Shown one piece after another: positions 1 through 64,000 of a DNA stretch of 64,000 nucleotides. Each line of letters starts with the position of its first letter. The first letter of the stretch is position 1. The stretch comes from a virus. A program made the translations under genes and the position numbers. The notes under the pieces were generated by a model. That model had not been told where the DNA came from, made no database searches, and was given only the letters and a program-made list of their open reading frames with translations. Location: the IMG/VR virus record IMGVR_UViG_3300044991_001301; one strand, given 5' to 3'.

Positions 1-1
1 A

Positions 2-2626
2 GACTCGGCCGGAGCTGCAGGAGGGACGCCACCGCCGGCGGCGGCAGACTTACTAGATAAAAACGGTAAACCATTAACTGGAGCTGCAAAAACTGCTAGA
101 GAAGCAAAATTAGCAAGAGAAGCCGCCGCCGCAATTCCGGTAGCGACCCCATCAGTACCCACACCAGCTGCTGGAGCGGCAGCCGGCGGATCTAAGTTAG
201 CAAAAGCGGCATCTTCTTTAGGTAAACTAGCAGGACCGTTAAGTAAGTTCGCAAAAGCTATCCCTGGAGTAGGGGCAGCCGCCGGAGTAGTAACTGGTGG
301 ATTAACGGCATATGAAGGTGTAAAAAAGTCTGACGAAGATGTAGCATCGGGAAAAATAACAAAAGATGAAGCTACCGTACAGAAAGCAGAAGCTGTAGGT
401 AAAGGTACTGGACAAGCTGCAGTAGCAGCAGGTGGTGCTTGGGGTGGTATGGCCGCAGGCGCTGCTTTGGGAACTATGTTATTTCCGGGAATCGGTACTA
501 TTATTGGTGGTGCATTAGGAACAGCAGTCGGCGGATATCTAGGCTCAAAAGGCGGCGAAATGATAGGTGAGAAAGTTGGCAAAGTGGCCGGCGAGAAAAT
601 GATCGCAAAACCTATTGTTCCAACTGCAACTGCAACCCCAGTCGTTCCAACTGCAACCCCAGTCGTTCCAACTGCAACCCCAGTACAGAATACCGCCGCG
701 TTAGATCCGGTGATGGATGTTATTGCCAAGCAAACTGATTCCACAGAAAAACAAGTAGTTATCACAACTTCATTTAATAAAAAATTAGAAGAGGCAACTA
801 TCTCTCTAGGAAACTTAACGGTTTCATTTAATAAGTTCAACACTTCCCTGAAAGACAATCTAGATACTACCAAAGATACCGCTACTACAGAAAAGGCTAA
901 TGCTGATAGTATCAAGGGTGCGTTTATTGATATTGACAAATTACGAACTCAAATAACAACTAACAAAAATGTTAGCAGTTCGATGCCCGGCACTCAAATA
1001 ACAACTAACAAAAATGTTAGCAGTTCGATGCCCGGCACTCAAATAACAACTGAAAAAAATGCTAGCAGCGTGATCGCCGGTGGTCAGACATCGATGTCCA
1101 AAGAACAGCAGAAATGGTTAGGTGGAGCAGATGTCACCGATCCATTCATTAGAGAACGAATGAACAAAGCGATCCCTCCTAAACCAACTGGTGAAGGTGG
1201 GGATATGTCAAAATATTTACAATCTATCGCTATGATTGAATCAGGCGGGAATACTAACGCCAAAGCAAAAACTAGCTCTGCTGCAGGGTTATTTCAGTTC
1301 ACAGATGCTACGTGGAAAGATATGACTAAAAAGATGGGTAAGGATTACTCATTAGAAGATAAGACAGACCCAGCAAAAGCAACAGAAGTTGCAGAATTCT
1401 TTACCAAATTACAAAAGACACAGTTAGAAAAAGGTACTGGAAAAGAGGCAAACTCTACTGATATGTACATGGCTCACTTTTTAGGTGCCGGTGGAGCAAC
1501 ATCATTCCTAAATGCACTGGGCAAAGACCCGTCTAAGTCGGCAGCAGAACACGTAGGCAAAAAAGCCGCAGACGCTAATATTGGCATATTCTATGATCAA
1601 AGTGGTAAACCTAGATCGTTAGATGAAGTATATAAGTTGATGGAATCTAAAATTGGTAAGGCAGAACAGTCAGTTACTGCAGGTGCATTTGGCGGTAAAC
1701 CACTACCGGACGCTGTAGCAAAAATAGGCACATCGGCTACAAATAAACCCTCAACTATGGTTGCATCTGCTCCAGCAACACCCACAGCCGCAATCTCATC
1801 TGCTGCTCCTAGCAGCGGCGGAGGCACTAAGGTAGCCTCATTAACACCTAAAGCAACTGATACTGTTACTACAAGAGGTGTATCATCTTCATCGAAGGGT
1901 GATAAAGACGCAGGTAGTGATATGAAAGATTTACTGGCGTTTACATCTAACACCGGTAGCATGGAAAACTTCAAGGATTTAAATGGAAACTTACAACAAC
2001 AAATACTGGCCGCTGCTGCTGACTACAATGAAACTACGGGCAAAAAATTAATAATTAATAGCGCAAAAAGAGCCAGCGAAGATCAACAACGCTTGTATGA
2101 TGAGACAGTAAAAGCGGGTAGACCAGGAAAGGGTCCTACTGGAATGGCAGTTGGTAAGCCAGGCAAGAGCGCACACGAAAGCGGAGATGCGGTAGATATT
2201 CAACAGGGTAAGGGTGACTCTGTGGCCATCGCTGCGCTTAACGCAAAAGGATTACAACAGACAGTAGCCAATGATCCGGTACATTTTCAATTGCCTAAAG
2301 CTAAGAACGGTGGAATATTTAACGGGTTAGAAAGTGGATTTCCTGTTGAGTTACACGGTGGCGGCGGAGGTGAGTTGATAAAACGATTAGACCCTAATTC
2401 TATACTAGAAAAGTTAGCTACAACACCAGCACCAATTGAACCCCCGGCTGCTCCTACTGCGGTAGCGGCTGGCCCAGTCTCAACTATTGACACCATTATG
2501 GGAGATATGGTTAGAATGAACGCTAGTATGATGGAAATGATGACTGATAAGTTAAATGTGATGATAGACAAATTGGGAACTAGCAATGATCTACAGGATC
2601 AGTTATTAAAGAATTCACTAGTTTAA
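2..2626 (+). CDS. Tape-measure-like tail protein (5'-truncated by the window) with SLT/lysozyme-like and peptidase M15-like domains
   Basis: The frame is open from base 2. It has a Gly/Ala-rich hydrophobic segment (GAALGTMLFPGIGTIIGGALG), SLT motifs IAMIESGG...AAGLFQF...W and YMAHFLG, and an M15-type stretch INSAKR...QQRLY...PGKSAH..G.AVD...HFQ. It lies directly upstream of the portal gene. Confidence 0.7.
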   Translation, partial: DSAGAAGGTPPPAAADLLDKNGKPLTGAAKTAREAKLAREAAAAIPVATPSVPTPAAGAAAGGSKLAKAASSLGKLAGPLSKFAKAIPGVGAAAGVVTGGLTAYEGVKKSDEDVASGKITKDEATVQKAEAVGKGTGQAAVAAGGAWGGMAAGAALGTMLFPGIGTIIGGALGTAVGGYLGSKGGEMIGEKVGKVAGEKMIAKPIVPTATATPVVPTATPVVPTATPVQNTAALDPVMDVIAKQTDSTEKQVVITTSFNKKLEEATISLGNLTVSFNKFNTSLKDNLDTTKDTATTEKANADSIKGAFIDIDKLRTQITTNKNVSSSMPGTQITTNKNVSSSMPGTQITTEKNASSVIAGGQTSMSKEQQKWLGGADVTDPFIRERMNKAIPPKPTGEGGDMSKYLQSIAMIESGGNTNAKAKTSSAAGLFQFTDATWKDMTKKMGKDYSLEDKTDPAKATEVAEFFTKLQKTQLEKGTGKEANSTDMYMAHFLGAGGATSFLNALGKDPSKSAAEHVGKKAADANIGIFYDQSGKPRSLDEVYKLMESKIGKAEQSVTAGAFGGKPLPDAVAKIGTSATNKPSTMVASAPATPTAAISSAAPSSGGGTKVASLTPKATDTVTTRGVSSSSKGDKDAGSDMKDLLAFTSNTGSMENFKDLNGNLQQQILAAAADYNETTGKKLIINSAKRASEDQQRLYDETVKAGRPGKGPTGMAVGKPGKSAHESGDAVDIQQGKGDSVAIAALNAKGLQQTVANDPVHFQLPKAKNGGIFNGLESGFPVELHGGGGGELIKRLDPNSILEKLATTPAPIEPPAAPTAVAAGPVSTIDTIMGDMVRMNASMMEMMTDKLNVMIDKLGTSNDLQDQLLKNSLV
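628..684 (+). repeat. 21-bp in-frame tandem repeat (TATPVVP), about 2.7 copies
   Basis: aactgcaaccccagtcgttcc repeated. Confidence 0.9.
947..1051 (+). repeat. 45-bp in-frame tandem repeat (TQITTNKNVSSSMPG), about 2.3 copies
   Basis: actcaaataacaactaacaaaaatgttagcagttcgatgcccggc repeated. Confidence 0.9.
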
Positions 2627-2629
2627 CAC

Positions 2630-2635
2630 TAAATA
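2630..2635 (+). promoter_or_regulatory. Putative T4-like late promoter core TAAATA (representative site)
   Basis: The same hexamer sits just upstream of genes at 4454, 4764, 9055, 9885, 10752, 11723, 15800, 22527, 25794, 26196, 39692, 44813, 52324, 53091, 57471, 58404, 60615, 61515 and 62235. It resembles the T4 gp55 late promoter TATAAATA. Confidence 0.6.
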
Positions 2636-2654
2636 TCTTAGCAAAGTAACTAAT

Positions 2655-4448
2655 ATGACCTATAAAAAGAAATTTTTAAACAAGAGTGGTGTTTCTAGTC
2701 CTATATCAGGGATGAATAGTAACGCTGGAGCCTGGAACGGAAGTCCCGGTCAAAATGGCAGTTCAACTGGAGGCTGGAACAACACTGAGTTTGGTTATAA
2801 GAATTACATGAGTAGATTACCGGAAGTTTATACCGGCCATCCAAATCGAGTAGAGCGTTATAACCAATATGAAATGATGGATGTGGATGCTGAAATAAAT
2901 GCGTGTTTAGATATTATTTCTGAATTCAGTACAATGAAAAATGAGCACAATAAAACTCCTTTTCAGTTTGAATTTAAAGACGAACCAACTCCCCACGAAG
3001 TTGAACTGCTTAAAACTCAGCTACAACAATGGTGTAAACTCAACGAATTTGACACAAGAGTCTTTAAAATATTTAGAAATGTTATTAAGTACGGAGATCA
3101 AGTATTTGTGCGCGACCCAGAGAACTTTAAACTATATTGGATTGATATGGTTAAAGTTATCAAAGTTATCGTCAATGAGAGTGAAGGTAAAAAACCTGAG
3201 CAATATGTACTAAAAGATTTGAATATTAATTTACAAAATTTAACGGTTGCACAAAAAACAAATTCTGATTTTGCCGCAAATCCGGCAACTGGCCTAGGTG
3301 GTACAGGTGGCGGTGGTAGTGGTGCAGGTGGTGGATACACGGTGCCCAGTATGCCGTATAATACATCTGGGTCTAGGTTTACGCTAGGTCAAAGTGAAGC
3401 TGCAGTGGATGCCAAGCACATGGTACATTTAAGCTTGACTGAAGGATTGGATAGATTTTGGCCGTTTGGACAATCTATCTTGGAAAATATCTTTAAAGTT
3501 TACAAGCAAAAAGAATTGTTAGAAGATGCAGTGTTGATTTATCGTGTTCAACGCGCACCTGAACGTAGAATGTTTAAGATTGACGTTGGTAATATGCCAA
3601 GTCATATGGCTATGGCATTCGTAGAGCGCATAAAAAATGAAATACATCAACGCAGAATCCCATCAATCTACGGTGGGCAAAGTGTAGTAGATGCCACCTA
3701 CAACCCGTTATCAATGAACGAAGATTACTTTTTCCCAGTCACTGCTGATGGTCGAGGGTCATCAGTTGAAGTGCTACCTGGCGGACAAAATCTAGGTGAG
3801 ATAGATGACTTGCGATATTTTAATAATAGATTAGCTCGTGGATTACGTGTACCAAGTTCATATTTACCTACTGGTCCTGACGATTCTAACACTCCACTGA
3901 GTGATGGCAGAGTGGGAACGGCAATGATCCAAGAGTTTAGATTTAATCAATATTGTGAAAGATTACAAAATTACGTTGCGTTAAAGCTTGATGAAGAATT
4001 TAAGTTGTTTATGCGATGGAGAGGATTCAATATTGATTCTGGATTGTTTACGTTAAAGTTTAATCCTCCACAAAACTTTGCCGCGTATCGGCAAAGCGAG
4101 TTAGATAATGCTAGAGTTAGCACATTCGCATCGATGGAAGCATTCCCTTATATTTCAAAACGTTTTGCGTTAGAAAGATTCTTGGGGTTAACTGAAGAAG
4201 AAATCACTAAGAACGAACAGTTATGGCACGAAGAAAACGACAGCCACGAAGAGCAAACCCCTACTGGTTCTGACTTGCGTAATGTTGGCGTGAGTGTGGG
4301 AGGTATAGAATCAGATGAACAAACTGCTGATGATCTTGAAACTCCACCCGAAGAAGGTGAAGAGGTTGCACCTGAAGTTGCTGGCCCAGTATCGTCAGCC
4401 CCAGGTGCAGCGATACCAGGTGGTGCCGGCGGCAATCTAACTGCATAA
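2655..4448 (+). CDS. Portal vertex protein (T4 gp20-like)
   Basis: Motifs LEDAVLIYRVQRAPERRMFKIDVGNMP, EDYFFP, LPGGQNLGEIDDLRYF and LRVPSSYL are typical of T4-like portal proteins. Confidence 0.95.
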   Translation: MTYKKKFLNKSGVSSPISGMNSNAGAWNGSPGQNGSSTGGWNNTEFGYKNYMSRLPEVYTGHPNRVERYNQYEMMDVDAEINACLDIISEFSTMKNEHNKTPFQFEFKDEPTPHEVELLKTQLQQWCKLNEFDTRVFKIFRNVIKYGDQVFVRDPENFKLYWIDMVKVIKVIVNESEGKKPEQYVLKDLNINLQNLTVAQKTNSDFAANPATGLGGTGGGGSGAGGGYTVPSMPYNTSGSRFTLGQSEAAVDAKHMVHLSLTEGLDRFWPFGQSILENIFKVYKQKELLEDAVLIYRVQRAPERRMFKIDVGNMPSHMAMAFVERIKNEIHQRRIPSIYGGQSVVDATYNPLSMNEDYFFPVTADGRGSSVEVLPGGQNLGEIDDLRYFNNRLARGLRVPSSYLPTGPDDSNTPLSDGRVGTAMIQEFRFNQYCERLQNYVALKLDEEFKLFMRWRGFNIDSGLFTLKFNPPQNFAAYRQSELDNARVSTFASMEAFPYISKRFALERFLGLTEEEITKNEQLWHEENDSHEEQTPTGSDLRNVGVSVGGIESDEQTADDLETPPEEGEEVAPEVAGPVSSAPGAAIPGGAGGNLTA

Positions 4449-4477
4449 ATTGATAAATAATCAATAGGGATAGTAAA

Positions 4478-4699
4478 ATGAAATTAATGGAAATGTTCGA
4501 CCCGCCTGTTCCCGGCTACCAAGACGTTGATGCCGATCAGAGTAAACCTATTTGGAAACAATCTAGAAAAACCAAGCTTACACTAAAGCAATTGAGAAAA
4601 TTGCGAAAGATGTTGGACGTTAGAAACTACGAAAAAAAGCAGCATCTTAAAAAAGTTCATACGCAATACGGAGCCAAAGCAGAATCTCCCTCAATTTAA
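4478..4699 (+). CDS. Small basic head-module hypothetical protein
   Basis: 73-aa ORF with SD-like aggga, between portal and core genes; upstream TAAATA motif. Confidence 0.7.
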   Translation: MKLMEMFDPPVPGYQDVDADQSKPIWKQSRKTKLTLKQLRKLRKMLDVRNYEKKQHLKKVHTQYGAKAESPSI

Positions 4700-4802
4700 G
4701 TTGTCTTAAACTGGTAAAACGCTAAAAAAGCATAGTTATTACGCTGTTTGTCGTGATATGCGCTAAATAATTCTACAAAGCCATTACCAGGAGAAACAAA
4801 CA

Positions 4803-5684
4803 ATGGACAACAAAAAATTTGAAAAACTTATTGACCTAATTATCAATGAGGACGAAGAACAAGCGCGTGAATTATTCCATGACATCGTTGTAGAAAAATC
4901 CCGAGAAATCTATGAGTCCATAATGGACGAAGAGATGGGAATGGAAGATGATGTTGAAGAAGGCATGGGCGGCCAAGTAGGTGATCTGATGGATGAAATC
5001 AGCAGCGAAGAAGCCGGCGGCATGGCTGAAGATGAAGATGGCATGGATGGCATGGATGACCTTGAAGGTGATGATGTTGTCGATATTGAATCTGACGATG
5101 CTGCAAGCGAAGGCGGAGAAGTTGAAGATTCTGTTATTCGTATTGAAGACAAGCTAGACCAATTGATGGCTGAATTTGAGCAGATCATGGGTGGTGGCGG
5201 TGATGACGACATGGGTGACGAAGAAGACATGGGCGGTGATGACGACATGGGTGACGAAGAAGACATGGGCGAAGAAATGATGGAAGCAGTTCAGCTACAA
5301 AATGTCAAGGGTCTATACGGTTCTAAAATTGGCGGCGACAATGGCGCTCAAACAAAGAGCCCAGGCTTACAAAACAGTGGACAAGCTGGAATGGACAGCA
5401 AACCTGTCACATTCTCTGGTCAAAATGAACCAGTTCCAACAAGCCCAAAGAACCCAAGTAACTATGGTACTAAGGGTGAGACGCAAGTTAAAGGTGCTGG
5501 ACAGTTTAAGAATGCACCGGGCGGTAACGCTGGCAAGACATCATTCAAAGACAAAGCACCGCGTGATTGGGGCAAAAAAGATAGCTCGACAGGCAAAGAA
5601 GTTGGTGCAGGCGGTAGCGTAGCACAAAACGACAAGAGCCCGATTGCTGAAGCCCGCAAGACTGTTAAACGTATTGTTAGATAA
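4803..5684 (+). CDS. Acidic prohead core / scaffold-like protein
   Basis: Strong SD (aggag), very acidic N-terminal half with a 36-bp duplication at 5196-5270, and position between portal and protease. Confidence 0.65.
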   Translation: MDNKKFEKLIDLIINEDEEQARELFHDIVVEKSREIYESIMDEEMGMEDDVEEGMGGQVGDLMDEISSEEAGGMAEDEDGMDGMDDLEGDDVVDIESDDAASEGGEVEDSVIRIEDKLDQLMAEFEQIMGGGGDDDMGDEEDMGGDDDMGDEEDMGEEMMEAVQLQNVKGLYGSKIGGDNGAQTKSPGLQNSGQAGMDSKPVTFSGQNEPVPTSPKNPSNYGTKGETQVKGAGQFKNAPGGNAGKTSFKDKAPRDWGKKDSSTGKEVGAGGSVAQNDKSPIAEARKTVKRIVR

Positions 5685-5701
5685 AAGGAAACCTGAGAGC
5701 A

Positions 5702-5863
5702 ATGGCTTTGTATCTTAGAGGTAAAGATCACTTGCGTAATGTAACGCAAGTGTATCTGTACAGTAGGACTCGTACATCCATAGAGCGATGTACGAGTCCT
5801 TGTACGCTTACTAGATACAAAACTACAAATAGTTGGTCATTTCGTTCGACGGAGATTCTATAA
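5702..5863 (+). other. 53-codon structured uORF starting MALYLRGKDHL; its TAA overlaps the protease ATG
   Basis: Translated by hand. Inverted repeats: cacttgcgt/acgcaagtg, aggactcgtacatc/gatgtacgagtcct and ttgtatct/agatacaa. Confidence 0.6.
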
Positions 5864-6504
5864 TGGCATTATACTTAAAAGAGCACTTGACATTTGACCG
5901 CGCTGGAATGGTGGTTGAATCAGTAAGTGAAGGGGATAAAAAGAACCTGTATATGAAGGGGATTTTTATTCAGGGCGGAGTTACGAACGCAAATGACCGT
6001 GTGTATCCTATTTCTGAAATAGAATCTGCGGTAAATACGTTGAATGAACAAATTACAACTGGTTATTCAGTATTAGGTGAAGTAGATCATCCAGACGATT
6101 TAAAAATTAATTTAGATCGGGTATCACATATGATTACTAGTATGTGGATGGATGGCGCTAATGGGTTTGGAAAACTAAAAATCTTACCAACTCCAATGGG
6201 TCAGCTAGTAACTACCATGTTAGAGAGTGGTGTTAAACTTGGTGTATCAAGTCGTGGTAGTGGTAATGTTAATGATATGGATGGCAGAGTTAGTGATTTT
6301 GAAATAGTAACAGTTGATATCGTAGCGCAACCATCTGCTCCAAATGCTTATCCAAAAGCTATTTACGAAGGTATGTTGAATATGAAGCACGGCCATAAGA
6401 TTTTATCAAATCTTAAAGGTGCAGATGCTAGTAAAGATGCTAAAGTTCAAAGATATGTGAAAGAAGAGATAATTCGTTTAATCAAGGATATGAAAATAAA
6501 ATGA
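5863..6504 (+). CDS. Prohead protease (T4 gp21-like)
   Basis: GIFIQ...NANDRVYP, LGEVDHP, RVSH, GVSSRGSG, DIVAQPSAPNAY. Start moved to MALYLK, which follows SD ggag. Confidence 0.95.
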   Translation: MALYLKEHLTFDRAGMVVESVSEGDKKNLYMKGIFIQGGVTNANDRVYPISEIESAVNTLNEQITTGYSVLGEVDHPDDLKINLDRVSHMITSMWMDGANGFGKLKILPTPMGQLVTTMLESGVKLGVSSRGSGNVNDMDGRVSDFEIVTVDIVAQPSAPNAYPKAIYEGMLNMKHGHKILSNLKGADASKDAKVQRYVKEEIIRLIKDMKIK

Positions 6505-6594
6505 TTAAGCGGATACAAATACACGGAGTAGATAGGTCTACTTCTGTAATACTTGGTGAACCAGAGTTAAATGGTTCAAAACAAGGGGGAAATA

Positions 6595-7701
6595 ATGAAT
6601 TTAGAAATCATTAAACCGTTGCTTGAAAGCGGCCTCATCAGCGAAGAAACTAGTGCTTCTATTACTGAAGCCTGGCAGTCTAAGCTAGTTGAAGCACGTG
6701 AGCAAGTTCGTGCAGAACTCCGCGAAGAGTTTGCGCATCGGTATGAGCATGACCGTACTGTGATGGTTGAAGCCTTGGATAATATGGTAACTGATAGTTT
6801 GACTGGTGAAATCTCAGAATTTCATACAGAAAGACAATCAATGCACGAAGACCGTGTACAAGCAAAACTAAAGCTACGTGAAAATGCGTCAAAGTTTAAT
6901 GAATTTATGGTTACTAAACTAGCCGAAGAAATCAAAGAACTACGCAGTGATCGTAAGATTGCAAAAGAAAGTCAACACTCACTAGAACAATTTGTTGTTC
7001 AAGCTCTTTCCAGAGAAATTAAAGAATTCTCACAGGACAAGAGAGCAGTTGTTGAGGCTAAAGTTAAACTTGTAGCTGAAGGTCGCAAACAACTTGAAAA
7101 ACTAAAAGCTAAATTTGTAGCTGAAAGTGCGTCAAGAATGAATGCTGCTGTTACTAGACATCTAAAGGGTGAATTAAGTCAGCTTAAAGAAGATATACAA
7201 AGCGCCAGAGAAAATAACTTTGGACGTAAATTGTTTGAAGCATTTGCTAGTGAATTCTCTGTCACTCATTTAAATGAGAAAGCAGAAACTCGCAATCTAA
7301 TGCATAAGTTACAAGAAAAAGATCAACAACTATCTGAGTCTGTCCGTAAAATGGAACAAGCTAAGAAATTGATCGAAACCAAAGAACGTGAAGTTCGAAT
7401 TATTAAAGAATCTAATCTCCGTGAAAAAACAATGGGTGAATTAATTAGCACATTGAACGAAGAAAAGGCTTCAGTAATGAAGAGCTTGCTAGAAAGCGTG
7501 CAGACACCTAAGTTGCAGGCCGCTTTCGATAAGTATCTACCAGCAGTTCTAAATCAAGGTACTGATAAGAAATCTGTTAAACAGGCTATTTCTGAATCAA
7601 GAATGATTAGTGAAGTTACTGGTGATAAATCTGCCAAAAAAGAATTTGAAGTCGAAGCACGTGATAATGTCATTGACATCAAACGTCTGGCAGGGCTTTA
7701 A
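6595..7701 (+). CDS. Prohead scaffold/core protein (T4 gp22-like)
   Basis: Long E/K-rich coiled coil between gp21 and gp23; SD aagggg before MNLEII. Confidence 0.85.
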   Translation: MNLEIIKPLLESGLISEETSASITEAWQSKLVEAREQVRAELREEFAHRYEHDRTVMVEALDNMVTDSLTGEISEFHTERQSMHEDRVQAKLKLRENASKFNEFMVTKLAEEIKELRSDRKIAKESQHSLEQFVVQALSREIKEFSQDKRAVVEAKVKLVAEGRKQLEKLKAKFVAESASRMNAAVTRHLKGELSQLKEDIQSARENNFGRKLFEAFASEFSVTHLNEKAETRNLMHKLQEKDQQLSESVRKMEQAKKLIETKEREVRIIKESNLREKTMGELISTLNEEKASVMKSLLESVQTPKLQAAFDKYLPAVLNQGTDKKSVKQAISESRMISEVTGDKSAKKEFEVEARDNVIDIKRLAGL

Positions 7702-7730
7702 TCAAAGACATATATTAGGAGAAAACACAA

Positions 7731-8927
7731 ATGTCAAAAGTACTCTTAGAAAGCCGTTGGGATGAGACCAAAGAGGCCCTGTTAGAAGGATTAAAAGGCA
7801 ATCGCCGCTCAACAATGGGTGTTCTTTTAGAGAATACCAAAAAGCAACTACTTGCTGAATCTACTGCCGGTACAACAACTGCAGGTAATATCGCTACTTT
7901 AAATCGCGTTATTCTTCCAGTTATCCGTCGTGTAATGCCAACCGTTATCGCTAACGAATTGGTAGGCGTTCAGCCAATGACTGGACCAGTTGGTCAGATT
8001 CACACTCTACGTGTTCGCTATGCTCAGTCGTTAACCGACAATTCAGCAGCGCAAACTAGCGTTACAGCAGGTGAAGAAGCTTTGAGCCCGTTCAAAATCG
8101 CTCAGGCATATTCACGTGTTAAGAGTGATGCAACTACAACTGACTATTACACTGGTAATGACACTGCTGCCCTTGAAGGCAATGGTGGTAAACAAATCAG
8201 CGTTCAGATTCTACGTCAGGCCGTTGAAGCCAAGTCACGTAAGTTGCAAGCTCGTTGGACATTCGAAGCTGCTCAAGATGCTCAATCGCAACACGGGATT
8301 GACGTTGAGGCAGAAATCATGGCTGCTTTAGCGCAAGAAATTACCGCTGAAATCGACCAAGAAATTCTATTGTCGCTACGCACTCTAGCATCGATTGAAT
8401 ACACTTACAACCAAGCTACAGTTTCAGGTACTGCTACATACGTTGGTGACGAACACGCTGCTCTAGCTGTTCTTATCAATCGTGTTGCTAACTTGATTGC
8501 TCAACGCACTCGTCGTGGCGCTGGTAACTGGGCTGTTGTATCTAGTGCTGCATTGACTGTTCTTCAGTCTGCTACTACTAGCGCATTCGCTCGCACTACA
8601 GAAGGCACCTTCGAAGCACCTACAAACACCAAGTTTGTTGGTACATTGAATGGCGCTATGCGCGTGTTCGTTGACTCATATGCTCCTGACAATACTCCAG
8701 TATTGGTTGGATACAAAGGCTCTTCAGAAACAGATGCAGCGGCATTCTATTGCCCTTACATTCCGTTGATGAGTAGTGGTGTTGTTCTTGATCCGTCAAC
8801 ATTCGAACCAGTCGTTTCGTTTATGACGCGGTACGGGTACATAGAGCTTACTAATACTGCATCCTCATTCGGCAATGCCGCGGATTACGTTGGCGAGATA
8901 AACGTGCAAAATCTTACTTTTCAGTGA
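7731..8927 (+). CDS. Major capsid protein (T4 gp23-like)
   Basis: LVGVQPMTGPVGQI, AKSRKLQARWTFEAAQD, EITAEIDQEI, FYCPYIPL and FMTRYG motifs. Confidence 0.97.
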   Translation: MSKVLLESRWDETKEALLEGLKGNRRSTMGVLLENTKKQLLAESTAGTTTAGNIATLNRVILPVIRRVMPTVIANELVGVQPMTGPVGQIHTLRVRYAQSLTDNSAAQTSVTAGEEALSPFKIAQAYSRVKSDATTTDYYTGNDTAALEGNGGKQISVQILRQAVEAKSRKLQARWTFEAAQDAQSQHGIDVEAEIMAALAQEITAEIDQEILLSLRTLASIEYTYNQATVSGTATYVGDEHAALAVLINRVANLIAQRTRRGAGNWAVVSSAALTVLQSATTSAFARTTEGTFEAPTNTKFVGTLNGAMRVFVDSYAPDNTPVLVGYKGSSETDAAAFYCPYIPLMSSGVVLDPSTFEPVVSFMTRYGYIELTNTASSFGNAADYVGEINVQNLTFQ

Positions 8928-8968
8928 AATCAAGCACTTACGAGTGCTATTGAAAGTAAAATCACAGC

Positions 8969-8993
8969 AAAGGGAACTTCGGTTCCCTTTTTT
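8969..8993 (+). terminator. Rho-independent terminator after the major capsid gene
   Basis: aaagggaac-TTCG-gttcccttt followed by a T-run. Confidence 0.9.
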
Positions 8994-9065
8994 ACGGCTC
9001 CCATTCCGCTAGCTATTTTCTTTATATACTGCTATATTGAGTTAACAAACATACTAAATATTAGC

Positions 9066-9812
9066 ATGAACAAATATGAAAAATGGCACAAACAAATTAC
9101 AGAGCGCGGCCAGAGCCGTATCTATGATCCTAAAAACGAAAACCATCATATTCTTCCGAAAAGTTTAGGCGGCACGAATAAGAAAGAAAATCTTACTAAC
9201 ATAACACCTAGGGAACACTTTATATGTCATTGGTTATTAACAAAGATATACAAAGACGGCGAAGCGCATTGGAAAATGCTAAATGCTATTCGTATAATGC
9301 GGGCTGAAAATAAGAATCAACAGCGACACACTACTAAAATTACTTCCAGAGTGTATGCCAGACTCAAAGAGGAATATGCTTTACTTAGTAGTGAGAAACG
9401 TAAGGGTAAAGGAAACGGGATGTTTGGTAAGAAACAAACAGACAACGCTAAGCGAAAAATAAGCGAGGCAAATTCTGGTAGAATTCAACCCGATCATGAA
9501 AAACAAAAACAAATTGAGGCTATTACAGGAAGAAAACGAAACCCTTTCTCTACTCAATGGAAAGAAAAAATGTCATCATCCAAACAAGGGGAAAAGAATA
9601 ATATGTTTGGAAAAAATCACACTGATGAAACTAAACAGAAACAGCGTGAGAAAGCAACAGGAAGAAAACAATCACCTGAAACTGTTGCTAAAAAAGCAGA
9701 AGCTATCAGAGGACTAAAGCGTGAAAAGAAACTATGCCCACATTGTAATAACGAAGTAGCAGTCAATGGTTATACAAGATGGCATGGAGACAATTGTAAG
9801 CAAAAAGCATAA
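9066..9812 (+). mobile_element. Free-standing HNH homing endonuclease with NUMOD3-type DNA-binding repeats
   Basis: ENHHILPKSLGG.N...NL..ITPREHFICHWLL is an HNH core; repeated NGMFGKKQT..AKRKIS and NNMFGKNHTDETKQK motifs; C-terminal CPHC. Confidence 0.9.
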
Positions 9813-9846
9813 ATACAATATCTCAATGGGATGGGAAGTTTACATC

Positions 9847-9875
9847 AAGGGCTCTGTATATACAGAGCCTTTTTT
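9847..9875 (+). terminator. Rho-independent terminator after the HNH gene
   Basis: Palindrome ggctctgtatatacagagcc followed by a T-run. Confidence 0.75.
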
Positions 9876-9894
9876 GTTTTTTAATAAATATATA

Positions 9895-10317
9895 ATGGAA
9901 ACTACACAACTACCTCAACCAAAGAAAATTACAAAAAAGCGCCAAGCAAAATTACTTGCCCACGCTAATAGAGATGCACTCCACACTGTAAAACGAAGTG
10001 GCAAGTGGCCGGGAGTTAAGAAGAAACATTTAAAACTCAACTCAACTTGTGCTGCGTGTGGTACTAAAAATGATTTAGAAGTTCATCATAAAAAACCCTA
10101 TCACTTGCATCCAGAGTTAGAACTTGATCTTACCAACTTGATCACATTGTGTATGGAAAACTTATGTCACATAGATATCGGTCACGGTGATAGCTTTAAG
10201 GCATACAACCCCAATGTAGCAGAAGATGCCAACACAGTGCTTGCTAATAAAGATCAGCTTAAACGTATCTTAGCCGAAGTATCAGTAAAAGCAAAACAGC
10301 AACGATTGTTTGAATAA
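9895..10317 (+). CDS. Small HNH endonuclease
   Basis: CAACG...LEVHHKKP...NLITLC...CH. Start moved to METTQ, downstream of the terminator and TAAATA. Confidence 0.8.
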   Translation: METTQLPQPKKITKKRQAKLLAHANRDALHTVKRSGKWPGVKKKHLKLNSTCAACGTKNDLEVHHKKPYHLHPELELDLTNLITLCMENLCHIDIGHGDSFKAYNPNVAEDANTVLANKDQLKRILAEVSVKAKQQRLFE

Positions 10318-10320
10318 CAG

Positions 10321-10686
10321 TTAAATTAAAATATCAGCATCCACTGTAATGTCCATTATAGAAGAGGAACTTTCTTTTAACTTTTTCTGATAGATTCTAT
10401 TACAGTTAGCGCATAGTGTTTTTATGTTAACAGTGAGTTTGTTCTTGGTATTGCCGTCAAGATAGATTCTATCAAGTTGGCATTTGTCTTGTGGAATAAA
10501 ATTACATTGCTCGCACGTATTTTTTTTATCCAACAAGTAACCAAACTTTTTATCGTAAGCCGCTTTAGCGCAAGAGGCACAATATTTGTGCCATTTTTTA
10601 AATCCATTCTTACTTGTACCGTTTGGTTTGACAGGGGATACCTTACAGTTGCCGCATAATGATCTTGATGGTTGACGGGTCAGCAT
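10321..10686 (-). CDS. Cys-rich, HNH-like zinc-binding protein
   Basis: CGNC, CASC, CEQC, LD...DGN..N...NIKTLCANC. Start MLTRQ directly follows a minus-strand TAAATA motif. Confidence 0.7.
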   Translation of the reverse strand: MLTRQPSRSLCGNCKVSPVKPNGTSKNGFKKWHKYCASCAKAAYDKKFGYLLDKKNTCEQCNFIPQDKCQLDRIYLDGNTKNKLTVNIKTLCANCNRIYQKKLKESSSSIMDITVDADILI

Positions 10687-10792
10687 ATATGTATTTAGAA
10701 AAAAGATACTAGCTGTGCTTTTTTCACACCGCACCAATTTTACTTTTTTGATAAATAATTCATACAACAATTTATTATACGGGACATTGTTA

Positions 10793-11725
10793 ATGGCATC
10801 TGAACTTTTTAATGCGGTAAGTGGATTTTCGGTGGGCATTCCGCCTATTGCCGTTATTGACGAAACTGGAAATATTGTAACAAACGTATTAACACCTACC
10901 GGTAACGTTGCAGCAAATGTAATTTATGCTGGAAGTTATCGGTATGCCAACGGTCAACCATTGGTATCACCGGCAGCTGGCGCCAATACACAGGTTCAAT
11001 ATAATCTTGATGGGGAATTGGGTGCTAGTGCAGGGTTGACGTTTGACAGTTCATCTAGCACCATAACAGTTTACAATACAAATACCCTATTCAATACAAA
11101 TACTAGTTCATTGGTAGTAACGGAAGAAGCAAATTTAGGTAATGTAAGCAATGTTACCATTGATGGCGGATCCGCTAACTATATTTTAACAACGGATGGA
11201 TTTGGGAATTTAGAATGGAGCCCGACTACAGCAGTCGCAGCAGCGGGTGCAAACACACAGGTTCAGTTTAATACAGATGGACAGTTTGATGCTGCTGCTG
11301 CACTGACATTCGATACCACTTCAAATACATTAGCAGTAACTGGTAATTTGGATGTAGTTACTTTTAAAATAAATGTTGGTGAATATGATTTCTACACTTC
11401 AATGGTGTACAGTGCTACAACTGCTAGCACTGTACCAAATCAAGTGTTGTTTTCTATCCCTGCAAGTACTGTTTCTGCACTAGAGTTTACTATAATTTCT
11501 ACAGACCTAGTTGCAAACCGTAGACAAACTACCAAGATATCTGCGGTTATTTTAGGGGATACTGTGGTATTTAATGAATATGCTGGGTTGATAATCAACG
11601 GCGGCGTAGGAAGTTGTAGTGTAATATATGATCCAGTAATACCACCTAGCGTACAATTGGTAGTAGATCCGGATTCTGATAACTTGACACGGTATAATAT
11701 GCTGATCGTCAAATTTGCTTCGTAA
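10793..11725 (+). CDS. Tail-fibre-related virion structural protein
   Basis: AGANTQVQ(Y/F)N.DG repeats and a GGSANYILTTDGFGNLEW module shared with downstream fibre genes. Confidence 0.7.
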   Translation: MASELFNAVSGFSVGIPPIAVIDETGNIVTNVLTPTGNVAANVIYAGSYRYANGQPLVSPAAGANTQVQYNLDGELGASAGLTFDSSSSTITVYNTNTLFNTNTSSLVVTEEANLGNVSNVTIDGGSANYILTTDGFGNLEWSPTTAVAAAGANTQVQFNTDGQFDAAAALTFDTTSNTLAVTGNLDVVTFKINVGEYDFYTSMVYSATTASTVPNQVLFSIPASTVSALEFTIISTDLVANRRQTTKISAVILGDTVVFNEYAGLIINGGVGSCSVIYDPVIPPSVQLVVDPDSDNLTRYNMLIVKFAS

Positions 11726-11742
11726 ATAAGAGGAACATTAAA

Positions 11743-14700
11743 ATGGCAATTAGAGCTTTAAATTCAATCGGTGGTTTCTCAATAGGTGAAACTGCCGCTA
11801 ATATAATATTAGCAAACGGCGATATTACAACCGGTAACGCAACCTTCACTGGAAACGCAGCTGCCGCTAATGTTCTAACTGACCATTTGCTGTATGCCAA
11901 CGGAACGGCTTGGTCTTTTACTGCGGTTGCAGGTGCAAACACACAGATTCAGTTTAATAACGATGGCGCGCTAGGAGCTAGCGCAAACTTTACCTTTAGT
12001 TCTTCATTAAATATCCTCACTGTACTTGGCAATATAGTATCAACTAATGCTAATCTAGGAAATTCAGCTACTGCAAACTTCTTTACTGGTGTGTTGACTA
12101 CTAATGCTCAGCCTAATATTACTAGTGTCGGTACACTGACTAGCTTAGCAGTAACGGGTAACATATCATCAGGTAATGCTAATCTTGGTAATTTAGCTAT
12201 AGCTAACTTCTTTTCAGGTACATTAACTACTAATGCACAGCCCAATATCACTAGTGTTGGTACTTTAACCGCGTTAGACGTAACGGGAAATATCTCGTCA
12301 GGTAATGCTAATCTTGGTAATTTAGCTATAGCTAACTTCTTTTCAGGTAACGGTAGTTTATTAACAGGTTTAGTTATAGCTGCCGGAACCTCAATTGTCA
12401 ATGGTAATAGTAATGTTATTGTTACAGCTAATAGTAATGTTAATATAAGCAGTAATGGTGTTGCTAATGTTGTAGTTGTAACTAGTACCGGGGCTAACAT
12501 TGACGGAACACTAGCTGCAACCGGTAATTTATCAGCCGCGAATGCTAATCTTGGTAATTTAACTACATCAAACTTTTATGCAGGTACATTAACTACCGCA
12601 GCACAGCCCAACATCACTAGTGTTGGTACACTAACAGCGTTGATCGTAACTGGCACTGCATCTGCCGGTAATATTGCTACTGCAGGCAATGTGACGGCTA
12701 GTTTCTTGGTATCAAATGTTTCGACTGGCACAGCACCTATCGCAGTAGCTAGCACAACTCGCGTTGCCAACTTAAATGTTGACTATGCTAACGTCTCGGA
12801 TTTTGGTGTTGTCTCTGCGCAGACCACTGGTACATATTTCCCTGTATTTGCTAATGGTAGCAGTACTGCTAATTATGCGTTAGCAGCAAATAGTGGGTTC
12901 TCAGCTAATTTAGCTAACGGTGGATTAACAGCAACTACGTTCATTGGTGCATTAAGTGGCGCAGCTACTACCGCAGGTACTGTTACTACTGCTGCTCAGC
13001 CTAATATTACTAGTGTTGGTACGCTATCTAGCTTGTCAGTTACTGGTACAACTACTAGTGGTAACTTCGCTACCGCAGGCAACTTAACAGCTAGCTTTGT
13101 TGTGTCAAATGTCACAACAGGCACCGCACCACTCACAGTAACTAGTACAACTCGCGTTGCTAACTTAAATGTTGACTATGCTAACGTAGCTGACTTTGGG
13201 GTTGTAACAGCACAAACTACTGGTACTTTCTTCCCTACATTCGTAAGTGGTAGTAGTACAGGTAACTATGCACAAGCAGCAAATTCAAACTTATCATTTA
13301 ATGCGGCCACTGGAGCACTATCAGCTACGTTATTTACTGGTACGTTAACTACAGCGGCTCAACCAAATGTAACAAGTGTTGGTACACTAACGGCGTTAGC
13401 TGTTACTGGTAATATCTCTGCAGGTAATGCTAATCTTGGTAACTTAACCACATCAAACTTTTATGCGGGTACATTAACTACCGCAGCACAGCCCAACATT
13501 ACTTCAGTTGGTATACTAACGGCGTTGGCTGTTACTGGGAATCTCTCTGCAGGTAATGCTAATCTTGGTAACTTAACCACATCAAACTTTTATGCGGGTA
13601 CATTAACTACGGCGGCACAACCCAACATTACTTCAGTTGGTACGTTAAATGACCTAGCAGTAACCGGAAACATTACAACTAGTGCAAATCTAATAACTGA
13701 TTTGATTGTGGGTAGAACATCCGGTATAACAATAACCGCAACCGGATCTAATCAAAACATCAACTTAACCCCTACAGGTACTGGTACAGTTAACGTTGGT
13801 AACTTTATAATCTCTAATGTTGCTACTCCTGTAGCAGACTTTGATGCGGCAACAAAGAAATATGTTGACGAGGTTGCTCAAGGGTTACATACTCACGATA
13901 GTTGTCAAGCTGCAACTCCAACCATACTATCAACTATTACCAGTGGTACAATTACTTATAACAATGGTGCAAGTGGCGTAGGAGCTAATCTTGTAACAAC
14001 AGGAAGTTTCAATTTAATTGACGGTGTTAACGTTCAATCATCTGGAACACGTATTCTTGTTAAGGATGAAGCAAATGCTGCACATAATGGTATCTATGTT
14101 TGGTCAAATGCAACGGTAATTACACGTGCTGATGACTTTAATACTCCAACTGAAATGGCAGGTGGTGACTTTACATTCGTTACTGCGGGTACAGTTTATG
14201 ACAATACTGGTTGGGTAATGCCTGATTCAGTTACTACTGTTGGAACAAGTCCTGTTGTTTGGGTGCAATTCTCTGGTGCAGGCACATATACTGCAGGTAC
14301 TGGATTAGCATTAAATGGTACTGTATTCAGTATCGCTAATACTACTGTAACAGCAGGTGCATACGGTAACGGGGATTACAACGCTACTTTTACTGTTAAC
14401 GGTCAAGGTCAACTATCTGCTGCTGCTAACGTAGCAATTACAGCTAACGCTGGAAACTTAAGTGGTACCGTATTGAAATCAACAGTTGTTACTTCTAGTT
14501 TAACAAGCGTTGGAACATTGGGCAGCTTGGCAGTCACTGGTACAACCACTAGTGGTAACTTTGCAACTGCCGGTAACTTGACAGCTAGTTTTGTTGTATC
14601 TAACGTGGCTACTGGCACAGCACCTATCGCAGTAGCTAGCACAACTCGCGTTGCCAACTTAAATGTTGACTATGCTAACGTTGCTGATTTTGGGGTTGTA

Positions 14701-15786
14701 ACTACTCAGTCGTCCGGCACATACTTTCCAGTATTTGTAAATGGTAGCAGTACAGGTAACTATGCTCACGCATCAAACAGTGGATTATCAGCTAATTTAG
14801 CTAACGGCGCATTGATAGCAACTACATTCGTAGGTGCATTGTCAGGGGCAGCTACTACTGCTGGTACTGTTACAACTAATGCGCAGCCTAATATTACTAG
14901 TGTTGGTACACTGTCTAGTTTAGCAGTAACAGGAACAACCACTAGTGGTAACTTTGCAACTGCAGGTAACATAACAGCTAGTTTCTTGGTATCAAATGTT
15001 TCGACTGGCACAGCACCTATCGCAGTAGCTAGCACAACTCGCGTTGCCAACTTAAATGTTGACTATGCTAACGTTACTGATTTTGAAGTTGTAACAGCAC
15101 AAACTACTGGTACTTTCTTCCCTACATTCATAAGTGGTAGTAGTAGTGCTAATTATGCGTTATCAGCAAACAGCGGGTTCTCAGCTAACATAGCTAATGG
15201 CGCATTAATAGCAACTACATTCGTAGGTGCTTTAAGTGGTGCGGCAACTACTGCGGGTACCGTTACTACTGCTGCTCAACCCAATATTACTAGTGTTGGC
15301 ACACTAACTACACTAGTGGTAGGTAATGCGACTGCTAATACAACTTTTGGTAATGGTACAATCACTGCATTAGGTAATCTAAGTGCTGCCAATATTAGTA
15401 CCGCCGGCAATATAAGTGCGAACAATGCAACTGTCTCTGCGTCGCTAGAAATAGGTAATACTGGAGTATCTTGGAGCACAACAACAACCACTGGTACTGG
15501 TGCAAATCAAACATTAGCAACTTTTGCGGTTTCTAGCAGTACATTTACAGGAGTCGAGTTCCTAGTGAAGAGCACTGATTCAACTGGATCAAAATATGCA
15601 ATAGCTACTGTACAAGCAGTGACTGATGGAGCTACGGTTGATTATGCTACATTTGGAACTGTAAGATTGGGTACGAGTACAGGCACAATCACTGTAAATA
15701 TCATAGCAGGACCAAATATAGCACTACAGGTTACCCCCGCTAGCAGCAATTCAACTGTATGGACTACACAATATAGATTCCTATGA
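11743..15786 (+). CDS. Long repetitive tail-fibre protein (1347 aa)
   Basis: Many TTAAQPNITSVGTL repeats, four STTRVANLNVDYANV modules, and a DAATKKYVD...RILVKDE...NGIY module. Confidence 0.75.
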   Translation: MAIRALNSIGGFSIGETAANIILANGDITTGNATFTGNAAAANVLTDHLLYANGTAWSFTAVAGANTQIQFNNDGALGASANFTFSSSLNILTVLGNIVSTNANLGNSATANFFTGVLTTNAQPNITSVGTLTSLAVTGNISSGNANLGNLAIANFFSGTLTTNAQPNITSVGTLTALDVTGNISSGNANLGNLAIANFFSGNGSLLTGLVIAAGTSIVNGNSNVIVTANSNVNISSNGVANVVVVTSTGANIDGTLAATGNLSAANANLGNLTTSNFYAGTLTTAAQPNITSVGTLTALIVTGTASAGNIATAGNVTASFLVSNVSTGTAPIAVASTTRVANLNVDYANVSDFGVVSAQTTGTYFPVFANGSSTANYALAANSGFSANLANGGLTATTFIGALSGAATTAGTVTTAAQPNITSVGTLSSLSVTGTTTSGNFATAGNLTASFVVSNVTTGTAPLTVTSTTRVANLNVDYANVADFGVVTAQTTGTFFPTFVSGSSTGNYAQAANSNLSFNAATGALSATLFTGTLTTAAQPNVTSVGTLTALAVTGNISAGNANLGNLTTSNFYAGTLTTAAQPNITSVGILTALAVTGNLSAGNANLGNLTTSNFYAGTLTTAAQPNITSVGTLNDLAVTGNITTSANLITDLIVGRTSGITITATGSNQNINLTPTGTGTVNVGNFIISNVATPVADFDAATKKYVDEVAQGLHTHDSCQAATPTILSTITSGTITYNNGASGVGANLVTTGSFNLIDGVNVQSSGTRILVKDEANAAHNGIYVWSNATVITRADDFNTPTEMAGGDFTFVTAGTVYDNTGWVMPDSVTTVGTSPVVWVQFSGAGTYTAGTGLALNGTVFSIANTTVTAGAYGNGDYNATFTVNGQGQLSAAANVAITANAGNLSGTVLKSTVVTSSLTSVGTLGSLAVTGTTTSGNFATAGNLTASFVVSNVATGTAPIAVASTTRVANLNVDYANVADFGVVTTQSSGTYFPVFVNGSSTGNYAHASNSGLSANLANGALIATTFVGALSGAATTAGTVTTNAQPNITSVGTLSSLAVTGTTTSGNFATAGNITASFLVSNVSTGTAPIAVASTTRVANLNVDYANVTDFEVVTAQTTGTFFPTFISGSSSANYALSANSGFSANIANGALIATTFVGALSGAATTAGTVTTAAQPNITSVGTLTTLVVGNATANTTFGNGTITALGNLSAANISTAGNISANNATVSASLEIGNTGVSWSTTTTTGTGANQTLATFAVSSSTFTGVEFLVKSTDSTGSKYAIATVQAVTDGATVDYATFGTVRLGTSTGTITVNIIAGPNIALQVTPASSNSTVWTTQYRFL

Positions 15787-15814
15787 TAATTGCCATAACT
15801 AAATATAAGAGAAT

Positions 15815-17260
15815 ATGGCAACCACCTTTAATTCAATAAACGGATTTTCGTTTGGAGAACTCGGAAATACTGTAATTGATAGTAACGGCAATGTTATTGC
15901 TAACGCATTGTCAGCTTCGGGCAATGCTACTTTTACTTCCGCTGCAACTAGCACCAGTACAACTACTGGTGCAGTAAAGGTCACCGGCGGCGTTGGTATA
16001 ACCGGTAATATTTATGTAGGTGGAAATCTTAATGTTGCAGCGAAAAGTAATTTAGGCGCCGTTGGAAACGTTGTTATTACCGGTGGTACATCTGCGTATG
16101 TGTTAAGCACTGACGGGTTAGGTAATTTAAGTTGGGTAGCACAAACCGGTGGAGGTGGAGCCTCGATCAGCAATGGTACTAGTAATGTTAATATTGCTAG
16201 TGCAAATGGTAACGTAACTGTAGGTGTTTCTGGAAACGCTAACATTGTACAGTTTACTGGTACAGGTGTTAATGTCGCCGGGACATTACAAGTAACTGGT
16301 GTTAGTAATCTGGGGCCTGTGGGAAATGTCGTTATTACCGGCGGTAGTAATGGTCAAATGTTAACAACAGATGGTTCAGGTAACTTAACTTGGACTTCTA
16401 GCAGTGGTAATATCACCATTGATACTTTCACTGGTAATGGTGTACAGACTATCTTTACTCTCAGCACCACACCAACCAGTAACAATTTCATACAAGTTAA
16501 CATCGATGGTGTAACTCAATTACATAACGCATTTACCGTAGCCAGTGCAAATGTAACGATGTCTGCTGCCCCATCGTCTGGCGCACAGATAGAAGTAACT
16601 ACCTTTGCATTGGGTGGTGGCGCCGGGGGTGGTGGATCCGGTACATTTATAACCAGGACTTACACGGGTAACGGTGTTCAAACTACCTTTACTGTTACGT
16701 CAGGTGTCACGGTTGACAGTGTGTTAGTGATGGAAAACGGCATTGTTCAAGTACCTACCACAGACTACACGGTATCTGGTGCTGTTTTAACCTTCACTAC
16801 TGCACCGGCTGTCGCTATGGGGATTCAAATCCGTGAACTGGCGAGTGGCGGCGGTGGCACCCCTGGTGGATCAAACACCTATATTCAGTTCAACAATGCC
16901 GGTTCATTTGGTGGCACGGCTAATTTAACTTGGGACGGCGCAAACTTTAGAGTTAACACCACTACAATTCAATTGGGCGCTAATGCTGGACTTACCAGTC
17001 AAGGTGCTAATTCGATAGCGATTGGTGCAAATGCTGGTGTTACCAGCCAAGCAGCCAACTCAATCATTATCAATGCAACCGGTGCTACTTTAAATCAAAC
17101 CACCGCCAATACATTCACAGTTGCTCCGATACGAAATGATACTAGTAATGTAGCCAATGTGCTTTATTACAATACATCGACCAAAGAAATATCATACGCT
17201 CCGCCAGGTGGAATAACAGCACAGGATTTATTAAGTCCATTCTTGTTAATGGGAGCATAA
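15815..17260 (+). CDS. Tail-fibre / virion protein
   Basis: FTGNGVQT.FT modules, LSTDG.GNLSW modules and short YadA-like IAIG repeats. Confidence 0.7.
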   Translation: MATTFNSINGFSFGELGNTVIDSNGNVIANALSASGNATFTSAATSTSTTTGAVKVTGGVGITGNIYVGGNLNVAAKSNLGAVGNVVITGGTSAYVLSTDGLGNLSWVAQTGGGGASISNGTSNVNIASANGNVTVGVSGNANIVQFTGTGVNVAGTLQVTGVSNLGPVGNVVITGGSNGQMLTTDGSGNLTWTSSSGNITIDTFTGNGVQTIFTLSTTPTSNNFIQVNIDGVTQLHNAFTVASANVTMSAAPSSGAQIEVTTFALGGGAGGGGSGTFITRTYTGNGVQTTFTVTSGVTVDSVLVMENGIVQVPTTDYTVSGAVLTFTTAPAVAMGIQIRELASGGGGTPGGSNTYIQFNNAGSFGGTANLTWDGANFRVNTTTIQLGANAGLTSQGANSIAIGANAGVTSQAANSIIINATGATLNQTTANTFTVAPIRNDTSNVANVLYYNTSTKEISYAPPGGITAQDLLSPFLLMGA

Positions 17261-17269
17261 GGAAATAAC

Positions 17270-17599
17270 ATGGCAATCACATACAAAGTTTTAGGGCAAA
17301 GTAACCCAGCTGCAAACACAAACACAGATTTGTATACAGTACCTTCTGCTACATCAGCAGTTTGTAGTACACTTGTTATTTGCAATCAGGCAGCAAGTGC
17401 CGCAACATTTAGAATTGCAGTAAGGCCAGCTGGAGCAGCAATAGCAACGCCACAGTATATATCGTATGATACCAATATAAACGCTAATGATAGTATTACA
17501 ATGACTATTGGGATTACATTAGCAACAACAGATATAATTACAGTTAGAGCTAACACAACAACAGTTAGTTTTAACTTATTTGGGTCAGAGTTGACATGA
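17270..17599 (+). CDS. Small fibre-associated protein
   Basis: 109-aa ORF with SD aagga and beta-rich composition; similar in layout to 24494-24865. Confidence 0.65.
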   Translation: MAITYKVLGQSNPAANTNTDLYTVPSATSAVCSTLVICNQAASAATFRIAVRPAGAAIATPQYISYDTNINANDSITMTIGITLATTDIITVRANTTTVSFNLFGSELT

Positions 17600-20500
17600 G
17601 TATAACGTCAGTTGTAAATGACCTTGTAACTAGCGTAAGTGTCATTAACGCATTAAAACCTTTACCTCCGACTATCTCTGGCTATAGTGTTGGTGGGGTA
17701 GATGATACAGCGTTAGATCCAGCCGGCGGACAAACTGTTCTAATTAATGGTACTGGCTTTTTAGCAGGAGCAACTATTACATTTGATGGTAGTGCTGTGG
17801 CAGTGGTAACTTATGTTAATCCAAATCAATTAACATTCACCAGCCCTGCAAAAAGTGCAGGCACATATACAATTTATGTGGTAAATGCTGACGGTGGTAC
17901 CGCAATATATATTCCCGGCATTATCTATAGCGTATTACCAACTTGGACAACAAGTGCCGGTACATTAGGCAGCTATTATGAGACAACAAGTATATCAAAT
18001 ACAGTAATCGCTTCGGGTGATGCCCCGATCACTTATGCATTATATTCTGGTAGTTTACCAACTGGATCTACCCTATATGCCAATGGTGTAATAACTGGCA
18101 CAGCCCCAGTAGATAGCAGTAGTACAACATATTCATTTACAATCCAAGCAACTGACGCACAATTACAAGATAGCACCAGAAGTTTTAGTTTAACAATTAA
18201 TGTTGATGCTGTTACCTGGGTTTCACCAGCAAATGCCGCAACATATACCACTGCGGTAGATAGTGTTATAGCTAATGTAGCATTAAGTGCAACAGATGCC
18301 GCTGGTTATGCGGTTAGTTATAGTGCTAATGCACTACCAACTGGATTGACATTAACTGGTTCAAACATATCTGGTACACCAACTGTGATAGCTGATAGTA
18401 GCACATTGTTAACTGCTACGGCTGCGACAACAACTCGTAGTGCGGTAAGAACTATCAATTGGAGTATTACAGTAGCCAATGATCCCTACTTTGAGTACAA
18501 TACATTATTGATACCGGGTGCAAGTACAACTTTTGTAGATGATGCAAGTACAAATAACTTTGCCGTAACGATTGCGGGTGATACAAAGCCAAACAGTTTT
18601 AATCCGTATAGTCCTGGTTATTATAGTAACTATTTTGATGGCACCGGGGATTATATAAGTGTTCCGGATAATGTTGCGTTTACTATGGCAGCTGGTGACT
18701 TTACAATTGAATGCTGGGTAAATTTATCAACAATATCCGGATCTCAAATAATAATTGGAACCTGTGATTCAGGTGGTTCTCAGGGTTCTATGAGTTTTGT
18801 ACTTAATGTAAACAGCGGGACACCAAGAATTGGCGTTGGCTATGGTGGTACTATGTATTTTGCTACAGCAGCATCTGCTATTACAGCAAATACATGGGTA
18901 CATATAGCAGGAGTTCGTAACGGAGCCAGTGTTTATATATATGTAAATGGAGTTCAATCTACTGCATTGAATATGGCAAGTTTAGCCATAACTGACTCAA
19001 CGCAAATAGTTGCTATTGGTAGAAATGGAGCCGGTAATTTTGAGTATGTCACTGGATATGTATCTAACGCACGCATCGTCAAAGGCACAGCAGTATACAC
19101 TGGTGCATTCACCCCGCCCACACTTGCACCACTCACCAATGCGGGTTCAACTTCTGCTGCCGCATATCCAAGTACAATAAATGTAGATATCACTTTTGCA
19201 TCTTCAGCAACAAGCTTGTTAACCAGCCAATCTAATCGTTTCATTGATAACAGTACAAACGCATTTACAGTAACAGTTGCGGGTAATACTTCAATAAAAT
19301 CATTCCAACCCTTCACGCCAAACAGTAGTTATAGTCTATATGGTAGTGGATACTTTGATGGTACTGGTGATAGCATATATTCAAGTGTTTCTGCCGCTGG
19401 CGCAGGTTCATTTACTTACGAGGCGTGGGTTTATCCTGTAGCATTTGCAAGCAATAAGACAATTTTTAGAACTGATAACGGTGGAGCCCTTGACATTTCA
19501 CTATTATGCAATTCAACAGGTCAACTTTTATCTTATGATAATTCTGGAACTTTACTTGCTTCTACTACTACAACTTTACAACTTAATACTTGGGCATATG
19601 TTGCATTAGTGCGTAACGGAACAGCAATGCAAATTTACATCAATGGTGTTGAAAGTCGAACAGGTGGATCCGGTACTTTTTCTAACAACATCACCTATAC
19701 TCAACTTGATATTGGTGGTCGTTCAACTAATGGTGATGAAAGTTGGAATGGATATATCACTGATGCTCGGTATACCAAATCAGCAGTCTATACTACAACA
19801 TTTACACCACCCTCTGCACCCTTAACAGCAATAGCAAATACAAGTTTATTAACCTTACAAAACAATCAATCAGTAAACAATAGTGTATTCTTAGATAACA
19901 GTACAAATAACTTTTTAGTAACACGCAACGGTAATACTACTCAAGGTACATTTTCACCTTATGGTGGTAACTGGAGTAATTACTTTGATGGTAGTGGTGA
20001 TTATTTAAGTGTTCCGGGCAATTCCGTATTTGCATTTGGCACCGAGGATTTCACTTTAGAAGTTTGGTTATATGCAAACAGTATTAGTACAGGTACATTT
20101 GATAGGATATGTGCAACATCAGATTACAATGGATCAGGTTTTGACTGGTCATTAAACACTAGTACCTCTTTTTTATACGTAGGTGGTACAGCCTATTCAA
20201 TAGGATCTATTACTACTAACACATGGCATCATCTTGTTTATACAAGAAGTGGTTCTGTCATTCGTGGCTTTAAAAATGGTAATCTTTCTAGTTACACAAC
20301 CGGAGCATCACAAAATGTTGTATCTGTTACTCAATTATACATTGGTACCGGTTATAGTGGAACTGCACTTAATGGGTATCTATCAAATCTTCGTATAATA
20401 AAGGGATCAATTCCAGTTGCCTATCAAACAAGCAGTACGACTACTGGTACTCAAATATTTACCTCACCTACATCTCCTGTAACAGATATATCTGGTACAA

Positions 20501-22443
20501 GTTTATTAACCTGTCAGAGTAATCGTTTAATAGACAATAGTACAAACAACTTTGCTATTACAAAAGTCGGGGATACTAGTGTACAGCGTTTCTCACCATT
20601 CAATCCATCAATAGTAACCCCAACAAGTTATAGTGGTTATTTTGATGGTACTGGAGATTACTTAAATACTCCAAGTAATGCCGCTTTTGGATTTGGTACA
20701 GGAGATTTTACTATTGAAGCTTGGTATTATTTTACCGGTACAATAGGAACATATCAACGACCATGGTGGTTTGGTGATGATAATGATAATATTGAAATTA
20801 ACGGTAGTGTTCTAAGAGTTGGTGGTGCTAGTCAAGGTACATTAATAACAGGTGGTACTACAATTCTTGCTAACACATGGTATCATGTTGCATTAACAAG
20901 AGCAAGTGGTAGTTATAAATTATGGCTAAATGGAACACAACAAGGTAGTACAGCTTCAAATAGTTACAATTCTTCTGCTAGAACTTTTACTATAATGGCA
21001 ACTTCAGGAGGCTCTAATCCGTCGACCGGCTATGTTTCTAATTTGCGTATCGTCAAAGGTGTCGCAGTATACACCGGAGCATTCACTGTACCCACAAGCC
21101 CACTAACAGCAACACAAAGTAGTGGTACAAATATTGCCGCAATTACTGGAACATCAACAAGTTTATTAACCTGTCAATCAACTACATTTATAGATAACAG
21201 TACAAACAACTTTACTATATCTGCATTTGGCAATAGTCAACCAACTCAACAAAACCCATTTGGATATACCAGTGCAACTACAAATGGTTATACGGCGAGT
21301 ACAATCGGCGGTAGTGGTTACTTTGATGGTACTGGAGATTTCCTACAGCTCTTAAGTGCTGGTACTTCGTTCAATATGGGTACTGGAGCTTTTACTGCCG
21401 AAGCTTGGATCTATCCACTGGTTTCAGATACGTGGCAAGGCGGCATTTCTACCATTGGTACTTTTGGAACCGGATTTGGCTTTAATATAACTAATACAAA
21501 CAAAATACGATTTACTATTGGCGATAGCGGATCAGGTACTGACTTAGATAGTACTGCTAGTGTTCTTAAAAATACTTGGACACACATTGCAATTACCAGA
21601 AATTCTAGTGGAACTATGTCAGTGTTTATAAATGGCGGTTTACAAGGAACTGCTACCTCCAGCGCAAATATTACTAATACAGAATGTATACTTGGTAGAG
21701 GTTATCTTAACTTAGACCTAAATCTCTTAAACGGATACATGACAGATGTTCGTGTTATAAAAGGCACATCACTGTACACTAGTAACTTTGTACCACCTTC
21801 AGCACCCTTAACCGCAATACAAAATACAACACTGTTAACTAATATGACCGGTGCCGGTATCTACGATGCCGCAATGATGAATAACATGGAAACTGTTGGT
21901 GATGCAAAACTAAGTACAGCAATCTCAAAGTTTGGCGGAAGTAGTATGAGTTTTGACGGTACCGGGGACTATGTTATCGAGCCTACTAATGTCAACTTTG
22001 GTTATGGCACAGGCGATTTTACTATTGAGTTCTGGCTATATTTAAATACATTGGGATTACAAACTATTTTTAGTAATTTGACAGCCGATGCTAGTGTAAA
22101 TCCACACATTTATTACAATTCAGGCCTTTTATATTTTACTAATAGTGCAAACAGAATTACAGGATCAACACTAAGTACAGCTACATGGTATCATATTGCT
22201 GTATGTCGTGCGTCAGGGTCAACAAAGATGTTTATAAATGGAACACAGAGTGGTAGTACTTACGCAGACACTAATAATTATGGCACTACTGCACCTCTTG
22301 GTATTGGCACATATTGGAGATCAGGCACACCAGCTACTACTGAGACATTTAACGGTTACCTAGACGATCTACGCATCACAAAAGGTTATGCACGTTATAC
22401 TTCTAACTTCACACCACCGGCAGCTGCATTCCCAATCTATTAA
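17596..22443 (+). CDS. Adhesin-like virion protein: IPT/TIG, Ig-like and six LamG/ConA-like lectin domains
   Basis: N-terminal GGQTVLINGTGF (IPT), LPTG Ig-type segments, and six repeats of (Y)FDG.GD...FT.E.W...W.H.A..R...NG...GY....R..K. Confidence 0.8.
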   Translation: MSITSVVNDLVTSVSVINALKPLPPTISGYSVGGVDDTALDPAGGQTVLINGTGFLAGATITFDGSAVAVVTYVNPNQLTFTSPAKSAGTYTIYVVNADGGTAIYIPGIIYSVLPTWTTSAGTLGSYYETTSISNTVIASGDAPITYALYSGSLPTGSTLYANGVITGTAPVDSSSTTYSFTIQATDAQLQDSTRSFSLTINVDAVTWVSPANAATYTTAVDSVIANVALSATDAAGYAVSYSANALPTGLTLTGSNISGTPTVIADSSTLLTATAATTTRSAVRTINWSITVANDPYFEYNTLLIPGASTTFVDDASTNNFAVTIAGDTKPNSFNPYSPGYYSNYFDGTGDYISVPDNVAFTMAAGDFTIECWVNLSTISGSQIIIGTCDSGGSQGSMSFVLNVNSGTPRIGVGYGGTMYFATAASAITANTWVHIAGVRNGASVYIYVNGVQSTALNMASLAITDSTQIVAIGRNGAGNFEYVTGYVSNARIVKGTAVYTGAFTPPTLAPLTNAGSTSAAAYPSTINVDITFASSATSLLTSQSNRFIDNSTNAFTVTVAGNTSIKSFQPFTPNSSYSLYGSGYFDGTGDSIYSSVSAAGAGSFTYEAWVYPVAFASNKTIFRTDNGGALDISLLCNSTGQLLSYDNSGTLLASTTTTLQLNTWAYVALVRNGTAMQIYINGVESRTGGSGTFSNNITYTQLDIGGRSTNGDESWNGYITDARYTKSAVYTTTFTPPSAPLTAIANTSLLTLQNNQSVNNSVFLDNSTNNFLVTRNGNTTQGTFSPYGGNWSNYFDGSGDYLSVPGNSVFAFGTEDFTLEVWLYANSISTGTFDRICATSDYNGSGFDWSLNTSTSFLYVGGTAYSIGSITTNTWHHLVYTRSGSVIRGFKNGNLSSYTTGASQNVVSVTQLYIGTGYSGTALNGYLSNLRIIKGSIPVAYQTSSTTTGTQIFTSPTSPVTDISGTSLLTCQSNRLIDNSTNNFAITKVGDTSVQRFSPFNPSIVTPTSYSGYFDGTGDYLNTPSNAAFGFGTGDFTIEAWYYFTGTIGTYQRPWWFGDDNDNIEINGSVLRVGGASQGTLITGGTTILANTWYHVALTRASGSYKLWLNGTQQGSTASNSYNSSARTFTIMATSGGSNPSTGYVSNLRIVKGVAVYTGAFTVPTSPLTATQSSGTNIAAITGTSTSLLTCQSTTFIDNSTNNFTISAFGNSQPTQQNPFGYTSATTNGYTASTIGGSGYFDGTGDFLQLLSAGTSFNMGTGAFTAEAWIYPLVSDTWQGGISTIGTFGTGFGFNITNTNKIRFTIGDSGSGTDLDSTASVLKNTWTHIAITRNSSGTMSVFINGGLQGTATSSANITNTECILGRGYLNLDLNLLNGYMTDVRVIKGTSLYTSNFVPPSAPLTAIQNTTLLTNMTGAGIYDAAMMNNMETVGDAKLSTAISKFGGSSMSFDGTGDYVIEPTNVNFGYGTGDFTIEFWLYLNTLGLQTIFSNLTADASVNPHIYYNSGLLYFTNSANRITGSTLSTATWYHIAVCRASGSTKMFINGTQSGSTYADTNNYGTTAPLGIGTYWRSGTPATTETFNGYLDDLRITKGYARYTSNFTPPAAAFPIY

Positions 22444-22551
22444 CTTAAACAAATTATGACAATAATAACTAGATTAAGCAAGGTTGGGCAGTAACTTAAG
22501 TTACAGTATCCATATACCAGACAGCATAAATACACTAAAGGCCCTATCCAA

Positions 22552-24492
22552 ATGGCATTGACAGTAATTCAACCCTCAGGAGTTAATAACTCTGCAAACT
22601 ATACCTTTAATGGAGTGACATTGACGGGGAATCTCACTGTGGCTAATGTGAGTAATCTGGGGGCGGTGGGCAATGTTATCATCACCGGTGGCAGTAACGG
22701 GCAAGTATTAACCACTAATGGATCAGGTGGACTAAGTTGGGCAACAGGTGGAAGTGGTAGTAGCAGTAATATCAGCAATGGTAATTCAACTGTCAATATC
22801 CCCGCAGCCAATGGCAATATAAATCTAACGGCTGTAGGTAATACTACAATAGTAGTGACAGGTACCGGTGCTAATATCACTGGTACATTAAATGTTAGCA
22901 ACGCAACTACTAGTGGTAATTTTGCGACGGCTGGTAACTTAACAGCAAGCTTTATTGTATCAAATGTAGCGACAGGCACAGCACCTCTTACCGTAACAAG
23001 TACAACTCGCGTTGCAAATCTTAACGTTAATTATGCCAACGTTGCTGACTTTGGAGTGGTTACAACACAGACTACTGGTACATTCTATCCTGTATTTGTA
23101 AGTGGAAATACTACCGGCAACTATGCACCTGCATCAAACAGTGGCTTCTCGGCTAATTTAGCCAATGGAGCACTGATAGCAACTACATTCGTTGGTGCAT
23201 TGAGTGGAGCAGCAACTACAGCAGGTACTGTTACTACTGCTGCTCAACCTAATATTACTAGTGTTGGTACATTGACAAGTTTAGCAGTTACAGGCAACAT
23301 CACAGCAGGCAACTTGATTGGAGTACTTGCAAATGGTAACAGTAATGTGTATATTGCTACAGCAAACGGCAATGTAACTATAGCAGCAGTTGGTAATACA
23401 ACCCTAATAATAACTGGGACTGGTGCTAATATCACTGGTACATTAAATGTAAGTGGTAATCTATCAGCAGGTAATGTAAGTGCAACAAACGGCAATTTTA
23501 CTACTGCTAACGTAAGTGGTCAATTAATTTCAACTATAGCAATTGGTACTGCCCCGTTAGTTGTTACTTCAACCACGCTAGTTGCCAACTTAAATGCTAA
23601 TACCTTAAACGGAGCAACCACCGCTTCCGCTAATACAGCTAGCACAATTGCATTAAGAGATGCAAATGGTAACGTCTCAGCTAACTTTTTTATTGGTAAT
23701 GGTAGTCAATTAACAGGCATAGCGACTGGTAGTTCATCTAATATATCTAATGGCACAAGCAATGTAAATATTGCTGCATCTGGTGGTAACATCACTGCGG
23801 GGGTAGGCGGAACTGCAAACATATTAATACTAACCACCACTGGTGCTAATATCACGGGTACAGCTAATGTCAGTGGTAATGCCAATGTTGGTAACTTGGG
23901 TACCGCAACTGCTATCATCGCTACTGGTAATATTACAACGATTAACAGTGGATTATTACAAAATAGCACTAGTAATATCGTGGTGACTAGTGCGGGAAAT
24001 GTAACAATAACTGCTGCTGGTAACGCTACTCTAGCCGTCACTGGGACTGGGGCTAATGTCGCCGGTACATTAAATGTTACAGGTAATGTGGCACTTAGTG
24101 GCGCTAACGTTAGTTTGGGAGCAGTCGGAAACGTTAAGATTACCGGCGGTACAAGTACATATGTGTTAAGTACAGACGGTGCGGGTAACTTAAGTTGGGC
24201 AGCTGCTCCTTCAGGAGCAAATGTTACAGTAGATAATTTTACGGGTAATGGTGTACAAACAATATTTACTTTAAGCACTACTCCAATTGGTATAAATCAA
24301 ACCAGTGTTAACTATAATGGAGCTACAGTATTACGTACAGATTATTCATTGACAGGTGCAAACATTACATTTAGTAGTGCTCCTGCAAATAGTAGTTATA
24401 TAGAAGTAACAACAATCAATCTCACATCCGGTGGAGGTGGCGGAACATCAGCGGCAGCCGCAGTAGGCTATTCATTAATATTTGGAGGATAA
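22552..24492 (+). CDS. Tail-fibre protein
   Basis: Shares STTRVANLNV, AQPNITSVG and FTGNGVQT modules with neighbouring genes. Confidence 0.7.
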   Translation: MALTVIQPSGVNNSANYTFNGVTLTGNLTVANVSNLGAVGNVIITGGSNGQVLTTNGSGGLSWATGGSGSSSNISNGNSTVNIPAANGNINLTAVGNTTIVVTGTGANITGTLNVSNATTSGNFATAGNLTASFIVSNVATGTAPLTVTSTTRVANLNVNYANVADFGVVTTQTTGTFYPVFVSGNTTGNYAPASNSGFSANLANGALIATTFVGALSGAATTAGTVTTAAQPNITSVGTLTSLAVTGNITAGNLIGVLANGNSNVYIATANGNVTIAAVGNTTLIITGTGANITGTLNVSGNLSAGNVSATNGNFTTANVSGQLISTIAIGTAPLVVTSTTLVANLNANTLNGATTASANTASTIALRDANGNVSANFFIGNGSQLTGIATGSSSNISNGTSNVNIAASGGNITAGVGGTANILILTTTGANITGTANVSGNANVGNLGTATAIIATGNITTINSGLLQNSTSNIVVTSAGNVTITAAGNATLAVTGTGANVAGTLNVTGNVALSGANVSLGAVGNVKITGGTSTYVLSTDGAGNLSWAAAPSGANVTVDNFTGNGVQTIFTLSTTPIGINQTSVNYNGATVLRTDYSLTGANITFSSAPANSSYIEVTTINLTSGGGGGTSAAAAVGYSLIFGG

Positions 24493-24493
24493 C

Positions 24494-24865
24494 ATGGCAG
24501 CACCAAACATAATCAGTGCAACAACAATCAATGGTAAAACAACCGGTGCAAATCTAACAACTACCGCGGCAACTACAGTATTAAACAATGCCAGCGGTAG
24601 TGGTAAGTGTTTAAAAGTAAACGTATTAAACGTAGCTAATTACGGTAATAGCGTAGCTAATATTACCATTGGTTATTATAGTGCAGCCAACGTTGGTGGA
24701 ACATTATTTCAACTTGTGGGAAATGTAAGTGTTCCTAGTAATAGTACATTAAATGTTATTGACAAAACAAGTCAGTATTACTTAGAAGAAAACAGTAGTC
24801 TAGGAGCAACCGCAGGCACAGCAAACACATTGTGTGTTACTTGCAGTTATGAGGATATAAGTTAA
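24494..24865 (+). CDS. Small fibre-associated protein
   Basis: SD ggagg before MAAPNII. Confidence 0.65.
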   Translation: MAAPNIISATTINGKTTGANLTTTAATTVLNNASGSGKCLKVNVLNVANYGNSVANITIGYYSAANVGGTLFQLVGNVSVPSNSTLNVIDKTSQYYLEENSSLGATAGTANTLCVTCSYEDIS

Positions 24866-24866
24866 A

Positions 24867-25796
24867 ATGGTTAAAAGATATTATGGGGGCGTAATATCTG
24901 CTACACAAGCTGTGGCTAATGTAACATCAGCTTCTGGATTTTTTAATACTAGTCAACAAATACAAGCTAAACAGGCCGGCAATTGGCCTGGGCCAATACC
25001 TGTGTTTACTGTACTTGTTGTTGCGGGCGGAGGATCGGGCGGTGGTGGCGGTAACCAAGCGGGCGGTGGTGGCGGCGGCGCTGGTGGAGTAACGCCTGTT
25101 AGTAACCTCATTCTGTCGGTTGGAGTAACTTATACGGTTAGTGTCGGCGCCGGGGCTACTGCAATATCTGGTGGTAGTGGCGTAAAGGGCGGGAATTCTG
25201 CAATTGGTACTACTACTGCTGAAGGCGGCGGCTTCGGAGGTGGTTGGAACTATGCTAGCAGTACAGGAGGATCTGGTGGTGGTGCAGGATATGGCAATGT
25301 CCAGGCTGCATCGGCTTCTAACGCAGTAGCTCCTCAACTTGGAAATAGTGGTGGAGCAGGTATTTCTACTGGCGGATACCCAGGTGGCGGTGGAGGTGGT
25401 GCCGGCGCGGCAGGAGGTAATGCACCAAATAATGTGACTGGCGGAACAGGAGGTATAGGATACCAATCATCAATTAGCGGCACTGCTACCTATTACGGTG
25501 GAGGCGGAGGAGCAGGTAATTGGAGCGGTACTGCAGGTACCGGTGGAACCGGCGGCGGAGGTACCGGAAGTACTAGTGCGCAGGGATCAAGTGGTACAGC
25601 TAATACTGGTGGTGGTGGTGGTGGTAGTACTGCTAATGCTAGTCAAGGCACCGGTGGAACAGGCGGCGGCGGCATAGTTGTTCTTAGTTATCCGGATTCT
25701 TATCGAGCAGCTACATCTGCTCCCGGAGCAACAGCTACAACCTCCGGTGGTAATAGAATATATACTTGGACTACTTCTGGATCTTTTACATTCTAA
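24867..25796 (+). CDS. Glycine-rich fibre-tip protein
   Basis: VLVVAGGGSGG...GGGGGAGG, YYGGGGG, ANTGGGGGG and GIVVLSYP match the glycine-rich domain common in phage fibre regions. Confidence 0.75.
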   Translation: MVKRYYGGVISATQAVANVTSASGFFNTSQQIQAKQAGNWPGPIPVFTVLVVAGGGSGGGGGNQAGGGGGGAGGVTPVSNLILSVGVTYTVSVGAGATAISGGSGVKGGNSAIGTTTAEGGGFGGGWNYASSTGGSGGGAGYGNVQAASASNAVAPQLGNSGGAGISTGGYPGGGGGGAGAAGGNAPNNVTGGTGGIGYQSSISGTATYYGGGGGAGNWSGTAGTGGTGGGGTGSTSAQGSSGTANTGGGGGGSTANASQGTGGTGGGGIVVLSYPDSYRAATSAPGATATTSGGNRIYTWTTSGSFTF

Positions 25797-25812
25797 ATAA
25801 GAAAATTAAATA

Positions 25813-26172
25813 ATGAGTCATTTTGCACAAATAGATGAAAACAACACAGTAACACAGGTTTTAGTAATAGAACAAGCTGTTGTAGATACCGGTATGTTTG
25901 GCGATCCAACCAGCTGGATTCAAACCAGCTATAATACTAGTGCAGGAGAACATAGACTCGGTGGCACTCCGCTCCGTAAAAATTATGCCGGCATCGGCTA
26001 CTCATATGATAGCACAAGAGATGCTTTCATTCCACCTAAACCATTTGCAAGTTGGGTATTAGTAGAAGATACTTGCTTATGGCAAGCACCTACTCCACGG
26101 CCATCTGATGGAAAAATGTATACCTGGGATGAAGATACACTATCTTGGATTGATATAACTATACCTCAGTAA
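25813..26172 (+). CDS. Conserved phage fibre-associated protein
   Basis: MSHFAQID...WIQTSYN...LRKNYAGIGYSYD...DAFIPPKP..SW, a family typically found after Gly-rich fibre genes. Confidence 0.75.
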   Translation: MSHFAQIDENNTVTQVLVIEQAVVDTGMFGDPTSWIQTSYNTSAGEHRLGGTPLRKNYAGIGYSYDSTRDAFIPPKPFASWVLVEDTCLWQAPTPRPSDGKMYTWDEDTLSWIDITIPQ

Positions 26173-26233
26173 CTGTTATAGGAGTCAAATTGGATTAAAT
26201 ACATAGATAGACCAACATATAAGAGATTTACTA

Positions 26234-29200
26234 ATGGCAATTACAAAGTTACAACCGTTTAACCTAGATTCAACTGCTAACTATACCTTTGCCAATATTA
26301 CCACCGGCAATGCTAATTTAGGAAATGCAGCTACTGCAAATTATTTCATTGGATCAGGTAATAACTTAAGTAATATTCAGTCTGCCAATTTGTCCGGACA
26401 AGTAGCTAACGCACTAGTATCTGGCACTGTGTATACAAACGCTCAACCAAACATAACAAGTGTTGGTAATTTAACTGGGTTAACCGTAAGTAATGCAACA
26501 GGTGTAGTTGATTTTACTACTACAGCAAACGTTACATTGGGTACAATTGCTAATGTACATATCACAGGCGGTTCTAGTAGTCAATATCTACAAACAGATG
26601 GCGTGGGTAATTTATCCTGGTCTACCATAAGTTCTAGTGCTATTAGTAATGGCACAAGTAATGTTAATATCCCCACAGCAAACGGCAATGTAAACTTAAC
26701 GGCTGTAGGTAATACTACAATGGTAGTTACTGGTACAGGTGCTAATATCACTGGTACAGCTAATGTTTCAGGGACAAGTTCATTTGGTGCTAACGTAGAC
26801 TTAAACACCAACTCCATCAATAATCTGCACGACCCTGTTGCAGCGCAAGATGCGGCTACCAAGAATTATGTTGATACAGTGGCTAAGGGGTTGAACATTC
26901 ACGAAGCTGCCTACGTAGCTACCACTGGTAATCTAGATACAGCTACATCGGGAACGGTATCGTATAACAACGGCGCATCGGGAGTTGGTGCTAATCTAGT
27001 AACAACTGGAACGTATTTGTTAATCGACGGTGGTAATGTACAGACAGTTGGTACTCGTATCCTCGTTAAAAATGAAGCAAATCAAGCATGGAATGGCGTG
27101 TACACATACGCGAATACTACCGTTATTGTACGTGCTATAGACTTTGATACATCCACTGAGGTAAATGGTGGAGACTTCTTATTTATAACTTCGGGTAGTA
27201 CACAGGCTGATACTGGCTGGGTGCAGATAACAGATAATGTGGTTATTGGCACAAGTAACCTCGTATTCGATCAGTTTTCAGGTGTAGGTACATATCAAGC
27301 TGGTACCGGTTTAACATTAACCGGGCAAACCTTCTCAGTAAATGTAGCGCAGCCCACAATCACTAGTGTTGGTAATTTAACTGGGTTAACCGTAAGTAAT
27401 GCAACAGGTGTAGTTGATTTTACAACCACAGCTAATGTTACATTGGGTGCGGTAGGTAATCTACATATAAGTGGCGGTTCTAGTAGTCAATATCTACAAA
27501 CAGATGGCGTGGGTAATTTATCTTGGTCTACCATAAGTTCTAGTGCTATTAGTAATGGCACAAGTAATGTTAATATCCCCACAGCAAACGGCAATGTAAA
27601 CATAACTGCTGCCGGTAATACCACACTGGTAATCACTGGTACTGGTGCTAACGTTACTGGTACAATTAATGTAAGTGGTAATGCTAATATTGGCGCGGGA
27701 AATGTTGTTTGGGATGGTACAAATTTTAGAATTAATACAACTAAAATTCAATTAGGTTCTAATGCTGGTGTTACCAGTCAAGGCGCAAATGCAGTAGCTA
27801 TTGGTGTCAATGCCGGCAATAACTTTCAAGGCGCCAATTCAGTAGCAATTGGTAGTCTGGCTGGCGCCAACCCGGCCACTGTATCTACCAATTATGTATC
27901 AGGTGGAGAGATTGATACCACCCTAATAGTTGTAGACACTACTGGGATTATTTCAGGTATGAAAATATCTGGAACAGGGTTCACTAGTGGACAAACAGTA
28001 GTTTCGGTGACTGATGGAACAACATTGGAAATATCAGCGTCGGCAGACTCAACCCCATCTGGATCGCTAACATTTGTAGGTGGCCAAGGTGACAATTCAG
28101 TAGCTGTGGGTTTGTATGCTGGTTCAGTACTGCAAGGCACATATTCAGTAGCTATTGGCGCTGCGGCTGGCAGTACCCGGCAAGGGGCATCAGCAGTGGC
28201 TATCGGGTTGAGTGCGGGAGTAGGCAGCCAAGGCGCAAGTGCAGTCGCTATTGGTGATAATGCTGGTCAAGATACACAAGGCGCAAATGCGGTAGCTATC
28301 GGTAGTAAGGCTGGTACCTATCTTCAATCTAATAATGCAGTAGCTATAGGACATCTGGCTGGTGCGTATTCACAAGGTACATATTCAGTGGCTATCGGTT
28401 ACTATGCTGGCAATAATACTCAAGGTATTTTTTCAGTGGCTATCGGCCAATATGCCGGCTTCGACCACCCGGGTGGTTACACAGTTGCAATTGGAAGTTC
28501 AGCTGGCCGATATACACAAGGCGCAAGTGCAGTGGCTATTGGTGAGAATGCCGGTAGCAACACGCAAGGCACATATTCAGTGGCTATCGGTGCTAATGCC
28601 GGTAGCAACTTGCAAGGCGCAAATTCAGTGGCTATCGGTGCTAATGCCGGTAGCAACACGCAAGGCACATATTCAGTAGCAATTGGTAGAGGTGTAGGTG
28701 CCAATACACAAGGCGCAAGTGCAGTGGCTATTGGTGATAATGCCGGTAAAAATACACAGGGCAGTCGTTCAGTGGCAATTGGCTTCTACGCCGGCGGCGG
28801 CGATCAAAGCCTCTATTCAGTAGCTATTGGTGACCAGGCCGGCACCACCAATCAAGGTGGAAATGCGGTGGCTGTCGGTCCATTCGCCGGCGCGTTCGAC
28901 CAAGGCGCAAATTCAATAGCTATTGGTGCACGTGCTGGTCAAGGCGATCAAGGCGCAAATTCAGTGGCTATCGGCCGCTACGCCGGCGGCTATACGCAAG
29001 GCGTAAATGCCGTAGCTATTGGTGCTAATGCCGGTTATACCAGTCAAGGCAATAACTCAATCATTATTAACGCAACTGGCGCAAACTTAGAGCAAACTAC
29101 TGCTAATACATTTACTGTGGCACCGGTTAGAAATGATACTTCAAATATTGCTGAAGTTATGTTCTACAATGCTACTAGCAAAGAAGTTACATATGGTAAC

Positions 29201-30364
29201 ACAATTAGTATTGCTGGTAATATTTCAGCAGGTAATGTAAGTGGAAATGGCACAGTCCAAGCAAACAATCACACTGTAACTGGCGCAGCTACTGGTAATT
29301 TGAATGTGTCTACTATTACTGGTAACTTGGGATTTAGATCACTAGCATCAACATACACAGATGATTCGGCTTCAGCCTCAGGCACTATAGCTCTAGCTGC
29401 GGTACACGCATTAGCAATACCAACAATAGCAGCATCAAATGCAACTGTAACCGTCACTACGGGAGCGACATTGTATGTTGCAGGTGCCCCCGCAAACAGC
29501 ACTAATATCACCACATTTACTAATCCCTATGCGTTGTATGTGGCTGCCGGTAATAGCTTTTTTGGTGGCAATATTATAGGTAATCTTGCAAATGGCAATT
29601 CAAGCGTTAAGATACCTGCAGCTAATGGTAATATAAATCTAACGGCTGTAGGTAATACTACAATAGTAGTGACAGGTACTGGTGCCAACATCACTGGTAC
29701 ATTAAATGTAAGTGGTAATGCTAATATTGGTCTAGGTAATGTTGTTTGGAATGGCACAAACTTTAGAATTAACACCACTACTATTCAATTGGGTGCTAAT
29801 GCTGGTGTTACCAGTCAAGGCGCGAATTCGGTAGCCATTGGTGCCAACGCCGGCGTTACCAACCAAGCAGCCAACTCGATAATTATTAACGCAACTGGTG
29901 CGACCTTAGACCAAACAACAGCCAATACATTTACAGTTGCACCAATCAGAAATGATACAAGCAACATAGCTAATGCGCTATACTATAACATAGCAACTAG
30001 CGAGATATCTTATGCTCCACCTGCAGGTGGGGGTAGTACTACGGTAGTAGCGTATCCAGATTCTGCTACAATTACACTAAATTCAGCAAATACTGACATA
30101 GGTACACAAACAAATACACAGGTGGCCGGCACGCTAACTATTGCGGCACCAACTGGTTCACCAACAGACGGACAAAAAATAATGATTAGACTACAAGCAA
30201 CCAATACACAGACTTTTTCCTTTAACGCCGTATTCAACGGATCACTAGATTTATCATTGCCCACTACCAGTAGCAATGGTAGTAAATACGATTACCTAGG
30301 ATTTATTTATAATTCAGGTGCTACAAAATGGAACTTTATTACTAGAAACTTTGGATTTGTATGA
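26234..30364 (+). CDS. Long tail fibre with YadA-head-like 14-aa repeats
   Basis: More than 20 tandem QG..SVAIG..AG repeats, a DAATKNYVD module, and internal duplications. Confidence 0.75.
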   Translation: MAITKLQPFNLDSTANYTFANITTGNANLGNAATANYFIGSGNNLSNIQSANLSGQVANALVSGTVYTNAQPNITSVGNLTGLTVSNATGVVDFTTTANVTLGTIANVHITGGSSSQYLQTDGVGNLSWSTISSSAISNGTSNVNIPTANGNVNLTAVGNTTMVVTGTGANITGTANVSGTSSFGANVDLNTNSINNLHDPVAAQDAATKNYVDTVAKGLNIHEAAYVATTGNLDTATSGTVSYNNGASGVGANLVTTGTYLLIDGGNVQTVGTRILVKNEANQAWNGVYTYANTTVIVRAIDFDTSTEVNGGDFLFITSGSTQADTGWVQITDNVVIGTSNLVFDQFSGVGTYQAGTGLTLTGQTFSVNVAQPTITSVGNLTGLTVSNATGVVDFTTTANVTLGAVGNLHISGGSSSQYLQTDGVGNLSWSTISSSAISNGTSNVNIPTANGNVNITAAGNTTLVITGTGANVTGTINVSGNANIGAGNVVWDGTNFRINTTKIQLGSNAGVTSQGANAVAIGVNAGNNFQGANSVAIGSLAGANPATVSTNYVSGGEIDTTLIVVDTTGIISGMKISGTGFTSGQTVVSVTDGTTLEISASADSTPSGSLTFVGGQGDNSVAVGLYAGSVLQGTYSVAIGAAAGSTRQGASAVAIGLSAGVGSQGASAVAIGDNAGQDTQGANAVAIGSKAGTYLQSNNAVAIGHLAGAYSQGTYSVAIGYYAGNNTQGIFSVAIGQYAGFDHPGGYTVAIGSSAGRYTQGASAVAIGENAGSNTQGTYSVAIGANAGSNLQGANSVAIGANAGSNTQGTYSVAIGRGVGANTQGASAVAIGDNAGKNTQGSRSVAIGFYAGGGDQSLYSVAIGDQAGTTNQGGNAVAVGPFAGAFDQGANSIAIGARAGQGDQGANSVAIGRYAGGYTQGVNAVAIGANAGYTSQGNNSIIINATGANLEQTTANTFTVAPVRNDTSNIAEVMFYNATSKEVTYGNTISIAGNISAGNVSGNGTVQANNHTVTGAATGNLNVSTITGNLGFRSLASTYTDDSASASGTIALAAVHALAIPTIAASNATVTVTTGATLYVAGAPANSTNITTFTNPYALYVAAGNSFFGGNIIGNLANGNSSVKIPAANGNINLTAVGNTTIVVTGTGANITGTLNVSGNANIGLGNVVWNGTNFRINTTTIQLGANAGVTSQGANSVAIGANAGVTNQAANSIIINATGATLDQTTANTFTVAPIRNDTSNIANALYYNIATSEISYAPPAGGGSTTVVAYPDSATITLNSANTDIGTQTNTQVAGTLTIAAPTGSPTDGQKIMIRLQATNTQTFSFNAVFNGSLDLSLPTTSSNGSKYDYLGFIYNSGATKWNFITRNFGFV
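27770..29050 (+). repeat. Degenerate 42-bp tandem repeat encoding SVAIG (YadA-like) units
   Basis: Recurrent caaggc...tcagtggctatcggt...gc(c/t)gg motif with a 42-nt period. Confidence 0.8.
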
Positions 30365-30597
30365 GCATACTTACCACCTACAACACATATCGGTTTGAAA
30401 AAACGCTTCCGGATGGCAGAAGATATTCTGATGCTATAATGCTACCAATGGACCATACCTTAACAGATGAAGAAATTCTCGCCAAGCAGGAAGCAAGATT
30501 TGAACAGTGGATAATAGCTATCACTCGCGTAGACACACCAACTGATGTAGTACCAGACATAGTACCAGACATAGTACCAGACGTAGTACCAGAATAA
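30361..30597 (+). CDS. Hypothetical protein with a C-terminal D(I/V)VP 12-bp tandem repeat
   Basis: ATGA overlap with the upstream gene; tagtaccagac repeats at about 30544-30594. Confidence 0.65.
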   Translation: MSILTTYNTYRFEKTLPDGRRYSDAIMLPMDHTLTDEEILAKQEARFEQWIIAITRVDTPTDVVPDIVPDIVPDVVPE

Positions 30598-30600
30598 TTT

Positions 30601-33600
30601 ATGGCTACCAAATATTGGAGAACAGCATCAACAGGCAACTGGGGTCTAAGCTCAAGTTGGTCCTTGATCGGTCCAGGCGGAGGGACGACTGCCATCCCTA
30701 CAGCAGCAGATGATGTAATATTTAATGTTAACGCTAATATTACAACCTCCACCGGTGTTTGTAGAAACATAACTATAAATAGCGACGTATATCAGACCGG
30801 TACCGGCTCGATCACCGTCAGTGGCAGCATTTATATAAATCAATCATTTGGTCAAAGTTCCACTGCTGGTGCTATGATTATGACCAGCAGCAGCGCCGCA
30901 GAAATTTATCAATTCTATGGAAACTTTCACAAATTAACTATTAGTAAGGTTAGTGGAACTGTTACTTTACTGAGTGCGCTGAACGTGACTGTAGCTCCGA
31001 CTACTAGTATTCTTAACTTTACTGCCGGTAATTTCTATTTCAACTCCTACACAGTAACTTGTTCGTTATTTGCTAGTTTAACTGGAACTCGGTCCTGGTC
31101 TCAGACTGGTGATATGTACGTCACTGGTACATCAGGTATTGTGTATAACGTATCTCCCGGTGGCGTTTCTACATATGATAGAACAGGAACGGTATATATA
31201 CAAGGCGCAGCAGCAACTGTAACCGCAAATATGGGCGCTTTTTCGTATGCGACCTCGTGGAACATAACGTTAGGATCTCCCTGGACCTATGCTATTACTG
31301 GCGCCGCCTATAATTTTACTCTCAACGGCGCGGCCTCCGGCGCGGTAACCGTATTTAACGACTTTGCTGGTACTGGTGCTAACTGTCCAAGCTTAGTAGT
31401 TACATTCTCTAATTCTTCTGCCGGACAAGTTAGAGAATTTAGTTGGGCAGGAACTTTATCGGGACTTACTATCCCTGCCCTGTTCGCTAACGTTACGTAT
31501 AATATTAATTATGCTCGATTTACTGGCGCCAGTCCTCTAAATTTTTCTGGCTCAGGGTACACGTACAATCTCTATGATGTGACATGGACTACTGGCCAGA
31601 CCGCTTTAACTGGCGCTCTCTCCACTTATTACTTTGCTAATGTAAGTTGGACTAGCGGTGTGTTTTATATTAGCGCTGCCACTTCTCAATTTTATTTTGG
31701 TATTGTACGGAATACTCTTAGTACAGGCTCTATGGTTTTTATAGGGATCGGCACCGTCTATCATATTAATGATGGTTCTAACCCAGCAGATATACAATTA
31801 ACAGGAACACTGGTATTTAGTGCAGGTACAATAGCGTTCGAGGATCTGTTCCATACAACGATAATTTGTAGAACGTTTACATCTGCGGTAACAACTGCTA
31901 GGGTAATTAATTGGAATACATTTTTTGATTCTTTTATTGTATGTACCGGAGTCGATGGCACGCTCCGCATATCAAACTCAACGGGGCTAACAACAAACAC
32001 TACTGATAGTATGAATTATTCTGGTCAGGGTTCTGGAAGTAATACTTGTGGATTTAAAATAACCGGCACCGCCCCGGTTACCGGTAGCTTGTTTGGTACA
32101 ATGACCCTTGCAAATGGTGCATTCAATGTATACGTTGGCGAAGGTGCAAGTACTAGTATTACTAGTGGAACAGTACGAAACTTAGTTTTAATAAACAATG
32201 TAACGATAACAACTGCATCGGTGGTTACCGTGCTAAAATCAGTGTATGCCTGGGGAGGAAGTTTAATTACTCAGAACCTGACCGGGCTTACGTTGAATAT
32301 GACCGGAATAGATTATTATACTTATGATTTCAATTACCGTGTTAGTGTTGTTAATTTTACTACTGCAAGCGCCCATTGGACATTAACTAATGTTTATGCG
32401 ACTACTGGGAATTTTACTGGAGGTTTTTCAACTTACGACTATGGGAATCTTAATATAGTCGGTGTATTGACTTATGGTGGATCGCAAGCAAACCATTATT
32501 TCATTTATGCACGCGCAGCAAGTGCAACCTATAACGGTACTAATTTTGCTGCTTGTACTTATGATGACTTTCAACTTACAGGAGCTCATACGATAGGTGG
32601 AACTGATACCACTCATACTATGAATTATGTACGCGCAGCAAGTGGGTCTTATACTGGGACTGGAACTTTCAACTACTATGATGTTGGTTTTACTGGCTTA
32701 CTTACTGCGTCTGGTACTGGTTCCACACACAATCTTACATTAGTAACAGCGGCATCTATCACATTATCTGGTACTACTGTAAATTATGCTCTTACAAATT
32801 GTACAGCAACAACCACAATTACATTATCTGGTGCATCGTCATATTATACTATTACCTACGTAAGGACTGGCAATCTAGTATTAAGTGGATCTGGAGCACA
32901 ATACTACTCCTATGATGTAGTTGCTACAAACACAACAAGTGGCGTTAATCTTACACTTGGTAATTTAGTTCTTTATCAAGATTTAACTGCTGCGGCATTC
33001 CTATGTACTGGGGCTTCAGCACGGTCTATAAATTTTGGTAATTATAACATAATAACATCAGGTGTTGGAGTTTGGAATTTAGCAACTACTACCGGACTTA
33101 CTACAAGCACTACAGGTGGTGGCGCATATTTACAAGGATCAGGTACAGTATCTTTAGGTACACTTGATCAAAATAATGCCATAAACATCACTCTGTTAAT
33201 TAATGCTGCCTTCACCACAGGTACAATGCGAAACTTTGTAAATAGTCTAGGTTACCTTAACAATGCATATTATCCAACTGGCACACCAACACTTACTATA
33301 TATGGAAATGTAATATTATCCAATAATCCCGGATTTGCCTTAGGTCAAACAGATTTCTCACCCTATTGGAGTGCTATTCCTATTATTATGGGCAGACCAG
33401 ATGGTGGTGCGCAAACTTTGCAAACAGCAACTGATACTCCTTGGGGGCCGGCACTACTTACGCTTGGATCATTAACAATCAATCAGCCTAATACCATACA
33501 ATTGACATACCCCACTGGGGCAACTACATTTGTGCATACTAATGGAACTCTTGATCTTACTAGTTACTCATTGAATGTGAAAACTTCATATACAGTAACT

Positions 33601-34677
33601 AATAATGCTAATGCTAAGTATATCTCTTTTGGTGCTAATGATATTATTATTGCTGCAACAACAGGAACACCGTGGAGTGCAACAGATAGTAATTACTTAA
33701 CATGTTCTGGTACTGGGCAAGTAACCATTAGAGGTGGTACTGTTGTAAACGGTAGTACTAGTAGAAAATATGCAGATCAACCTAACTTCTATCTACAAGA
33801 AAATGCAACAGCGTATACATTAACCTCTCCATTTACTACTAGAAATTTGACTATTAACAATTATACGCCTACTGCAAGTTTCATATTTTATATTGGTGGA
33901 AATTTAGTATGGACTTTCTCTGCAACAGGTATACCAAGTACAGTTACGTTTACTTTTAATTCAAGTCCTGCTGCTACTATATCAACCAATACAACTAGTT
34001 TTGCCCTTCCCTTGGTAACTGTTAATGACAAAACATTAACTGCTGCTAGTAATATATTATTTACCGATATGGTAGTGAACTCGGGCTTTGCTTCTGCTGG
34101 ATATACAATGAATGTCAGTACATTGTTAACAGTTAATAGTGCGGGTTCAATTACGTGTGGTGCAAGTACTTGGAATATGCTGGGAAGTGGAGCCAGTACA
34201 GGATGGAATATGATTTCTGGTGCTACTATTGACGCAGGAACTTCAACTATTGCTTTCAGTGGAGCCGGCGAGAAATATGCAGCATTTGGTTCGGGACAAA
34301 CAGTCAATCAACTGACAAATTCAGGAACATTCACGCCGTCAAGTGGTGGCGATGGTACAAATTGGTTAAATTTAACCACAGCTACTACAGTCCGTACATT
34401 GACAAATACAGTTACACCAGCCGGATTTAAGTTTACTGCCACACCAACAGTTGGTAATTTGAGTATCACCGGAGTTTCTGGCTCGCCGGCGTACCTGCAA
34501 GGAAATCTCACTAATAATGGAGTTTATTTACAAAACATACCATATGTTAGTTTACTTAACTCATCTACTACTGGCGGGGCGGGATGGTATCTTGGTTACA
34601 CTGCAGTAGACAACGGCGGCAGCACAGGCTGGCATTTTATTAATTCTTCTGCTTTTTCAGGGATGGCATTCTTTTAA
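30601..34677 (+). CDS. Large Thr/Gly/Tyr-rich putative beta-helical virion adhesin (1358 aa)
   Basis: N-terminal YW....GNW....W...GG....PT..DDV.F motif; very few charged residues; roughly 19-aa periodic segments. Confidence 0.6.
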   Translation: MATKYWRTASTGNWGLSSSWSLIGPGGGTTAIPTAADDVIFNVNANITTSTGVCRNITINSDVYQTGTGSITVSGSIYINQSFGQSSTAGAMIMTSSSAAEIYQFYGNFHKLTISKVSGTVTLLSALNVTVAPTTSILNFTAGNFYFNSYTVTCSLFASLTGTRSWSQTGDMYVTGTSGIVYNVSPGGVSTYDRTGTVYIQGAAATVTANMGAFSYATSWNITLGSPWTYAITGAAYNFTLNGAASGAVTVFNDFAGTGANCPSLVVTFSNSSAGQVREFSWAGTLSGLTIPALFANVTYNINYARFTGASPLNFSGSGYTYNLYDVTWTTGQTALTGALSTYYFANVSWTSGVFYISAATSQFYFGIVRNTLSTGSMVFIGIGTVYHINDGSNPADIQLTGTLVFSAGTIAFEDLFHTTIICRTFTSAVTTARVINWNTFFDSFIVCTGVDGTLRISNSTGLTTNTTDSMNYSGQGSGSNTCGFKITGTAPVTGSLFGTMTLANGAFNVYVGEGASTSITSGTVRNLVLINNVTITTASVVTVLKSVYAWGGSLITQNLTGLTLNMTGIDYYTYDFNYRVSVVNFTTASAHWTLTNVYATTGNFTGGFSTYDYGNLNIVGVLTYGGSQANHYFIYARAASATYNGTNFAACTYDDFQLTGAHTIGGTDTTHTMNYVRAASGSYTGTGTFNYYDVGFTGLLTASGTGSTHNLTLVTAASITLSGTTVNYALTNCTATTTITLSGASSYYTITYVRTGNLVLSGSGAQYYSYDVVATNTTSGVNLTLGNLVLYQDLTAAAFLCTGASARSINFGNYNIITSGVGVWNLATTTGLTTSTTGGGAYLQGSGTVSLGTLDQNNAINITLLINAAFTTGTMRNFVNSLGYLNNAYYPTGTPTLTIYGNVILSNNPGFALGQTDFSPYWSAIPIIMGRPDGGAQTLQTATDTPWGPALLTLGSLTINQPNTIQLTYPTGATTFVHTNGTLDLTSYSLNVKTSYTVTNNANAKYISFGANDIIIAATTGTPWSATDSNYLTCSGTGQVTIRGGTVVNGSTSRKYADQPNFYLQENATAYTLTSPFTTRNLTINNYTPTASFIFYIGGNLVWTFSATGIPSTVTFTFNSSPAATISTNTTSFALPLVTVNDKTLTAASNILFTDMVVNSGFASAGYTMNVSTLLTVNSAGSITCGASTWNMLGSGASTGWNMISGATIDAGTSTIAFSGAGEKYAAFGSGQTVNQLTNSGTFTPSSGGDGTNWLNLTTATTVRTLTNTVTPAGFKFTATPTVGNLSITGVSGSPAYLQGNLTNNGVYLQNIPYVSLLNSSTTGGAGWYLGYTAVDNGGSTGWHFINSSAFSGMAFF

Positions 34678-34824
34678 ATAAATGTAGTTGACCCAATCAC
34701 TCTTCTCCTGTCATACCACAAGTGTTATACTTATAAAAAGTTAGAGTATCTTGCCGCGCAAAATATGTATTTAATTACGGAACTTGCGCGGTGCTAAGTA
34801 GTATACTCTACGATATTATAATAT

Positions 34825-35694
34825 ATGACTACTATACTGAACCAAAATAGCTCTATCAAAAAAACGTTTTACTTTATGGCCGGACTACCCCGCAGTGGTA
34901 GCACTTTGCTTTCATCTATCTTAAATCAAAATCCTCGTATTCACAGTGGCCCAAGTAGCCCAGTCCACGGCTTAATGCTTAATCTAGACACTCATATTCG
35001 CACAGATGAACTATTCCGAGCTTTCCCCAAGCCAATAGAAGCTAATAAAATAATTGGTTCTATTATTGATAACTTTTACAGTGATGTAGATCGTCCAATC
35101 ATTATCGATAAAAATCGAGCTTGGGTAAATCGTCCCCACTACATTACTGGATACTTAAATACCACTCCAAAAATTATCTGCCCAGTTCGCAACATAGATG
35201 AAATTTTAACTTCATTCATCACCATGTGCCGGCGAAATCCATTTAATGGTGAAAAAATCAATTTCATTGATAAAATGTTGATTCAGGCTAACGTAGAGTT
35301 GAACGATACTGAACGCTGCCGGGCATTGGTAGGACCCGGAATCATTGGGCAATCATATGACGCTATTAAGCAACTATTAGTAGATGGTAAATCCGATATG
35401 CTACACTTTGTTGAGTATAACGACCTGATTAGAACCCCCAAAGAAGTTATGCGTAAACTCTATCAGTTTTTGGGTGAGAAATACTATGATCACGATTTTA
35501 CCAACATAGTAAATGTTCACCCCGAACAGGATATGGATGTGTATGGATTTGCTGATATGCACCAAGTTCGCCCTGATATTTCTCGGTTGTCACCCAGTCC
35601 TCATGATATTCTGCCAGCTGGCGTCATTAAATCGTGTGTCGATGCTGAGTTCTGGAGAGACTTCGATGCAAGTAATACCAATACAACAACATAA
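34825..35694 (+). CDS. Sulfotransferase family protein
   Basis: PAPS-binding loop AGLPRSGSTLL, IIDKNRAW, KIICPVR...ILTS, VEYNDL...P. Confidence 0.85.
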   Translation: MTTILNQNSSIKKTFYFMAGLPRSGSTLLSSILNQNPRIHSGPSSPVHGLMLNLDTHIRTDELFRAFPKPIEANKIIGSIIDNFYSDVDRPIIIDKNRAWVNRPHYITGYLNTTPKIICPVRNIDEILTSFITMCRRNPFNGEKINFIDKMLIQANVELNDTERCRALVGPGIIGQSYDAIKQLLVDGKSDMLHFVEYNDLIRTPKEVMRKLYQFLGEKYYDHDFTNIVNVHPEQDMDVYGFADMHQVRPDISRLSPSPHDILPAGVIKSCVDAEFWRDFDASNTNTTT

Positions 35695-35707
35695 CAATAG
35701 GTAAGAT

Positions 35708-38020
35708 ATGAAGATAAATGTCACTAAACGTTCTGGATTAATAGAGCAGCTTACTATAGAAAAATGGCAATCGCAAATCGCTAAAATCTGTACAGGGATA
35801 GCGGATGTCAGCCAATCTATGATAGAAATCAAAGCGCAGCCGCATTTCTACGATGGTATAACCACACAGGAAATCGACGGTATCACGCTTAGAGCTATCG
35901 TAGACTTGATAGATGTAGAATCAAATCCAGATGTTGGTCACACTAATTATCAATACGTGGCAGGTAAACAACGACTATCTATGTTGCGCAAAGATGTGTA
36001 TGGTGGATACGAGCCTCCCCGTTTGTTTGATATTGTAAAAACAAACGTAGAAACAGGACTCTATACCGCTGAGTTGCTGGTGTGGTATACTGAAGAGGAA
36101 TGGGATAAAATGGATTCGTTCATTGATCATTCTAAAGACGAGCAATATAGTTATGCCGCCATTGAGCAACTGATTGAGAAATATCTAGTAAAAAATCGCT
36201 CTACCAAACAAAGCTACGAAACGCCACAGGTTAGGTACATTGTTGCAGCCGCCACTGTCTTCCACAAAGAAGAACCTTTGTCTGCCAGAATGCGTTACAT
36301 AAAGGAATATTACAATGCAGCCAGTGACGGCTTATTCACTCTCGCTACTCCTGTTCTTGCTGGGCTTGGCACTCCCACTAAGCAGTTTTCTAGTTGTGTC
36401 CTCATTCGCAGTGATGATGATCTTGACAGTATTTTTGCTAGTGGCGAAATGATGGCAAAGTATGCCAGCAAACGCGCCGGCATTGGTTTAGAAATTGGAC
36501 GACTACGCCCACTAGGTAGCCCCATTCGCGGTGGTGAGATTATGCACACAGGTATGATTCCATTCTTAAAGAAATGGTTTGGTGATCTGCGTAGCTGTTC
36601 GCAGGGTGGGATCCGCAACGCCAGTGCGACCATCACATATCCAATTTGGCACTATCAATTTGATGACCTCATTGTGCTTAAAAACAATCAAGGCACAGAA
36701 GAAACTAGAGTTCGGCATATGGACTACAATGTTGTGCTAAATGCGTTCTTCTGGAGACGGTTTAAAAATCGTGAGCAAATAACCTTCTTCGATCCCAACC
36801 AAGTCCCTGAACTGTATGAAGCCTTCTATCGTGATACACCTGCATTTGAAGAAATGTATGTAAAATACGAACAACGAACCGATCTCCGCACCAAAACAAT
36901 GAGTGCGGAAGAGGTGTTTAAGAGTGGAATTTTGAAAGAGCGTACTGATACTGGTAGAATTTATCTTACATATATTGATAATGTTCAAGCTCAAGGTCCG
37001 TTTGATCCAGAATTTCATACTATCTATCAATCCAATTTGTGCCAAGAAATACTACTTCCTACAAAATCATTTAAACGTTTAGACGATGATACCGGCAGGA
37101 TAGCTCTCTGCACACTTGGTAGCATTAATTGGGGAAGTTTCCGTAATCCAGAAGATATGAAGCGAGCCTGTAAGATTCTCGCCCGTAGTCTCAACAACAT
37201 ATTAGATTACCAAGATTTTTTGAGTATCCAAAGCAAATTGTCTAATGATGAAATTCGCCCATTGGGCATTGGTGTTACTAATCTAGCATATTGGCACGCA
37301 AAGCGCGGCCTTAAATATGGTGAGAAAGATGCATTGCAGGAAGTTAAATCTTGGATGGAACATCAGGCATTTTACTTGACTGAAGCCACTGTAGAAGTAG
37401 CTAAAGAACGTGGACCTTGTTTACATAGCGATAAAACTAGGTATGGTCAGGGAATATTCCCCTGGGAGTTAAGGGCTAAAGGGGTAAATGAGTTAGCAAA
37501 CTTTGCACCTGAACTTGATTGGGAAACACTACGCACTAATATGAAACAGTATGGAGTCAGGAATGCTACTCAAATGGCTATTGCTCCAGTTGAAAGCTCA
37601 AGCGTTGTTATTAATAGCACTAATGGTATTGAAATGCCAATGAGTTTGATTAGCGTTAAAGAAAGCAAAGCAGGGTCATTAACACAAGTTGTCCCCGAAT
37701 ACCACAAATTGAAATCGAAGTATCAATTGATGTGGGATCAAAAAGATTGTGATGGCTACTTGAAAACAGCAGCAGTGTTGGCCGCCTACATAGATCAAAG
37801 TATCAGCACTAATACATTCTACTCCCCAAAGCATTTTGCAGATCGTAAAGTGCCCTCTACCTTGATTGCAAAGAACTTAATGCAGGCTCACTTATATGGG
37901 CTTAAAACTCTGTATTATAGTTTAATTGACAAGCAAGGATCAAAGTCAGAGGCTGAAATTGCTCCTCTGATGCCTATTAATTTTGATGATGAAGAATCAT
38001 GTGAAAGTTGCACCCTATGA
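35708..38020 (+). CDS. nrdA: Ribonucleotide reductase class Ia alpha subunit
   Basis: N-terminal ATP cone (VTKRSG), ETPQ, TPVLAG...QFSSC, SNLCQEI, LKTLYY and C-terminal CESC. No intein or intron seen. Confidence 0.97.
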   Translation: MKINVTKRSGLIEQLTIEKWQSQIAKICTGIADVSQSMIEIKAQPHFYDGITTQEIDGITLRAIVDLIDVESNPDVGHTNYQYVAGKQRLSMLRKDVYGGYEPPRLFDIVKTNVETGLYTAELLVWYTEEEWDKMDSFIDHSKDEQYSYAAIEQLIEKYLVKNRSTKQSYETPQVRYIVAAATVFHKEEPLSARMRYIKEYYNAASDGLFTLATPVLAGLGTPTKQFSSCVLIRSDDDLDSIFASGEMMAKYASKRAGIGLEIGRLRPLGSPIRGGEIMHTGMIPFLKKWFGDLRSCSQGGIRNASATITYPIWHYQFDDLIVLKNNQGTEETRVRHMDYNVVLNAFFWRRFKNREQITFFDPNQVPELYEAFYRDTPAFEEMYVKYEQRTDLRTKTMSAEEVFKSGILKERTDTGRIYLTYIDNVQAQGPFDPEFHTIYQSNLCQEILLPTKSFKRLDDDTGRIALCTLGSINWGSFRNPEDMKRACKILARSLNNILDYQDFLSIQSKLSNDEIRPLGIGVTNLAYWHAKRGLKYGEKDALQEVKSWMEHQAFYLTEATVEVAKERGPCLHSDKTRYGQGIFPWELRAKGVNELANFAPELDWETLRTNMKQYGVRNATQMAIAPVESSSVVINSTNGIEMPMSLISVKESKAGSLTQVVPEYHKLKSKYQLMWDQKDCDGYLKTAAVLAAYIDQSISTNTFYSPKHFADRKVPSTLIAKNLMQAHLYGLKTLYYSLIDKQGSKSEAEIAPLMPINFDDEESCESCTL

Positions 38021-39117
38021 GCCTAGAACAATACAACCTAAACACTAAAACAGATTATCTGCGCCGTAAAATGTTCCTGGATCCTGCTGGGCCGGTGGTC
38101 ATCCAAAGATTTGAAGAGGTCAAGTATCCCAAGATTGCTGATTTTGAGCAAACCGCCCGTGGTTTCTTTTGGCAACCAGAAGAGATTAGCTTAAGCAAAG
38201 ATGCTAATGACTTCAAGGACGCCAGCGCCGCAGTCAAGCATATCTTTACTAGCAATCTATTGCGACAAACAGCATTAGACAGCTTACAGGGCCGAGCACC
38301 AAGTCAAGTCTTTATGCCGGTAGTATCATTGCCTGAACTTGAAGCATTGATTTACAACTGGACCTTCTTTGAAACAAATATTCATAGCAAGAGCTATAGT
38401 CATATCATTCGTAATATTTACAATGTTCCAAAAGATATCTTCAATACCATACACGATACTCAACAAATCATTGATATGGCTTCAAGTGTGGGTAACTACT
38501 ATGAAGCATTGCATATCCTCAACTGTAAAAAACAATTACATCTACCAGTAGTAGAAAGTGAGCATATTAAAGCAATTTGGATGGCATTACACGCTAGCTA
38601 TGCGCTAGAAGCATTTAGATTTATGGTGTCATTTGCTACTAGCTTGGCAATGGTTGAGAATAAACTCTTTATGGGTAATGGTAATATCATCAGCTTAATC
38701 TTGCAAGATGAGTTGTTACATAAGGGATGGACAGCATACATCATCAACCAAGTAGTTAAAGAAGACAGCCGCTTTGCAGCAGTTAAACAAGAATGCGAAC
38801 ACGAAGTATATCAGCTTTATGTGGATGTTATTAGAGAAGAAAAAGAATGGGCAGACTATCTATTCAACAAAGGCCCGGTGATTGGACTAAACGCAAATAT
38901 TCTCAAAGACTTTGTGGATTACACTGCAATGGGCGCATTGAAAGAAATTGGAATCAAGTATCAAACTCTCTCACCCAAAACTACTCCTATTCCGTGGTTT
39001 AATAAACACACTGACACAAGTAAAAAACAGTCTGCTCTTCAGGAAACAGAAAGCACGAATTATGTTATGGGAGTGATGAGTGAATCATTACACTATGATG
39101 AATTACCCGCACTATAA
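38017..39117 (+). CDS. nrdB: Ribonucleotide reductase class Ia beta subunit
   Basis: FFWQPEEI, QTALDSLQGR, ETNIHSKSY, LEAFRFMVSF, DELLH. Confidence 0.96.
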   Translation: MSLEQYNLNTKTDYLRRKMFLDPAGPVVIQRFEEVKYPKIADFEQTARGFFWQPEEISLSKDANDFKDASAAVKHIFTSNLLRQTALDSLQGRAPSQVFMPVVSLPELEALIYNWTFFETNIHSKSYSHIIRNIYNVPKDIFNTIHDTQQIIDMASSVGNYYEALHILNCKKQLHLPVVESEHIKAIWMALHASYALEAFRFMVSFATSLAMVENKLFMGNGNIISLILQDELLHKGWTAYIINQVVKEDSRFAAVKQECEHEVYQLYVDVIREEKEWADYLFNKGPVIGLNANILKDFVDYTAMGALKEIGIKYQTLSPKTTPIPWFNKHTDTSKKQSALQETESTNYVMGVMSESLHYDELPAL

Positions 39118-39126
39118 GGAAATAAA

Positions 39127-39351
39127 ATGAAAGCAGTTATTTGGTCAAAATACCATTGTACCTTTTGCGATCAAGCAAAGGCATTACTAACACAAAAAGG
39201 TATCCCATTTGAAGAACGCAAAATAGGCGATGGTTATACCAAAGAAGAATTATTAGAGGCAGTACCAAATGCCCGCACGGTACCACAAATCTTCATTGAT
39301 GGAGAACTTGTGGGTGGGTTCACTGAACTCAAACAAAAATTAGCAGATTAA
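39127..39351 (+). CDS. Glutaredoxin
   Basis: CTFC, RTVPQIFI and VGGF motifs. Confidence 0.93.
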   Translation: MKAVIWSKYHCTFCDQAKALLTQKGIPFEERKIGDGYTKEELLEAVPNARTVPQIFIDGELVGGFTELKQKLAD

Positions 39352-39361
39352 AAGGAATACA

Positions 39362-39667
39362 ATGAAATTCACAATAGGAACAGTAGTTACCTTAAAACTT
39401 AACAGTGGTGAGGAATTAATAGCCAAAGTAGTAGGCGACACAGATATGAACGGGTTTATTACAGTAGAAGAACCCGTATCAATTGCTCCGGGTCCACAGG
39501 GTTTAGGTTTAGTGCCTAGTGTGTTCACTGCGGATCCAAAAGGTAAATTTATGTTAAACACTAAAAGTATTTCAATTGTAGCAGCAACCGATGACAATGT
39601 AAAACTAAAATATTTGGAAGCGACCACTGGTATCAAAGTTCCAGAGAAAAAGTTAATTCTAAGCTGA
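39362..39667 (+). CDS. Small conserved hypothetical protein (possible Sm-like fold)
   Basis: VTLKLNSGEELIAK pattern; SD aagga. Confidence 0.6.
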   Translation: MKFTIGTVVTLKLNSGEELIAKVVGDTDMNGFITVEEPVSIAPGPQGLGLVPSVFTADPKGKFMLNTKSISIVAATDDNVKLKYLEATTGIKVPEKKLILS

Positions 39668-39722
39668 TATACCAGCACTGTTAACTATGCATAAATATAC
39701 TATAGAAAGACAATATAGACAT

Positions 39723-40007
39723 ATGGCACAGTTAAGTAGACAAGGTGATGCAAACACTACCGGTGGAACCATAATCAGGGGAGCAGGTACGGTGTTTGCT
39801 AATGGAATTCCCGTGGGACTGCATCTCAGCGCAATCACCTCGCACGCCCCGTTTGGAAGAAAACCACACCCGCCACATCAGGCAGCACAAACTACAGATG
39901 GTAGCCCCACTGTTATTTGTGAGGGTGACCCTGTCTTACGAGTAGGTTCAGGTAATACCTGTGGTCACACTATTATTGAAGGTAGCCCGGACGTATTCTG
40001 CCCATGA
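39723..40007 (+). CDS. PAAR-domain spike tip protein
   Basis: R.GD....GG.I..G..TVFANG.PV, H..., GSPTV..EG.PVLRVG....CGH.I..GS.DVF. Confidence 0.85.
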   Translation: MAQLSRQGDANTTGGTIIRGAGTVFANGIPVGLHLSAITSHAPFGRKPHPPHQAAQTTDGSPTVICEGDPVLRVGSGNTCGHTIIEGSPDVFCP

Positions 40008-41392
40008 GCCAGTCTGGTAAACAAAGCCCACTGGGCGTTAATGTAAACGGATCCCTATTACAAAATGTAGGGTTTTACATTAATCCGGTCGCTCAGGGTT
40101 ATATGGGCACTAGCAAAACAAACACTGATTACACAATGGGCACTGTGGTTGGAGGAACTTGTCTTCGATTGCTTGCTTATGCAATCAATGATGCTTATAC
40201 TAGAGGAGTGGTGGCGCAGACCCCCACCGGAACATCAACCTATGACAATTTAATTTCAATTGGGGCTGGCACGATACCGGCATTAGGTGATAGTAAACCA
40301 ACTACTTACATAGTATCCGATCCCTCAGCTAGATGGCAAGGTGAAGCTACTACTGGATATAGTGAAGTAGGCGATACTGGGCAAGGACAAAGCGCAACTT
40401 GGATACCTTACAACACTAATAATGCGAACAAAAGTGTAACTCAGTGGGGTTACTTACGATTACCAGCATTGCAGGCTTGGAATGAGTTTAATTGGAATGG
40501 CATACCAGCCGGCGCCGGAATGCCAGAATACAAAGATTTTGTATCATCCTTCTTAACACTTGATGGATTTGTACGCTATTCTAACACTGCTATCAATGCG
40601 ATGAAGCAAGGACAAACCTTCTTAGAAGGCACCTACAGCAATATGAATGATTTGATAAGTGCTGATATCACTGGTGTTAGCTTGTCAACAACTGCATTTG
40701 GTCAAGATTGTATTACTGCTGGTAAAATTATTGATCTATCAAAGATTTTGAAGTTTGGATTACCTTCGGTATTGTTACAAACTATTAAAAAATACAATGC
40801 GCAAACACAATCACTGAGTGTGGCATTGCTATCGGCTGGATTGATCAGTTCCGAAATTGATGCTATTACCAGGGGCACAGCAGCTTCTATTAGTAAGGAA
40901 CAAGAACAACGGATATACGGCGCATTTTTAATAATTGTTGGTCAAGACTTGGCAGATATATTAGTCCCGTTAAATTGTAAAACAGAGGGGCTAGACTCAT
41001 TGGCCGACTTGCTGAATATTAAAAAAATATTCCCAAACTCATACCGATCACTTACTGTTCCTATATATAATGCCAATCCTGGCCCTACAAATAGTAAAAC
41101 ATATTATCCGATATTTGAAGAGAATGCGGTTAGCATTAGAATAGAATCTCCGGAAGTTAAAGCAATTGTCGGCACCGTTGTTCCACCAGGACTACCACCG
41201 ATAATTATCCCGCCTTCTATCGAGCCTGAAATTATCAACGCAATTATAGATGCCCCGCCAAACACCCCTGTAATAGATATAGTTCAACAAATCATATCTG
41301 GTGGAGAGCAAGAGCAAACCGGAACAGCGTTCACCGGTACCTACACTGCTGCCCCCTTTAATAATGGTGACAGTGGTGGCGGACCGTTTTAG
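40004..41392 (+). CDS. Putative baseplate/virion protein, part 1
   Basis: 462-aa ORF coupled to the PAAR gene by an ATGA overlap. Confidence 0.55.
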   Translation: MSQSGKQSPLGVNVNGSLLQNVGFYINPVAQGYMGTSKTNTDYTMGTVVGGTCLRLLAYAINDAYTRGVVAQTPTGTSTYDNLISIGAGTIPALGDSKPTTYIVSDPSARWQGEATTGYSEVGDTGQGQSATWIPYNTNNANKSVTQWGYLRLPALQAWNEFNWNGIPAGAGMPEYKDFVSSFLTLDGFVRYSNTAINAMKQGQTFLEGTYSNMNDLISADITGVSLSTTAFGQDCITAGKIIDLSKILKFGLPSVLLQTIKKYNAQTQSLSVALLSAGLISSEIDAITRGTAASISKEQEQRIYGAFLIIVGQDLADILVPLNCKTEGLDSLADLLNIKKIFPNSYRSLTVPIYNANPGPTNSKTYYPIFEENAVSIRIESPEVKAIVGTVVPPGLPPIIIPPSIEPEIINAIIDAPPNTPVIDIVQQIISGGEQEQTGTAFTGTYTAAPFNNGDSGGGPF

Positions 41393-41407
41393 AAAGTATC
41401 AATCACA

Positions 41408-43252
41408 ATGGCTGAATCATTAAATTTTCAAGTAGCAGCAGAGGGGTTTGGATCCTTCTTAGAGGGCATATTGCCTGATGATATCGCCACTAGTGCGGGA
41501 GCGTTCTCAGCTTCTATGCAACAAATTAGAAACATTAGGGCAGTTAATTTTGAAAATTTTGCACAGGTAGTGTACTCAATTGAGACTACTAAAGGGCTGG
41601 ATCAGGTTAACGGGACCAATGTTCCTACCAACATACCGCTAGCGGCGGCAGGACACAATTTAACAGCACTGGGTAGCGGTGCCTCCGGCACGTATACGAT
41701 GAGTGACTTTTTTGGTTGTATGTCCGGATTGCCGTATATGTGGCAGGATATTTATTCAGGCATTCAAACGATAGAAACAGCTACGCTATATAACATCTAT
41801 AAACAATTGTATCTAGCAGTTACTTGGGAACTTGCAACCTCCTCAGTACAATATACCGGGCCAGATGGATTTGGCAACTATTCTATATCAGGTATAACTC
41901 TCACTGATTCAGGCGGAGGATATGGGCGAGAAGGTGCATCAGCGCCGACAGTAACTTGTAGTTGGGCATCACCTACGTCTTCTATAGGAACTGATGATAC
42001 AAATATTACTAACTTTGGTAGAGTTACCTCTATCAATGGACTTACTTTTCCGGCTACCTCAGGTTCAGTTCCTACTTTAACAATCGCTTACCCTCCCGGT
42101 ACAGGATCGTTCTCTAATAGTATTGTTCAGGGATACATTGACGCTGCTAATGCAGAAATAGCAGTCATCCGCACCGTACGCCCTATTTTATCATTAGATT
42201 TGAATACTGCGTATGATGCTACAGGGGCGCAATTGTTGATAGAGCAACGGGCTAGGTACGCAAGTCTTCCACCTGTGCCAACTACTACGCGAGATATCTG
42301 GTTGAATTTGTTCCCCACATCAATCTATGTGTTTGTAGATGCCATACCATATCTAGCACTGAACACGTTGCCACATATGACAGCCCAAACACTAGAAGCT
42401 ATTTCTAACCTAACTTTACCGGGTGGACAAAGCATTGTTGCTATGATGCGTCAAGAGCGTAATCAATATAGATTAAGGGCAATAGGGATTGAGTTAGATA
42501 ATAACATCGCCGGCGCGCTTGATCCCATAGTTGAACGGTTGTTGATTGCGAATGGCACGCTGCCTCTAGCACTCAGTGGAATACCTGTAGTGGGTATTAA
42601 CGGTACTCCTGACTCACCGATCACAACTTACACCACACCTAGCATACTTACACAGCTAGACCCTGCAGGGAATGTTATTACTCCGGTACCAATTGGGTAC
42701 GTAGATCCTAACACCGAACTCTTTATGGTTACTAGCCCGATCCCAGGTGGGACTAGTGGTGTTACTGTGCTAGGTCAGCAATCTCCTATAGCAGAAATCC
42801 TCAATACTGCTAGAACAAACGTCGCAGGTATTAATCTATTGGGCCCGGAATTGAATGGTACTGGCCCTGCAAGAGTACCATTCAATGGTGGAGGCACTGG
42901 CGGTGTTGGGCTTCAGCCCGGTGGCGGGAGTATCGGGACTGGCGGTGTTGGGCTTCAGTCCGGTGGCGGGAGTATCGGGACTGAAGGTGTGCCGAGAACT
43001 CAGCCAGGGGTTCCCGTTATCCCTATTGCTGTGGTCAGGGCAGGACCTAGAGTAGCAACAGGCGCCGGCTTGCCAATCGATACAGGAAAAGCAGTAGAGC
43101 CCGGAAGTTTAGCAGGCTCAAAAGCAACAACTCTGTTGCCCGTTACGCTGAATGCGGCTTATACAGCCGCCACACTGCTGCCATCTATTTACACGGTGGC
43201 AGAAGCAATTGATGAAGTAATCAAATGTAATTGTGATTGCTGGGTACAATAG
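41408..43252 (+). CDS. Putative baseplate/virion protein, part 2
   Basis: 614-aa ORF with an ITLTDSGGGY...APTVT module, a 42-bp duplication at 42896-42983 and C-terminal CNCDC. Confidence 0.55.
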   Translation: MAESLNFQVAAEGFGSFLEGILPDDIATSAGAFSASMQQIRNIRAVNFENFAQVVYSIETTKGLDQVNGTNVPTNIPLAAAGHNLTALGSGASGTYTMSDFFGCMSGLPYMWQDIYSGIQTIETATLYNIYKQLYLAVTWELATSSVQYTGPDGFGNYSISGITLTDSGGGYGREGASAPTVTCSWASPTSSIGTDDTNITNFGRVTSINGLTFPATSGSVPTLTIAYPPGTGSFSNSIVQGYIDAANAEIAVIRTVRPILSLDLNTAYDATGAQLLIEQRARYASLPPVPTTTRDIWLNLFPTSIYVFVDAIPYLALNTLPHMTAQTLEAISNLTLPGGQSIVAMMRQERNQYRLRAIGIELDNNIAGALDPIVERLLIANGTLPLALSGIPVVGINGTPDSPITTYTTPSILTQLDPAGNVITPVPIGYVDPNTELFMVTSPIPGGTSGVTVLGQQSPIAEILNTARTNVAGINLLGPELNGTGPARVPFNGGGTGGVGLQPGGGSIGTGGVGLQSGGGSIGTEGVPRTQPGVPVIPIAVVRAGPRVATGAGLPIDTGKAVEPGSLAGSKATTLLPVTLNAAYTAATLLPSIYTVAEAIDEVIKCNCDCWVQ

Positions 43253-43341
43253 GTTACCCTTTTTACTAGCAAACTCATAGCCTTTGTGCTATAATGATTA
43301 GTATGAATTAATACCTGTCATAACCTAAGAAAGGAAGTAAA

Positions 43342-43884
43342 ATGGAATTTTCCATTAAAACAATCAATAGACTTTTTGGTTTATTGTTGATAGCGTTTTT
43401 GTTAAACGCGGTAATTACTTTTAAGTTTGGAACATTAAAAGAAGTTGTAATAGACAAACCAAAATCGTATGTATCATCCACAAATGTGGATAGGACCCTA
43501 GATTGTCTTGCTATGAATATATATAAAGAAGCCGGGCACGAAACATTTGAAGGTAAAGTTGCTGTCGCTCAGGTTACATTGAATAGAGTAGATAGCCCAC
43601 ATTTTCCTAATGATATCTGTGGAGTGGTGTATCAAAAGAATTTTGTTATGGAGAAAGTAATATGCCAATTTAGTTGGTACTGTACTGGAATGCAAAAGGA
43701 TAAACCAATTGACGCTGCTTATAAAGAAAGCTATGCTGTAGCTAAAAAGGTTCTTTTAGAGGGATTTAGACTTGATAGTTTGCGTGATGCTTTATATTAT
43801 CACGCAGTATATGTAAGTCCAGCTTGGCCATACGAGAAAATTACTAAAATCGGAAATCACATTTTTTACAGGAATAAAAAATAA
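43342..43884 (+). CDS. Cell-wall hydrolase (SleB / Hydrolase_2 family) with an N-terminal hydrophobic segment
   Basis: CLAMNIYKEA..E...GKVAVAQVTLNRV..P.FP..IC.VV.Q, CQFSW, ALYYHA, KIGNHIFY. Confidence 0.9.
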   Translation: MEFSIKTINRLFGLLLIAFLLNAVITFKFGTLKEVVIDKPKSYVSSTNVDRTLDCLAMNIYKEAGHETFEGKVAVAQVTLNRVDSPHFPNDICGVVYQKNFVMEKVICQFSWYCTGMQKDKPIDAAYKESYAVAKKVLLEGFRLDSLRDALYYHAVYVSPAWPYEKITKIGNHIFYRNKK

Positions 43885-44207
43885 TGGAACACATTTACAA
43901 CTTTGTCAGCTCGATTGTTACGGCGATCACCGTTTTTATTACCACTAAATTCAGTAAGATATCTGCTGATACACTGGGCTGGCTTACTAACATTTGCCTA
44001 CACGCTGCAACGATTCCCTCTATCTTGGCATTAATGACAGGTCTTACTGACAAGACCCCTTCTGTAGATATTGTGTTGATGTTGTGGGCGGCATTGGGAT
44101 TGCTGTTTTTTAGGGCAGTCTTGCTTAAAGATTTACTAAACATCGTAACGATTGGTGTAGGGTTTATGCTGCAAGCAATGGCATTGGTATTGATTTTCTT
44201 TAAGTAA
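43884..44207 (+). CDS. Small membrane protein (about 3 TM segments), possible holin-like partner
   Basis: Hydrophobic segments; TAATG coupling to the hydrolase gene. Confidence 0.5.
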   Translation: MEHIYNFVSSIVTAITVFITTKFSKISADTLGWLTNICLHAATIPSILALMTGLTDKTPSVDIVLMLWAALGLLFFRAVLLKDLLNIVTIGVGFMLQAMALVLIFFK

Positions 44208-44216
44208 GAGAACAAA

Positions 44217-44783
44217 TTGGGTGATCTTTCTATCAGTCCAGAACGACATAGTTTTCTAATAAACCACGCTATTGCCAGGGCTGAAGAAAAGAGCGATAAT
44301 ACTGCTATTGATGTAATCACAATGTGGGAGAAAATGATAATGGACACCAGACAAAAAGAACAAGAACCTGACTGGCAAAAAAATAACATGGAAAATGATC
44401 TCCGCAGCACTGAATGGATTCTTGAAAAAACAAGAACAAGTAATTCATATGCACAAAATCTGTATGCGGCAATGTGTAATCGAGAATTTGTACAAAATGC
44501 TGTATGGCCTTTACTTAAAGATCAACGCTGGAGTTGCTCGTGGCGCTCGGCTGGCGGAATCATTGCCGATATGCAAGAAAAGGGTGACTACGTTGACTGG
44601 TATTGTTCAGGTATCAGGGATACTTCCAAGGCAATCGATGATGAACAATTTTCCTTGATGAGTAAAGAACAACAAGAGCATTATATAACAACGATGAAAT
44701 ATGTTGGTGAAGGAACCGTCACTGATGAAATTAAAGCTGATTTGTTGACATTGGGATGGATAGTTCTAGACGATGACGACTAA
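44217..44783 (+). CDS. Conserved hypothetical phage protein
   Basis: ORF with YAQNLYAAMCN, WSCSWRSAGG and DWYCSG. True start is uncertain. Confidence 0.6.
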   Translation: MGDLSISPERHSFLINHAIARAEEKSDNTAIDVITMWEKMIMDTRQKEQEPDWQKNNMENDLRSTEWILEKTRTSNSYAQNLYAAMCNREFVQNAVWPLLKDQRWSCSWRSAGGIIADMQEKGDYVDWYCSGIRDTSKAIDDEQFSLMSKEQQEHYITTMKYVGEGTVTDEIKADLLTLGWIVLDDDD

Positions 44784-44839
44784 AATAAGTACAGTGGTTA
44801 GTGTTTAAATCATAAATACAGTGATAAAGGAATACTAGT

Positions 44840-45220
44840 ATGAGTTATTCAGCCGCAGTAATTGATCATTATGAAAATCCACGTAATGTTGGCAGTTTCA
44901 CAACAGGTGATGCAGATGTCGGCACCGGAATGGTGGGTGCCCCTGCCTGTGGTGATGTGATGAAGTTACAAATAAAAGTAGATCCAATCACAGGAGTTAT
45001 AAAAGATGCTAAATTTAAAACGTATGGGTGCGGGTCAGCAATTGCTTCATCAAGTCTCGTTACTGAATGGCTTAAAGGCAAGTCGCTTGACGAAGCAGCA
45101 ACAATTAGAAACACACACATCGCAGAAGAACTTGCCCTCCCACCAGTCAAAATCCACTGCTCAATCCTCGCCGAAGACGCCATAAAGGCTGCGATAGCAG
45201 ATTATAGATCAAAGCATTAA
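44840..45220 (+). CDS. iscU: Fe-S cluster assembly scaffold IscU
   Basis: DHYENPRNVG, GAPACGDVMKL, FKTYGCGSAIASSS and LPPVKIHCSILAEDA; three Cys ligands and the HscA-binding LPPVK motif are intact. Confidence 0.97.
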   Translation: MSYSAAVIDHYENPRNVGSFTTGDADVGTGMVGAPACGDVMKLQIKVDPITGVIKDAKFKTYGCGSAIASSSLVTEWLKGKSLDEAATIRNTHIAEELALPPVKIHCSILAEDAIKAAIADYRSKH

Positions 45221-45223
45221 GGT

Positions 45224-45694
45224 ATGAATAAAGTATACATTTTAGTAGGTGTGCCGGCCTCAGGTAAAAGCACATGGTGCCACACACAACAATTTGATTG
45301 GGGTAACACTATCATAGCAAGTACTGATACCTATGTCGAAGCCTATGCTACTAAAATTGGTAAACCATACAGTGATGTATTTGAAGGGATAATGCCCACT
45401 GCTGTCAATCATATGGTGGATACTGTGTTGTGGGCTGTAAACAGGCAGTATGACATTATTTGGGATCAAACAAGTACCACAGTGCTGTCTAGGGCAAAAA
45501 AATTGCGTATGCTACCCAGTAGATATGAAAAAATAGCGGTAGTGTTCACTACACCTGAACCAGATGAGTTGCTGATCAGATTAGCTAGTAGGCCCGAAAA
45601 AGTGATCCCGGATACTGTAATACAAACAATGATTAGTAAGTGGGAAGAACCTTCTATCGATGAAGGATTCGATAAAATTATATATGTGAGTTGA
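45224..45694 (+). CDS. P-loop kinase (AAA_33 / polynucleotide-kinase-like)
   Basis: GVPASGKST Walker A, IIWDQT, and EPSIDEGFD. Confidence 0.85.
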   Translation: MNKVYILVGVPASGKSTWCHTQQFDWGNTIIASTDTYVEAYATKIGKPYSDVFEGIMPTAVNHMVDTVLWAVNRQYDIIWDQTSTTVLSRAKKLRMLPSRYEKIAVVFTTPEPDELLIRLASRPEKVIPDTVIQTMISKWEEPSIDEGFDKIIYVS

Positions 45695-45695
45695 A

Positions 45696-46016
45696 ATGAG
45701 CGCAGAACAAGACAAAATCAAACATAGTAGAAGACTACTCAAAGATGACAACACCGTTGTCAAACAATTAAAAATTGCCAAAGCAACTGGCGCCGTCCAG
45801 CAAAAACTTCTAGACCAGCCACACCGTTTAGCTAAACATCACGCTATGGATTGTGGTAATCCTGGATGCGGCATATGTGGTAATCCACGACATTTACACA
45901 AAGATGGACTAACGCTGCAAGAACGCCGTATGTTTCAAGAGGTAGATGACGTTAGAAAAAATCACAGCAATGGTATCTTACCGCCCACTGAGCCCGAATC
46001 TAAGGAAATACTATGA
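45696..46016 (+). CDS. Hypothetical protein with an H/C-rich putative Zn motif
   Basis: HHAMDCGNPGCGICGNPR. Confidence 0.6.
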   Translation: MSAEQDKIKHSRRLLKDDNTVVKQLKIAKATGAVQQKLLDQPHRLAKHHAMDCGNPGCGICGNPRHLHKDGLTLQERRMFQEVDDVRKNHSNGILPPTEPESKEIL

Positions 46017-46534
46017 ATTGGGTAGATGATGTAAGAAGCAGCTTGCCAGCACACGTGAGTGATCTTAGTCAGCTTATAGATTCCGCGATCAATCACAGTG
46101 CGTTGGATCCAATAGATTCTCACGCTTGTGCGTTAGTAGCAGCTATTAGTAATAGCAACGGTGAATTGGCGTATGAGATTCAGCATAACAGTGTCTTGGT
46201 CGGCAAACCAGAACGCAAAGCTGCGAAAATAGCAGCAGCTAACGAAAGTGTTAATAGTGTTTGGTTTAACTATGTTGAAATGGCGGAAGATGATACCATG
46301 CGACTGCTATCGTCTGGTATGATTCTTGATGCATATAACGACCAGTCACTGCAGGCTGTGTCTACTAAGAAATTTACAATGTATTCATTATGTGCCAGCA
46401 TTATAAGTAAGTCACCCTCTAGAGTGAAACAGCATTATCAGCAATTACAATCAGACGGGGTACCCTTACAAGAACTGATGGCTATCGGACTTATCGCAGC
46501 AGCAGTAACTGCTATCGGTAAAGTGGCGGTGTAA
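46013..46534 (+). CDS. AhpD/CMD-family protein lacking the catalytic CxxC
   Basis: W..YVEMA.D...LDAY...KKFTMYSLCASII.K....VK.HY..L...G resembles proteobacterial AhpD, but SPSR sits where CxxC is expected. Confidence 0.7.
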   Translation: MNWVDDVRSSLPAHVSDLSQLIDSAINHSALDPIDSHACALVAAISNSNGELAYEIQHNSVLVGKPERKAAKIAAANESVNSVWFNYVEMAEDDTMRLLSSGMILDAYNDQSLQAVSTKKFTMYSLCASIISKSPSRVKQHYQQLQSDGVPLQELMAIGLIAAAVTAIGKVAV

Positions 46535-46554
46535 AGTATCCGCCGGGCGGTGTA

Positions 46555-47103
46555 ATGCAATTACATCAGATTCACGATGCATCTAACGAGGTTGTAATGA
46601 AAATGTTACAAACCTCTCTGGCAGGAATAACGGATGCAAATCTGTTTACTAATTATCATCCGGATCACTCCCGCGATCCCGCTAATATTTTTTATATTTT
46701 GAATGATTCCACCGGCCGATACCTGAAAGGTTGCTACTATGTGTTAGAAGATAATGGTGAATACGTGTGCAGTGCCGGGTACAATGAATATGACTTAGAT
46801 CATACTGTAGCACTTGCCCTTACTAGAGCCTATATAATGCCAAAATACCGTACTAAATACTTTATGGCAGAATATATACTGCCTAAAATTATTGAAAATA
46901 CCACTCACTATCAGCACCTGTATATCACTGCTAACTCATATAATAGTGCAATATATCAATGGTTCATTAGAGCACACGAAGGTAAACGCACAGTTATGTT
47001 CAATGATTGGCCTGATATCTATAGAAAGTTCAAACCGATTGGGAAAAAGAATATATACTATACAGAGCAGTATGTGATTGAATTAGATAGGACTACTTTA
47101 TGA
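46555..47103 (+). CDS. GNAT-like acyltransferase
   Basis: YYVLEDNGEYVCSAG...LTRAYIMPKYR is a GNAT beta3-beta4 / motif A-like pattern; directly upstream of ACP. Confidence 0.55.
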   Translation: MQLHQIHDASNEVVMKMLQTSLAGITDANLFTNYHPDHSRDPANIFYILNDSTGRYLKGCYYVLEDNGEYVCSAGYNEYDLDHTVALALTRAYIMPKYRTKYFMAEYILPKIIENTTHYQHLYITANSYNSAIYQWFIRAHEGKRTVMFNDWPDIYRKFKPIGKKNIYYTEQYVIELDRTTL

Positions 47104-47318
47104 CAGACCAAGAAAAAATTAAATTTATTGAAGAGTATGTATTACAAATCTTTAAGAAAAATATTACATTGTCTCCGACGGATGTTCTATTAGATATCGG
47201 CCTAGATTCATTGGATGTTGTAGAGTTGCAGATTTATTATGAAGAAATAACCTCTACTGAAATAACCAACGAAGCTACTGTAAGCACTATCGGTGATCTG
47301 ATGGCTATTATGGCATGA
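47100..47318 (+). CDS. Acyl carrier protein
   Basis: 72 aa, acidic, with the LDIGLDSLDVVEL phosphopantetheine-attachment motif and C-terminal TIGDL. Confidence 0.9.
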   Translation: MTDQEKIKFIEEYVLQIFKKNITLSPTDVLLDIGLDSLDVVELQIYYEEITSTEITNEATVSTIGDLMAIMA

Positions 47319-48256
47319 ATTTCACATTAAACAATCACCTAAGGTACACCATTGGTGATAGACAATTTGGTATACGAGAGTATCCATATGAAAAATTTAA
47401 AGTATCTATTGGTAAAATAGATTTAGACTATTATAGAACAAGCAATTGGCTACAAGAGCAATATAGAGTTGCAGAGATAATAAGTAAAGAATACGGTAAC
47501 GATTTTGTAGTAATGTTCAGCGGTGGTACCGATAGTGAAATAGTGCTAAGGGCATTCAAACATATCGGGATAATTCCTAGAGTTGTTTTCATTAAATTTA
47601 CCAATGATTATAATGTAGATGATTTCATAATGGCTAAGCGGATTACGGATGACTTGGGATTGAGATTAGAATCTATTGACTTTGATGTAAAAGAGTTTTA
47701 TCACAGTGGGCAAGCATATGAATTTGCTGCCGATATTCAATGCAGACAAATGGCATATCTCACAGTGTATCATCATATTCGAAAAATGCAATTACCTGCA
47801 GTTATGGGAGGTGAAATGATGCTACGTAGACATACATCGCCAGTTGGCGGCAAATGGTATTATTGTTTCAGAGAAAATGAAGATGCCAGTGCAATGCGAT
47901 TTAGTTTAAAATTTAATGTGCCGTTAGTGAATGAATGGTTTAGCTACACACCGGAAATGATGGGGTATTATTTGGCTCATCCTAAAATTCAATGGTTAAT
48001 TACAGATCGATTTAACTACAAGACATCTAGTGTTAGCACTAAAAATGAAGTGCTTGCTGAGCTAATGCCTTCTATCTTAGATAAAGTAAAAACACATGGC
48101 TATGAAAAATTGATGGGTTTTAATGGTGAAACGTATAACACCTTGTATCTCAGTCACATGAAAAGATTAGAATCTAGTTTAGACGGAATCTTTATTGATG
48201 AAGTTTATACTCAACTATTTGGAGAAAAGTATGCCGGTTGTAAAATTAACCAGTGA
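47315..48256 (+). CDS. PP-loop (adenine nucleotide alpha-hydrolase / AsnB-synthetase-like) ATPase 1
   Basis: VMFSGGTDSEIV motif. Confidence 0.75.
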   Translation: MNFTLNNHLRYTIGDRQFGIREYPYEKFKVSIGKIDLDYYRTSNWLQEQYRVAEIISKEYGNDFVVMFSGGTDSEIVLRAFKHIGIIPRVVFIKFTNDYNVDDFIMAKRITDDLGLRLESIDFDVKEFYHSGQAYEFAADIQCRQMAYLTVYHHIRKMQLPAVMGGEMMLRRHTSPVGGKWYYCFRENEDASAMRFSLKFNVPLVNEWFSYTPEMMGYYLAHPKIQWLITDRFNYKTSSVSTKNEVLAELMPSILDKVKTHGYEKLMGFNGETYNTLYLSHMKRLESSLDGIFIDEVYTQLFGEKYAGCKINQ

Positions 48257-48821
48257 ACATACGATTGCAGTTAGGAACATTTTTAATCACTCAAAATATA
48301 TGGGTGTTGACAGTGCTAAAATATATCAAGTTGAAAACACGGGGTTGAATGCGTTAACTTATGACATATTTTGTGCCAACTATTTAAGCGATCTTAATAA
48401 TTATCATTCATTTGGATATGTTGAAGATGGAATAGTAAAAGCTTTAATATCATTCTATGAGAGTGTCGAGGAACCAAGTTGGTTCTATACTTTATATAGA
48501 AGCACCGGCAACAACAACTTATTAAGAGAAGTGTTAGATGAAGTTATAAAATACAATGAGTCTAATGGTAGATTGAAGTTTTACACATTGACACATAGCA
48601 AACACACTAAGTTGCTACGTCGATTCCATTGGAGTAAGTACAATAATACTCGTTATGGATATTTTGATGAGTACGTAGTACCGGCGAAAAATAAATGTTT
48701 CTATATAAATGCTTGGGAATTATTATATAAGAGATTATTATTGCCGGATGATTCGATAGTAAGATGTAATTATTTACACCAAGAATACAGACAACCGTTA
48801 ATGCTAGGCGGCAATTTATGA
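48231..48821 (+). CDS. GNAT-fold-like hypothetical protein (paralogue of 51661-52284)
   Basis: SD ggag before MPVVKLT; shares FGYVEDG/YGCYDNN, PSWFY/PIWIF and IKYNE..G.LKFY/IKYAE..EYFEFY with its paralogue. Confidence 0.5.
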   Translation: MPVVKLTSEHTIAVRNIFNHSKYMGVDSAKIYQVENTGLNALTYDIFCANYLSDLNNYHSFGYVEDGIVKALISFYESVEEPSWFYTLYRSTGNNNLLREVLDEVIKYNESNGRLKFYTLTHSKHTKLLRRFHWSKYNNTRYGYFDEYVVPAKNKCFYINAWELLYKRLLLPDDSIVRCNYLHQEYRQPLMLGGNL

Positions 48822-49615
48822 AATATCTTACTTCAGTATCTAAATCATTTTGGTTTCAATTTGTTCCAGCCTGGATTTTTGGTCTGGCTACCATTGTGAT
48901 GCTCATTTCCGGAATTATCCCGATATACTACCTCTGCGCAACATTCATTATGTGGGTGTTAGTATGTGGGTTAGGAATCGCTGTAGGGTATCATAGGGTA
49001 TTCAGTCATAAAACACATCAAATTCCAAGATGGAAAGAAAATGTTATTCTACTATTTGCGACATTTGCAGGACAAGGTGGTAGCATATTTTGGACAGCAA
49101 TGCATCGAGGATATCATCATCCACATTCGGATACAAAAAAAGATATTCATAGTCCAGTAGCATACGACAAGAAAACTGCCTTTGTGGGATGGTATTTTAA
49201 AGTTACCGAAAAAAACAGTCCCATTAATATCAAGTATGCGGTTGATTTACTACGGAAATCAAATCATCTCTTCTTTCACAAATATAGTATTACCATATTA
49301 TGGGGAGTTCCGGCTATCGTCGCATTATTTGATTGGAAATTAGCACTGAGTGCATTTTGGTTAGTAACCTTAATAGGATCAACACAAGATAACTTGGTCA
49401 ATGTATTTGGTCACGTTAGGGGTTGGTTTGGGTATAGAAATTTTGAAACAAAAGACCAATCACAAAACAATCCATTCTTGGGATATCTGGCATGGGGTCA
49501 AGGTTGGCATAATAATCATCACTATGCACCGGCAGAATATGATTTTGGCTCTGGAATAAGTGGCAAATGGTGGGAATTTGACCCGTGCAACATTTTTAGA
49601 CCATTCTTAAAATGA
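48818..49615 (+). CDS. Membrane fatty-acid desaturase 1 (Delta9/DesC-OLE1 family)
   Basis: His boxes HRVFSH, HRGYHH and WHNNHH; TM helices; WWEFDP. Confidence 0.93.
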   Translation: MKYLTSVSKSFWFQFVPAWIFGLATIVMLISGIIPIYYLCATFIMWVLVCGLGIAVGYHRVFSHKTHQIPRWKENVILLFATFAGQGGSIFWTAMHRGYHHPHSDTKKDIHSPVAYDKKTAFVGWYFKVTEKNSPINIKYAVDLLRKSNHLFFHKYSITILWGVPAIVALFDWKLALSAFWLVTLIGSTQDNLVNVFGHVRGWFGYRNFETKDQSQNNPFLGYLAWGQGWHNNHHYAPAEYDFGSGISGKWWEFDPCNIFRPFLK

Positions 49616-50169
49616 CTACTTATTATAAAAAGGTCAATTTAAATATAGGGCAAGACCTTGATTTAGACAAACTTAAAGGGCAGATGCTTTTTGAGTATGG
49701 ATACACACCGTATGGATACACATTTGTGATGTTTCAGATAGCTGATCTAACATATTTAAACAACATTTTTGCATCGGTTTTTAAGATACCGCCGAAATAT
49801 ATCCATCTAGTACAGGTAAATGCTCAAATACGACCGCACATAGATGATCACACTCTAACTAGTATGAATTATTATATTAAACCTCATGGCTTGGCAACCA
49901 ATTTTTGGCAACCAAAGGAAAATGCTAGACGCCTAAGTCAGGTAAAATATAATTACGGTAGTTCTCAATATGAAGCGACAACATTGGGGTATGTAAGAGC
50001 TGATTTAACATTAGTAGATACTTTTACTGCAATTGAAAATGAAGCGTATTTTTTAAATACAAGCGAAATTCATTCAGTCGATGGACGACTACACAACGCT
50101 AAAAGAACAATACTGCAATTTCAATGGGATATTCCAATGGATAATTTGATAGAAAAACTAGGATTTTAG
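49612..50169 (+). CDS. Putative 2OG-Fe(II)/cupin oxygenase (paralogue of 61520-62029)
   Basis: HxD (PHID), distal His (IHSV) and a following Arg (KRTILQ). Confidence 0.55.
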   Translation: MTTYYKKVNLNIGQDLDLDKLKGQMLFEYGYTPYGYTFVMFQIADLTYLNNIFASVFKIPPKYIHLVQVNAQIRPHIDDHTLTSMNYYIKPHGLATNFWQPKENARRLSQVKYNYGSSQYEATTLGYVRADLTLVDTFTAIENEAYFLNTSEIHSVDGRLHNAKRTILQFQWDIPMDNLIEKLGF

Positions 50170-50170
50170 A

Positions 50171-50989
50171 ATGAAAATTACTAAATTAACACATACTATT
50201 GGTGCAGAAATATCGGGAATCGATCTGGCTAATCCGCTAACTGTGCAGCAAAACGCAGATTTAAAAAATGCACTGCTGGAGAATCACGTGCTATTTTTCA
50301 GAGATCAACAACTGGCGCCTGAATATTTACCAACCGTAATACGGCAATTCGGTGATATTTTTTTACATACTACACAACCTAAATACAATAACAATCATCT
50401 TATTGGACATTTCGTTGCAGATGAGAATACTACATTTCTCACTGTAGAGGGTAGAGTACTACACGCAGATCGGACTTCTGTAAAACATCCACCGCGTACT
50501 TCTATGTTGTATGTGACAGAATGTCCGGACGTCGGTGGTGACACTGTATTTGTTAATACTGTTGCAGCTTACGAATCATTAAGTGACACTGAAAAGCTAA
50601 TAATGGCACCATTGTATGCCATGCATATGTCGCCTGGCGCAAGCCGCGCAAAAATGGTATGGCCCCCTACATCATCGGTTGACCAAATGGGTCGGCCGCA
50701 ATGTGCTTCCCATCCAATCATTGCTACTATACCTGAAACAGGAAAAAAGTTCATAAATGTTAATGAAGGATTTACTATAGGAATCCCAGAGCTTTCAGTA
50801 GTAGAAAGTAATCATATTTTGTCAAAGCTTTTTTATACTATACTTAATCCTCGATTCTCTTGCAGATTTAAATGGACACCTAATACGATTGCATGGTGGG
50901 ATAATTTTGGCACACAGCATCAAGCAATATGGGATTACCATCCTAGTACTAGAGTAGGATTTCGAGTTCTTTCTGCAAATCTTTATTGA
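50171..50989 (+). CDS. TauD/TfdA-family Fe(II)/2-oxoglutarate dioxygenase
   Basis: IGAEISGIDL, HVLFFRDQ, HAD, GGDTVF, HP...PETG.K, WDN..TQH.A..DY...R. Confidence 0.92.
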   Translation: MKITKLTHTIGAEISGIDLANPLTVQQNADLKNALLENHVLFFRDQQLAPEYLPTVIRQFGDIFLHTTQPKYNNNHLIGHFVADENTTFLTVEGRVLHADRTSVKHPPRTSMLYVTECPDVGGDTVFVNTVAAYESLSDTEKLIMAPLYAMHMSPGASRAKMVWPPTSSVDQMGRPQCASHPIIATIPETGKKFINVNEGFTIGIPELSVVESNHILSKLFYTILNPRFSCRFKWTPNTIAWWDNFGTQHQAIWDYHPSTRVGFRVLSANLY

Positions 50990-51645
50990 CGGAGTTCGTA
51001 AGCGTTGCTGATTTCTAATGATTTAATGCAAACCCAGGGTGGCTGTGATATAATCCATTCAATTGTCTGTGCAATGTACTCTGGTTGCATGGGAGTGTAC
51101 GAGTTGAATTTGTAATTGGTATAATTTTCATCTGGCGGAGGCCGAGAGCTGACCGCTGCGATCATGTCTGTATATATGTAGTCTGGTTCTAAGCTGGTTA
51201 TGACTAGTGGTTTTGCTCTTTTATTTGATAGGTTGTTGCTTAGATTTTTTAAAAAAACTTTGGATGCTTTGTAGGTTAACTCACTGAGGCTACTTGCATG
51301 ACGTCCGGATATGTTAGCAGACACGCTAGATACATTGATTATATGTCCCCATAGCATCTTTTTATAAAAATTTAATAATAAAAATCCTGCCGCTTCTATG
51401 TTAGTACTATACATCGCATCAAAATTGCTGCCAGCAACACCAGCATTATTAATGAATACCTTTGGTGTGTATTTTTCAACTAACATTTCTCTAAAAACAG
51501 GATCAGTTATGTCTCCGAGTTCAGTTACAAATTCTCCAGGTGTTCTTGCAACTCCCACAATAGAGTAAGAATCATTAAAATGTTGGGCGCAGGCTAGACC
51601 AACGCCGCGGCTTGATCCAGTTATTAACATAATTGGTTTAGTCAT
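50983..51645 (-). CDS. Short-chain dehydrogenase/reductase (SDR)
   Basis: ITGSSRGVG, INNAG, INVSS and catalytic YKASK. Confidence 0.92.
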   Translation of the reverse strand: MTKPIMLITGSSRGVGLACAQHFNDSYSIVGVARTPGEFVTELGDITDPVFREMLVEKYTPKVFINNAGVAGSNFDAMYSTNIEAAGFLLLNFYKKMLWGHIINVSSVSANISGRHASSLSELTYKASKVFLKNLSNNLSNKRAKPLVITSLEPDYIYTDMIAAVSSRPPPDENYTNYKFNSYTPMQPEYIAQTIEWIISQPPWVCIKSLEISNAYELRQ

Positions 51646-51660
51646 TCTTTATCTTCTCTA

Positions 51661-52284
51661 TTAATTTATTTCTCTTGCCGCCCTACTTAAACGACCCCGA
51701 CGTATAACTAACGTTTTGTTATTTTGGCTAGATAAAGTTTTAATTCCGACATCCCCGATTATTTCGCGAATGTAATCCCATTTAATGTCTGCTAAATTGG
51801 ATAAGAAATGAATATTCTCGATCTCATATCTCTCTAAGAATAAAGAAGGATTTACCGTTTCAATAATTTTTTTAACGTTCTTTTTTCTTGAAGTTGAAAT
51901 GCTGTCACGTACTACGTAATAGAATTCAAAGTACTCTTTAGTTTCTGCATACTTAATGCCCGCTGCCATCATCGAAAGACAAACTTCAGCATAATAATCG
52001 GTTAATTTTAAAGTAGACTTACTGTTCTTGACATATACATTTGAAAAAATCCAAATAGGAATAATTTTCCAAAAATGTTGGGTGGAAATGCCTACACATA
52101 TATTGTTGTCATAGCAACCATACACTCTACCAACTGTTAACATATTTTGCAACTTTTGTAACAGGCTAGAATGATCTATTGGAATTCCGTATATCGTGGT
52201 ATGATGAAATATACAACTTTTTATATCTTCAATGTCATTTATGGTTAATTCTCTGGAGTGCATACTATATACCGGGTTATTCAA
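51661..52284 (-). CDS. GNAT-fold-like hypothetical protein (paralogue of 48231-48821)
   Basis: RELT..D...I...F N-terminus plus motifs shared with 48231-48821. The start may be ATG at 52263. Confidence 0.5.
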   Translation of the reverse strand: MNNPVYSMHSRELTINDIEDIKSCIFHHTTIYGIPIDHSSLLQKLQNMLTVGRVYGCYDNNICVGISTQHFWKIIPIWIFSNVYVKNSKSTLKLTDYYAEVCLSMMAAGIKYAETKEYFEFYYVVRDSISTSRKKNVKKIIETVNPSLFLERYEIENIHFLSNLADIKWDYIREIIGDVGIKTLSSQNNKTLVIRRGRLSRAAREIN

Positions 52285-52334
52285 CTTAACTTAGTGATTT
52301 TTAGCTTTGGACCTAATTGTAGATAAATATATTT

Positions 52335-53090
52335 ATGTTCTCAGCTAGCGCTCAAACAATACCTAAAGTACAGTTAGTAACTGGAATTGCCTCGTTATTT
52401 GGAATATTCTGGGCAGACTTCACCGGTCCTAACATAGCTATACTGGTTGCTAGTTTTTATATTTATAGCATTTTAGGCATAAGCCTAACTTTTCACCGTT
52501 ATTACTCGCACCATTCATTCGAATTTAAATATGCGTTTATAAAATGGATATGCACATTGATTGCGATTTTATCAGGCAGGGGCAGTCCAATTGGATGGGT
52601 GTATATTCATAGAATTCATCACGCATATTCAGACACTCCCAAAGATCCACACAGTCCTAAGTATTTGGGATTTAAACTATTTGGATTCAAACACGTTAAA
52701 AAACATCTCAGCGGAGATATGAATTATTTTATAGTTAAAGACTTGATGAAGCCAATTCAATTGAAAATTAACAAATATTATTTTTTGATTATTTTAGTTT
52801 TTGTTCTATTGCTGGGAGTAATAAATTTAAATCTATTATATTTTGTGTGGATTCTACCGGTGTTCTTGATACAGTTAAGTCAAAAAGCTTTTAACTATTA
52901 TTCACACACTAGTGGATACAGAAACTTTGACACAAAGGATAATAGTACTAACAATATTTGGCTATGGCCATTTATCTGGGGCGACGCCTGGCATAACAAT
53001 CATCACGCTAATGCAGCCGACTTATCTACCAAAGTGCGCAAATATGAGTTTGATCCGGTGGTAACTCTGGCAAACGTAATTAGAAAATAA
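52335..53090 (+). CDS. Membrane fatty-acid desaturase 2
   Basis: His boxes HRYYSH, HRIHH and WHNNHH; DPHSP. Confidence 0.93.
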   Translation: MFSASAQTIPKVQLVTGIASLFGIFWADFTGPNIAILVASFYIYSILGISLTFHRYYSHHSFEFKYAFIKWICTLIAILSGRGSPIGWVYIHRIHHAYSDTPKDPHSPKYLGFKLFGFKHVKKHLSGDMNYFIVKDLMKPIQLKINKYYFLIILVFVLLLGVINLNLLYFVWILPVFLIQLSQKAFNYYSHTSGYRNFDTKDNSTNNIWLWPFIWGDAWHNNHHANAADLSTKVRKYEFDPVVTLANVIRK

Positions 53091-53101
53091 TAAATACATA
53101 T

Positions 53102-53884
53102 ATGCACACATTCACTACATTCACTACATCCAGTACTAAAGGTGTACAATCATTTATGATATTATCGTTGTTAGGTACTATTATTGCACTATGTATCTAC
53201 GGGGTGTCAATTAATGCGGTATTGCTCACTTTTGCAGGTTATTTTTTATATGGGTGTTTAGGAATTGTAGTTACGTATCATAGAAGATTGACACATAGCA
53301 GTTACAAAACCTATACATTACTGACTAGAGTGTTGTCTGTGATTGGATGCTTTGCTGGAACAGGAAGCCCGCTAGCTTGGGTAGCTATCCATATCAATCA
53401 TCACTTGAAGAGCGATCAGGTAGATGACCCGCATAGTCCAATACACAAAGGTCTTAGAATCTTTACCCTTGATTATGTAAATGAAGTTGATGCTGATACT
53501 AAATGGCGTATGAGAGCGTTAGTTACAGACAAGTTCCATCAATTCCTACATAGGTATTATTTTGTAATCTTAGCAGGGTATAGTCTTTTATTGTTCATGA
53601 TTGGTGGATTTTGGTTAGTAGTGTTCGCACACTTGGCACCAGCATCATTAACCGGGATAATGAGCAATGTTGTGAACTATGTTGGACACAAACCAACTTG
53701 GTGGGGAGGCTACCGTAGTTATAACTTGAATGATCACTCAGCAAACAATTGGCTATGGGCTATTCCAAGCTGGGGTGAGGCCTGGCATAACAATCATCAT
53801 AGATTTCCTAAAAATTATACCTACACACAAAAATGGTGGGAATTTGACATTTCTGGATTAATCATTAAAATAATTAAAACATGA
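53102..53884 (+). CDS. Membrane fatty-acid desaturase 3
   Basis: His boxes HRRLTH, HINHH and GEAWHNNHH; DPHSP; WWEFD. Confidence 0.93.
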   Translation: MHTFTTFTTSSTKGVQSFMILSLLGTIIALCIYGVSINAVLLTFAGYFLYGCLGIVVTYHRRLTHSSYKTYTLLTRVLSVIGCFAGTGSPLAWVAIHINHHLKSDQVDDPHSPIHKGLRIFTLDYVNEVDADTKWRMRALVTDKFHQFLHRYYFVILAGYSLLLFMIGGFWLVVFAHLAPASLTGIMSNVVNYVGHKPTWWGGYRSYNLNDHSANNWLWAIPSWGEAWHNNHHRFPKNYTYTQKWWEFDISGLIIKIIKT

Positions 53885-55353
53885 ATTGTATATTACTATA
53901 CGGCAGTAATATGATGCCGTTACAAAAACACGGTGGGGTCTTTAGAATTGCGTCAGAATTAAGAAAGCACGATTATTCGGTAATGTGCTTAGATATGGGA
54001 GCATTTGAACGAGTAAGCAAACTAGATCAAATCGCAGAAATCCTATCGAATGTAGTTACTGAAACTACACTGTGGGTAGGCTTTAGTACTTCGTTCTTTG
54101 ATAAGATATTTGGATTGAATTTTCGTTCAAAACGTGAGACAAGTCCCAAGCTAGAGGCATTTCTCGCGTTTATACGCACATTAAATCCCGATATAAAAAT
54201 AATTGCGGGCGGATCTAGATACTTTCCGTTGGAAAGACACGGGGTTACTATTTTCAAAGGTTATAGTGATAAAGAGATTGTTGACTTTACAAAATGGTGC
54301 TCCACAAAAAAATTATCTAACTTAGAATTTACTACTAGCTTAGTTCAAGGAACTGAATTTAAAGAGTTCTCTTCTAGCCAAATCCGATATGTGAAAGAAG
54401 ATTTAGTACAATCATTAGACGCCCCTCCTATCGAAATAAGTAGGGGATGTATTTTTAAATGTAAATTTTGTGCATTTCCGTTAAACGGAAAAACAAAGGG
54501 TGATTGGGTCAAGCACGGAGAAATATTGCTAGATGAGTTGAATTATAACTATGATAAGTTTGGAATAACACATTATACCTTCACAGATGACACCTACAAC
54601 GATAGCCTAGACAAGTTAAAATATTTACACGATACCGTATTTTCTAAACTTAAATTTCAGATACACTTTTCAAGTTATCTACGCCTAGACTTATTGATGA
54701 GATTTCCTGAATCAATAGAATATTTAAAAGCATCTGGTCTTCGCTCTGCTATGTTTGGAATAGAGACTATCAACCACCAATCAGCAAAAGCAATAGGAAA
54801 AGGTGTAGAACCGTATACACAACTGGAGTATATAAGGGAATTAAAACAGAATGCCTTTAAGGACATACTGATATCGTCAGGGTTTATTCTAGGGTTACCC
54901 TATGATACATTCGATACTTTACAGGAGTTTGATGAATTTCTATCTTCAGACAGAAATTATTTGGACTCTTGGCATATTAGCGCACTGGGAATAACCCCTC
55001 CCAATCGATTCAATAACACTTTTTATTCTGAGTTTGATCTAACATACGAAAAATATGGTTATGAAGTAGACGATTTCGGCTGGTTTAATAAAAATACAGG
55101 ATTATCATATGCCCATTGTTATCAAATTGCCGAAACCATAATGGAAAAATCAAAGAAGCACCCGAAATGTAAATTTGCTGGATTTTCGTATAATTATGTT
55201 CGTAGATTAGGTATACCGGAGTCTGACATAATAACTCTATCAAGAACAGAATTAGAATCTAAATATAATTTGGGACTGTTAAGTAATCAAGAGTGTGAAA
55301 CTTATGTAACTAGTATGCTAAACTTATCCCGAGATATTAAAAATTTAAGATGA
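53881..55353 (+). CDS. Radical SAM enzyme with a putative B12-binding N-terminal domain
   Basis: EISRGCIFKCKFC (CxxxCxxC), FTDDT, FGIET, GFILGLP; N-terminal VGFST / IIAGG. Confidence 0.9.
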   Translation: MNCILLYGSNMMPLQKHGGVFRIASELRKHDYSVMCLDMGAFERVSKLDQIAEILSNVVTETTLWVGFSTSFFDKIFGLNFRSKRETSPKLEAFLAFIRTLNPDIKIIAGGSRYFPLERHGVTIFKGYSDKEIVDFTKWCSTKKLSNLEFTTSLVQGTEFKEFSSSQIRYVKEDLVQSLDAPPIEISRGCIFKCKFCAFPLNGKTKGDWVKHGEILLDELNYNYDKFGITHYTFTDDTYNDSLDKLKYLHDTVFSKLKFQIHFSSYLRLDLLMRFPESIEYLKASGLRSAMFGIETINHQSAKAIGKGVEPYTQLEYIRELKQNAFKDILISSGFILGLPYDTFDTLQEFDEFLSSDRNYLDSWHISALGITPPNRFNNTFYSEFDLTYEKYGYEVDDFGWFNKNTGLSYAHCYQIAETIMEKSKKHPKCKFAGFSYNYVRRLGIPESDIITLSRTELESKYNLGLLSNQECETYVTSMLNLSRDIKNLR

Positions 55354-56276
55354 TACATCTATGCGAACACAATTGGCATCAATGGCAATATGGCAACGAT
55401 CTACCATATGGCCGGCAGACCGCTAACGAACCATTTAAAACTATCTATCATAAAACAGATAAACTGATTCGGTCATATAAAGAAGAGTTATTGATCGCTG
55501 CCCAAAGCACAATGGATCATTACCCTGGATTGCAGCCTAGTATTTTTTTTAGTGGCGGAGCTGATAGTGAACTCGTATTACGTTCTTATTTGGGAATAGG
55601 TGCTAATCCAAAAGTCTTTATCATACGTTATGAAAATGATTATAACATATATGATGTTAGTTATGCAGTAACTATTTGTTCGTTGTTAAATACACCGTAT
55701 ACTATTATTGATTTTAATTTAACAAAATTTTATGAAAATGACGCCGAATCTATCTCTGAGATGGCACAAATAGACAGACCTAGAGCCCTGCCATATTGTA
55801 AATTTTTAGAGATCGATGATGGTTTTCCGGTCTTGGGAGAGGGAGATCCTTATTGGGTACGTCTAACTAATGACTACTCTCAACCCGGTCTCTGGAAATT
55901 CAGAGACGTAGAAACGTTCATTGGATGGGAAAAATATGCTATACATCTAGATAAGCCGGCGGTAGTTCAATTTTTAAAATGGTCACCGGGTCTAGTATTG
56001 GCCCATACAAACCTTACTTGGTTTAAAAAACTAATTAATGATGAATACTATGGTAAGTTAGGCACAAACTCTACGAAGCTTATTGGCTATCGGGAAGTAT
56101 ACCCGGACATGATTGATAGACAGAAAAAAACAGGTTTTGAAAAAATAGATAGTTTGATAAATGAATTTGCGTTATTCCTTCAAAAAAAGTACTCGGGATC
56201 TCATTATGTGCATCTAGTAGATAGAACTGTGGACGAGCTTTGGATGGAAATAGCCGGATTTGAGTATGAGGCCTAG
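55350..56276 (+). CDS. PP-loop ATPase 2 (close paralogue of 47315-48256)
   Basis: FFSGGADSELVLR, NDYN..D, IDF...FY, NSTK and KTGFEK match ATPase 1. Confidence 0.75.
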   Translation: MIHLCEHNWHQWQYGNDLPYGRQTANEPFKTIYHKTDKLIRSYKEELLIAAQSTMDHYPGLQPSIFFSGGADSELVLRSYLGIGANPKVFIIRYENDYNIYDVSYAVTICSLLNTPYTIIDFNLTKFYENDAESISEMAQIDRPRALPYCKFLEIDDGFPVLGEGDPYWVRLTNDYSQPGLWKFRDVETFIGWEKYAIHLDKPAVVQFLKWSPGLVLAHTNLTWFKKLINDEYYGKLGTNSTKLIGYREVYPDMIDRQKKTGFEKIDSLINEFALFLQKKYSGSHYVHLVDRTVDELWMEIAGFEYEA

Positions 56277-56282
56277 TGAAGA

Positions 56283-57452
56283 ATGAGATTAAATGGACAT
56301 TATGTTGTTAATGGAGTAGTTATCGCCAATAAACTACGAGCTATTCTTGAGGCTAGTAGAACCAAAACTAGCTTACAGTGGGTTTTTTTTGATGAAATCT
56401 TTGCAGAACCTAGTAATATTAACTTTCACACCGTATCATTAAAAGAACTGTATAGAATTAGAGCACAGCAACTGCGAGATACCAATGATTATTTAATTCT
56501 TAATTATAGTGGCGGAAGTGACAGCCACAACATATTAATGACGTTCTTAGAGAACCGTATACCGCTAGATCATCTGTACATTCAATGGCCTGAGAGACTA
56601 ATGGATAAGGGAATTTATACTCCCAATGCCATAGATAGAACAAATGCCAATTTCCATTCAGAATGGGATTTAGTAATAAAAAAAGATTTAGAATGGATCG
56701 GTAATAAGAATCCTGAAATTAAGATTGAAATAGGTGATTGGACAAACACACTTAATGAGCAATTTTACAATGATGACATCTTTACCAATGATGTTAGTAA
56801 TCTTCCTAGCATTGCTAGGTCGCAGAAACAGACCACCTTTAGTCCGACTGAGGGCAAGTTAGCATTACACGGTAAAAAAGTAGCAAGCATATTTGGCGTA
56901 GACAAACCTAGTATAGTTAAAAAAGGTAATCAATGGTTCTTTTACTTTATTGATACCGCTTGCATGGCACAACCTAACCCTGATAATCCACACGGTACTG
57001 AGTATTTTTATTGGAGCCCCGACTTCCCGGAGATTGCCCACGCACAAGCTCGGGCTATGAAAAGATATTTTGAAATTAATACCAGTAAAACATACTTAGT
57101 ACAAGCCATGTCGGAGAGAATTCAGGCTCTACCGAGTTTACCAATAACTACTAAAAGTTATGAAAAACACTATCTTGAATATTCTCAGCTTGCAGAAATA
57201 GCAAAATTAGTATGTTATCCTTATTGGGATTTCAACAGATTCCAAGCAGATAAACCCTTCGCAGTACTGGATGGATTTAAAATGGGAATGAGGGCGTGGG
57301 ATAATATACTATCCAAAGTTCCCGGGTTTGATCGAGTACAGCAAGCTTGGGAATATCATTGGAAAAGCTATCTAGATCAAATTGATATGCGATTTATGAG
57401 AAACAATGATACACTAAATGTTTGCAAAACAGTATGGCACCCTATTAATTAA
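56283..57452 (+). CDS. PP-loop ATPase 3 (distinct subtype)
   Basis: RAQQLRD..DYLILNYSGGSDSHNIL, FGVDKP, EYFYWSPD. Confidence 0.75.
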   Translation: MRLNGHYVVNGVVIANKLRAILEASRTKTSLQWVFFDEIFAEPSNINFHTVSLKELYRIRAQQLRDTNDYLILNYSGGSDSHNILMTFLENRIPLDHLYIQWPERLMDKGIYTPNAIDRTNANFHSEWDLVIKKDLEWIGNKNPEIKIEIGDWTNTLNEQFYNDDIFTNDVSNLPSIARSQKQTTFSPTEGKLALHGKKVASIFGVDKPSIVKKGNQWFFYFIDTACMAQPNPDNPHGTEYFYWSPDFPEIAHAQARAMKRYFEINTSKTYLVQAMSERIQALPSLPITTKSYEKHYLEYSQLAEIAKLVCYPYWDFNRFQADKPFAVLDGFKMGMRAWDNILSKVPGFDRVQQAWEYHWKSYLDQIDMRFMRNNDTLNVCKTVWHPIN

Positions 57453-57480
57453 ATGAACGTATATACGGACTAAATAACAC

Positions 57481-57783
57481 GTGTACATATTTTTTAAGGA
57501 AGAAACAAGACCATCAGTAACGATTCCTTTTTATGCTGAAAGGAATCCAGCGTCATCTGCCTATAGGAAATACTTCAATGACACCTATATTACTACTGGT
57601 ATCTTCATACTATCAGTGGTAACTTATTCAGAAGATCGGTTAACGTTAACTAATAAGATGACATGGATTTCGCGTGCAGGATTCTTACAGTTTTCGACAG
57701 ACTCATTTTGTTATGACACCCAGATAATTCCAAATAGAATATATAATCGTGAAAATAATATTATATCACGCATATTATTATAG
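57481..57783 (+). CDS. Small hypothetical protein (paralogue of 58434-58748)
   Basis: GTG start just after TAAATA; shares RPS..I.F, TY..T, S.D.LT.T...W and R..YN..N with its paralogue. Confidence 0.6.
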   Translation: MYIFFKEETRPSVTIPFYAERNPASSAYRKYFNDTYITTGIFILSVVTYSEDRLTLTNKMTWISRAGFLQFSTDSFCYDTQIIPNRIYNRENNIISRILL

Positions 57784-57803
57784 TAGAAGAAAGCAAATAA
57801 ATA

Positions 57804-58394
57804 ATGTCAATGAATTCTCCAATTTGGAAACAGTTTGATTCCTCTGTTTTTTTTAAAGACTTACAAATACCATCTGACTGGGAAACATTAGAGGATTTTG
57901 TAAATTGGTATATGGAGTCTAAAATTCCCATGATGATTCCTTGGAACGCTGAAGTGGTGCGTAGTGATGATGCCGTTGCTATTTGTTTGTTCAGACACGG
58001 GGCATACCAAGTTGAATTATACTTAGTATATCCTCAAATGTATATACGTAACCATTCGCATCCTAGAATGGAAGTCATAACTATGGATTTAGGTGGAGGC
58101 AGCTTATCACCACGCCAACCAAACAATACTTCAAGGACATGGGGAGATACCTCTACGAAAATACTATCAGGTGAATATCACGGTGGAGAAACCGGTAGTT
58201 TATTAGGAAATGGATTTTGTATTCTTTCATTTGAAAAATGGCATAACGTTGATGAAATGACTTCAGCTGCCATTCAATGGAAAGGGGAGTTACAGGGTCC
58301 TATTCAAACAAGTCTGATTAAAACACACAAACCAGATGCAGTAATTATTCCGGATAAGTATGCTGATGTGTCTGATGCATTTATAAATCTCTAA
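57804..58394 (+). CDS. Cupin-like hypothetical protein
   Basis: HSHP..E and a later YHG resemble cupin metal ligands. Confidence 0.5.
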   Translation: MSMNSPIWKQFDSSVFFKDLQIPSDWETLEDFVNWYMESKIPMMIPWNAEVVRSDDAVAICLFRHGAYQVELYLVYPQMYIRNHSHPRMEVITMDLGGGSLSPRQPNNTSRTWGDTSTKILSGEYHGGETGSLLGNGFCILSFEKWHNVDEMTSAAIQWKGELQGPIQTSLIKTHKPDAVIIPDKYADVSDAFINL

Positions 58395-58433
58395 TTTTAA
58401 AGATAAATATATTATAACTTTATAGGAAAAAAT

Positions 58434-58748
58434 ATGTATCAGATTATAAGAACCGCAGCAAGACCGTCGCTTGATATAGAATTTTTTAAAGTAAGTGATA
58501 TTGATGACGTTTCAAATCATTTTATGACATATTGGGTTGAAACCTACAGACACACTGATAAATTATTGTTATTGGTACAAGAACATTCAGATGACCAGTT
58601 GACCATGACAACTACATTTATTTGGGATAGTGAAGAGACTTGTAATGACGTGTATGCAGATCCGGTAGTTAGTAACTATTGGGCTATTCGCGATGCATAT
58701 AATGTTGCAAACGGGGTGACGTTCTCAGAAGTAAGAGCCGCCCTGTAA
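58434..58748 (+). CDS. Small hypothetical protein (paralogue of 57481-57783)
   Basis: SD agga; shared motifs as listed for 57481-57783. Confidence 0.6.
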   Translation: MYQIIRTAARPSLDIEFFKVSDIDDVSNHFMTYWVETYRHTDKLLLLVQEHSDDQLTMTTTFIWDSEETCNDVYADPVVSNYWAIRDAYNVANGVTFSEVRAAL

Positions 58749-58784
58749 CACATCTTGGAGCTCCTCATAATGAGGATCATAATA

Positions 58785-59924
58785 ATGGAACTTTTTAATC
58801 CCCTGTCAAGTGATTGGCTCTCATATAAATTTGAGATGTATAAAAAAATGCAGGTAATGGACACTGCATATTATTGTGAAAAATATAATGGATATGTATT
58901 TACCCGATACGATGACGTAAAATACGCATTAAAAAATCACGATATTTTTTCCTCCGGTCGCGGAAATCTTATTCAAGAATCCCCACATCGGTTCAATAGA
59001 ACACTTGGGGCGTCTGATGATCCAATGCATAGTATCCTCAAAAACATAGTTAAAGAAGCATATAGCAAAGAGAACATTCAACGAATAGTCAATTGTTTTG
59101 TAGAAAGGTCAACAGAGTTGTTGGCTGTTAATAATTCAGTTTTTAACTTGTCAAGTTTAGTAGAAGAGGCTAGTGCTTGGGTCAGTACAGAAATTCTGAA
59201 TTTACCGCATTGCAAAAAAGAAGTTCATAGATTAGTACTTGGCATATTACGGCATGCTAGCCAATCTGTGGCACACAATGTAGATCAGTCATACTATACT
59301 GAATTTACTAAGTTAATAGTTAGTTTGCTTAAAAATAAAGTACCGTCAGTTGGTCCTGGAATATACCATGAATTCATAACACATAGTAAAGACGACACAT
59401 TGATTTCATTATTTACCGGTCCAACTATTTCTGGAGTTGGATCATTGTCTGGCGCTCTGGGATTTTTAGCAGTAGACCTATATAGGGAGGATCTATTTGA
59501 GACATTAAATCAAGATAGATCATTGATTCCCGGGCTGATTAACGAATCATTGAGGTACAATTCTTCATCAGGTAGAAAAGTTAGAACGGTAACAAGAGAT
59601 ATTAGTATGCATAATGTATCCTTGAAATTGGGCGATAAGGTTATTTTGTCTCTAGAGGCAGCAAACAGAGATCCTAATATGTTTGCTGACCCAGATAAAT
59701 TCTTACCAGAACGCGAAAATGCAGGAAGCCTTGCGTTTGGATATGGAATGCACGCCTGTATTGCATCCGTTATTAGTAAGAAGGTACTTCAAGTATGGGT
59801 CGAGTTGTTACTAGGTACATTAGGTAAATATAAAATAACGCCAGACCCCTCAGGATTCGTCTTTCAGATTACCTCTTCCGGTAATCAAGACTCTGTAACT
59901 AATCTGATGGTGGAAACTATTTAG
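58785..59924 (+). CDS. Cytochrome P450
   Basis: TRYDDVK..L....FSS, D.P.H, ESLR (ExxR), AANRDP..F.DPD.F..ER and the heme motif FGYGMHACIA. Confidence 0.92.
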   Translation: MELFNPLSSDWLSYKFEMYKKMQVMDTAYYCEKYNGYVFTRYDDVKYALKNHDIFSSGRGNLIQESPHRFNRTLGASDDPMHSILKNIVKEAYSKENIQRIVNCFVERSTELLAVNNSVFNLSSLVEEASAWVSTEILNLPHCKKEVHRLVLGILRHASQSVAHNVDQSYYTEFTKLIVSLLKNKVPSVGPGIYHEFITHSKDDTLISLFTGPTISGVGSLSGALGFLAVDLYREDLFETLNQDRSLIPGLINESLRYNSSSGRKVRTVTRDISMHNVSLKLGDKVILSLEAANRDPNMFADPDKFLPERENAGSLAFGYGMHACIASVISKKVLQVWVELLLGTLGKYKITPDPSGFVFQITSSGNQDSVTNLMVETI

Positions 59925-59927
59925 GGG

Positions 59928-60593
59928 ATGAAAATATTAATATTTTATACTCCTAGGAGTAAAAGCACAATGATACACGATTTGTGCTGTAAAAAATTCA
60001 ATTTACGCCCGTTTGGTGACACCATAACAAAAAACAGAATCAAAAATAAGAATTTTAATGAATATCCGCCGTTGATAGCAGTCATCAATGAAAGCGATAG
60101 TATGTGCGTTAAGCTTAATGGTAATGATTTTTTTGACTCCAATAGTAATGCTATAACTGAGTTGTATAAAACAATAAACTATCAATCGTTTGACACCATA
60201 ATTTTCTTAACTAGAATCAATTATATAGATGCCATACTAAGTTATGCGTATATGGATCCCGACGACAGTACCACTTGGCATAGAAAAAAGAATCAGAAGG
60301 TTGTCGCTGAACCGTATACTATATCGCATAGTAAGATACATCATTTATTAAATGGATATCTATCGTATAACAAAATTAAACAGTATATACTTTCTGCTGT
60401 TACTACTTCTACCCAAGTATATGATTATGAGTACGACAATGTGGCTAATTTAATACTTAAATTAGAATTGGGAAGTGACATTGATCTAGTGCCAATGGAC
60501 ATTGATTATAAAAGTGTAGTAACAAATTATGATGAGGTTATTACCGTTGTTAGCGAATTTGTAGCCCATCATAACTTATTTGACATCAATTAA
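59928..60593 (+). CDS. Sulfotransferase-like P-loop protein
   Basis: TPRSKST resembles the PAPS 5'-PSB loop; IIFLTR...DAILS resembles the 3'-PB motif; YE near the C-terminus. Confidence 0.55.
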   Translation: MKILIFYTPRSKSTMIHDLCCKKFNLRPFGDTITKNRIKNKNFNEYPPLIAVINESDSMCVKLNGNDFFDSNSNAITELYKTINYQSFDTIIFLTRINYIDAILSYAYMDPDDSTTWHRKKNQKVVAEPYTISHSKIHHLLNGYLSYNKIKQYILSAVTTSTQVYDYEYDNVANLILKLELGSDIDLVPMDIDYKSVVTNYDEVITVVSEFVAHHNLFDIN

Positions 60594-60627
60594 TACATAT
60601 TTTTAAACTAGGACTAAATAACTTACT

Positions 60628-60762
60628 ATGATGAATATCAATCGTAACTTGCGGAAACATATGGAACTCTGGCAATCAATAGCCGGCAACTCCTTTGCGC
60701 CAGCATATCCAACAAGCATTCGCGGAATAAATGAGTTACAAACTAGCCCGGGGATTAGGTAA
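60628..60762 (+). CDS. 44-aa putative leader peptide MMNINRNLRKHMELWQSIAGNSFAPAYPTSIRGINELQTSPGIR
   Basis: Translated by hand. ATG is 7 nt after TAAATA (60615-60620); the 3' end is complementary to the 5' arm of the downstream terminator. Confidence 0.6.
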   Translation: MMNINRNLRKHMELWQSIAGNSFAPAYPTSIRGINELQTSPGIR

Positions 60763-60790
60763 CAAGTTAGTATCATAAAGAACTTTATCT

Positions 60791-60825
60791 AACCCCCGAG
60801 AAACTTAACAGTCTCGGGGTTTTTT
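60791..60825 (+). terminator. Rho-independent terminator (candidate attenuator)
   Basis: ccccgaga (60794-60801) / tctcgggg (60812-60819) followed by TTTTTT. Confidence 0.85.
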
Positions 60826-60846
60826 GCTTTAAGAGAAAGAAATTAC

Positions 60847-60875
60847 TTGACAAGATTTGAGAAAAAGAGTAGAAT
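60847..60875 (+). promoter_or_regulatory. Sigma70-type promoter upstream of the tRNA array
   Basis: TTGACA-17 nt-TAGAAT. Confidence 0.75.
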
Positions 60876-61144
60876 ACACTCTTGAAATATTGTGATACAG
60901 CAATGTACTGGGAACGTAGCCCAGATAGCGCACTTGAAACTTGCTATAAAAAGGCGGACAAGATACATAAAATCTGTGGCGATAACACAGAGAGTAAGAC
61001 TCTTGAATAGGGTATAACCCTATTATAACGTGAGCAATCACGTTATTCTAAAGCATATTGTAAAAGTGTGCTTTAGAATACACTCTAGGTCAGACATTTG
61101 GCTGACTGGAAATCACCGCCCTAGAGTGTGTTTAAATGTTAAAT

Positions 61145-61236
61145 GGAAGCGTGGCCGAGTGGTTTATGGCTTTAGTCTTGAAAACTAACGACCCCTTTAA
61201 AGGGGTCCGTGGGTTCGAATCCCACTGCTTCCTCCA
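61145..61236 (+). tRNA. tRNA-Ser (anticodon TGA)
   Basis: Cloverleaf with long variable arm; ttagt-CT TGA AA-actaa; GTTCGAATC; encoded CCA. Confidence 0.93.
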
Positions 61237-61265
61237 GCTTTTGTCACAAATTTATTTTAGTATGT

Positions 61266-61338
61266 CGGGGTATCGCCTAGTGGCCTAAGGCAACGGTCTT
61301 TGAAATCGTCATCATTGGTTCGAATCCAATTACCCCTG
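61266..61338 (+). tRNA. tRNA-Gln (anticodon TTG)
   Basis: acggt-CT TTG AA-atcgt; GTTCGAATC; C1-U72 mismatch; no encoded CCA. Confidence 0.85.
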
Positions 61339-61349
61339 CCCTTGTCAAT

Positions 61350-61423
61350 GGTGTTGTTAGTGTAATGGATGCACAACTGTCTGTGAAACAGTTAGGGAGG
61401 GTTCGATTCCCCACTTCACCCCA
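61350..61423 (+). tRNA. tRNA-His (anticodon GTG)
   Basis: G-1 present; actgt-CT GTG AA-acagt; GTTCGATTC; CCA; two U-U mismatches in the acceptor stem. Confidence 0.85.
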
Positions 61424-61429
61424 AAATTT

Positions 61430-61505
61430 GCCGCTTTAGCTGATATGGTTATAGCAACGGTTTGAAGCATCGTGGAACTAGGTTCGATTCCTAGAGGCGG
61501 CACCA
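61430..61505 (+). tRNA. tRNA-Phe (anticodon GAA)
   Basis: gccgctt/aggcggc acceptor stem; acggt-TT GAA GC-atcgt; CCA. Confidence 0.85.
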
Positions 61506-61519
61506 AGAACATTATAAAT

Positions 61520-62029
61520 ATGCTTATGTTTCAAAAAATAAATATATCTTTTTTAGAATTAGATTTTGTTAAATTAAAAGGAGTAAATGCGTTTGATCTT
61601 CCGAGGTTCAAAGAATTTACTATTTTAGACACTGACTATTTGTTTGCCATATTAAATAAACAAATTCAGTTTGATGTAACACCTCGAGTAAACATAACAG
61701 AAATTACATACCCTGGTGCCGGCCCTCATACTGATACTTGGCAAACTGCTCTTAATTTTTATTTTGATGCCAATGAAGATGAAACATTTTTTTGGAAAGA
61801 ACTTAATGCAGCACCGGATTCAAAAAAAGGATTAGTATCCTACAATCAAAAAAATTTAGAAAAGACAGGTTCCTTTAAAGCAAATAAAGGAGATTGCTAT
61901 TTATTAGATGTTGGTAACTCAATTCATTCTGTAAAAATGTATACGCCAAACACAACTCGAAAAATATTAAGATTATTTTGGCATGAATTATCATTTGAAC
62001 AAGTATTACAAAGTTTGAAATTCGTGTAA
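61520..62029 (+). CDS. Putative 2OG-Fe(II)/cupin oxygenase inside the tRNA array (paralogue of 49612-50169)
   Basis: PHTD...ALNFY...TFFW...F.A..GDCYLLD...IHSV...RKILR. Start moved out of tRNA-Phe. Confidence 0.6.
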   Translation: MLMFQKINISFLELDFVKLKGVNAFDLPRFKEFTILDTDYLFAILNKQIQFDVTPRVNITEITYPGAGPHTDTWQTALNFYFDANEDETFFWKELNAAPDSKKGLVSYNQKNLEKTGSFKANKGDCYLLDVGNSIHSVKMYTPNTTRKILRLFWHELSFEQVLQSLKFV

Positions 62030-62148
62030 TATAAAAGAACGTGTCAATGTCCTCCGACTGTCGGAGGATGAAGTGCTGTGACAAGCATGGGTGTTCAATC
62101 AAAGACCGTGGCCGACAATGGGAACGGTTAATCTGCTTTGGCGATCAC

Positions 62149-62225
62149 GGGTCATTAACTCAACTGGATAGAGTGCAAGTCTTCGAAACTTGAAGTTAGG
62201 GGTTCAAATCCTCTATGGCCCACCA
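62149..62225 (+). tRNA. tRNA-Arg (anticodon TCG)
   Basis: caagt-CT TCG AA-acttg; GGTTCAAATCC; CCA. Confidence 0.9.
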
Positions 62226-62275
62226 ATATACTACTAAATAAACACAGCAACTATAGCAGAAAAAGGAGTTTTTAA

Positions 62276-62836
62276 ATGGCTGTCCTAGCACTAGATATCT
62301 CAGGAACCCCCAGACAATGGATAACAAATGATACCGCAATTTCATACCACGCCACCAAATCAGTAGGTTGGAGTATGGGAGAGATTGTGGCTAGATATCG
62401 GGGTGGACTTCAAAATGATGGTACATCAAGTTACCTAGAAACTTCGTGTATCATTGCTATCAAGGGTCACGGGTTCAACCCCCATAAACACGCCCAAGTA
62501 GCATTAAGTAATAAAACATTGTTTGGTAGGGATAGAAATCTTTGTGCATATTGTGGCAAGTATTTTGCCAACTTCCATGCTTTAAGCAGAGACCATATTA
62601 TTCCTAAAAGTAAGGGTGGAGACAATACTTGGATGAATGTAGTTACCTCTTGCCGCGATTGTAACAGTGAAAAAGGACATAAAAGTTTGAAGGAAGCAAG
62701 AATGGAATTGCTTTACCTACCATATGTACCTTCACATTTTGAAAATATGATTTTACAAAATCGTAATATTCTAGCCGATCAAATGGAATATTTGATTGCC
62801 GGCGTACCAAAACACAGTAGAATTTTGCTTTCCTAG
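62276..62836 (+). CDS. HNH endonuclease (McrA/HNH_5-like) in the tRNA array
   Basis: LFGRDRNLCAYCG, DHIIPKSKGG.NTW.NVVTSC..CN..KG; SD aaggag. Confidence 0.9.
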   Translation: MAVLALDISGTPRQWITNDTAISYHATKSVGWSMGEIVARYRGGLQNDGTSSYLETSCIIAIKGHGFNPHKHAQVALSNKTLFGRDRNLCAYCGKYFANFHALSRDHIIPKSKGGDNTWMNVVTSCRDCNSEKGHKSLKEARMELLYLPYVPSHFENMILQNRNILADQMEYLIAGVPKHSRILLS

Positions 62837-62846
62837 AACTGAACGG

Positions 62847-62875
62847 TTGACAGTAATTAAGTTGCCTGCTATAAT
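62847..62875 (+). promoter_or_regulatory. Consensus sigma70 promoter
   Basis: TTGACA-17 nt-TATAAT. Confidence 0.85.
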
Positions 62876-62896
62876 AGAGGCAAGTTAGAAATTTAG

Positions 62897-62971
62897 CTGG
62901 CGTTCGTATAATGGATAATACAAGGGATTTCTACTCCCTTTATGGCAGTTCGATTCTGTCACGCCGGACCA
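62897..62971 (+). tRNA. tRNA-Arg (anticodon TCT)
   Basis: ctggcgt/acgccgg acceptor stem; aggga-TT TCT AC-tccct; GTTCGATTC; CCA. Confidence 0.8.
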
Positions 62972-62994
62972 AAGTAATAAGCATCAAAAAAAGC

Positions 62995-63023
62995 TTGACA
63001 ATAAAAGACAAGCTTGCTATAAT
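62995..63023 (+). promoter_or_regulatory. Consensus sigma70 promoter
   Basis: TTGACA-17 nt-TATAAT. Confidence 0.85.
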
Positions 63024-63054
63024 GTGTTCTTACAGTCATTAACAAGGAGCAAGA

Positions 63055-63222
63055 ATGAATGTCTACACACATCGTGTGACGTATCTGAAGTTCAGCGAAA
63101 TTTTGGAGATGAATGTCGAAGTAACTTTTCGCACAACGACGGACATGGTTGCGCAGCATTATGCGGCCGCTAAGAAGTTGGCAGTGACAGACACTGTTGT
63201 GATTGAGCAGATTGAGGCTTGA
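63055..63222 (+). CDS. 55-aa early-type hypothetical protein (MNVYTHRVTYLKFSEIL...), below the ORF-track cutoff
   Basis: Own sigma70 promoter and SD aaggag; frame translated by hand. Confidence 0.7.
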   Translation: MNVYTHRVTYLKFSEILEMNVEVTFRTTTDMVAQHYAAAKKLAVTDTVVIEQIEA

Positions 63223-63247
63223 CAATAAATCAACACTCTGTTATAAT
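63219..63247 (+). promoter_or_regulatory. Consensus sigma70 promoter
   Basis: TTGACA-17 nt-TATAAT. Confidence 0.85.
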
Positions 63248-63307
63248 AGTTGTATAGTGAGAAAGCAAGTAGCTCTCACGCTCTTTAAAAATTTATGAAA
63301 ATATGAC

Positions 63308-63432
63308 TGTGAGGTCATATTGAAGCTCTAGTGTAAATGAGCACATCCCCCTAAGTACTAGTCTTGGAAAACACGGGGAAAGAACACGCGGCTCAAAAAG
63401 CAGATGCGAGTGAGTTTCAATATGATCTTACA
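63308..63432 (+). ncRNA. Long-stem structured RNA cassette (21-bp inverted repeat with G-U pairs)
   Basis: tgtgaggtcatattgaagctc / gagtttcaatatgatcttaca. Confidence 0.55.
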
Positions 63433-63436
63433 CAAC

Positions 63437-63512
63437 GGGACGTTAGCTCAGTTGGTAGAGCACCGGACTTTTAATCCGATTGTCGTGGGTTCGACCCCCG
63501 CACGTCCTACCA
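63437..63512 (+). tRNA. tRNA-Lys (anticodon TTT)
   Basis: TAGCTCAGTTGGTAGAGC D-arm; CT TTT AA loop; CCA. Confidence 0.93.
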
Positions 63513-63516
63513 ATAT

Positions 63517-63591
63517 GCTCGATTCGTCTATCGGTTAGGACGCCGGGTTTTCATCCCGGCAAGAGCGGTTCGACTCCGCTATCGAGTACCA
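63517..63591 (+). tRNA. tRNA-Glu (anticodon TTC)
   Basis: ccggg-TT TTC AT-cccgg; GGTTCGACTCC; CCA. Confidence 0.92.
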
Positions 63592-64000
63592 TATAGAAAT
63601 GCATTAGATCCCTTGTATGCTGCGACGGAATGGTCATCGGCATATATCCCTTTTGGTGTATTTCTATATGGTATGTGAGGGTGGTATGTAGGTTGGTAAC
63701 CATTCCAGCGAGGACCGGGATTCCCAAGCCAGCAACACTGGCTACCATATATAAACACATTCTACCCTACCTTTGCTGGAACGGCTGCACAAGGATAGGC
63801 GAAAAGACCCGTTTGAATGTGTTTATATATGGTAAGTATAATAGGGGTAGCAGCGAGTGCCGAAAGGATGCGCTGTTATTAAATAACTATGTGAAGTGCC
63901 CCTAACTATGGTTACTATATAAAAACACCTGCTGGTGTATGTCTGACTGCAACAGCGTTATGGACTCGCTATCCTAAAATCTAGTGGGTGTTTTTATATA
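63587..64000 (+). repeat. Three related long inverted-repeat cassettes with unrelated loops of about 50 nt
   Basis: Arms at 63587-63605/63655-63673, 63743-63762/63815-63834 (perfect 20 bp) and 63916-63930/63986-64000. Confidence 0.8.

Follow-up and report, generated by a model that had tools for sequence, protein, structure and literature searches.

What does a compact run of biosynthesis-like genes do in the genome of a giant phage? We analysed a 64,000-nucleotide stretch of IMG/VR virus record IMGVR_UViG_3300044991_001301 (the window), in which a sequence-only reading had placed an acyl carrier protein (ACP)-centred biosynthetic gene cluster at positions 46555-60593; we found no description of such an island in the literature. 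The source is an uncultured giant phage. It had been called T4-like, which held for the head and portal genes, but the nearest capsids, 63-67% identical, were those of the jumbo phages Vibrio 2.275.O, PA5oct, Phosso and Erwinia pEa_SNUABM. The 14-kb block contains 19 ORFs at the coordinates first assigned to them, 17 of them on the + strand, and many are coupled by 4-nt stop/start overlaps or separated by gaps of <40 nt, bearing out the tight packing and partial translational coupling first noted. The AT-rich look of the island was confirmed as well: its GC content was 0.355 versus 0.412 upstream, ~6 GC points lower than the remainder of the window, as a sliding profile also displayed, and nine relatives show the same fall. 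The island does lie between iscU and a tRNA array. Upstream, a NifU_N match (2.9e-51) marked the IscU Fe-S scaffold (44840-45220, +), a conserved left-hand neighbour that is 77-89% identical in eight related loci and may support the radical SAM enzymes of the island; downstream are eight tRNAs. We did not observe support for late expression from late-type promoter motifs, as had been proposed: the T4 late promoter TATAAATA occurred 5 times in the window versus 9 expected, without enrichment, and sigma-70-like sites and terminators in the window were at chance level.

The same genes, surrounded by the same phage genes (RNR, glutaredoxin, PAAR and a cell-wall hydrolase), were present on 40 independent viral contigs. 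The island is therefore genuine phage DNA, and a mis-assembled host fragment was ruled out. Scattered homologues had been named beforehand as evidence against a cluster; we observed instead that genes for two GNAT-fold proteins (GNAT1 and GNAT2), a PP-loop enzyme and a desaturase occurred together in 31 of 40 related IMG/VR loci, and three of the nine loci without this full core are cut by contig ends. The four core genes remained adjacent through rearrangements in L011, L014 and L018, GNAT1 lay immediately beside the desaturase in divergent members, and the 4-5-gene core kept its order and overlapping reading frames down to ~40% protein identity. The proposal that the whole block is one cluster held for this core but not for the rest: conservation as a unit extends to only 4-5 of the 19 genes, the minimal form of the island has four genes, and the other 14 vary between phages. 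The surrounding pool is shuffled and comprises oxygenases, radical SAM enzymes, extra PP-loop and desaturase copies and 100-aa proteins; relatives also carry rSAM-SPASM, B12-rSAM and ATP-grasp-like genes.

The core begins with GNAT1 (46555-47103, +), a divergent GNAT-fold acyltransferase encoded at all 40 loci. GNAT1 had no match in Pfam, PHROG or NCBIfam; its AF2 model (pLDDT 83) matched GNATs with a Foldseek probability of 1.0 and a VIA-align Z of 12.6. GNAT2 (48231-48821, +), whose start codon we set by alignment with orthologues, gave a comparable result (pLDDT 77, Foldseek probability 1.0, VIA-align Z 13.5) and invariably lay immediately 3' of the PP-loop A gene. Matches of the two proteins were to generic acetyltransferases only, with none to OlsB, N-acyl-amino-acid synthases or LuxI-type families. 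Three GNAT-like paralogues had been read from the sequence. The fold was upheld for these two proteins, which are not detectably paralogous to each other, but not for the third, a 207-aa ORF (51661-52284, -) that matched nothing in Pfam, PHROGs, NCBIfam, PDB or the GNAT1 and GNAT2 profiles and had no homologue in related loci.

PP-loop A (47315-48256, +; SGGTDS motif) is an asparagine-synthetase-like ATP-dependent core enzyme that lacks a glutaminase domain. It showed weak matches to Asn_synthase, QueC and LarE, and its ESM-Atlas model aligned with Asn_synthase domains over residues 1-286 at a TM of 0.66-0.70. The predicted fold fits the proposal that the PP-loop proteins are ATP-dependent amide ligases. 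Thiolation was considered as another activity for PP-loop A; the asparagine-synthetase-like predicted fold and the lack of an invariant cysteine in the family argued against it. All three SGGxDS proteins of the island proved to be related: PP-loop B (55350-56276, +; SGGADS motif) is a paralogue of PP-loop A (29% identity, E 2e-20), and PP-loop C (56283-57452, +; SGGSDS motif), a recurrent accessory found in 7 of the first 19 loci, is a distant third paralogue that aligned with the A/B family by hhalign profile comparison at 94% over 159 columns (77% as a single sequence). The PP-loop and GNAT proteins appear to form a functional pair, judging from their adjacency, from a second PP-loop + GNAT2 pair in one relative (L015:19377-20790), and from fusions, in both orders, of PP-loop proteins to canonical Acetyltransf_1 domains in other phages.

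Between GNAT1 and PP-loop A lies the frequent but not universal core gene for a 72-aa ACP (47100-47318, +). Its PP-binding score (20.3 bits) was slightly below the 20.8 cut-off; however, it matched TIGR00517 (6e-6), all its orthologues exceeded the Pfam cut-off (21-37 bits), its DSL...EL...YE motif was invariant, and DSL was invariant across nine orthologues, which together confirm its identity. The ACP was found at 17 of the 40 loci. More than half of the relatives lack it, one of them a 524-kb genome rated 100% complete by CheckV; contrary to the first reading, the system is therefore not centred on the ACP. Acyl-carrier chemistry itself was backed by relatives. At one locus, GNAT1 and the ACP are naturally fused (L015:9237-10004), and 4 of 27 related records have an AcpS gene within the island; in the one examined (L068), AcpS scored 78.5 bits against the 59.8 cut-off of TIGR00516 and its gene overlaps one for a desaturase. 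A FadD-like long-chain fatty-acid ligase or ANL enzyme was within the island in 3 of the 27 records, in one case a FadD-like ligase (272 bits) ~3 kb from GNAT1-desaturase and in two others shorter ANL enzymes. As first read, the window has no PPTase or ketosynthase (KS), nor has it an ANL ligase; borrowing of host functions by the pathway is therefore plausible.

The membrane desaturases were identified as predicted, each of the three with three His boxes and an FA_desaturase score of 43-63 bits (cut-off 29.7). DES1 (48818-49615, +), the core copy, is Delta9/DesA-like (FA_desaturase 7e-11, DesA_fam 1.5e-14). In our tree, core copies formed a single clade (support 98/95), and the extra, fast-evolving DES2 (52335-53090, +; 4e-17) and DES3 (53102-53884, +; 4e-14) lay outside it on long branches. 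A desaturase was detected at 37 of the 40 loci, most relatives having a single one, and the core copy directly followed GNAT2 or GNAT1 in most. We found no partner in the window that could donate electrons to the desaturases or to the P450 (below).

Most of the tailoring enzymes named from the sequence were likewise recovered. The 2OG-Fe(II) oxygenase at 49612-50169 (+) belongs to a family of the variable pool, A4, in which the HxD...H...R residues (H76, D78, H154 and R165) are invariant over 19 sequences; the A4 profile matched BesD-type lysine halogenases (5e-5), which are amino-acid halogenases/hydroxylases, and proline hydroxylase, and accessory families f5, f21 and f26 are relatives of A4. 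A second A4-type oxygenase, paralogous to the first (1e-6), lies outside the island between tRNA genes (61520-62029, +). The variable TauD/TfdA-family 2OG dioxygenase (50171-50989, +; Pfam TauD 4e-45) scored 188 bits with the taurine dioxygenase model, under its cut-off of 313. Among the first 18 loci it was shared only with L004, where it again pairs with a variable short-chain dehydrogenase/reductase (SDR; 50983-51645, -; adh_short 6e-13) that has FabG-like NCBIfam matches. The B12-type radical SAM enzyme (53881-55353, +; Radical_SAM 2e-14), a recurrent accessory with homologues at ~30% identity in 10 of 18 loci, has a CxxxCxxC motif and matched the B12-rSAM families PhpK, HpnJ and BzaD best in NCBIfam. 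The cytochrome P450 (58755-59924, +; p450 4e-15), with a heme-Cys motif, was closest to a cyclodipeptide-synthase-associated family (5e-30) in NCBIfam and had no homologue in related loci. The accessory oxygenases resemble enzymes whose substrates are amino acids or small peptides (BesD, proline hydroxylase, TauD and cyclodipeptide-associated P450).

The putative cupin of 196 aa (57804-58394, +) does have an HxHxxxE(x6)G motif, the sole basis for its name, and no database match. The 221-aa ORF at 59928-60593 (+) had no supporting match in any search made, so its description as sulfotransferase-like, and with it sulfation, was not upheld. Two small proteins of 100 aa (57481-57783, +) and 104 aa (58434-58748, +) are paralogues (7e-8) of a family, sm, that together with the related f18 family has 1-3 copies in many loci. 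The second had no match in PDB or Pfam; as a lead only, its language-model features were nearest viral clusters (0.95), then DUF6974/YCII-like proteins (0.91-0.92).

Could the PP-loop/GNAT module modify a macromolecule, be it a tRNA, some other nucleic acid or a protein, with the ACP and desaturase supplying the acyl group or serving a separate lipid function? This corresponds to the conjugate suggested in the first reading. The PP-loop superfamily includes the base-modifying enzymes TilS, QueC and MnmA, to which our profiles had weak matches, and phages encode a great many members of the PP-loop A family (1901 representative clusters). In other phages, PP-loop genes with flanking or fused GNATs occur beside genes for aminoacyl-tRNA synthetases, RtcB, PTH2 and a Pnkp-like kinase/phosphatase; because ACP and desaturase are not nearby, the substrate of the pair need not be a lipid. 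The island in this window sits between a polynucleotide-kinase-like gene and the tRNA array. However, proximity to tRNA genes was not kept in the relatives examined, a nucleic-acid-binding domain was not detected, and the predicted fold is nearest asparagine synthetase rather than TilS or MnmA. Moreover, the PP-loop/GNAT pair stayed locked to the membrane desaturase through several rearrangements in this phage clade, and GNAT1 is fused to ACP at one locus. We consider this explanation unlikely. That the genes share no product, the island being a hypervariable site that collects unrelated auxiliary genes (a membrane-fluidity desaturase, oxygenases and acetyltransferases), seems rather improbable. 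Phages are known to carry single lipid desaturases as auxiliary genes (PMC5776448), and both the variation in 14 of 19 genes and the low island GC shared with nine relatives agree with such a site, but the constancy of the core in order and frame overlap, the GNAT1-ACP and PP-loop-GNAT fusions, and the recruitment of AcpS and FadD-like genes all speak against it.

The variable genes also bring to mind a ribosomal-peptide-like or lipopeptide pathway, in which the 100-aa proteins would serve as precursors or scaffolds. Radical SAM, P450, ATP-grasp and asparagine-synthetase-like enzymes would modify them, and a GNAT would then lipidate them from acyl-ACP. Lasso cyclases are homologous to asparagine synthetase, and certain RiPPs receive a lipid from acyl-ACP through a GNAT. 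The last 8-12 residues of the small protein vary, the P450 is nearest cyclodipeptide- and RiPP-associated families, and the rSAM-SPASM, B12-rSAM and ATP-grasp-like genes of relatives, with one to three small-protein copies, would suit such a route. Yet the small proteins are conserved over their full length, resemble small alpha/beta-barrel DUF6974 and YCII-like proteins in language-model features, and are missing from many loci, including the minimal four-gene form; leader peptidase and exporter were not seen. Such a pathway is improbable in our judgement. We give even less credence to a polyyne- or alkyne-type fatty-acid antibiotic. JamABC and cay/pgn cassettes do use several desaturases on an ACP-bound chain, to which the P450 here would add a hydroxyl, and three relatives carry FadD-like ligases within the island; however, ligase, thioesterase and rubredoxin are all absent from the window, most relatives have one desaturase, the extra copies are variable and on long branches, and polyyne cassettes offer no role for the conserved GNATs and PP-loop enzyme.

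The explanation that we prefer, tentatively and at a little short of an even chance, is a carrier-dependent, phage-specific pathway for making an amide-linked unsaturated fatty-acyl compound in the infected cell and tailoring it. Folds and families, gene order, co-conservation, fusions and the AcpS and FadD-like genes of relatives were observed; we infer every chemical step, the step order, the acceptor and the product. The carrier of the fatty acyl chain would be the phage ACP or, where the phage has none, host AcpP. Activation of the carrier would fall to host AcpS, or to phage AcpS in some relatives, and loading to host fatty-acid synthesis or, again in some relatives, to the FadD-like ligase. 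GNAT1 would transfer the acyl group to an amine acceptor, the PP-loop enzyme would adenylate a carboxylate of the GNAT1 product and link a second amine, and GNAT2, its partner, would acylate or cap that second amine. Among the acceptors first proposed (virion fibres, tRNA, DNA and envelope lipid), the sequence points to none in particular. The membrane desaturase would put a double bond into the chain. Head group and chain would then be decorated by variable enzymes that differ per phage, here the two extra desaturases, two further PP-loop enzymes, the amino-acid-type 2OG oxygenases, TauD, SDR, B12 radical SAM enzyme and P450. The ornithine-lipid route offers a precedent: OlsB acylates the amino group of ornithine with a chain taken from AcpP, and ornithine lipids are later hydroxylated, methylated or joined to taurine, the last by an ATP-dependent enzyme for which the gene has yet to be identified (PMC12971839). 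The island has no OlsA-type O-acyltransferase, and GNAT1 and GNAT2 lack similarity to OlsB. Most simply, the product of this carrier-dependent phage pathway would be a lipo-amino-acid or an aminolipid-like membrane lipid.

The window derives from a large myovirus. Its portal and major head proteins are of the T4 type, in agreement with the T4-like phage of the sequence-only reading, and the closest capsids (63-67% identity) are those of the jumbo phages Vibrio 2.275.O, PA5oct, Phosso and Erwinia pEa_SNUABM. The island (46555-60593) lies, as proposed earlier, between iscU (44840-45220; NifU_N 3e-51) and an array of 8 tRNA genes, and holds 19 ORFs, 17 of them on the + strand. Many ORF junctions have 4-nt overlaps or gaps of <40 nt, bearing out the tight packing described from sequence, and the AT-richness first noted by eye was also borne out, with a GC content of 0.355 in the island versus 0.412 upstream. 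In every relative checked, the GC of the island was 3-7 points under that of its left flank. This flank is conserved and encodes a PAAR-motif protein (39687-40007), a cell-wall hydrolase (43342-43884; Hydrolase_2 1.6e-26) and a polynucleotide-kinase/ATPase-like protein (45224-45694). Control by the late promoters suggested for the cluster was not supported, as the T4 late-promoter motif TATAAATA showed no enrichment. A mis-assembled host fragment was rejected, since 40 contigs show the island in one and the same phage context.

To define the conserved core, we retrieved 18 IMG/VR loci with the PP-loop protein and 40 with GNAT1, and combined gene-family clustering with profile searches over these loci. 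The core order is GNAT1 (46555-47103 in the window), an ACP in some loci (47100-47318), a PP-loop protein (PP-loop A, 47315-48256), GNAT2 (48231-48821) and a desaturase (DES1, 48818-49615). It occupies a constant genome site, after the genes for RNR, glutaredoxin, PAAR, a large protein and the cell-wall hydrolase. Synteny in related phages, which the sequence-only reading proposed to check, was observed for most of the core: GNAT1, PP-loop, GNAT2 and desaturase were all present in 31/40 loci, whereas the ACP was found in 17/40 only. Three of the nine loci without the full core are truncated by contig ends; the other six are divergent, with GNAT1 directly adjoining the desaturase. The minimal four-gene core was found in a 524,565-bp relative (L030, IMGVR_UViG_3300027749_002876) that CheckV rates as 100% complete, and no ACP, AcpS, KS or ANL enzyme was found anywhere in this genome. 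This absence and the patchy distribution over the 40 loci make the ACP an optional part, for which host AcpP can presumably substitute.

The core desaturases form one well-supported clade, and the extra copies, including DES2 (52335-53090) and DES3 (53102-53884), lie on long branches outside it. Most relatives encode a single desaturase, and the extra copies are not conserved. The rest of the window block belongs to a variable pool that is shuffled between phages. This pool includes A4-type and A5-type 2OG oxygenases, TauD and cupin proteins; B12-rSAM, rSAM-SPASM and other rSAM enzymes; and copies of PP-loop B (55350-56276 in the window) and PP-loop C (56283-57452), an ATP-grasp-like protein, TctC-like proteins, a methyltransferase and small proteins in one to three copies. 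The P450 and the ORFs 51661-52284 (-), 57804-58394 and 59928-60593 had no counterpart among the first 18 related loci. Some islands (L014:16490-17359 and L007:18702-19598) also encode TctC-like (tripartite tricarboxylate receptor) proteins; this family is expanded in Betaproteobacteria, and its presence may hint at the host group.

We then assigned the individual ORFs. Ten island ORFs lacked a Pfam match, six of which were placed by further work, and four of the five core proteins lie outside every curated family. The 72-aa ACP was upheld, its best NCBIfam matches being ACP equivalogs, but it is borderline in Pfam. It reached 20.3 bits on PP-binding PF00550 (cut-off 20.8) and fell far under the TIGR00517 cut-off; its orthologues in three related records (G001, G017 and G022) scored 21-37 bits on PF00550, above the cut-off. 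A DSL...EL...YE motif is invariant across 9 ACP orthologues, and the D-S-L serine is the phosphopantetheine site of type II ACPs. We found no PPTase in the window. All three proposed membrane desaturases matched FA_desaturase PF00487 (42.8, 63.2 and 53.4 bits; cut-off 29.7), with visible HRxxxH, HxxHH and HNNHH boxes. On the DesA equivalog NF049918, whose cut-off is 400 bits, they reached 54-75 bits, and they are ~120 aa shorter than this model.

Curated family models also supported TauD (4e-45), the SDR and the P450, as well as the B12-type radical SAM enzyme, which matches B12-dependent families best. The predicted 2OG oxygenase at 49612-50169 (A4) belongs to a 2OG-Fe(II) family with an invariant HxD...H...R, and the profile of its family matches BesD-type amino-acid halogenases/hydroxylases. 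A second A4-type copy (61520-62029) lies in the tRNA region, just ahead of an HNH endonuclease gene (62276-62836, +; HNH_5 1.5e-18) located between tRNA genes. Other earlier assignments fared less well. The supposed sulfotransferase (59928-60593) had no match in family searches, and the cupin (57804-58394) retained its motif but gained nothing from family searches; phmmer against the PDB was empty for both, as it was for 51661-52284 (-). The two 100-aa proteins (57481-57783 and 58434-58748) are paralogues without known relatives, whose language-model features weakly resemble small alpha/beta-barrel families. A complex prediction for PP-loop C with the small protein scored 0.01, which is evidence in neither direction. 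Two related loci (L011 and L014; 13576-14169 and about 18054-18395) each carry three copies of a small protein of another family, f18, which is related to the 100-aa proteins (hhalign probability 97.5%) and has conserved bodies and variable last 8-12 residues. Profile searches of the PDB, run with alignments of GNAT1, GNAT2, the small protein, A5 and PP-loop C, produced no usable match.

The sequence-only reading listed three GNAT-like proteins, two of which were substantiated. AF2 models of GNAT1 and GNAT2 (pLDDT 83 and 77) have the GNAT fold, matching GNATs with a Foldseek probability of 1.0 and VIA Z of 12.6 and 13.5 over about 145-150 residues, but we obtained no support for the third, 51661-52284 (-). 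Neither GNAT1 nor GNAT2 matched a family in Pfam or NCBIfam, even at E up to 10, in searches that covered Acetyltransf_1 and related families and the acyl-ACP-using OlsB, N-acyl-amino-acid synthase and LuxI. Longer forms of GNAT1 (≥448 aa) were not found.

The SGGxDS motif is present in all three PP-loop proteins, as first described, and the three form one divergent family. The ESM-Atlas model of PP-loop A aligned to Asn_synthase clusters with a TM of 0.66-0.70 over 255-269 residues. Beta-lactam synthetase, OxyD-type amidotransferases and lasso cyclases are enzymes of the asparagine synthetase B type without a working glutaminase domain. PP-loop A resembles them in its SGGxDS PP-loop and asparagine-synthetase C-domain fold, and by this likeness it would be expected to adenylate a carboxylate that is then attacked by an amine. 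However, it differs from the asparagine synthetase B type in its size (about 310 aa; 313 aa in the window, with the PP-loop beginning at residue 69), in wholly lacking the N-terminal glutaminase domain, in falling under the Pfam cut-off (15.5 bits on PF00733; cut-off 21) and in being one of a large family, confined to phages, whose members pair or fuse with GNATs. A thiolation role was not supported, as no cysteine is conserved. The family comprises 1901 representative clusters at E <1e-3, nearly all uncharacterised. In some members, a canonical Acetyltransf_1 GNAT domain is fused either before or after the PP-loop part; others have a GNAT on each side, and one related locus (L015) carries a second PP-loop and GNAT2 pair. 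Based on these fusions, the flanking and the second pair, PP-loop plus GNAT is a working unit in its own right. In three uncultured phages (L024:5256-8246, L023:7015-9425 and L021:8001-10410), a GNAT is combined with a tandem-fused PP-loop and another GNAT, or PP-loop and GNAT are fused. These modules have no ACP or desaturase, adjoin genes for aminoacyl-tRNA synthetase, RtcB, PTH2 and Asp/Arg-hydroxylase, and represent a wider, uncharacterised phage module.

Several features of the relatives bear on the chemistry. GNAT1 is fused to the ACP in one locus (L015:9237-10004). A genuine AcpS lies inside the island in 4/27 related viral records; in one of these (L068), its gene overlaps the end of a desaturase gene, and the protein scores 78.5 bits on TIGR00516 (cut-off 59.8). 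ANL enzymes are encoded in the islands of 3/27 relatives, all three of them divergent; one of the enzymes is FadD-like (272 bits on the long-chain-fatty-acid ligase model). Consistent with the earlier reading, no acyl-AMP ligase was present among the 19 ORFs of the window island, tblastn with the ANL enzymes of the relatives came up empty in the window, and family models found no thioesterase among the island ORFs that could be assigned to a family. The same models detected no rubredoxin or ferritin redox partner there. Ketosynthase (PF00109) was absent from all 27 related records, so the phage would not make the acyl chain itself, and de novo synthesis of fatty acids or polyketides is not supported. 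An Spt-type alpha-oxoamine synthase (PF00155) was likewise not found over cut-off in these 27 records, nor in the window, and a de novo sphingolipid route is therefore unlikely.

We compared the island with two known kinds of pathway. In ornithine-lipid biosynthesis, OlsB transfers an acyl chain from AcpP to ornithine, after which the lipid can be hydroxylated, methylated or modified by ATP-dependent taurine transfer, the gene for which is still unknown; the aminolipid set comprises OlsB/OlsA and the hydroxylases OlsC, D and E (PMC12971839). The island resembles this pathway in a putative acyl transfer from ACP to an amine by an N-acyltransferase, in the several hydroxylases that would then decorate the lipid, and in an ATP-dependent amide-forming step on a head-group carboxylate, for which the PP-loop enzyme is a candidate. 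In contrast to the aminolipid pathway, it is phage-encoded, has a desaturase in its core and its own ACP, and has no OlsA; among the ORFs scanned there was no match to an OlsB-type N-acyltransferase or an OlsA O-acyltransferase, and a generic GNAT fold alone is common. The second comparison is with thiotemplated desaturation cassettes, namely JamA/B/C and the bacterial polyyne cay/pgn clusters (PMC9828172, PMC8406139, bioRxiv 10.1101/291195). The dedicated small ACP with membrane desaturases, the desaturase trio and P450 of the window, and the fatty-acid ligase of some relatives all recall these cassettes, which nevertheless lack the two GNATs and the asparagine-synthetase-like enzyme that are the conserved partners in the island. 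The island belongs to neither the OlsBA nor the JamABC/polyyne family; the window lacks OlsB/OlsA, an acyl-AMP ligase, a thioesterase and a redox partner.

Next, we looked for the island beyond the related loci. Among 50,697 deposited phage records, megablast with the island and tblastn with PP-loop A returned no match, and no deposited phage carries the module. The desaturase had three distant matches in the same records, two of which resemble mislabelled bacterial DNA. We discarded the match in 'Acinetobacter phage MD-2021a' (L020, CAKLQH020000002.1) as probably such a case because its surroundings are bacterial (trpB/C, btuB, baeSR and acyl-CoA dehydrogenases). The PP-loop alignment found no relative in 185,579 bacterial/archaeal genomes, which is weak evidence, as one peptide pattern was used. 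The only cultured relative found was a distant PP-loop homologue, gp44 of the Ralstonia jumbo phage RsoM2USA (L026:11968-12903, MG752970.1; HMM E 3e-11), annotated as hypothetical, as is its whole neighbourhood. Single phage lipid desaturases are known as auxiliary metabolic genes of cyanophages (PMC5776448). The island desaturases are likewise phage-encoded, short, membrane-bound and of the Delta9 type, but they differ in belonging to a conserved multi-gene cassette with extra diverged copies. We found no description of such a gene combination in phages in the literature. The enzyme superfamilies are all known; it is their combination and viral setting that are new.

In the model that we propose, GNAT1 would pass an ACP-bound acyl chain to an amine, the asparagine-synthetase-like enzyme would activate a carboxylate of this product and add a second amine, GNAT2 would acylate that amine, and the membrane desaturase would unsaturate the acyl chain. 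Enzymes of the variable set (oxygenases, radical SAM enzymes, the P450 and further desaturases) would diversify the product, an amide-linked unsaturated acyl compound. No simpler model uses all core parts, and we give this general model a little under an even chance, with its single steps much less likely. The main alternative is that the PP-loop/GNAT unit acts on a macromolecule. It could do so given the neighbours of the unit: in phages outside the clade, it occurs without an ACP or desaturase beside aminoacyl-tRNA synthetase, RtcB, PTH2 and kinase/phosphatase genes, and in the window the island adjoins the polynucleotide-kinase-like gene and the tRNA array. The asparagine-synthetase-like fold of the PP-loop enzyme and the tight linkage of the unit to the desaturase within the clade of the window argue against this alternative. 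A polyyne is a less likely product; the ACP and desaturase triad of that type are both present in the window, and the extra desaturases are not conserved in relatives. A lipidated ribosomal peptide, or a gene dump without a common product, is also less likely. A stronger form of our model, in which large freshwater-type phages encode a lipid pathway unknown in cells, with two GNATs, an asparagine-synthetase-like ligase and a desaturase making a virus-specific amide-linked unsaturated lipid that oxygenases and radical SAM enzymes re-decorate in each lineage, is less likely than not.

In most cases, an auxiliary gene of a phage encodes one enzyme taken from its host. A conserved cassette of several enzymes that includes its own carrier protein, has a tailoring set that diversifies rapidly and is joined in some relatives by its own AcpS and fatty-acid ligase would be different. 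It would mean that a secondary or lipid metabolism of their own, run by dedicated genes, exists in virulent giant phages. Under the stronger form of the model, the PP-loop enzyme would also be a candidate member of an orphan class, the ATP-dependent amide ligases of aminolipid head groups. The pathway would then be to bacterial viruses what the sphingolipid pathway is to algal giant viruses, and its lipid could alter the membrane of the host, exclude superinfecting phages or be toxic. Overall, if the product were identified, a sizeable block of viral dark matter would gain a function, a new class of lipid or natural product might come to light, and there would be a handle on how such phages manipulate the host membrane.

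Follow-up and report, generated by a model that had tools for sequence, protein, structure and literature searches.

We propose that a phage tRNA array is headed by a ribosome-mediated attenuator of transcription made up of a small open reading frame, ORF1, and the hairpins that follow it. This reading rests on computational analysis of sequence alone, without data on expression, ribosomes or termination, and we place its probability at about 0.6. To our knowledge, the control of phage tRNA genes and the signals to which these genes respond are largely unknown, and current debate about them concerns codon usage, the decay of host tRNAs and escape from anticodon nucleases. ORF1 was examined in the window, a 64,000-nucleotide stretch of viral DNA (IMG/VR record IMGVR_UViG_3300044991_001301), and in its relatives.

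ORF1 and its position before tRNA arrays

All features of the window described here lie on the plus strand. A promoter, P1 (60580–60609; TTGACA, 18-nt spacer, TAAACT), overlaps the 3′ end of an upstream gene for a 221-amino-acid protein. P1 is close to ORF1, and there is no hairpin in the 5′ untranslated region; in relatives, the promoter lies 70–100 nt upstream and a hairpin is present. ORF1 itself (60628–60762) begins with an ATG at 60628, comprises 44 codons, ends with TAA and encodes a leader peptide of the subtype that we term type A. The motif ACTAAATA occupies 60613–60620, such that its TAAATA (60615–60620) is 7 nt 5′ of the ATG. The peptide contains 17 amino acids specified by 34 distinct codons, and it is devoid of Cys, Asp and Val.

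The 5′ strand of a putative antiterminator (60749–60762) extends over the stop codon of ORF1 and the four sense codons before it, and it faces a 3′ strand at 60785–60798. Thirteen of the 14 positions are paired, with 12 Watson-Crick pairs, one G-U pair and one A/C mismatch. The last 5 nt of the 3′ strand are also the start of the 5′ arm of an intrinsic terminator (60794–60825) composed of an 8-bp stem (60794–60801/60812–60819), a 10-nt loop and six T residues (60820–60825), with a hairpin energy of -13.3 kcal/mol. Both helices are G+C-rich, and because they share 60794–60798 they are mutually exclusive. A sequence-only reading of this DNA had reported TAAATA, the 44-codon ORF, the pairing, the overlapping terminator and a promoter at 60847; all are present at those positions, and our recount of codons and amino acids agrees with its figures.

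The terminator marks the end of a long run of same-strand genes (a 14-kb operon upstream), and a predicted sigma70 promoter, P2 (60847–60875; TTGACA-17-TAGAAT), is located 22 nt further on. A twelve-codon remnant of a second small gene, ORF2, is present at 60857–60895, the counterpart of a conserved small gene in most relatives. Between P2 and the first tRNA lies a conserved, structured, untranslated RNA (60882–61144) that belongs to no Rfam family. The array begins with the gene for tRNA-Ser(UGA) (61145–61236) and includes eight tRNAs up to the end of the window. Protein genes are interleaved in this array (61520–62029 and 62276–62836); one is an ORF of 169–185 amino acids without a Pfam match, and the other encodes an HNH endonuclease (PF14279, E = 1.5e-18) that is probably a homing endonuclease. 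A cytochrome P450 gene and the next gene, which encodes a 217–221-amino-acid protein of unknown family (window 58755–60593, L010:3661–5432), adjoin the head of the tRNA array in one type A and one type B phage.

Homologues of the upstream 221-amino-acid protein were found in metagenomes, and their contigs served as the first comparison. A relative whose neighbor protein is 61–63% identical carries a 44-codon ORF at the same place. Its stop codon falls in the same alignment column as that of window ORF1, and the end of the ORF is still complementary to the terminator arm despite different bases. A profile of leader peptides yielded 33 clusters, with 24 representatives at 50% identity, and DNA was examined for 13 + 59 + 53 loci plus others. 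The family comprises over 100 distinct small ORFs in two subtypes. Type A, which includes the window copy, has the core motif PAYPTSIRG, a usual ending of PGTR and a length of 43–48 amino acids. Type B, with a length of 46–53 amino acids, has the core motif MPSYWLAIN and usually ends in DRTP followed by a variable tail. The types share about 15–25% peptide identity and are bridged by intermediates. Members are related to one another, so that counts are not independent; clustering and column shuffles were used to address this kinship.

The ORF1 family was found only in uncultured large lake phages, and its sources are all uncultured, apparently freshwater, viral contigs of up to 524 kb. Neither DNA comparison nor tblastn queries with the upstream gene, either type of ORF1 or ORF2 revealed a close relative among cultured phages. 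Searches of IMG/VR with the 221-amino-acid neighbor and with the terminator sequence returned no match, and no ORF1 copy was detected in 185,579 species genomes. Ribonucleotide reductase places T4-like phages of Xanthomonas, Ralstonia and Stenotrophomonas closest among cultured phages; the nearest relative by this measure, Xanthomonas phage X1, carries three tRNAs and no such leader. Rfam searches with the window and five relatives at E values up to 1 retrieved tRNAs only, with no T-box match, and Pfam, PHROGs and the ESM Atlas gave no match for ORF1 or ORF2. Literature searches on phage tRNA attenuators, phage arrest peptides and all-amino-acid leaders found nothing relevant.

Downstream sequence of 1.2 kb or more is available for 59 loci, and each of them has a same-strand tRNA array after ORF1. 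The array begins 280–1540 nt after the ORF1 stop codon, with medians near 500 nt, and 8–11 tRNAs are present within 3 kb. Genes upstream of ORF1 vary by locus in family, size and strand (dTDP-sugar epimerase, Clp protease, unknowns), and the tRNA array is the sole neighbor that remains constant. The earlier suggestion that read-through is directed at the tRNA array is supported by the fixed position of the family (59/59).

Upstream of ORF1, a TTGACA/-10 promoter is found in 76 of 78 distinct loci, and tandem promoters are sometimes present. Almost all type A loci also carry GGACTAAATA 5–7 nt before the ATG, with GGATAAATA in one locus. In the window, 15 of 52 gene starts are preceded by TAAATA at a distance of 40 nt or less, and ACTAAATA is found 4–35 nt 5′ of several gene starts (60613–60620, 2628, 9053, 15798, 57469 and 62233). 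The motif is probably a T4-type late promoter, a function that we infer. At 5–7 nt from the ATG in type A, it would produce a late transcript that is nearly leaderless. Some type B loci have the late motif within the spacer of the sigma70 promoter, an arrangement of overlapping early and late promoters.

Of 38 type A loci, 35 retain P2, a promoter predicted from sequence, from which transcription of the structured leader RNA and the tRNAs would start beyond the terminator. Among 40 type B loci, 28 lack any sigma70-like promoter in the stretch from the terminator to the first tRNA. In most loci of both types, the terminator is followed by ORF2, which encodes 48–59 amino acids (for example L107:2730–2894, L022:2728–2901 and L044:659–808). 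ORF2 has its own Shine-Dalgarno sequence and a shared pattern of H-T-L-T, E-Q, K-L-I and E-R-A, and it may be the main target of regulation or may itself act on the switch. P2 overlaps the start of ORF2 in type A, and therefore transcripts from P2 lack the ORF2 ATG.

The hairpin-rich untranslated RNA before the first tRNA is also seen at L010:6415–6600 and L012:7000–7350, with shared blocks GGGAACG..CCC and GCACTTAAAACATG; a role as a leader for processing or as a stable small RNA is conceivable. Weak tRNA-Sec-like Rfam matches (25–27 bits, below threshold) are located directly before the first tRNA called by ARAGORN, at L010:6609–6694, L016:3113–3199 and L043:1743–1828. The L010 element, from the only one of these loci that was read, ends in CCA. 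These matches may be divergent long-arm tRNAs or tRNA-like elements.

Coding selection and covarying helices

The ORF1 peptide is under purifying selection in both subtypes, in which invariant residues are specified by several synonymous codons. Invariant Pro, Leu and Ser residues of type B use four, six and two codons, respectively. In type A, invariant Pro is encoded by CCA or CCT, Arg by CGC or CGT, and Gly by three codons. Third codon positions are the most variable in the family. On the strength of this coding selection we infer that ORF1 is translated.

In the C-terminal third of ORF1, it is the RNA rather than the peptide that is conserved. The reading frame of GGGTCC differs among type B members, yet this strand always faces GGACCC, which runs into the terminator arm. 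Comparison of L006:4187–4295 with L004:6841–6949 reveals a single C-to-T change in the antiterminator 5′ strand that converts Pro to Leu and keeps the pair as G-U. On alignment evidence of this kind, the change fits a constraint on the ORF tail that is stronger for the RNA than for the peptide.

Before the 3′ arm of the terminator exists, the minimum-energy fold of the window RNA is the antiterminator, at -17.2. The minimum-energy structure of the complete region is a three-way form, and the enforced states have energies of -20.0 for the antiterminator and -18.9 for the terminator. The nascent RNA is predicted to sequester the terminator 5′ arm, such that the antiterminator comes first, in every one of 86 distinct sequences. 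Across these sequences the terminator state is never the more stable of the two, and the mean energies of antiterminator versus terminator are -20.1 versus -19.4 for type A and -27.8 versus -25.7 for type B. Because the antiterminator forms first and is at least as stable, naked RNA is expected to read through. We infer that terminator formation requires the antiterminator 5′ strand to be covered.

This strand spans positions -14 to +3 relative to the stop codon in type A, and about -30 to -9 in type B. It thus sits where a ribosome that is finishing ORF1 would be, with occlusion inferred from the known size of the ribosome footprint. No trp-type strand-1 (anti-antiterminator) pairing is present in the window fold. 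For type B, RNAalifold predicts two hairpins inside the ORF that exhibit one-sided changes only and do not involve the antiterminator strand.

Alignments of the two subtypes reveal covariation in both helices. In the type A antiterminator, 89% of cells are paired, as compared with 60% or less when the strands are slid, and there are exchanges among G-U, A-U and G-C as well as one fully compensated pair. The core helix of type B carries compensatory changes at four of seven pairs among 27 distinct strand pairs (A-T/G-C, T-A/C-G and two C-G/T-A exchanges), and coordinated changes are also seen in a further sub-helix and in an inner hairpin containing the stop codon. The terminator is paired in 98% of cells across 45 type A sequences, with two compensated pairs, and a hairpin with an energy of -10 to -16 kcal/mol and a T-run after it occur at nearly all loci. 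In the type A loci L115, L117, L120, L146 and L148, the T-run is cut to three T residues followed by C or A, and the hairpin and antiterminator are kept; these loci may have weakened or lost terminators.

Conservation and covariation in relatives indicate, at the level of sequence comparison, that the putative switch is more than a chance arrangement. The mutual exclusion of the two helices recognized in the sequence-only reading withstands folding of the window, whereas the fold by itself is not unusual (z = -1.4). Its larger claim, a translated leader whose 3′ end competes with the terminator, gains support from the purifying selection, the covarying helices and the antiterminator that is first to form in 86 of 86 sequences. 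The comparison with related phages that it suggested does uncover a conserved leader ORF and a covarying antiterminator before tRNA arrays.

Amino-acid content of the leaders

Of 115 distinct leaders, 93 use the full set of 20 amino acids (51 of 61 type A and 42 of 54 type B sequences). Random windows of 45–48 residues from phage proteins of the same loci are complete in 2–3.5% of cases and contain a mean of about 17 amino acids. ORF2, with a mean length of 53 amino acids, serves as a further control: 0 of 66 sequences are complete, and the mean is 16.8 amino acids. Among representatives at 70% identity, 12 of 17 type A leaders and 6 of 9 type B leaders are complete. When residues are shuffled within alignment columns, the complete fraction drops to 0.31 and 0.24, and the observed value is not attained in any of 2000 shuffles.

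Rare residues are kept at about one copy, and their position shifts. For example, type B leaders contain a mean of 1.02 His residues, which occur in 53 of 54 sequences and in seven alignment columns. His is absent from its main column in 33 sequences, and 32 of these carry it elsewhere. Type B Cys is spread over 12 columns. Compensation of this kind is almost always seen for Phe, Val and Lys in type B and for Glu and Gln in type A; for type A Asp the figure is 25 of 31 sequences. In two members the core Tyr is replaced by Cys and a Tyr is gained a few codons on. The core motifs remain fixed in position, though they are made of amino acids that are present in multiple copies, and this positional conservation is not explained by a leader that is purely a sampler of amino acids.

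Both codon boxes are represented for Ser in 86 of 86 leaders, for Arg in 84 and for Leu in 79, and ATA is present in 68. No run of one amino acid is found, unlike the enrichment for a single amino acid in classical attenuators. If a strict ribosome edge of +12 nt is applied, the stretch before the antiterminator strand contains on average 18.9 amino acids. The few codons beyond this edge are where Glu is mostly found, as is Gln in many type A leaders.

The sequence-only reading had held that the leader samples many codons. This proposal stands with respect to amino acids, given that most members contain all 20; the argument from codon counts is weak. The 34 distinct codons of the window yield P = 0.009 against genome codon usage and P = 0.001 against real 44-codon windows, but P = 0.07 given the peptide and unbiased synonymous choice, with a mean z of about +0.5 for the family. 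The caution in that reading that the figure depends on the null was therefore justified, and codon diversity beyond unbiased synonymous use was set aside as a weak effect. Also rejected was feedback on the phage's own tRNAs: array tRNAs read leader codons no more often than phage-gene codons, in a comparison for which arrays are partial.

The window copy is among the least complete in the family. Its leader has 17 amino acids, that of its 96% relative has 18 and that of the 61–63% relative has 20. Judged by this reduced set, by the ORF2 remnant and by the predicted bypass of the terminator by P2, the window copy is eroded. P2 feeds the array directly, and therefore the window switch can only add transcripts; such read-through would derive only from P1, the late promoter and the upstream operon. 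P2 would give the array a constitutive supply. The idea that a separate promoter at 60847 could provide expression is in keeping with our analysis, in which the window array has its own promoter.

A model for the switch, its alternatives and related systems

We suggest that transcripts start at P1 and probably also at the late promoter at TAAATA. In the emerging RNA, the G+C-rich end of ORF1 would pair with the terminator 5′ arm, thereby blocking the terminator and allowing RNA polymerase to read on. A ribosome at the last codons or the stop codon of ORF1 would cover the antiterminator 5′ strand, such that the terminator forms and transcription stops. Conversely, any delay of the ribosome further upstream would increase read-through. 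With every amino acid in the leader, and usually both boxes for Ser, Leu and Arg, a shortage of any charged tRNA would switch on the downstream genes, which are ORF2, the structured RNA and the tRNA array. The result would be a homeostatic loop on translation capacity. The direction of regulation, the physiological trigger and the response of read-through to the supply of charged tRNA are inferences.

The type B loci without a downstream sigma70-like promoter (28/40) count in favor of the attenuator, since their arrays would be dependent on read-through. Several observations count against it, including the bypass of the terminator by P2 in the window and at most type A loci (35/38), the fixed core motif, the 17 amino acids of the window leader and the 18.9 amino acids before the strict edge. 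The absence of own-tRNA codon enrichment and of strand-1 pairing must be added to these. A more specific version is that this lake-phage clade uses a “pangram” leader, with every amino acid and most of the split codon boxes, through which depletion of any charged tRNA raises transcription of phage tRNA genes, and we consider the odds of this to be even. Starvation, phage-induced decay of host tRNAs and host anticodon nucleases are conceivable sources of depletion under the pangram reading, but they are conjecture.

The main rival is a role for the peptide itself, either as an arrest-type leader or as a protein that acts in trans. An arrest-type core would stall the ribosome in the exit tunnel on a specific signal, such as a small molecule, a factor or a force, and so set the terminator choice, with the full amino-acid set being secondary. 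This could account for a positionally conserved core under purifying selection in both subtypes. It is also compatible with an R-x-Pro motif that follows the core Ile by 11 residues in typical members of both subtypes, located at the antiterminator 5′ strand or just before it, and with the lack of a confident AlphaFold fold for the core (pLDDT 65, pTM 0.24). However, arrest peptides usually need fixed spacing, and the distance from core to stop codon varies by several residues. Moreover, no known arrest motif is matched (Pfam and PHROGs are empty), and the retention of 20 amino acids with moving single-copy residues would remain unexplained. We judge arrest to be unlikely. A trans-acting small protein might instead serve tRNA processing, the structured RNA or a host factor, in which case the switch would do no more than couple downstream transcription to translation of ORF1. 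Purifying selection on the peptide would be expected, and the strong dedicated promoters before ORF1, sometimes in tandem, and the fixed linkage to ORF2, the structured RNA and tRNAs are consistent with such a gene. Here the missing AlphaFold fold and the missing family match are unfavorable, as is a C-terminal third that is conserved as RNA rather than peptide. Completeness with moving residues is not expected of a binding peptide and is absent from the adjacent real gene, ORF2. We judge a trans-acting role, like arrest, to be unlikely.

It could also be argued that nothing is regulated by the pairing, ORF1 being an unremarkable small gene or spacer and the terminator simply the one that closes the upstream 14-kb operon. 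The window terminator does end a long same-strand run with a restart at P2 22 nt later, and a single-sequence fold is unremarkable (z = -1.4). Nonetheless, compensatory changes keep the pairing across two subtypes that share about 15–25% peptide identity, the pairing outcompetes the terminator in every member, and upstream genes differ by locus whereas the linkage between ORF1 and tRNAs is constant. These points make an ordinary terminator very doubtful. Finally, the radical SAM/SPASM and P450 genes that adjoin ORF1 in the window and some relatives raise the idea of a RiPP precursor matured by radical SAM, P450 and related neighboring enzymes, and ORF1 has a precursor-like size, a strong promoter and its own terminator. 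Upstream neighbors vary widely, however, with the tRNA array as the sole constant one, and the variable part of the peptide tracks the RNA pairing. We rejected this hardly credible idea because there is no constant linkage to a maturase and members without such enzymes are equally conserved.

As an attenuator, the phage locus resembles the enterobacterial trp, his, phe, thr, leu and ilv systems in its short translated leader, intrinsic terminator and strand-sharing antiterminator. In both, the position of the ribosome would choose the helix, and a ribosome at the leader end would favor termination. The enterobacterial leaders repeat codons for one to three amino acids and precede biosynthetic genes, whereas the phage leader contains every amino acid and precedes a tRNA array. 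It is also three times longer, with a sequence-conserved peptide, no strand-1 pairing found and no sequence homology. TnaC, SecM and the erm and cat leaders likewise place a conserved short-ORF peptide before a regulated unit, with an aromatic-rich core 12–20 residues from the end. Those systems act through Rho access or unmasking of a ribosome-binding site in response to one ligand or force, in contrast to the intrinsic terminator and variable spacing of the phage leader, and they have no counterpart of the all-20-amino-acid constraint.

T-box riboswitches also tie a choice between terminator and antiterminator to tRNA charging before translation-related genes. However, a T-box directly binds one uncharged tRNA without translation, whereas the phage element has an ORF under coding selection and no T-box match. 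In ppGpp control of rRNA and tRNA promoters and in the GCN4 uORFs, any shortage of amino acids or tRNAs changes the expression of translation-related genes. The mechanisms are different, namely RelA/ppGpp acting on RNA polymerase and reinitiation after uORFs, and neither involves an all-amino-acid leader.

With a length of roughly 200 nt, this compact element might be used as a general translation-stress reporter. If the attenuator model is true, leader-peptide attenuation would extend from one amino acid to all, and this would be the first leader-peptide attenuator that is general rather than amino-acid-specific. It would also constitute the first known regulatory input to phage tRNA genes, with an intrinsic sensor of translation capacity in the form of the conserved attenuator that precedes the array.
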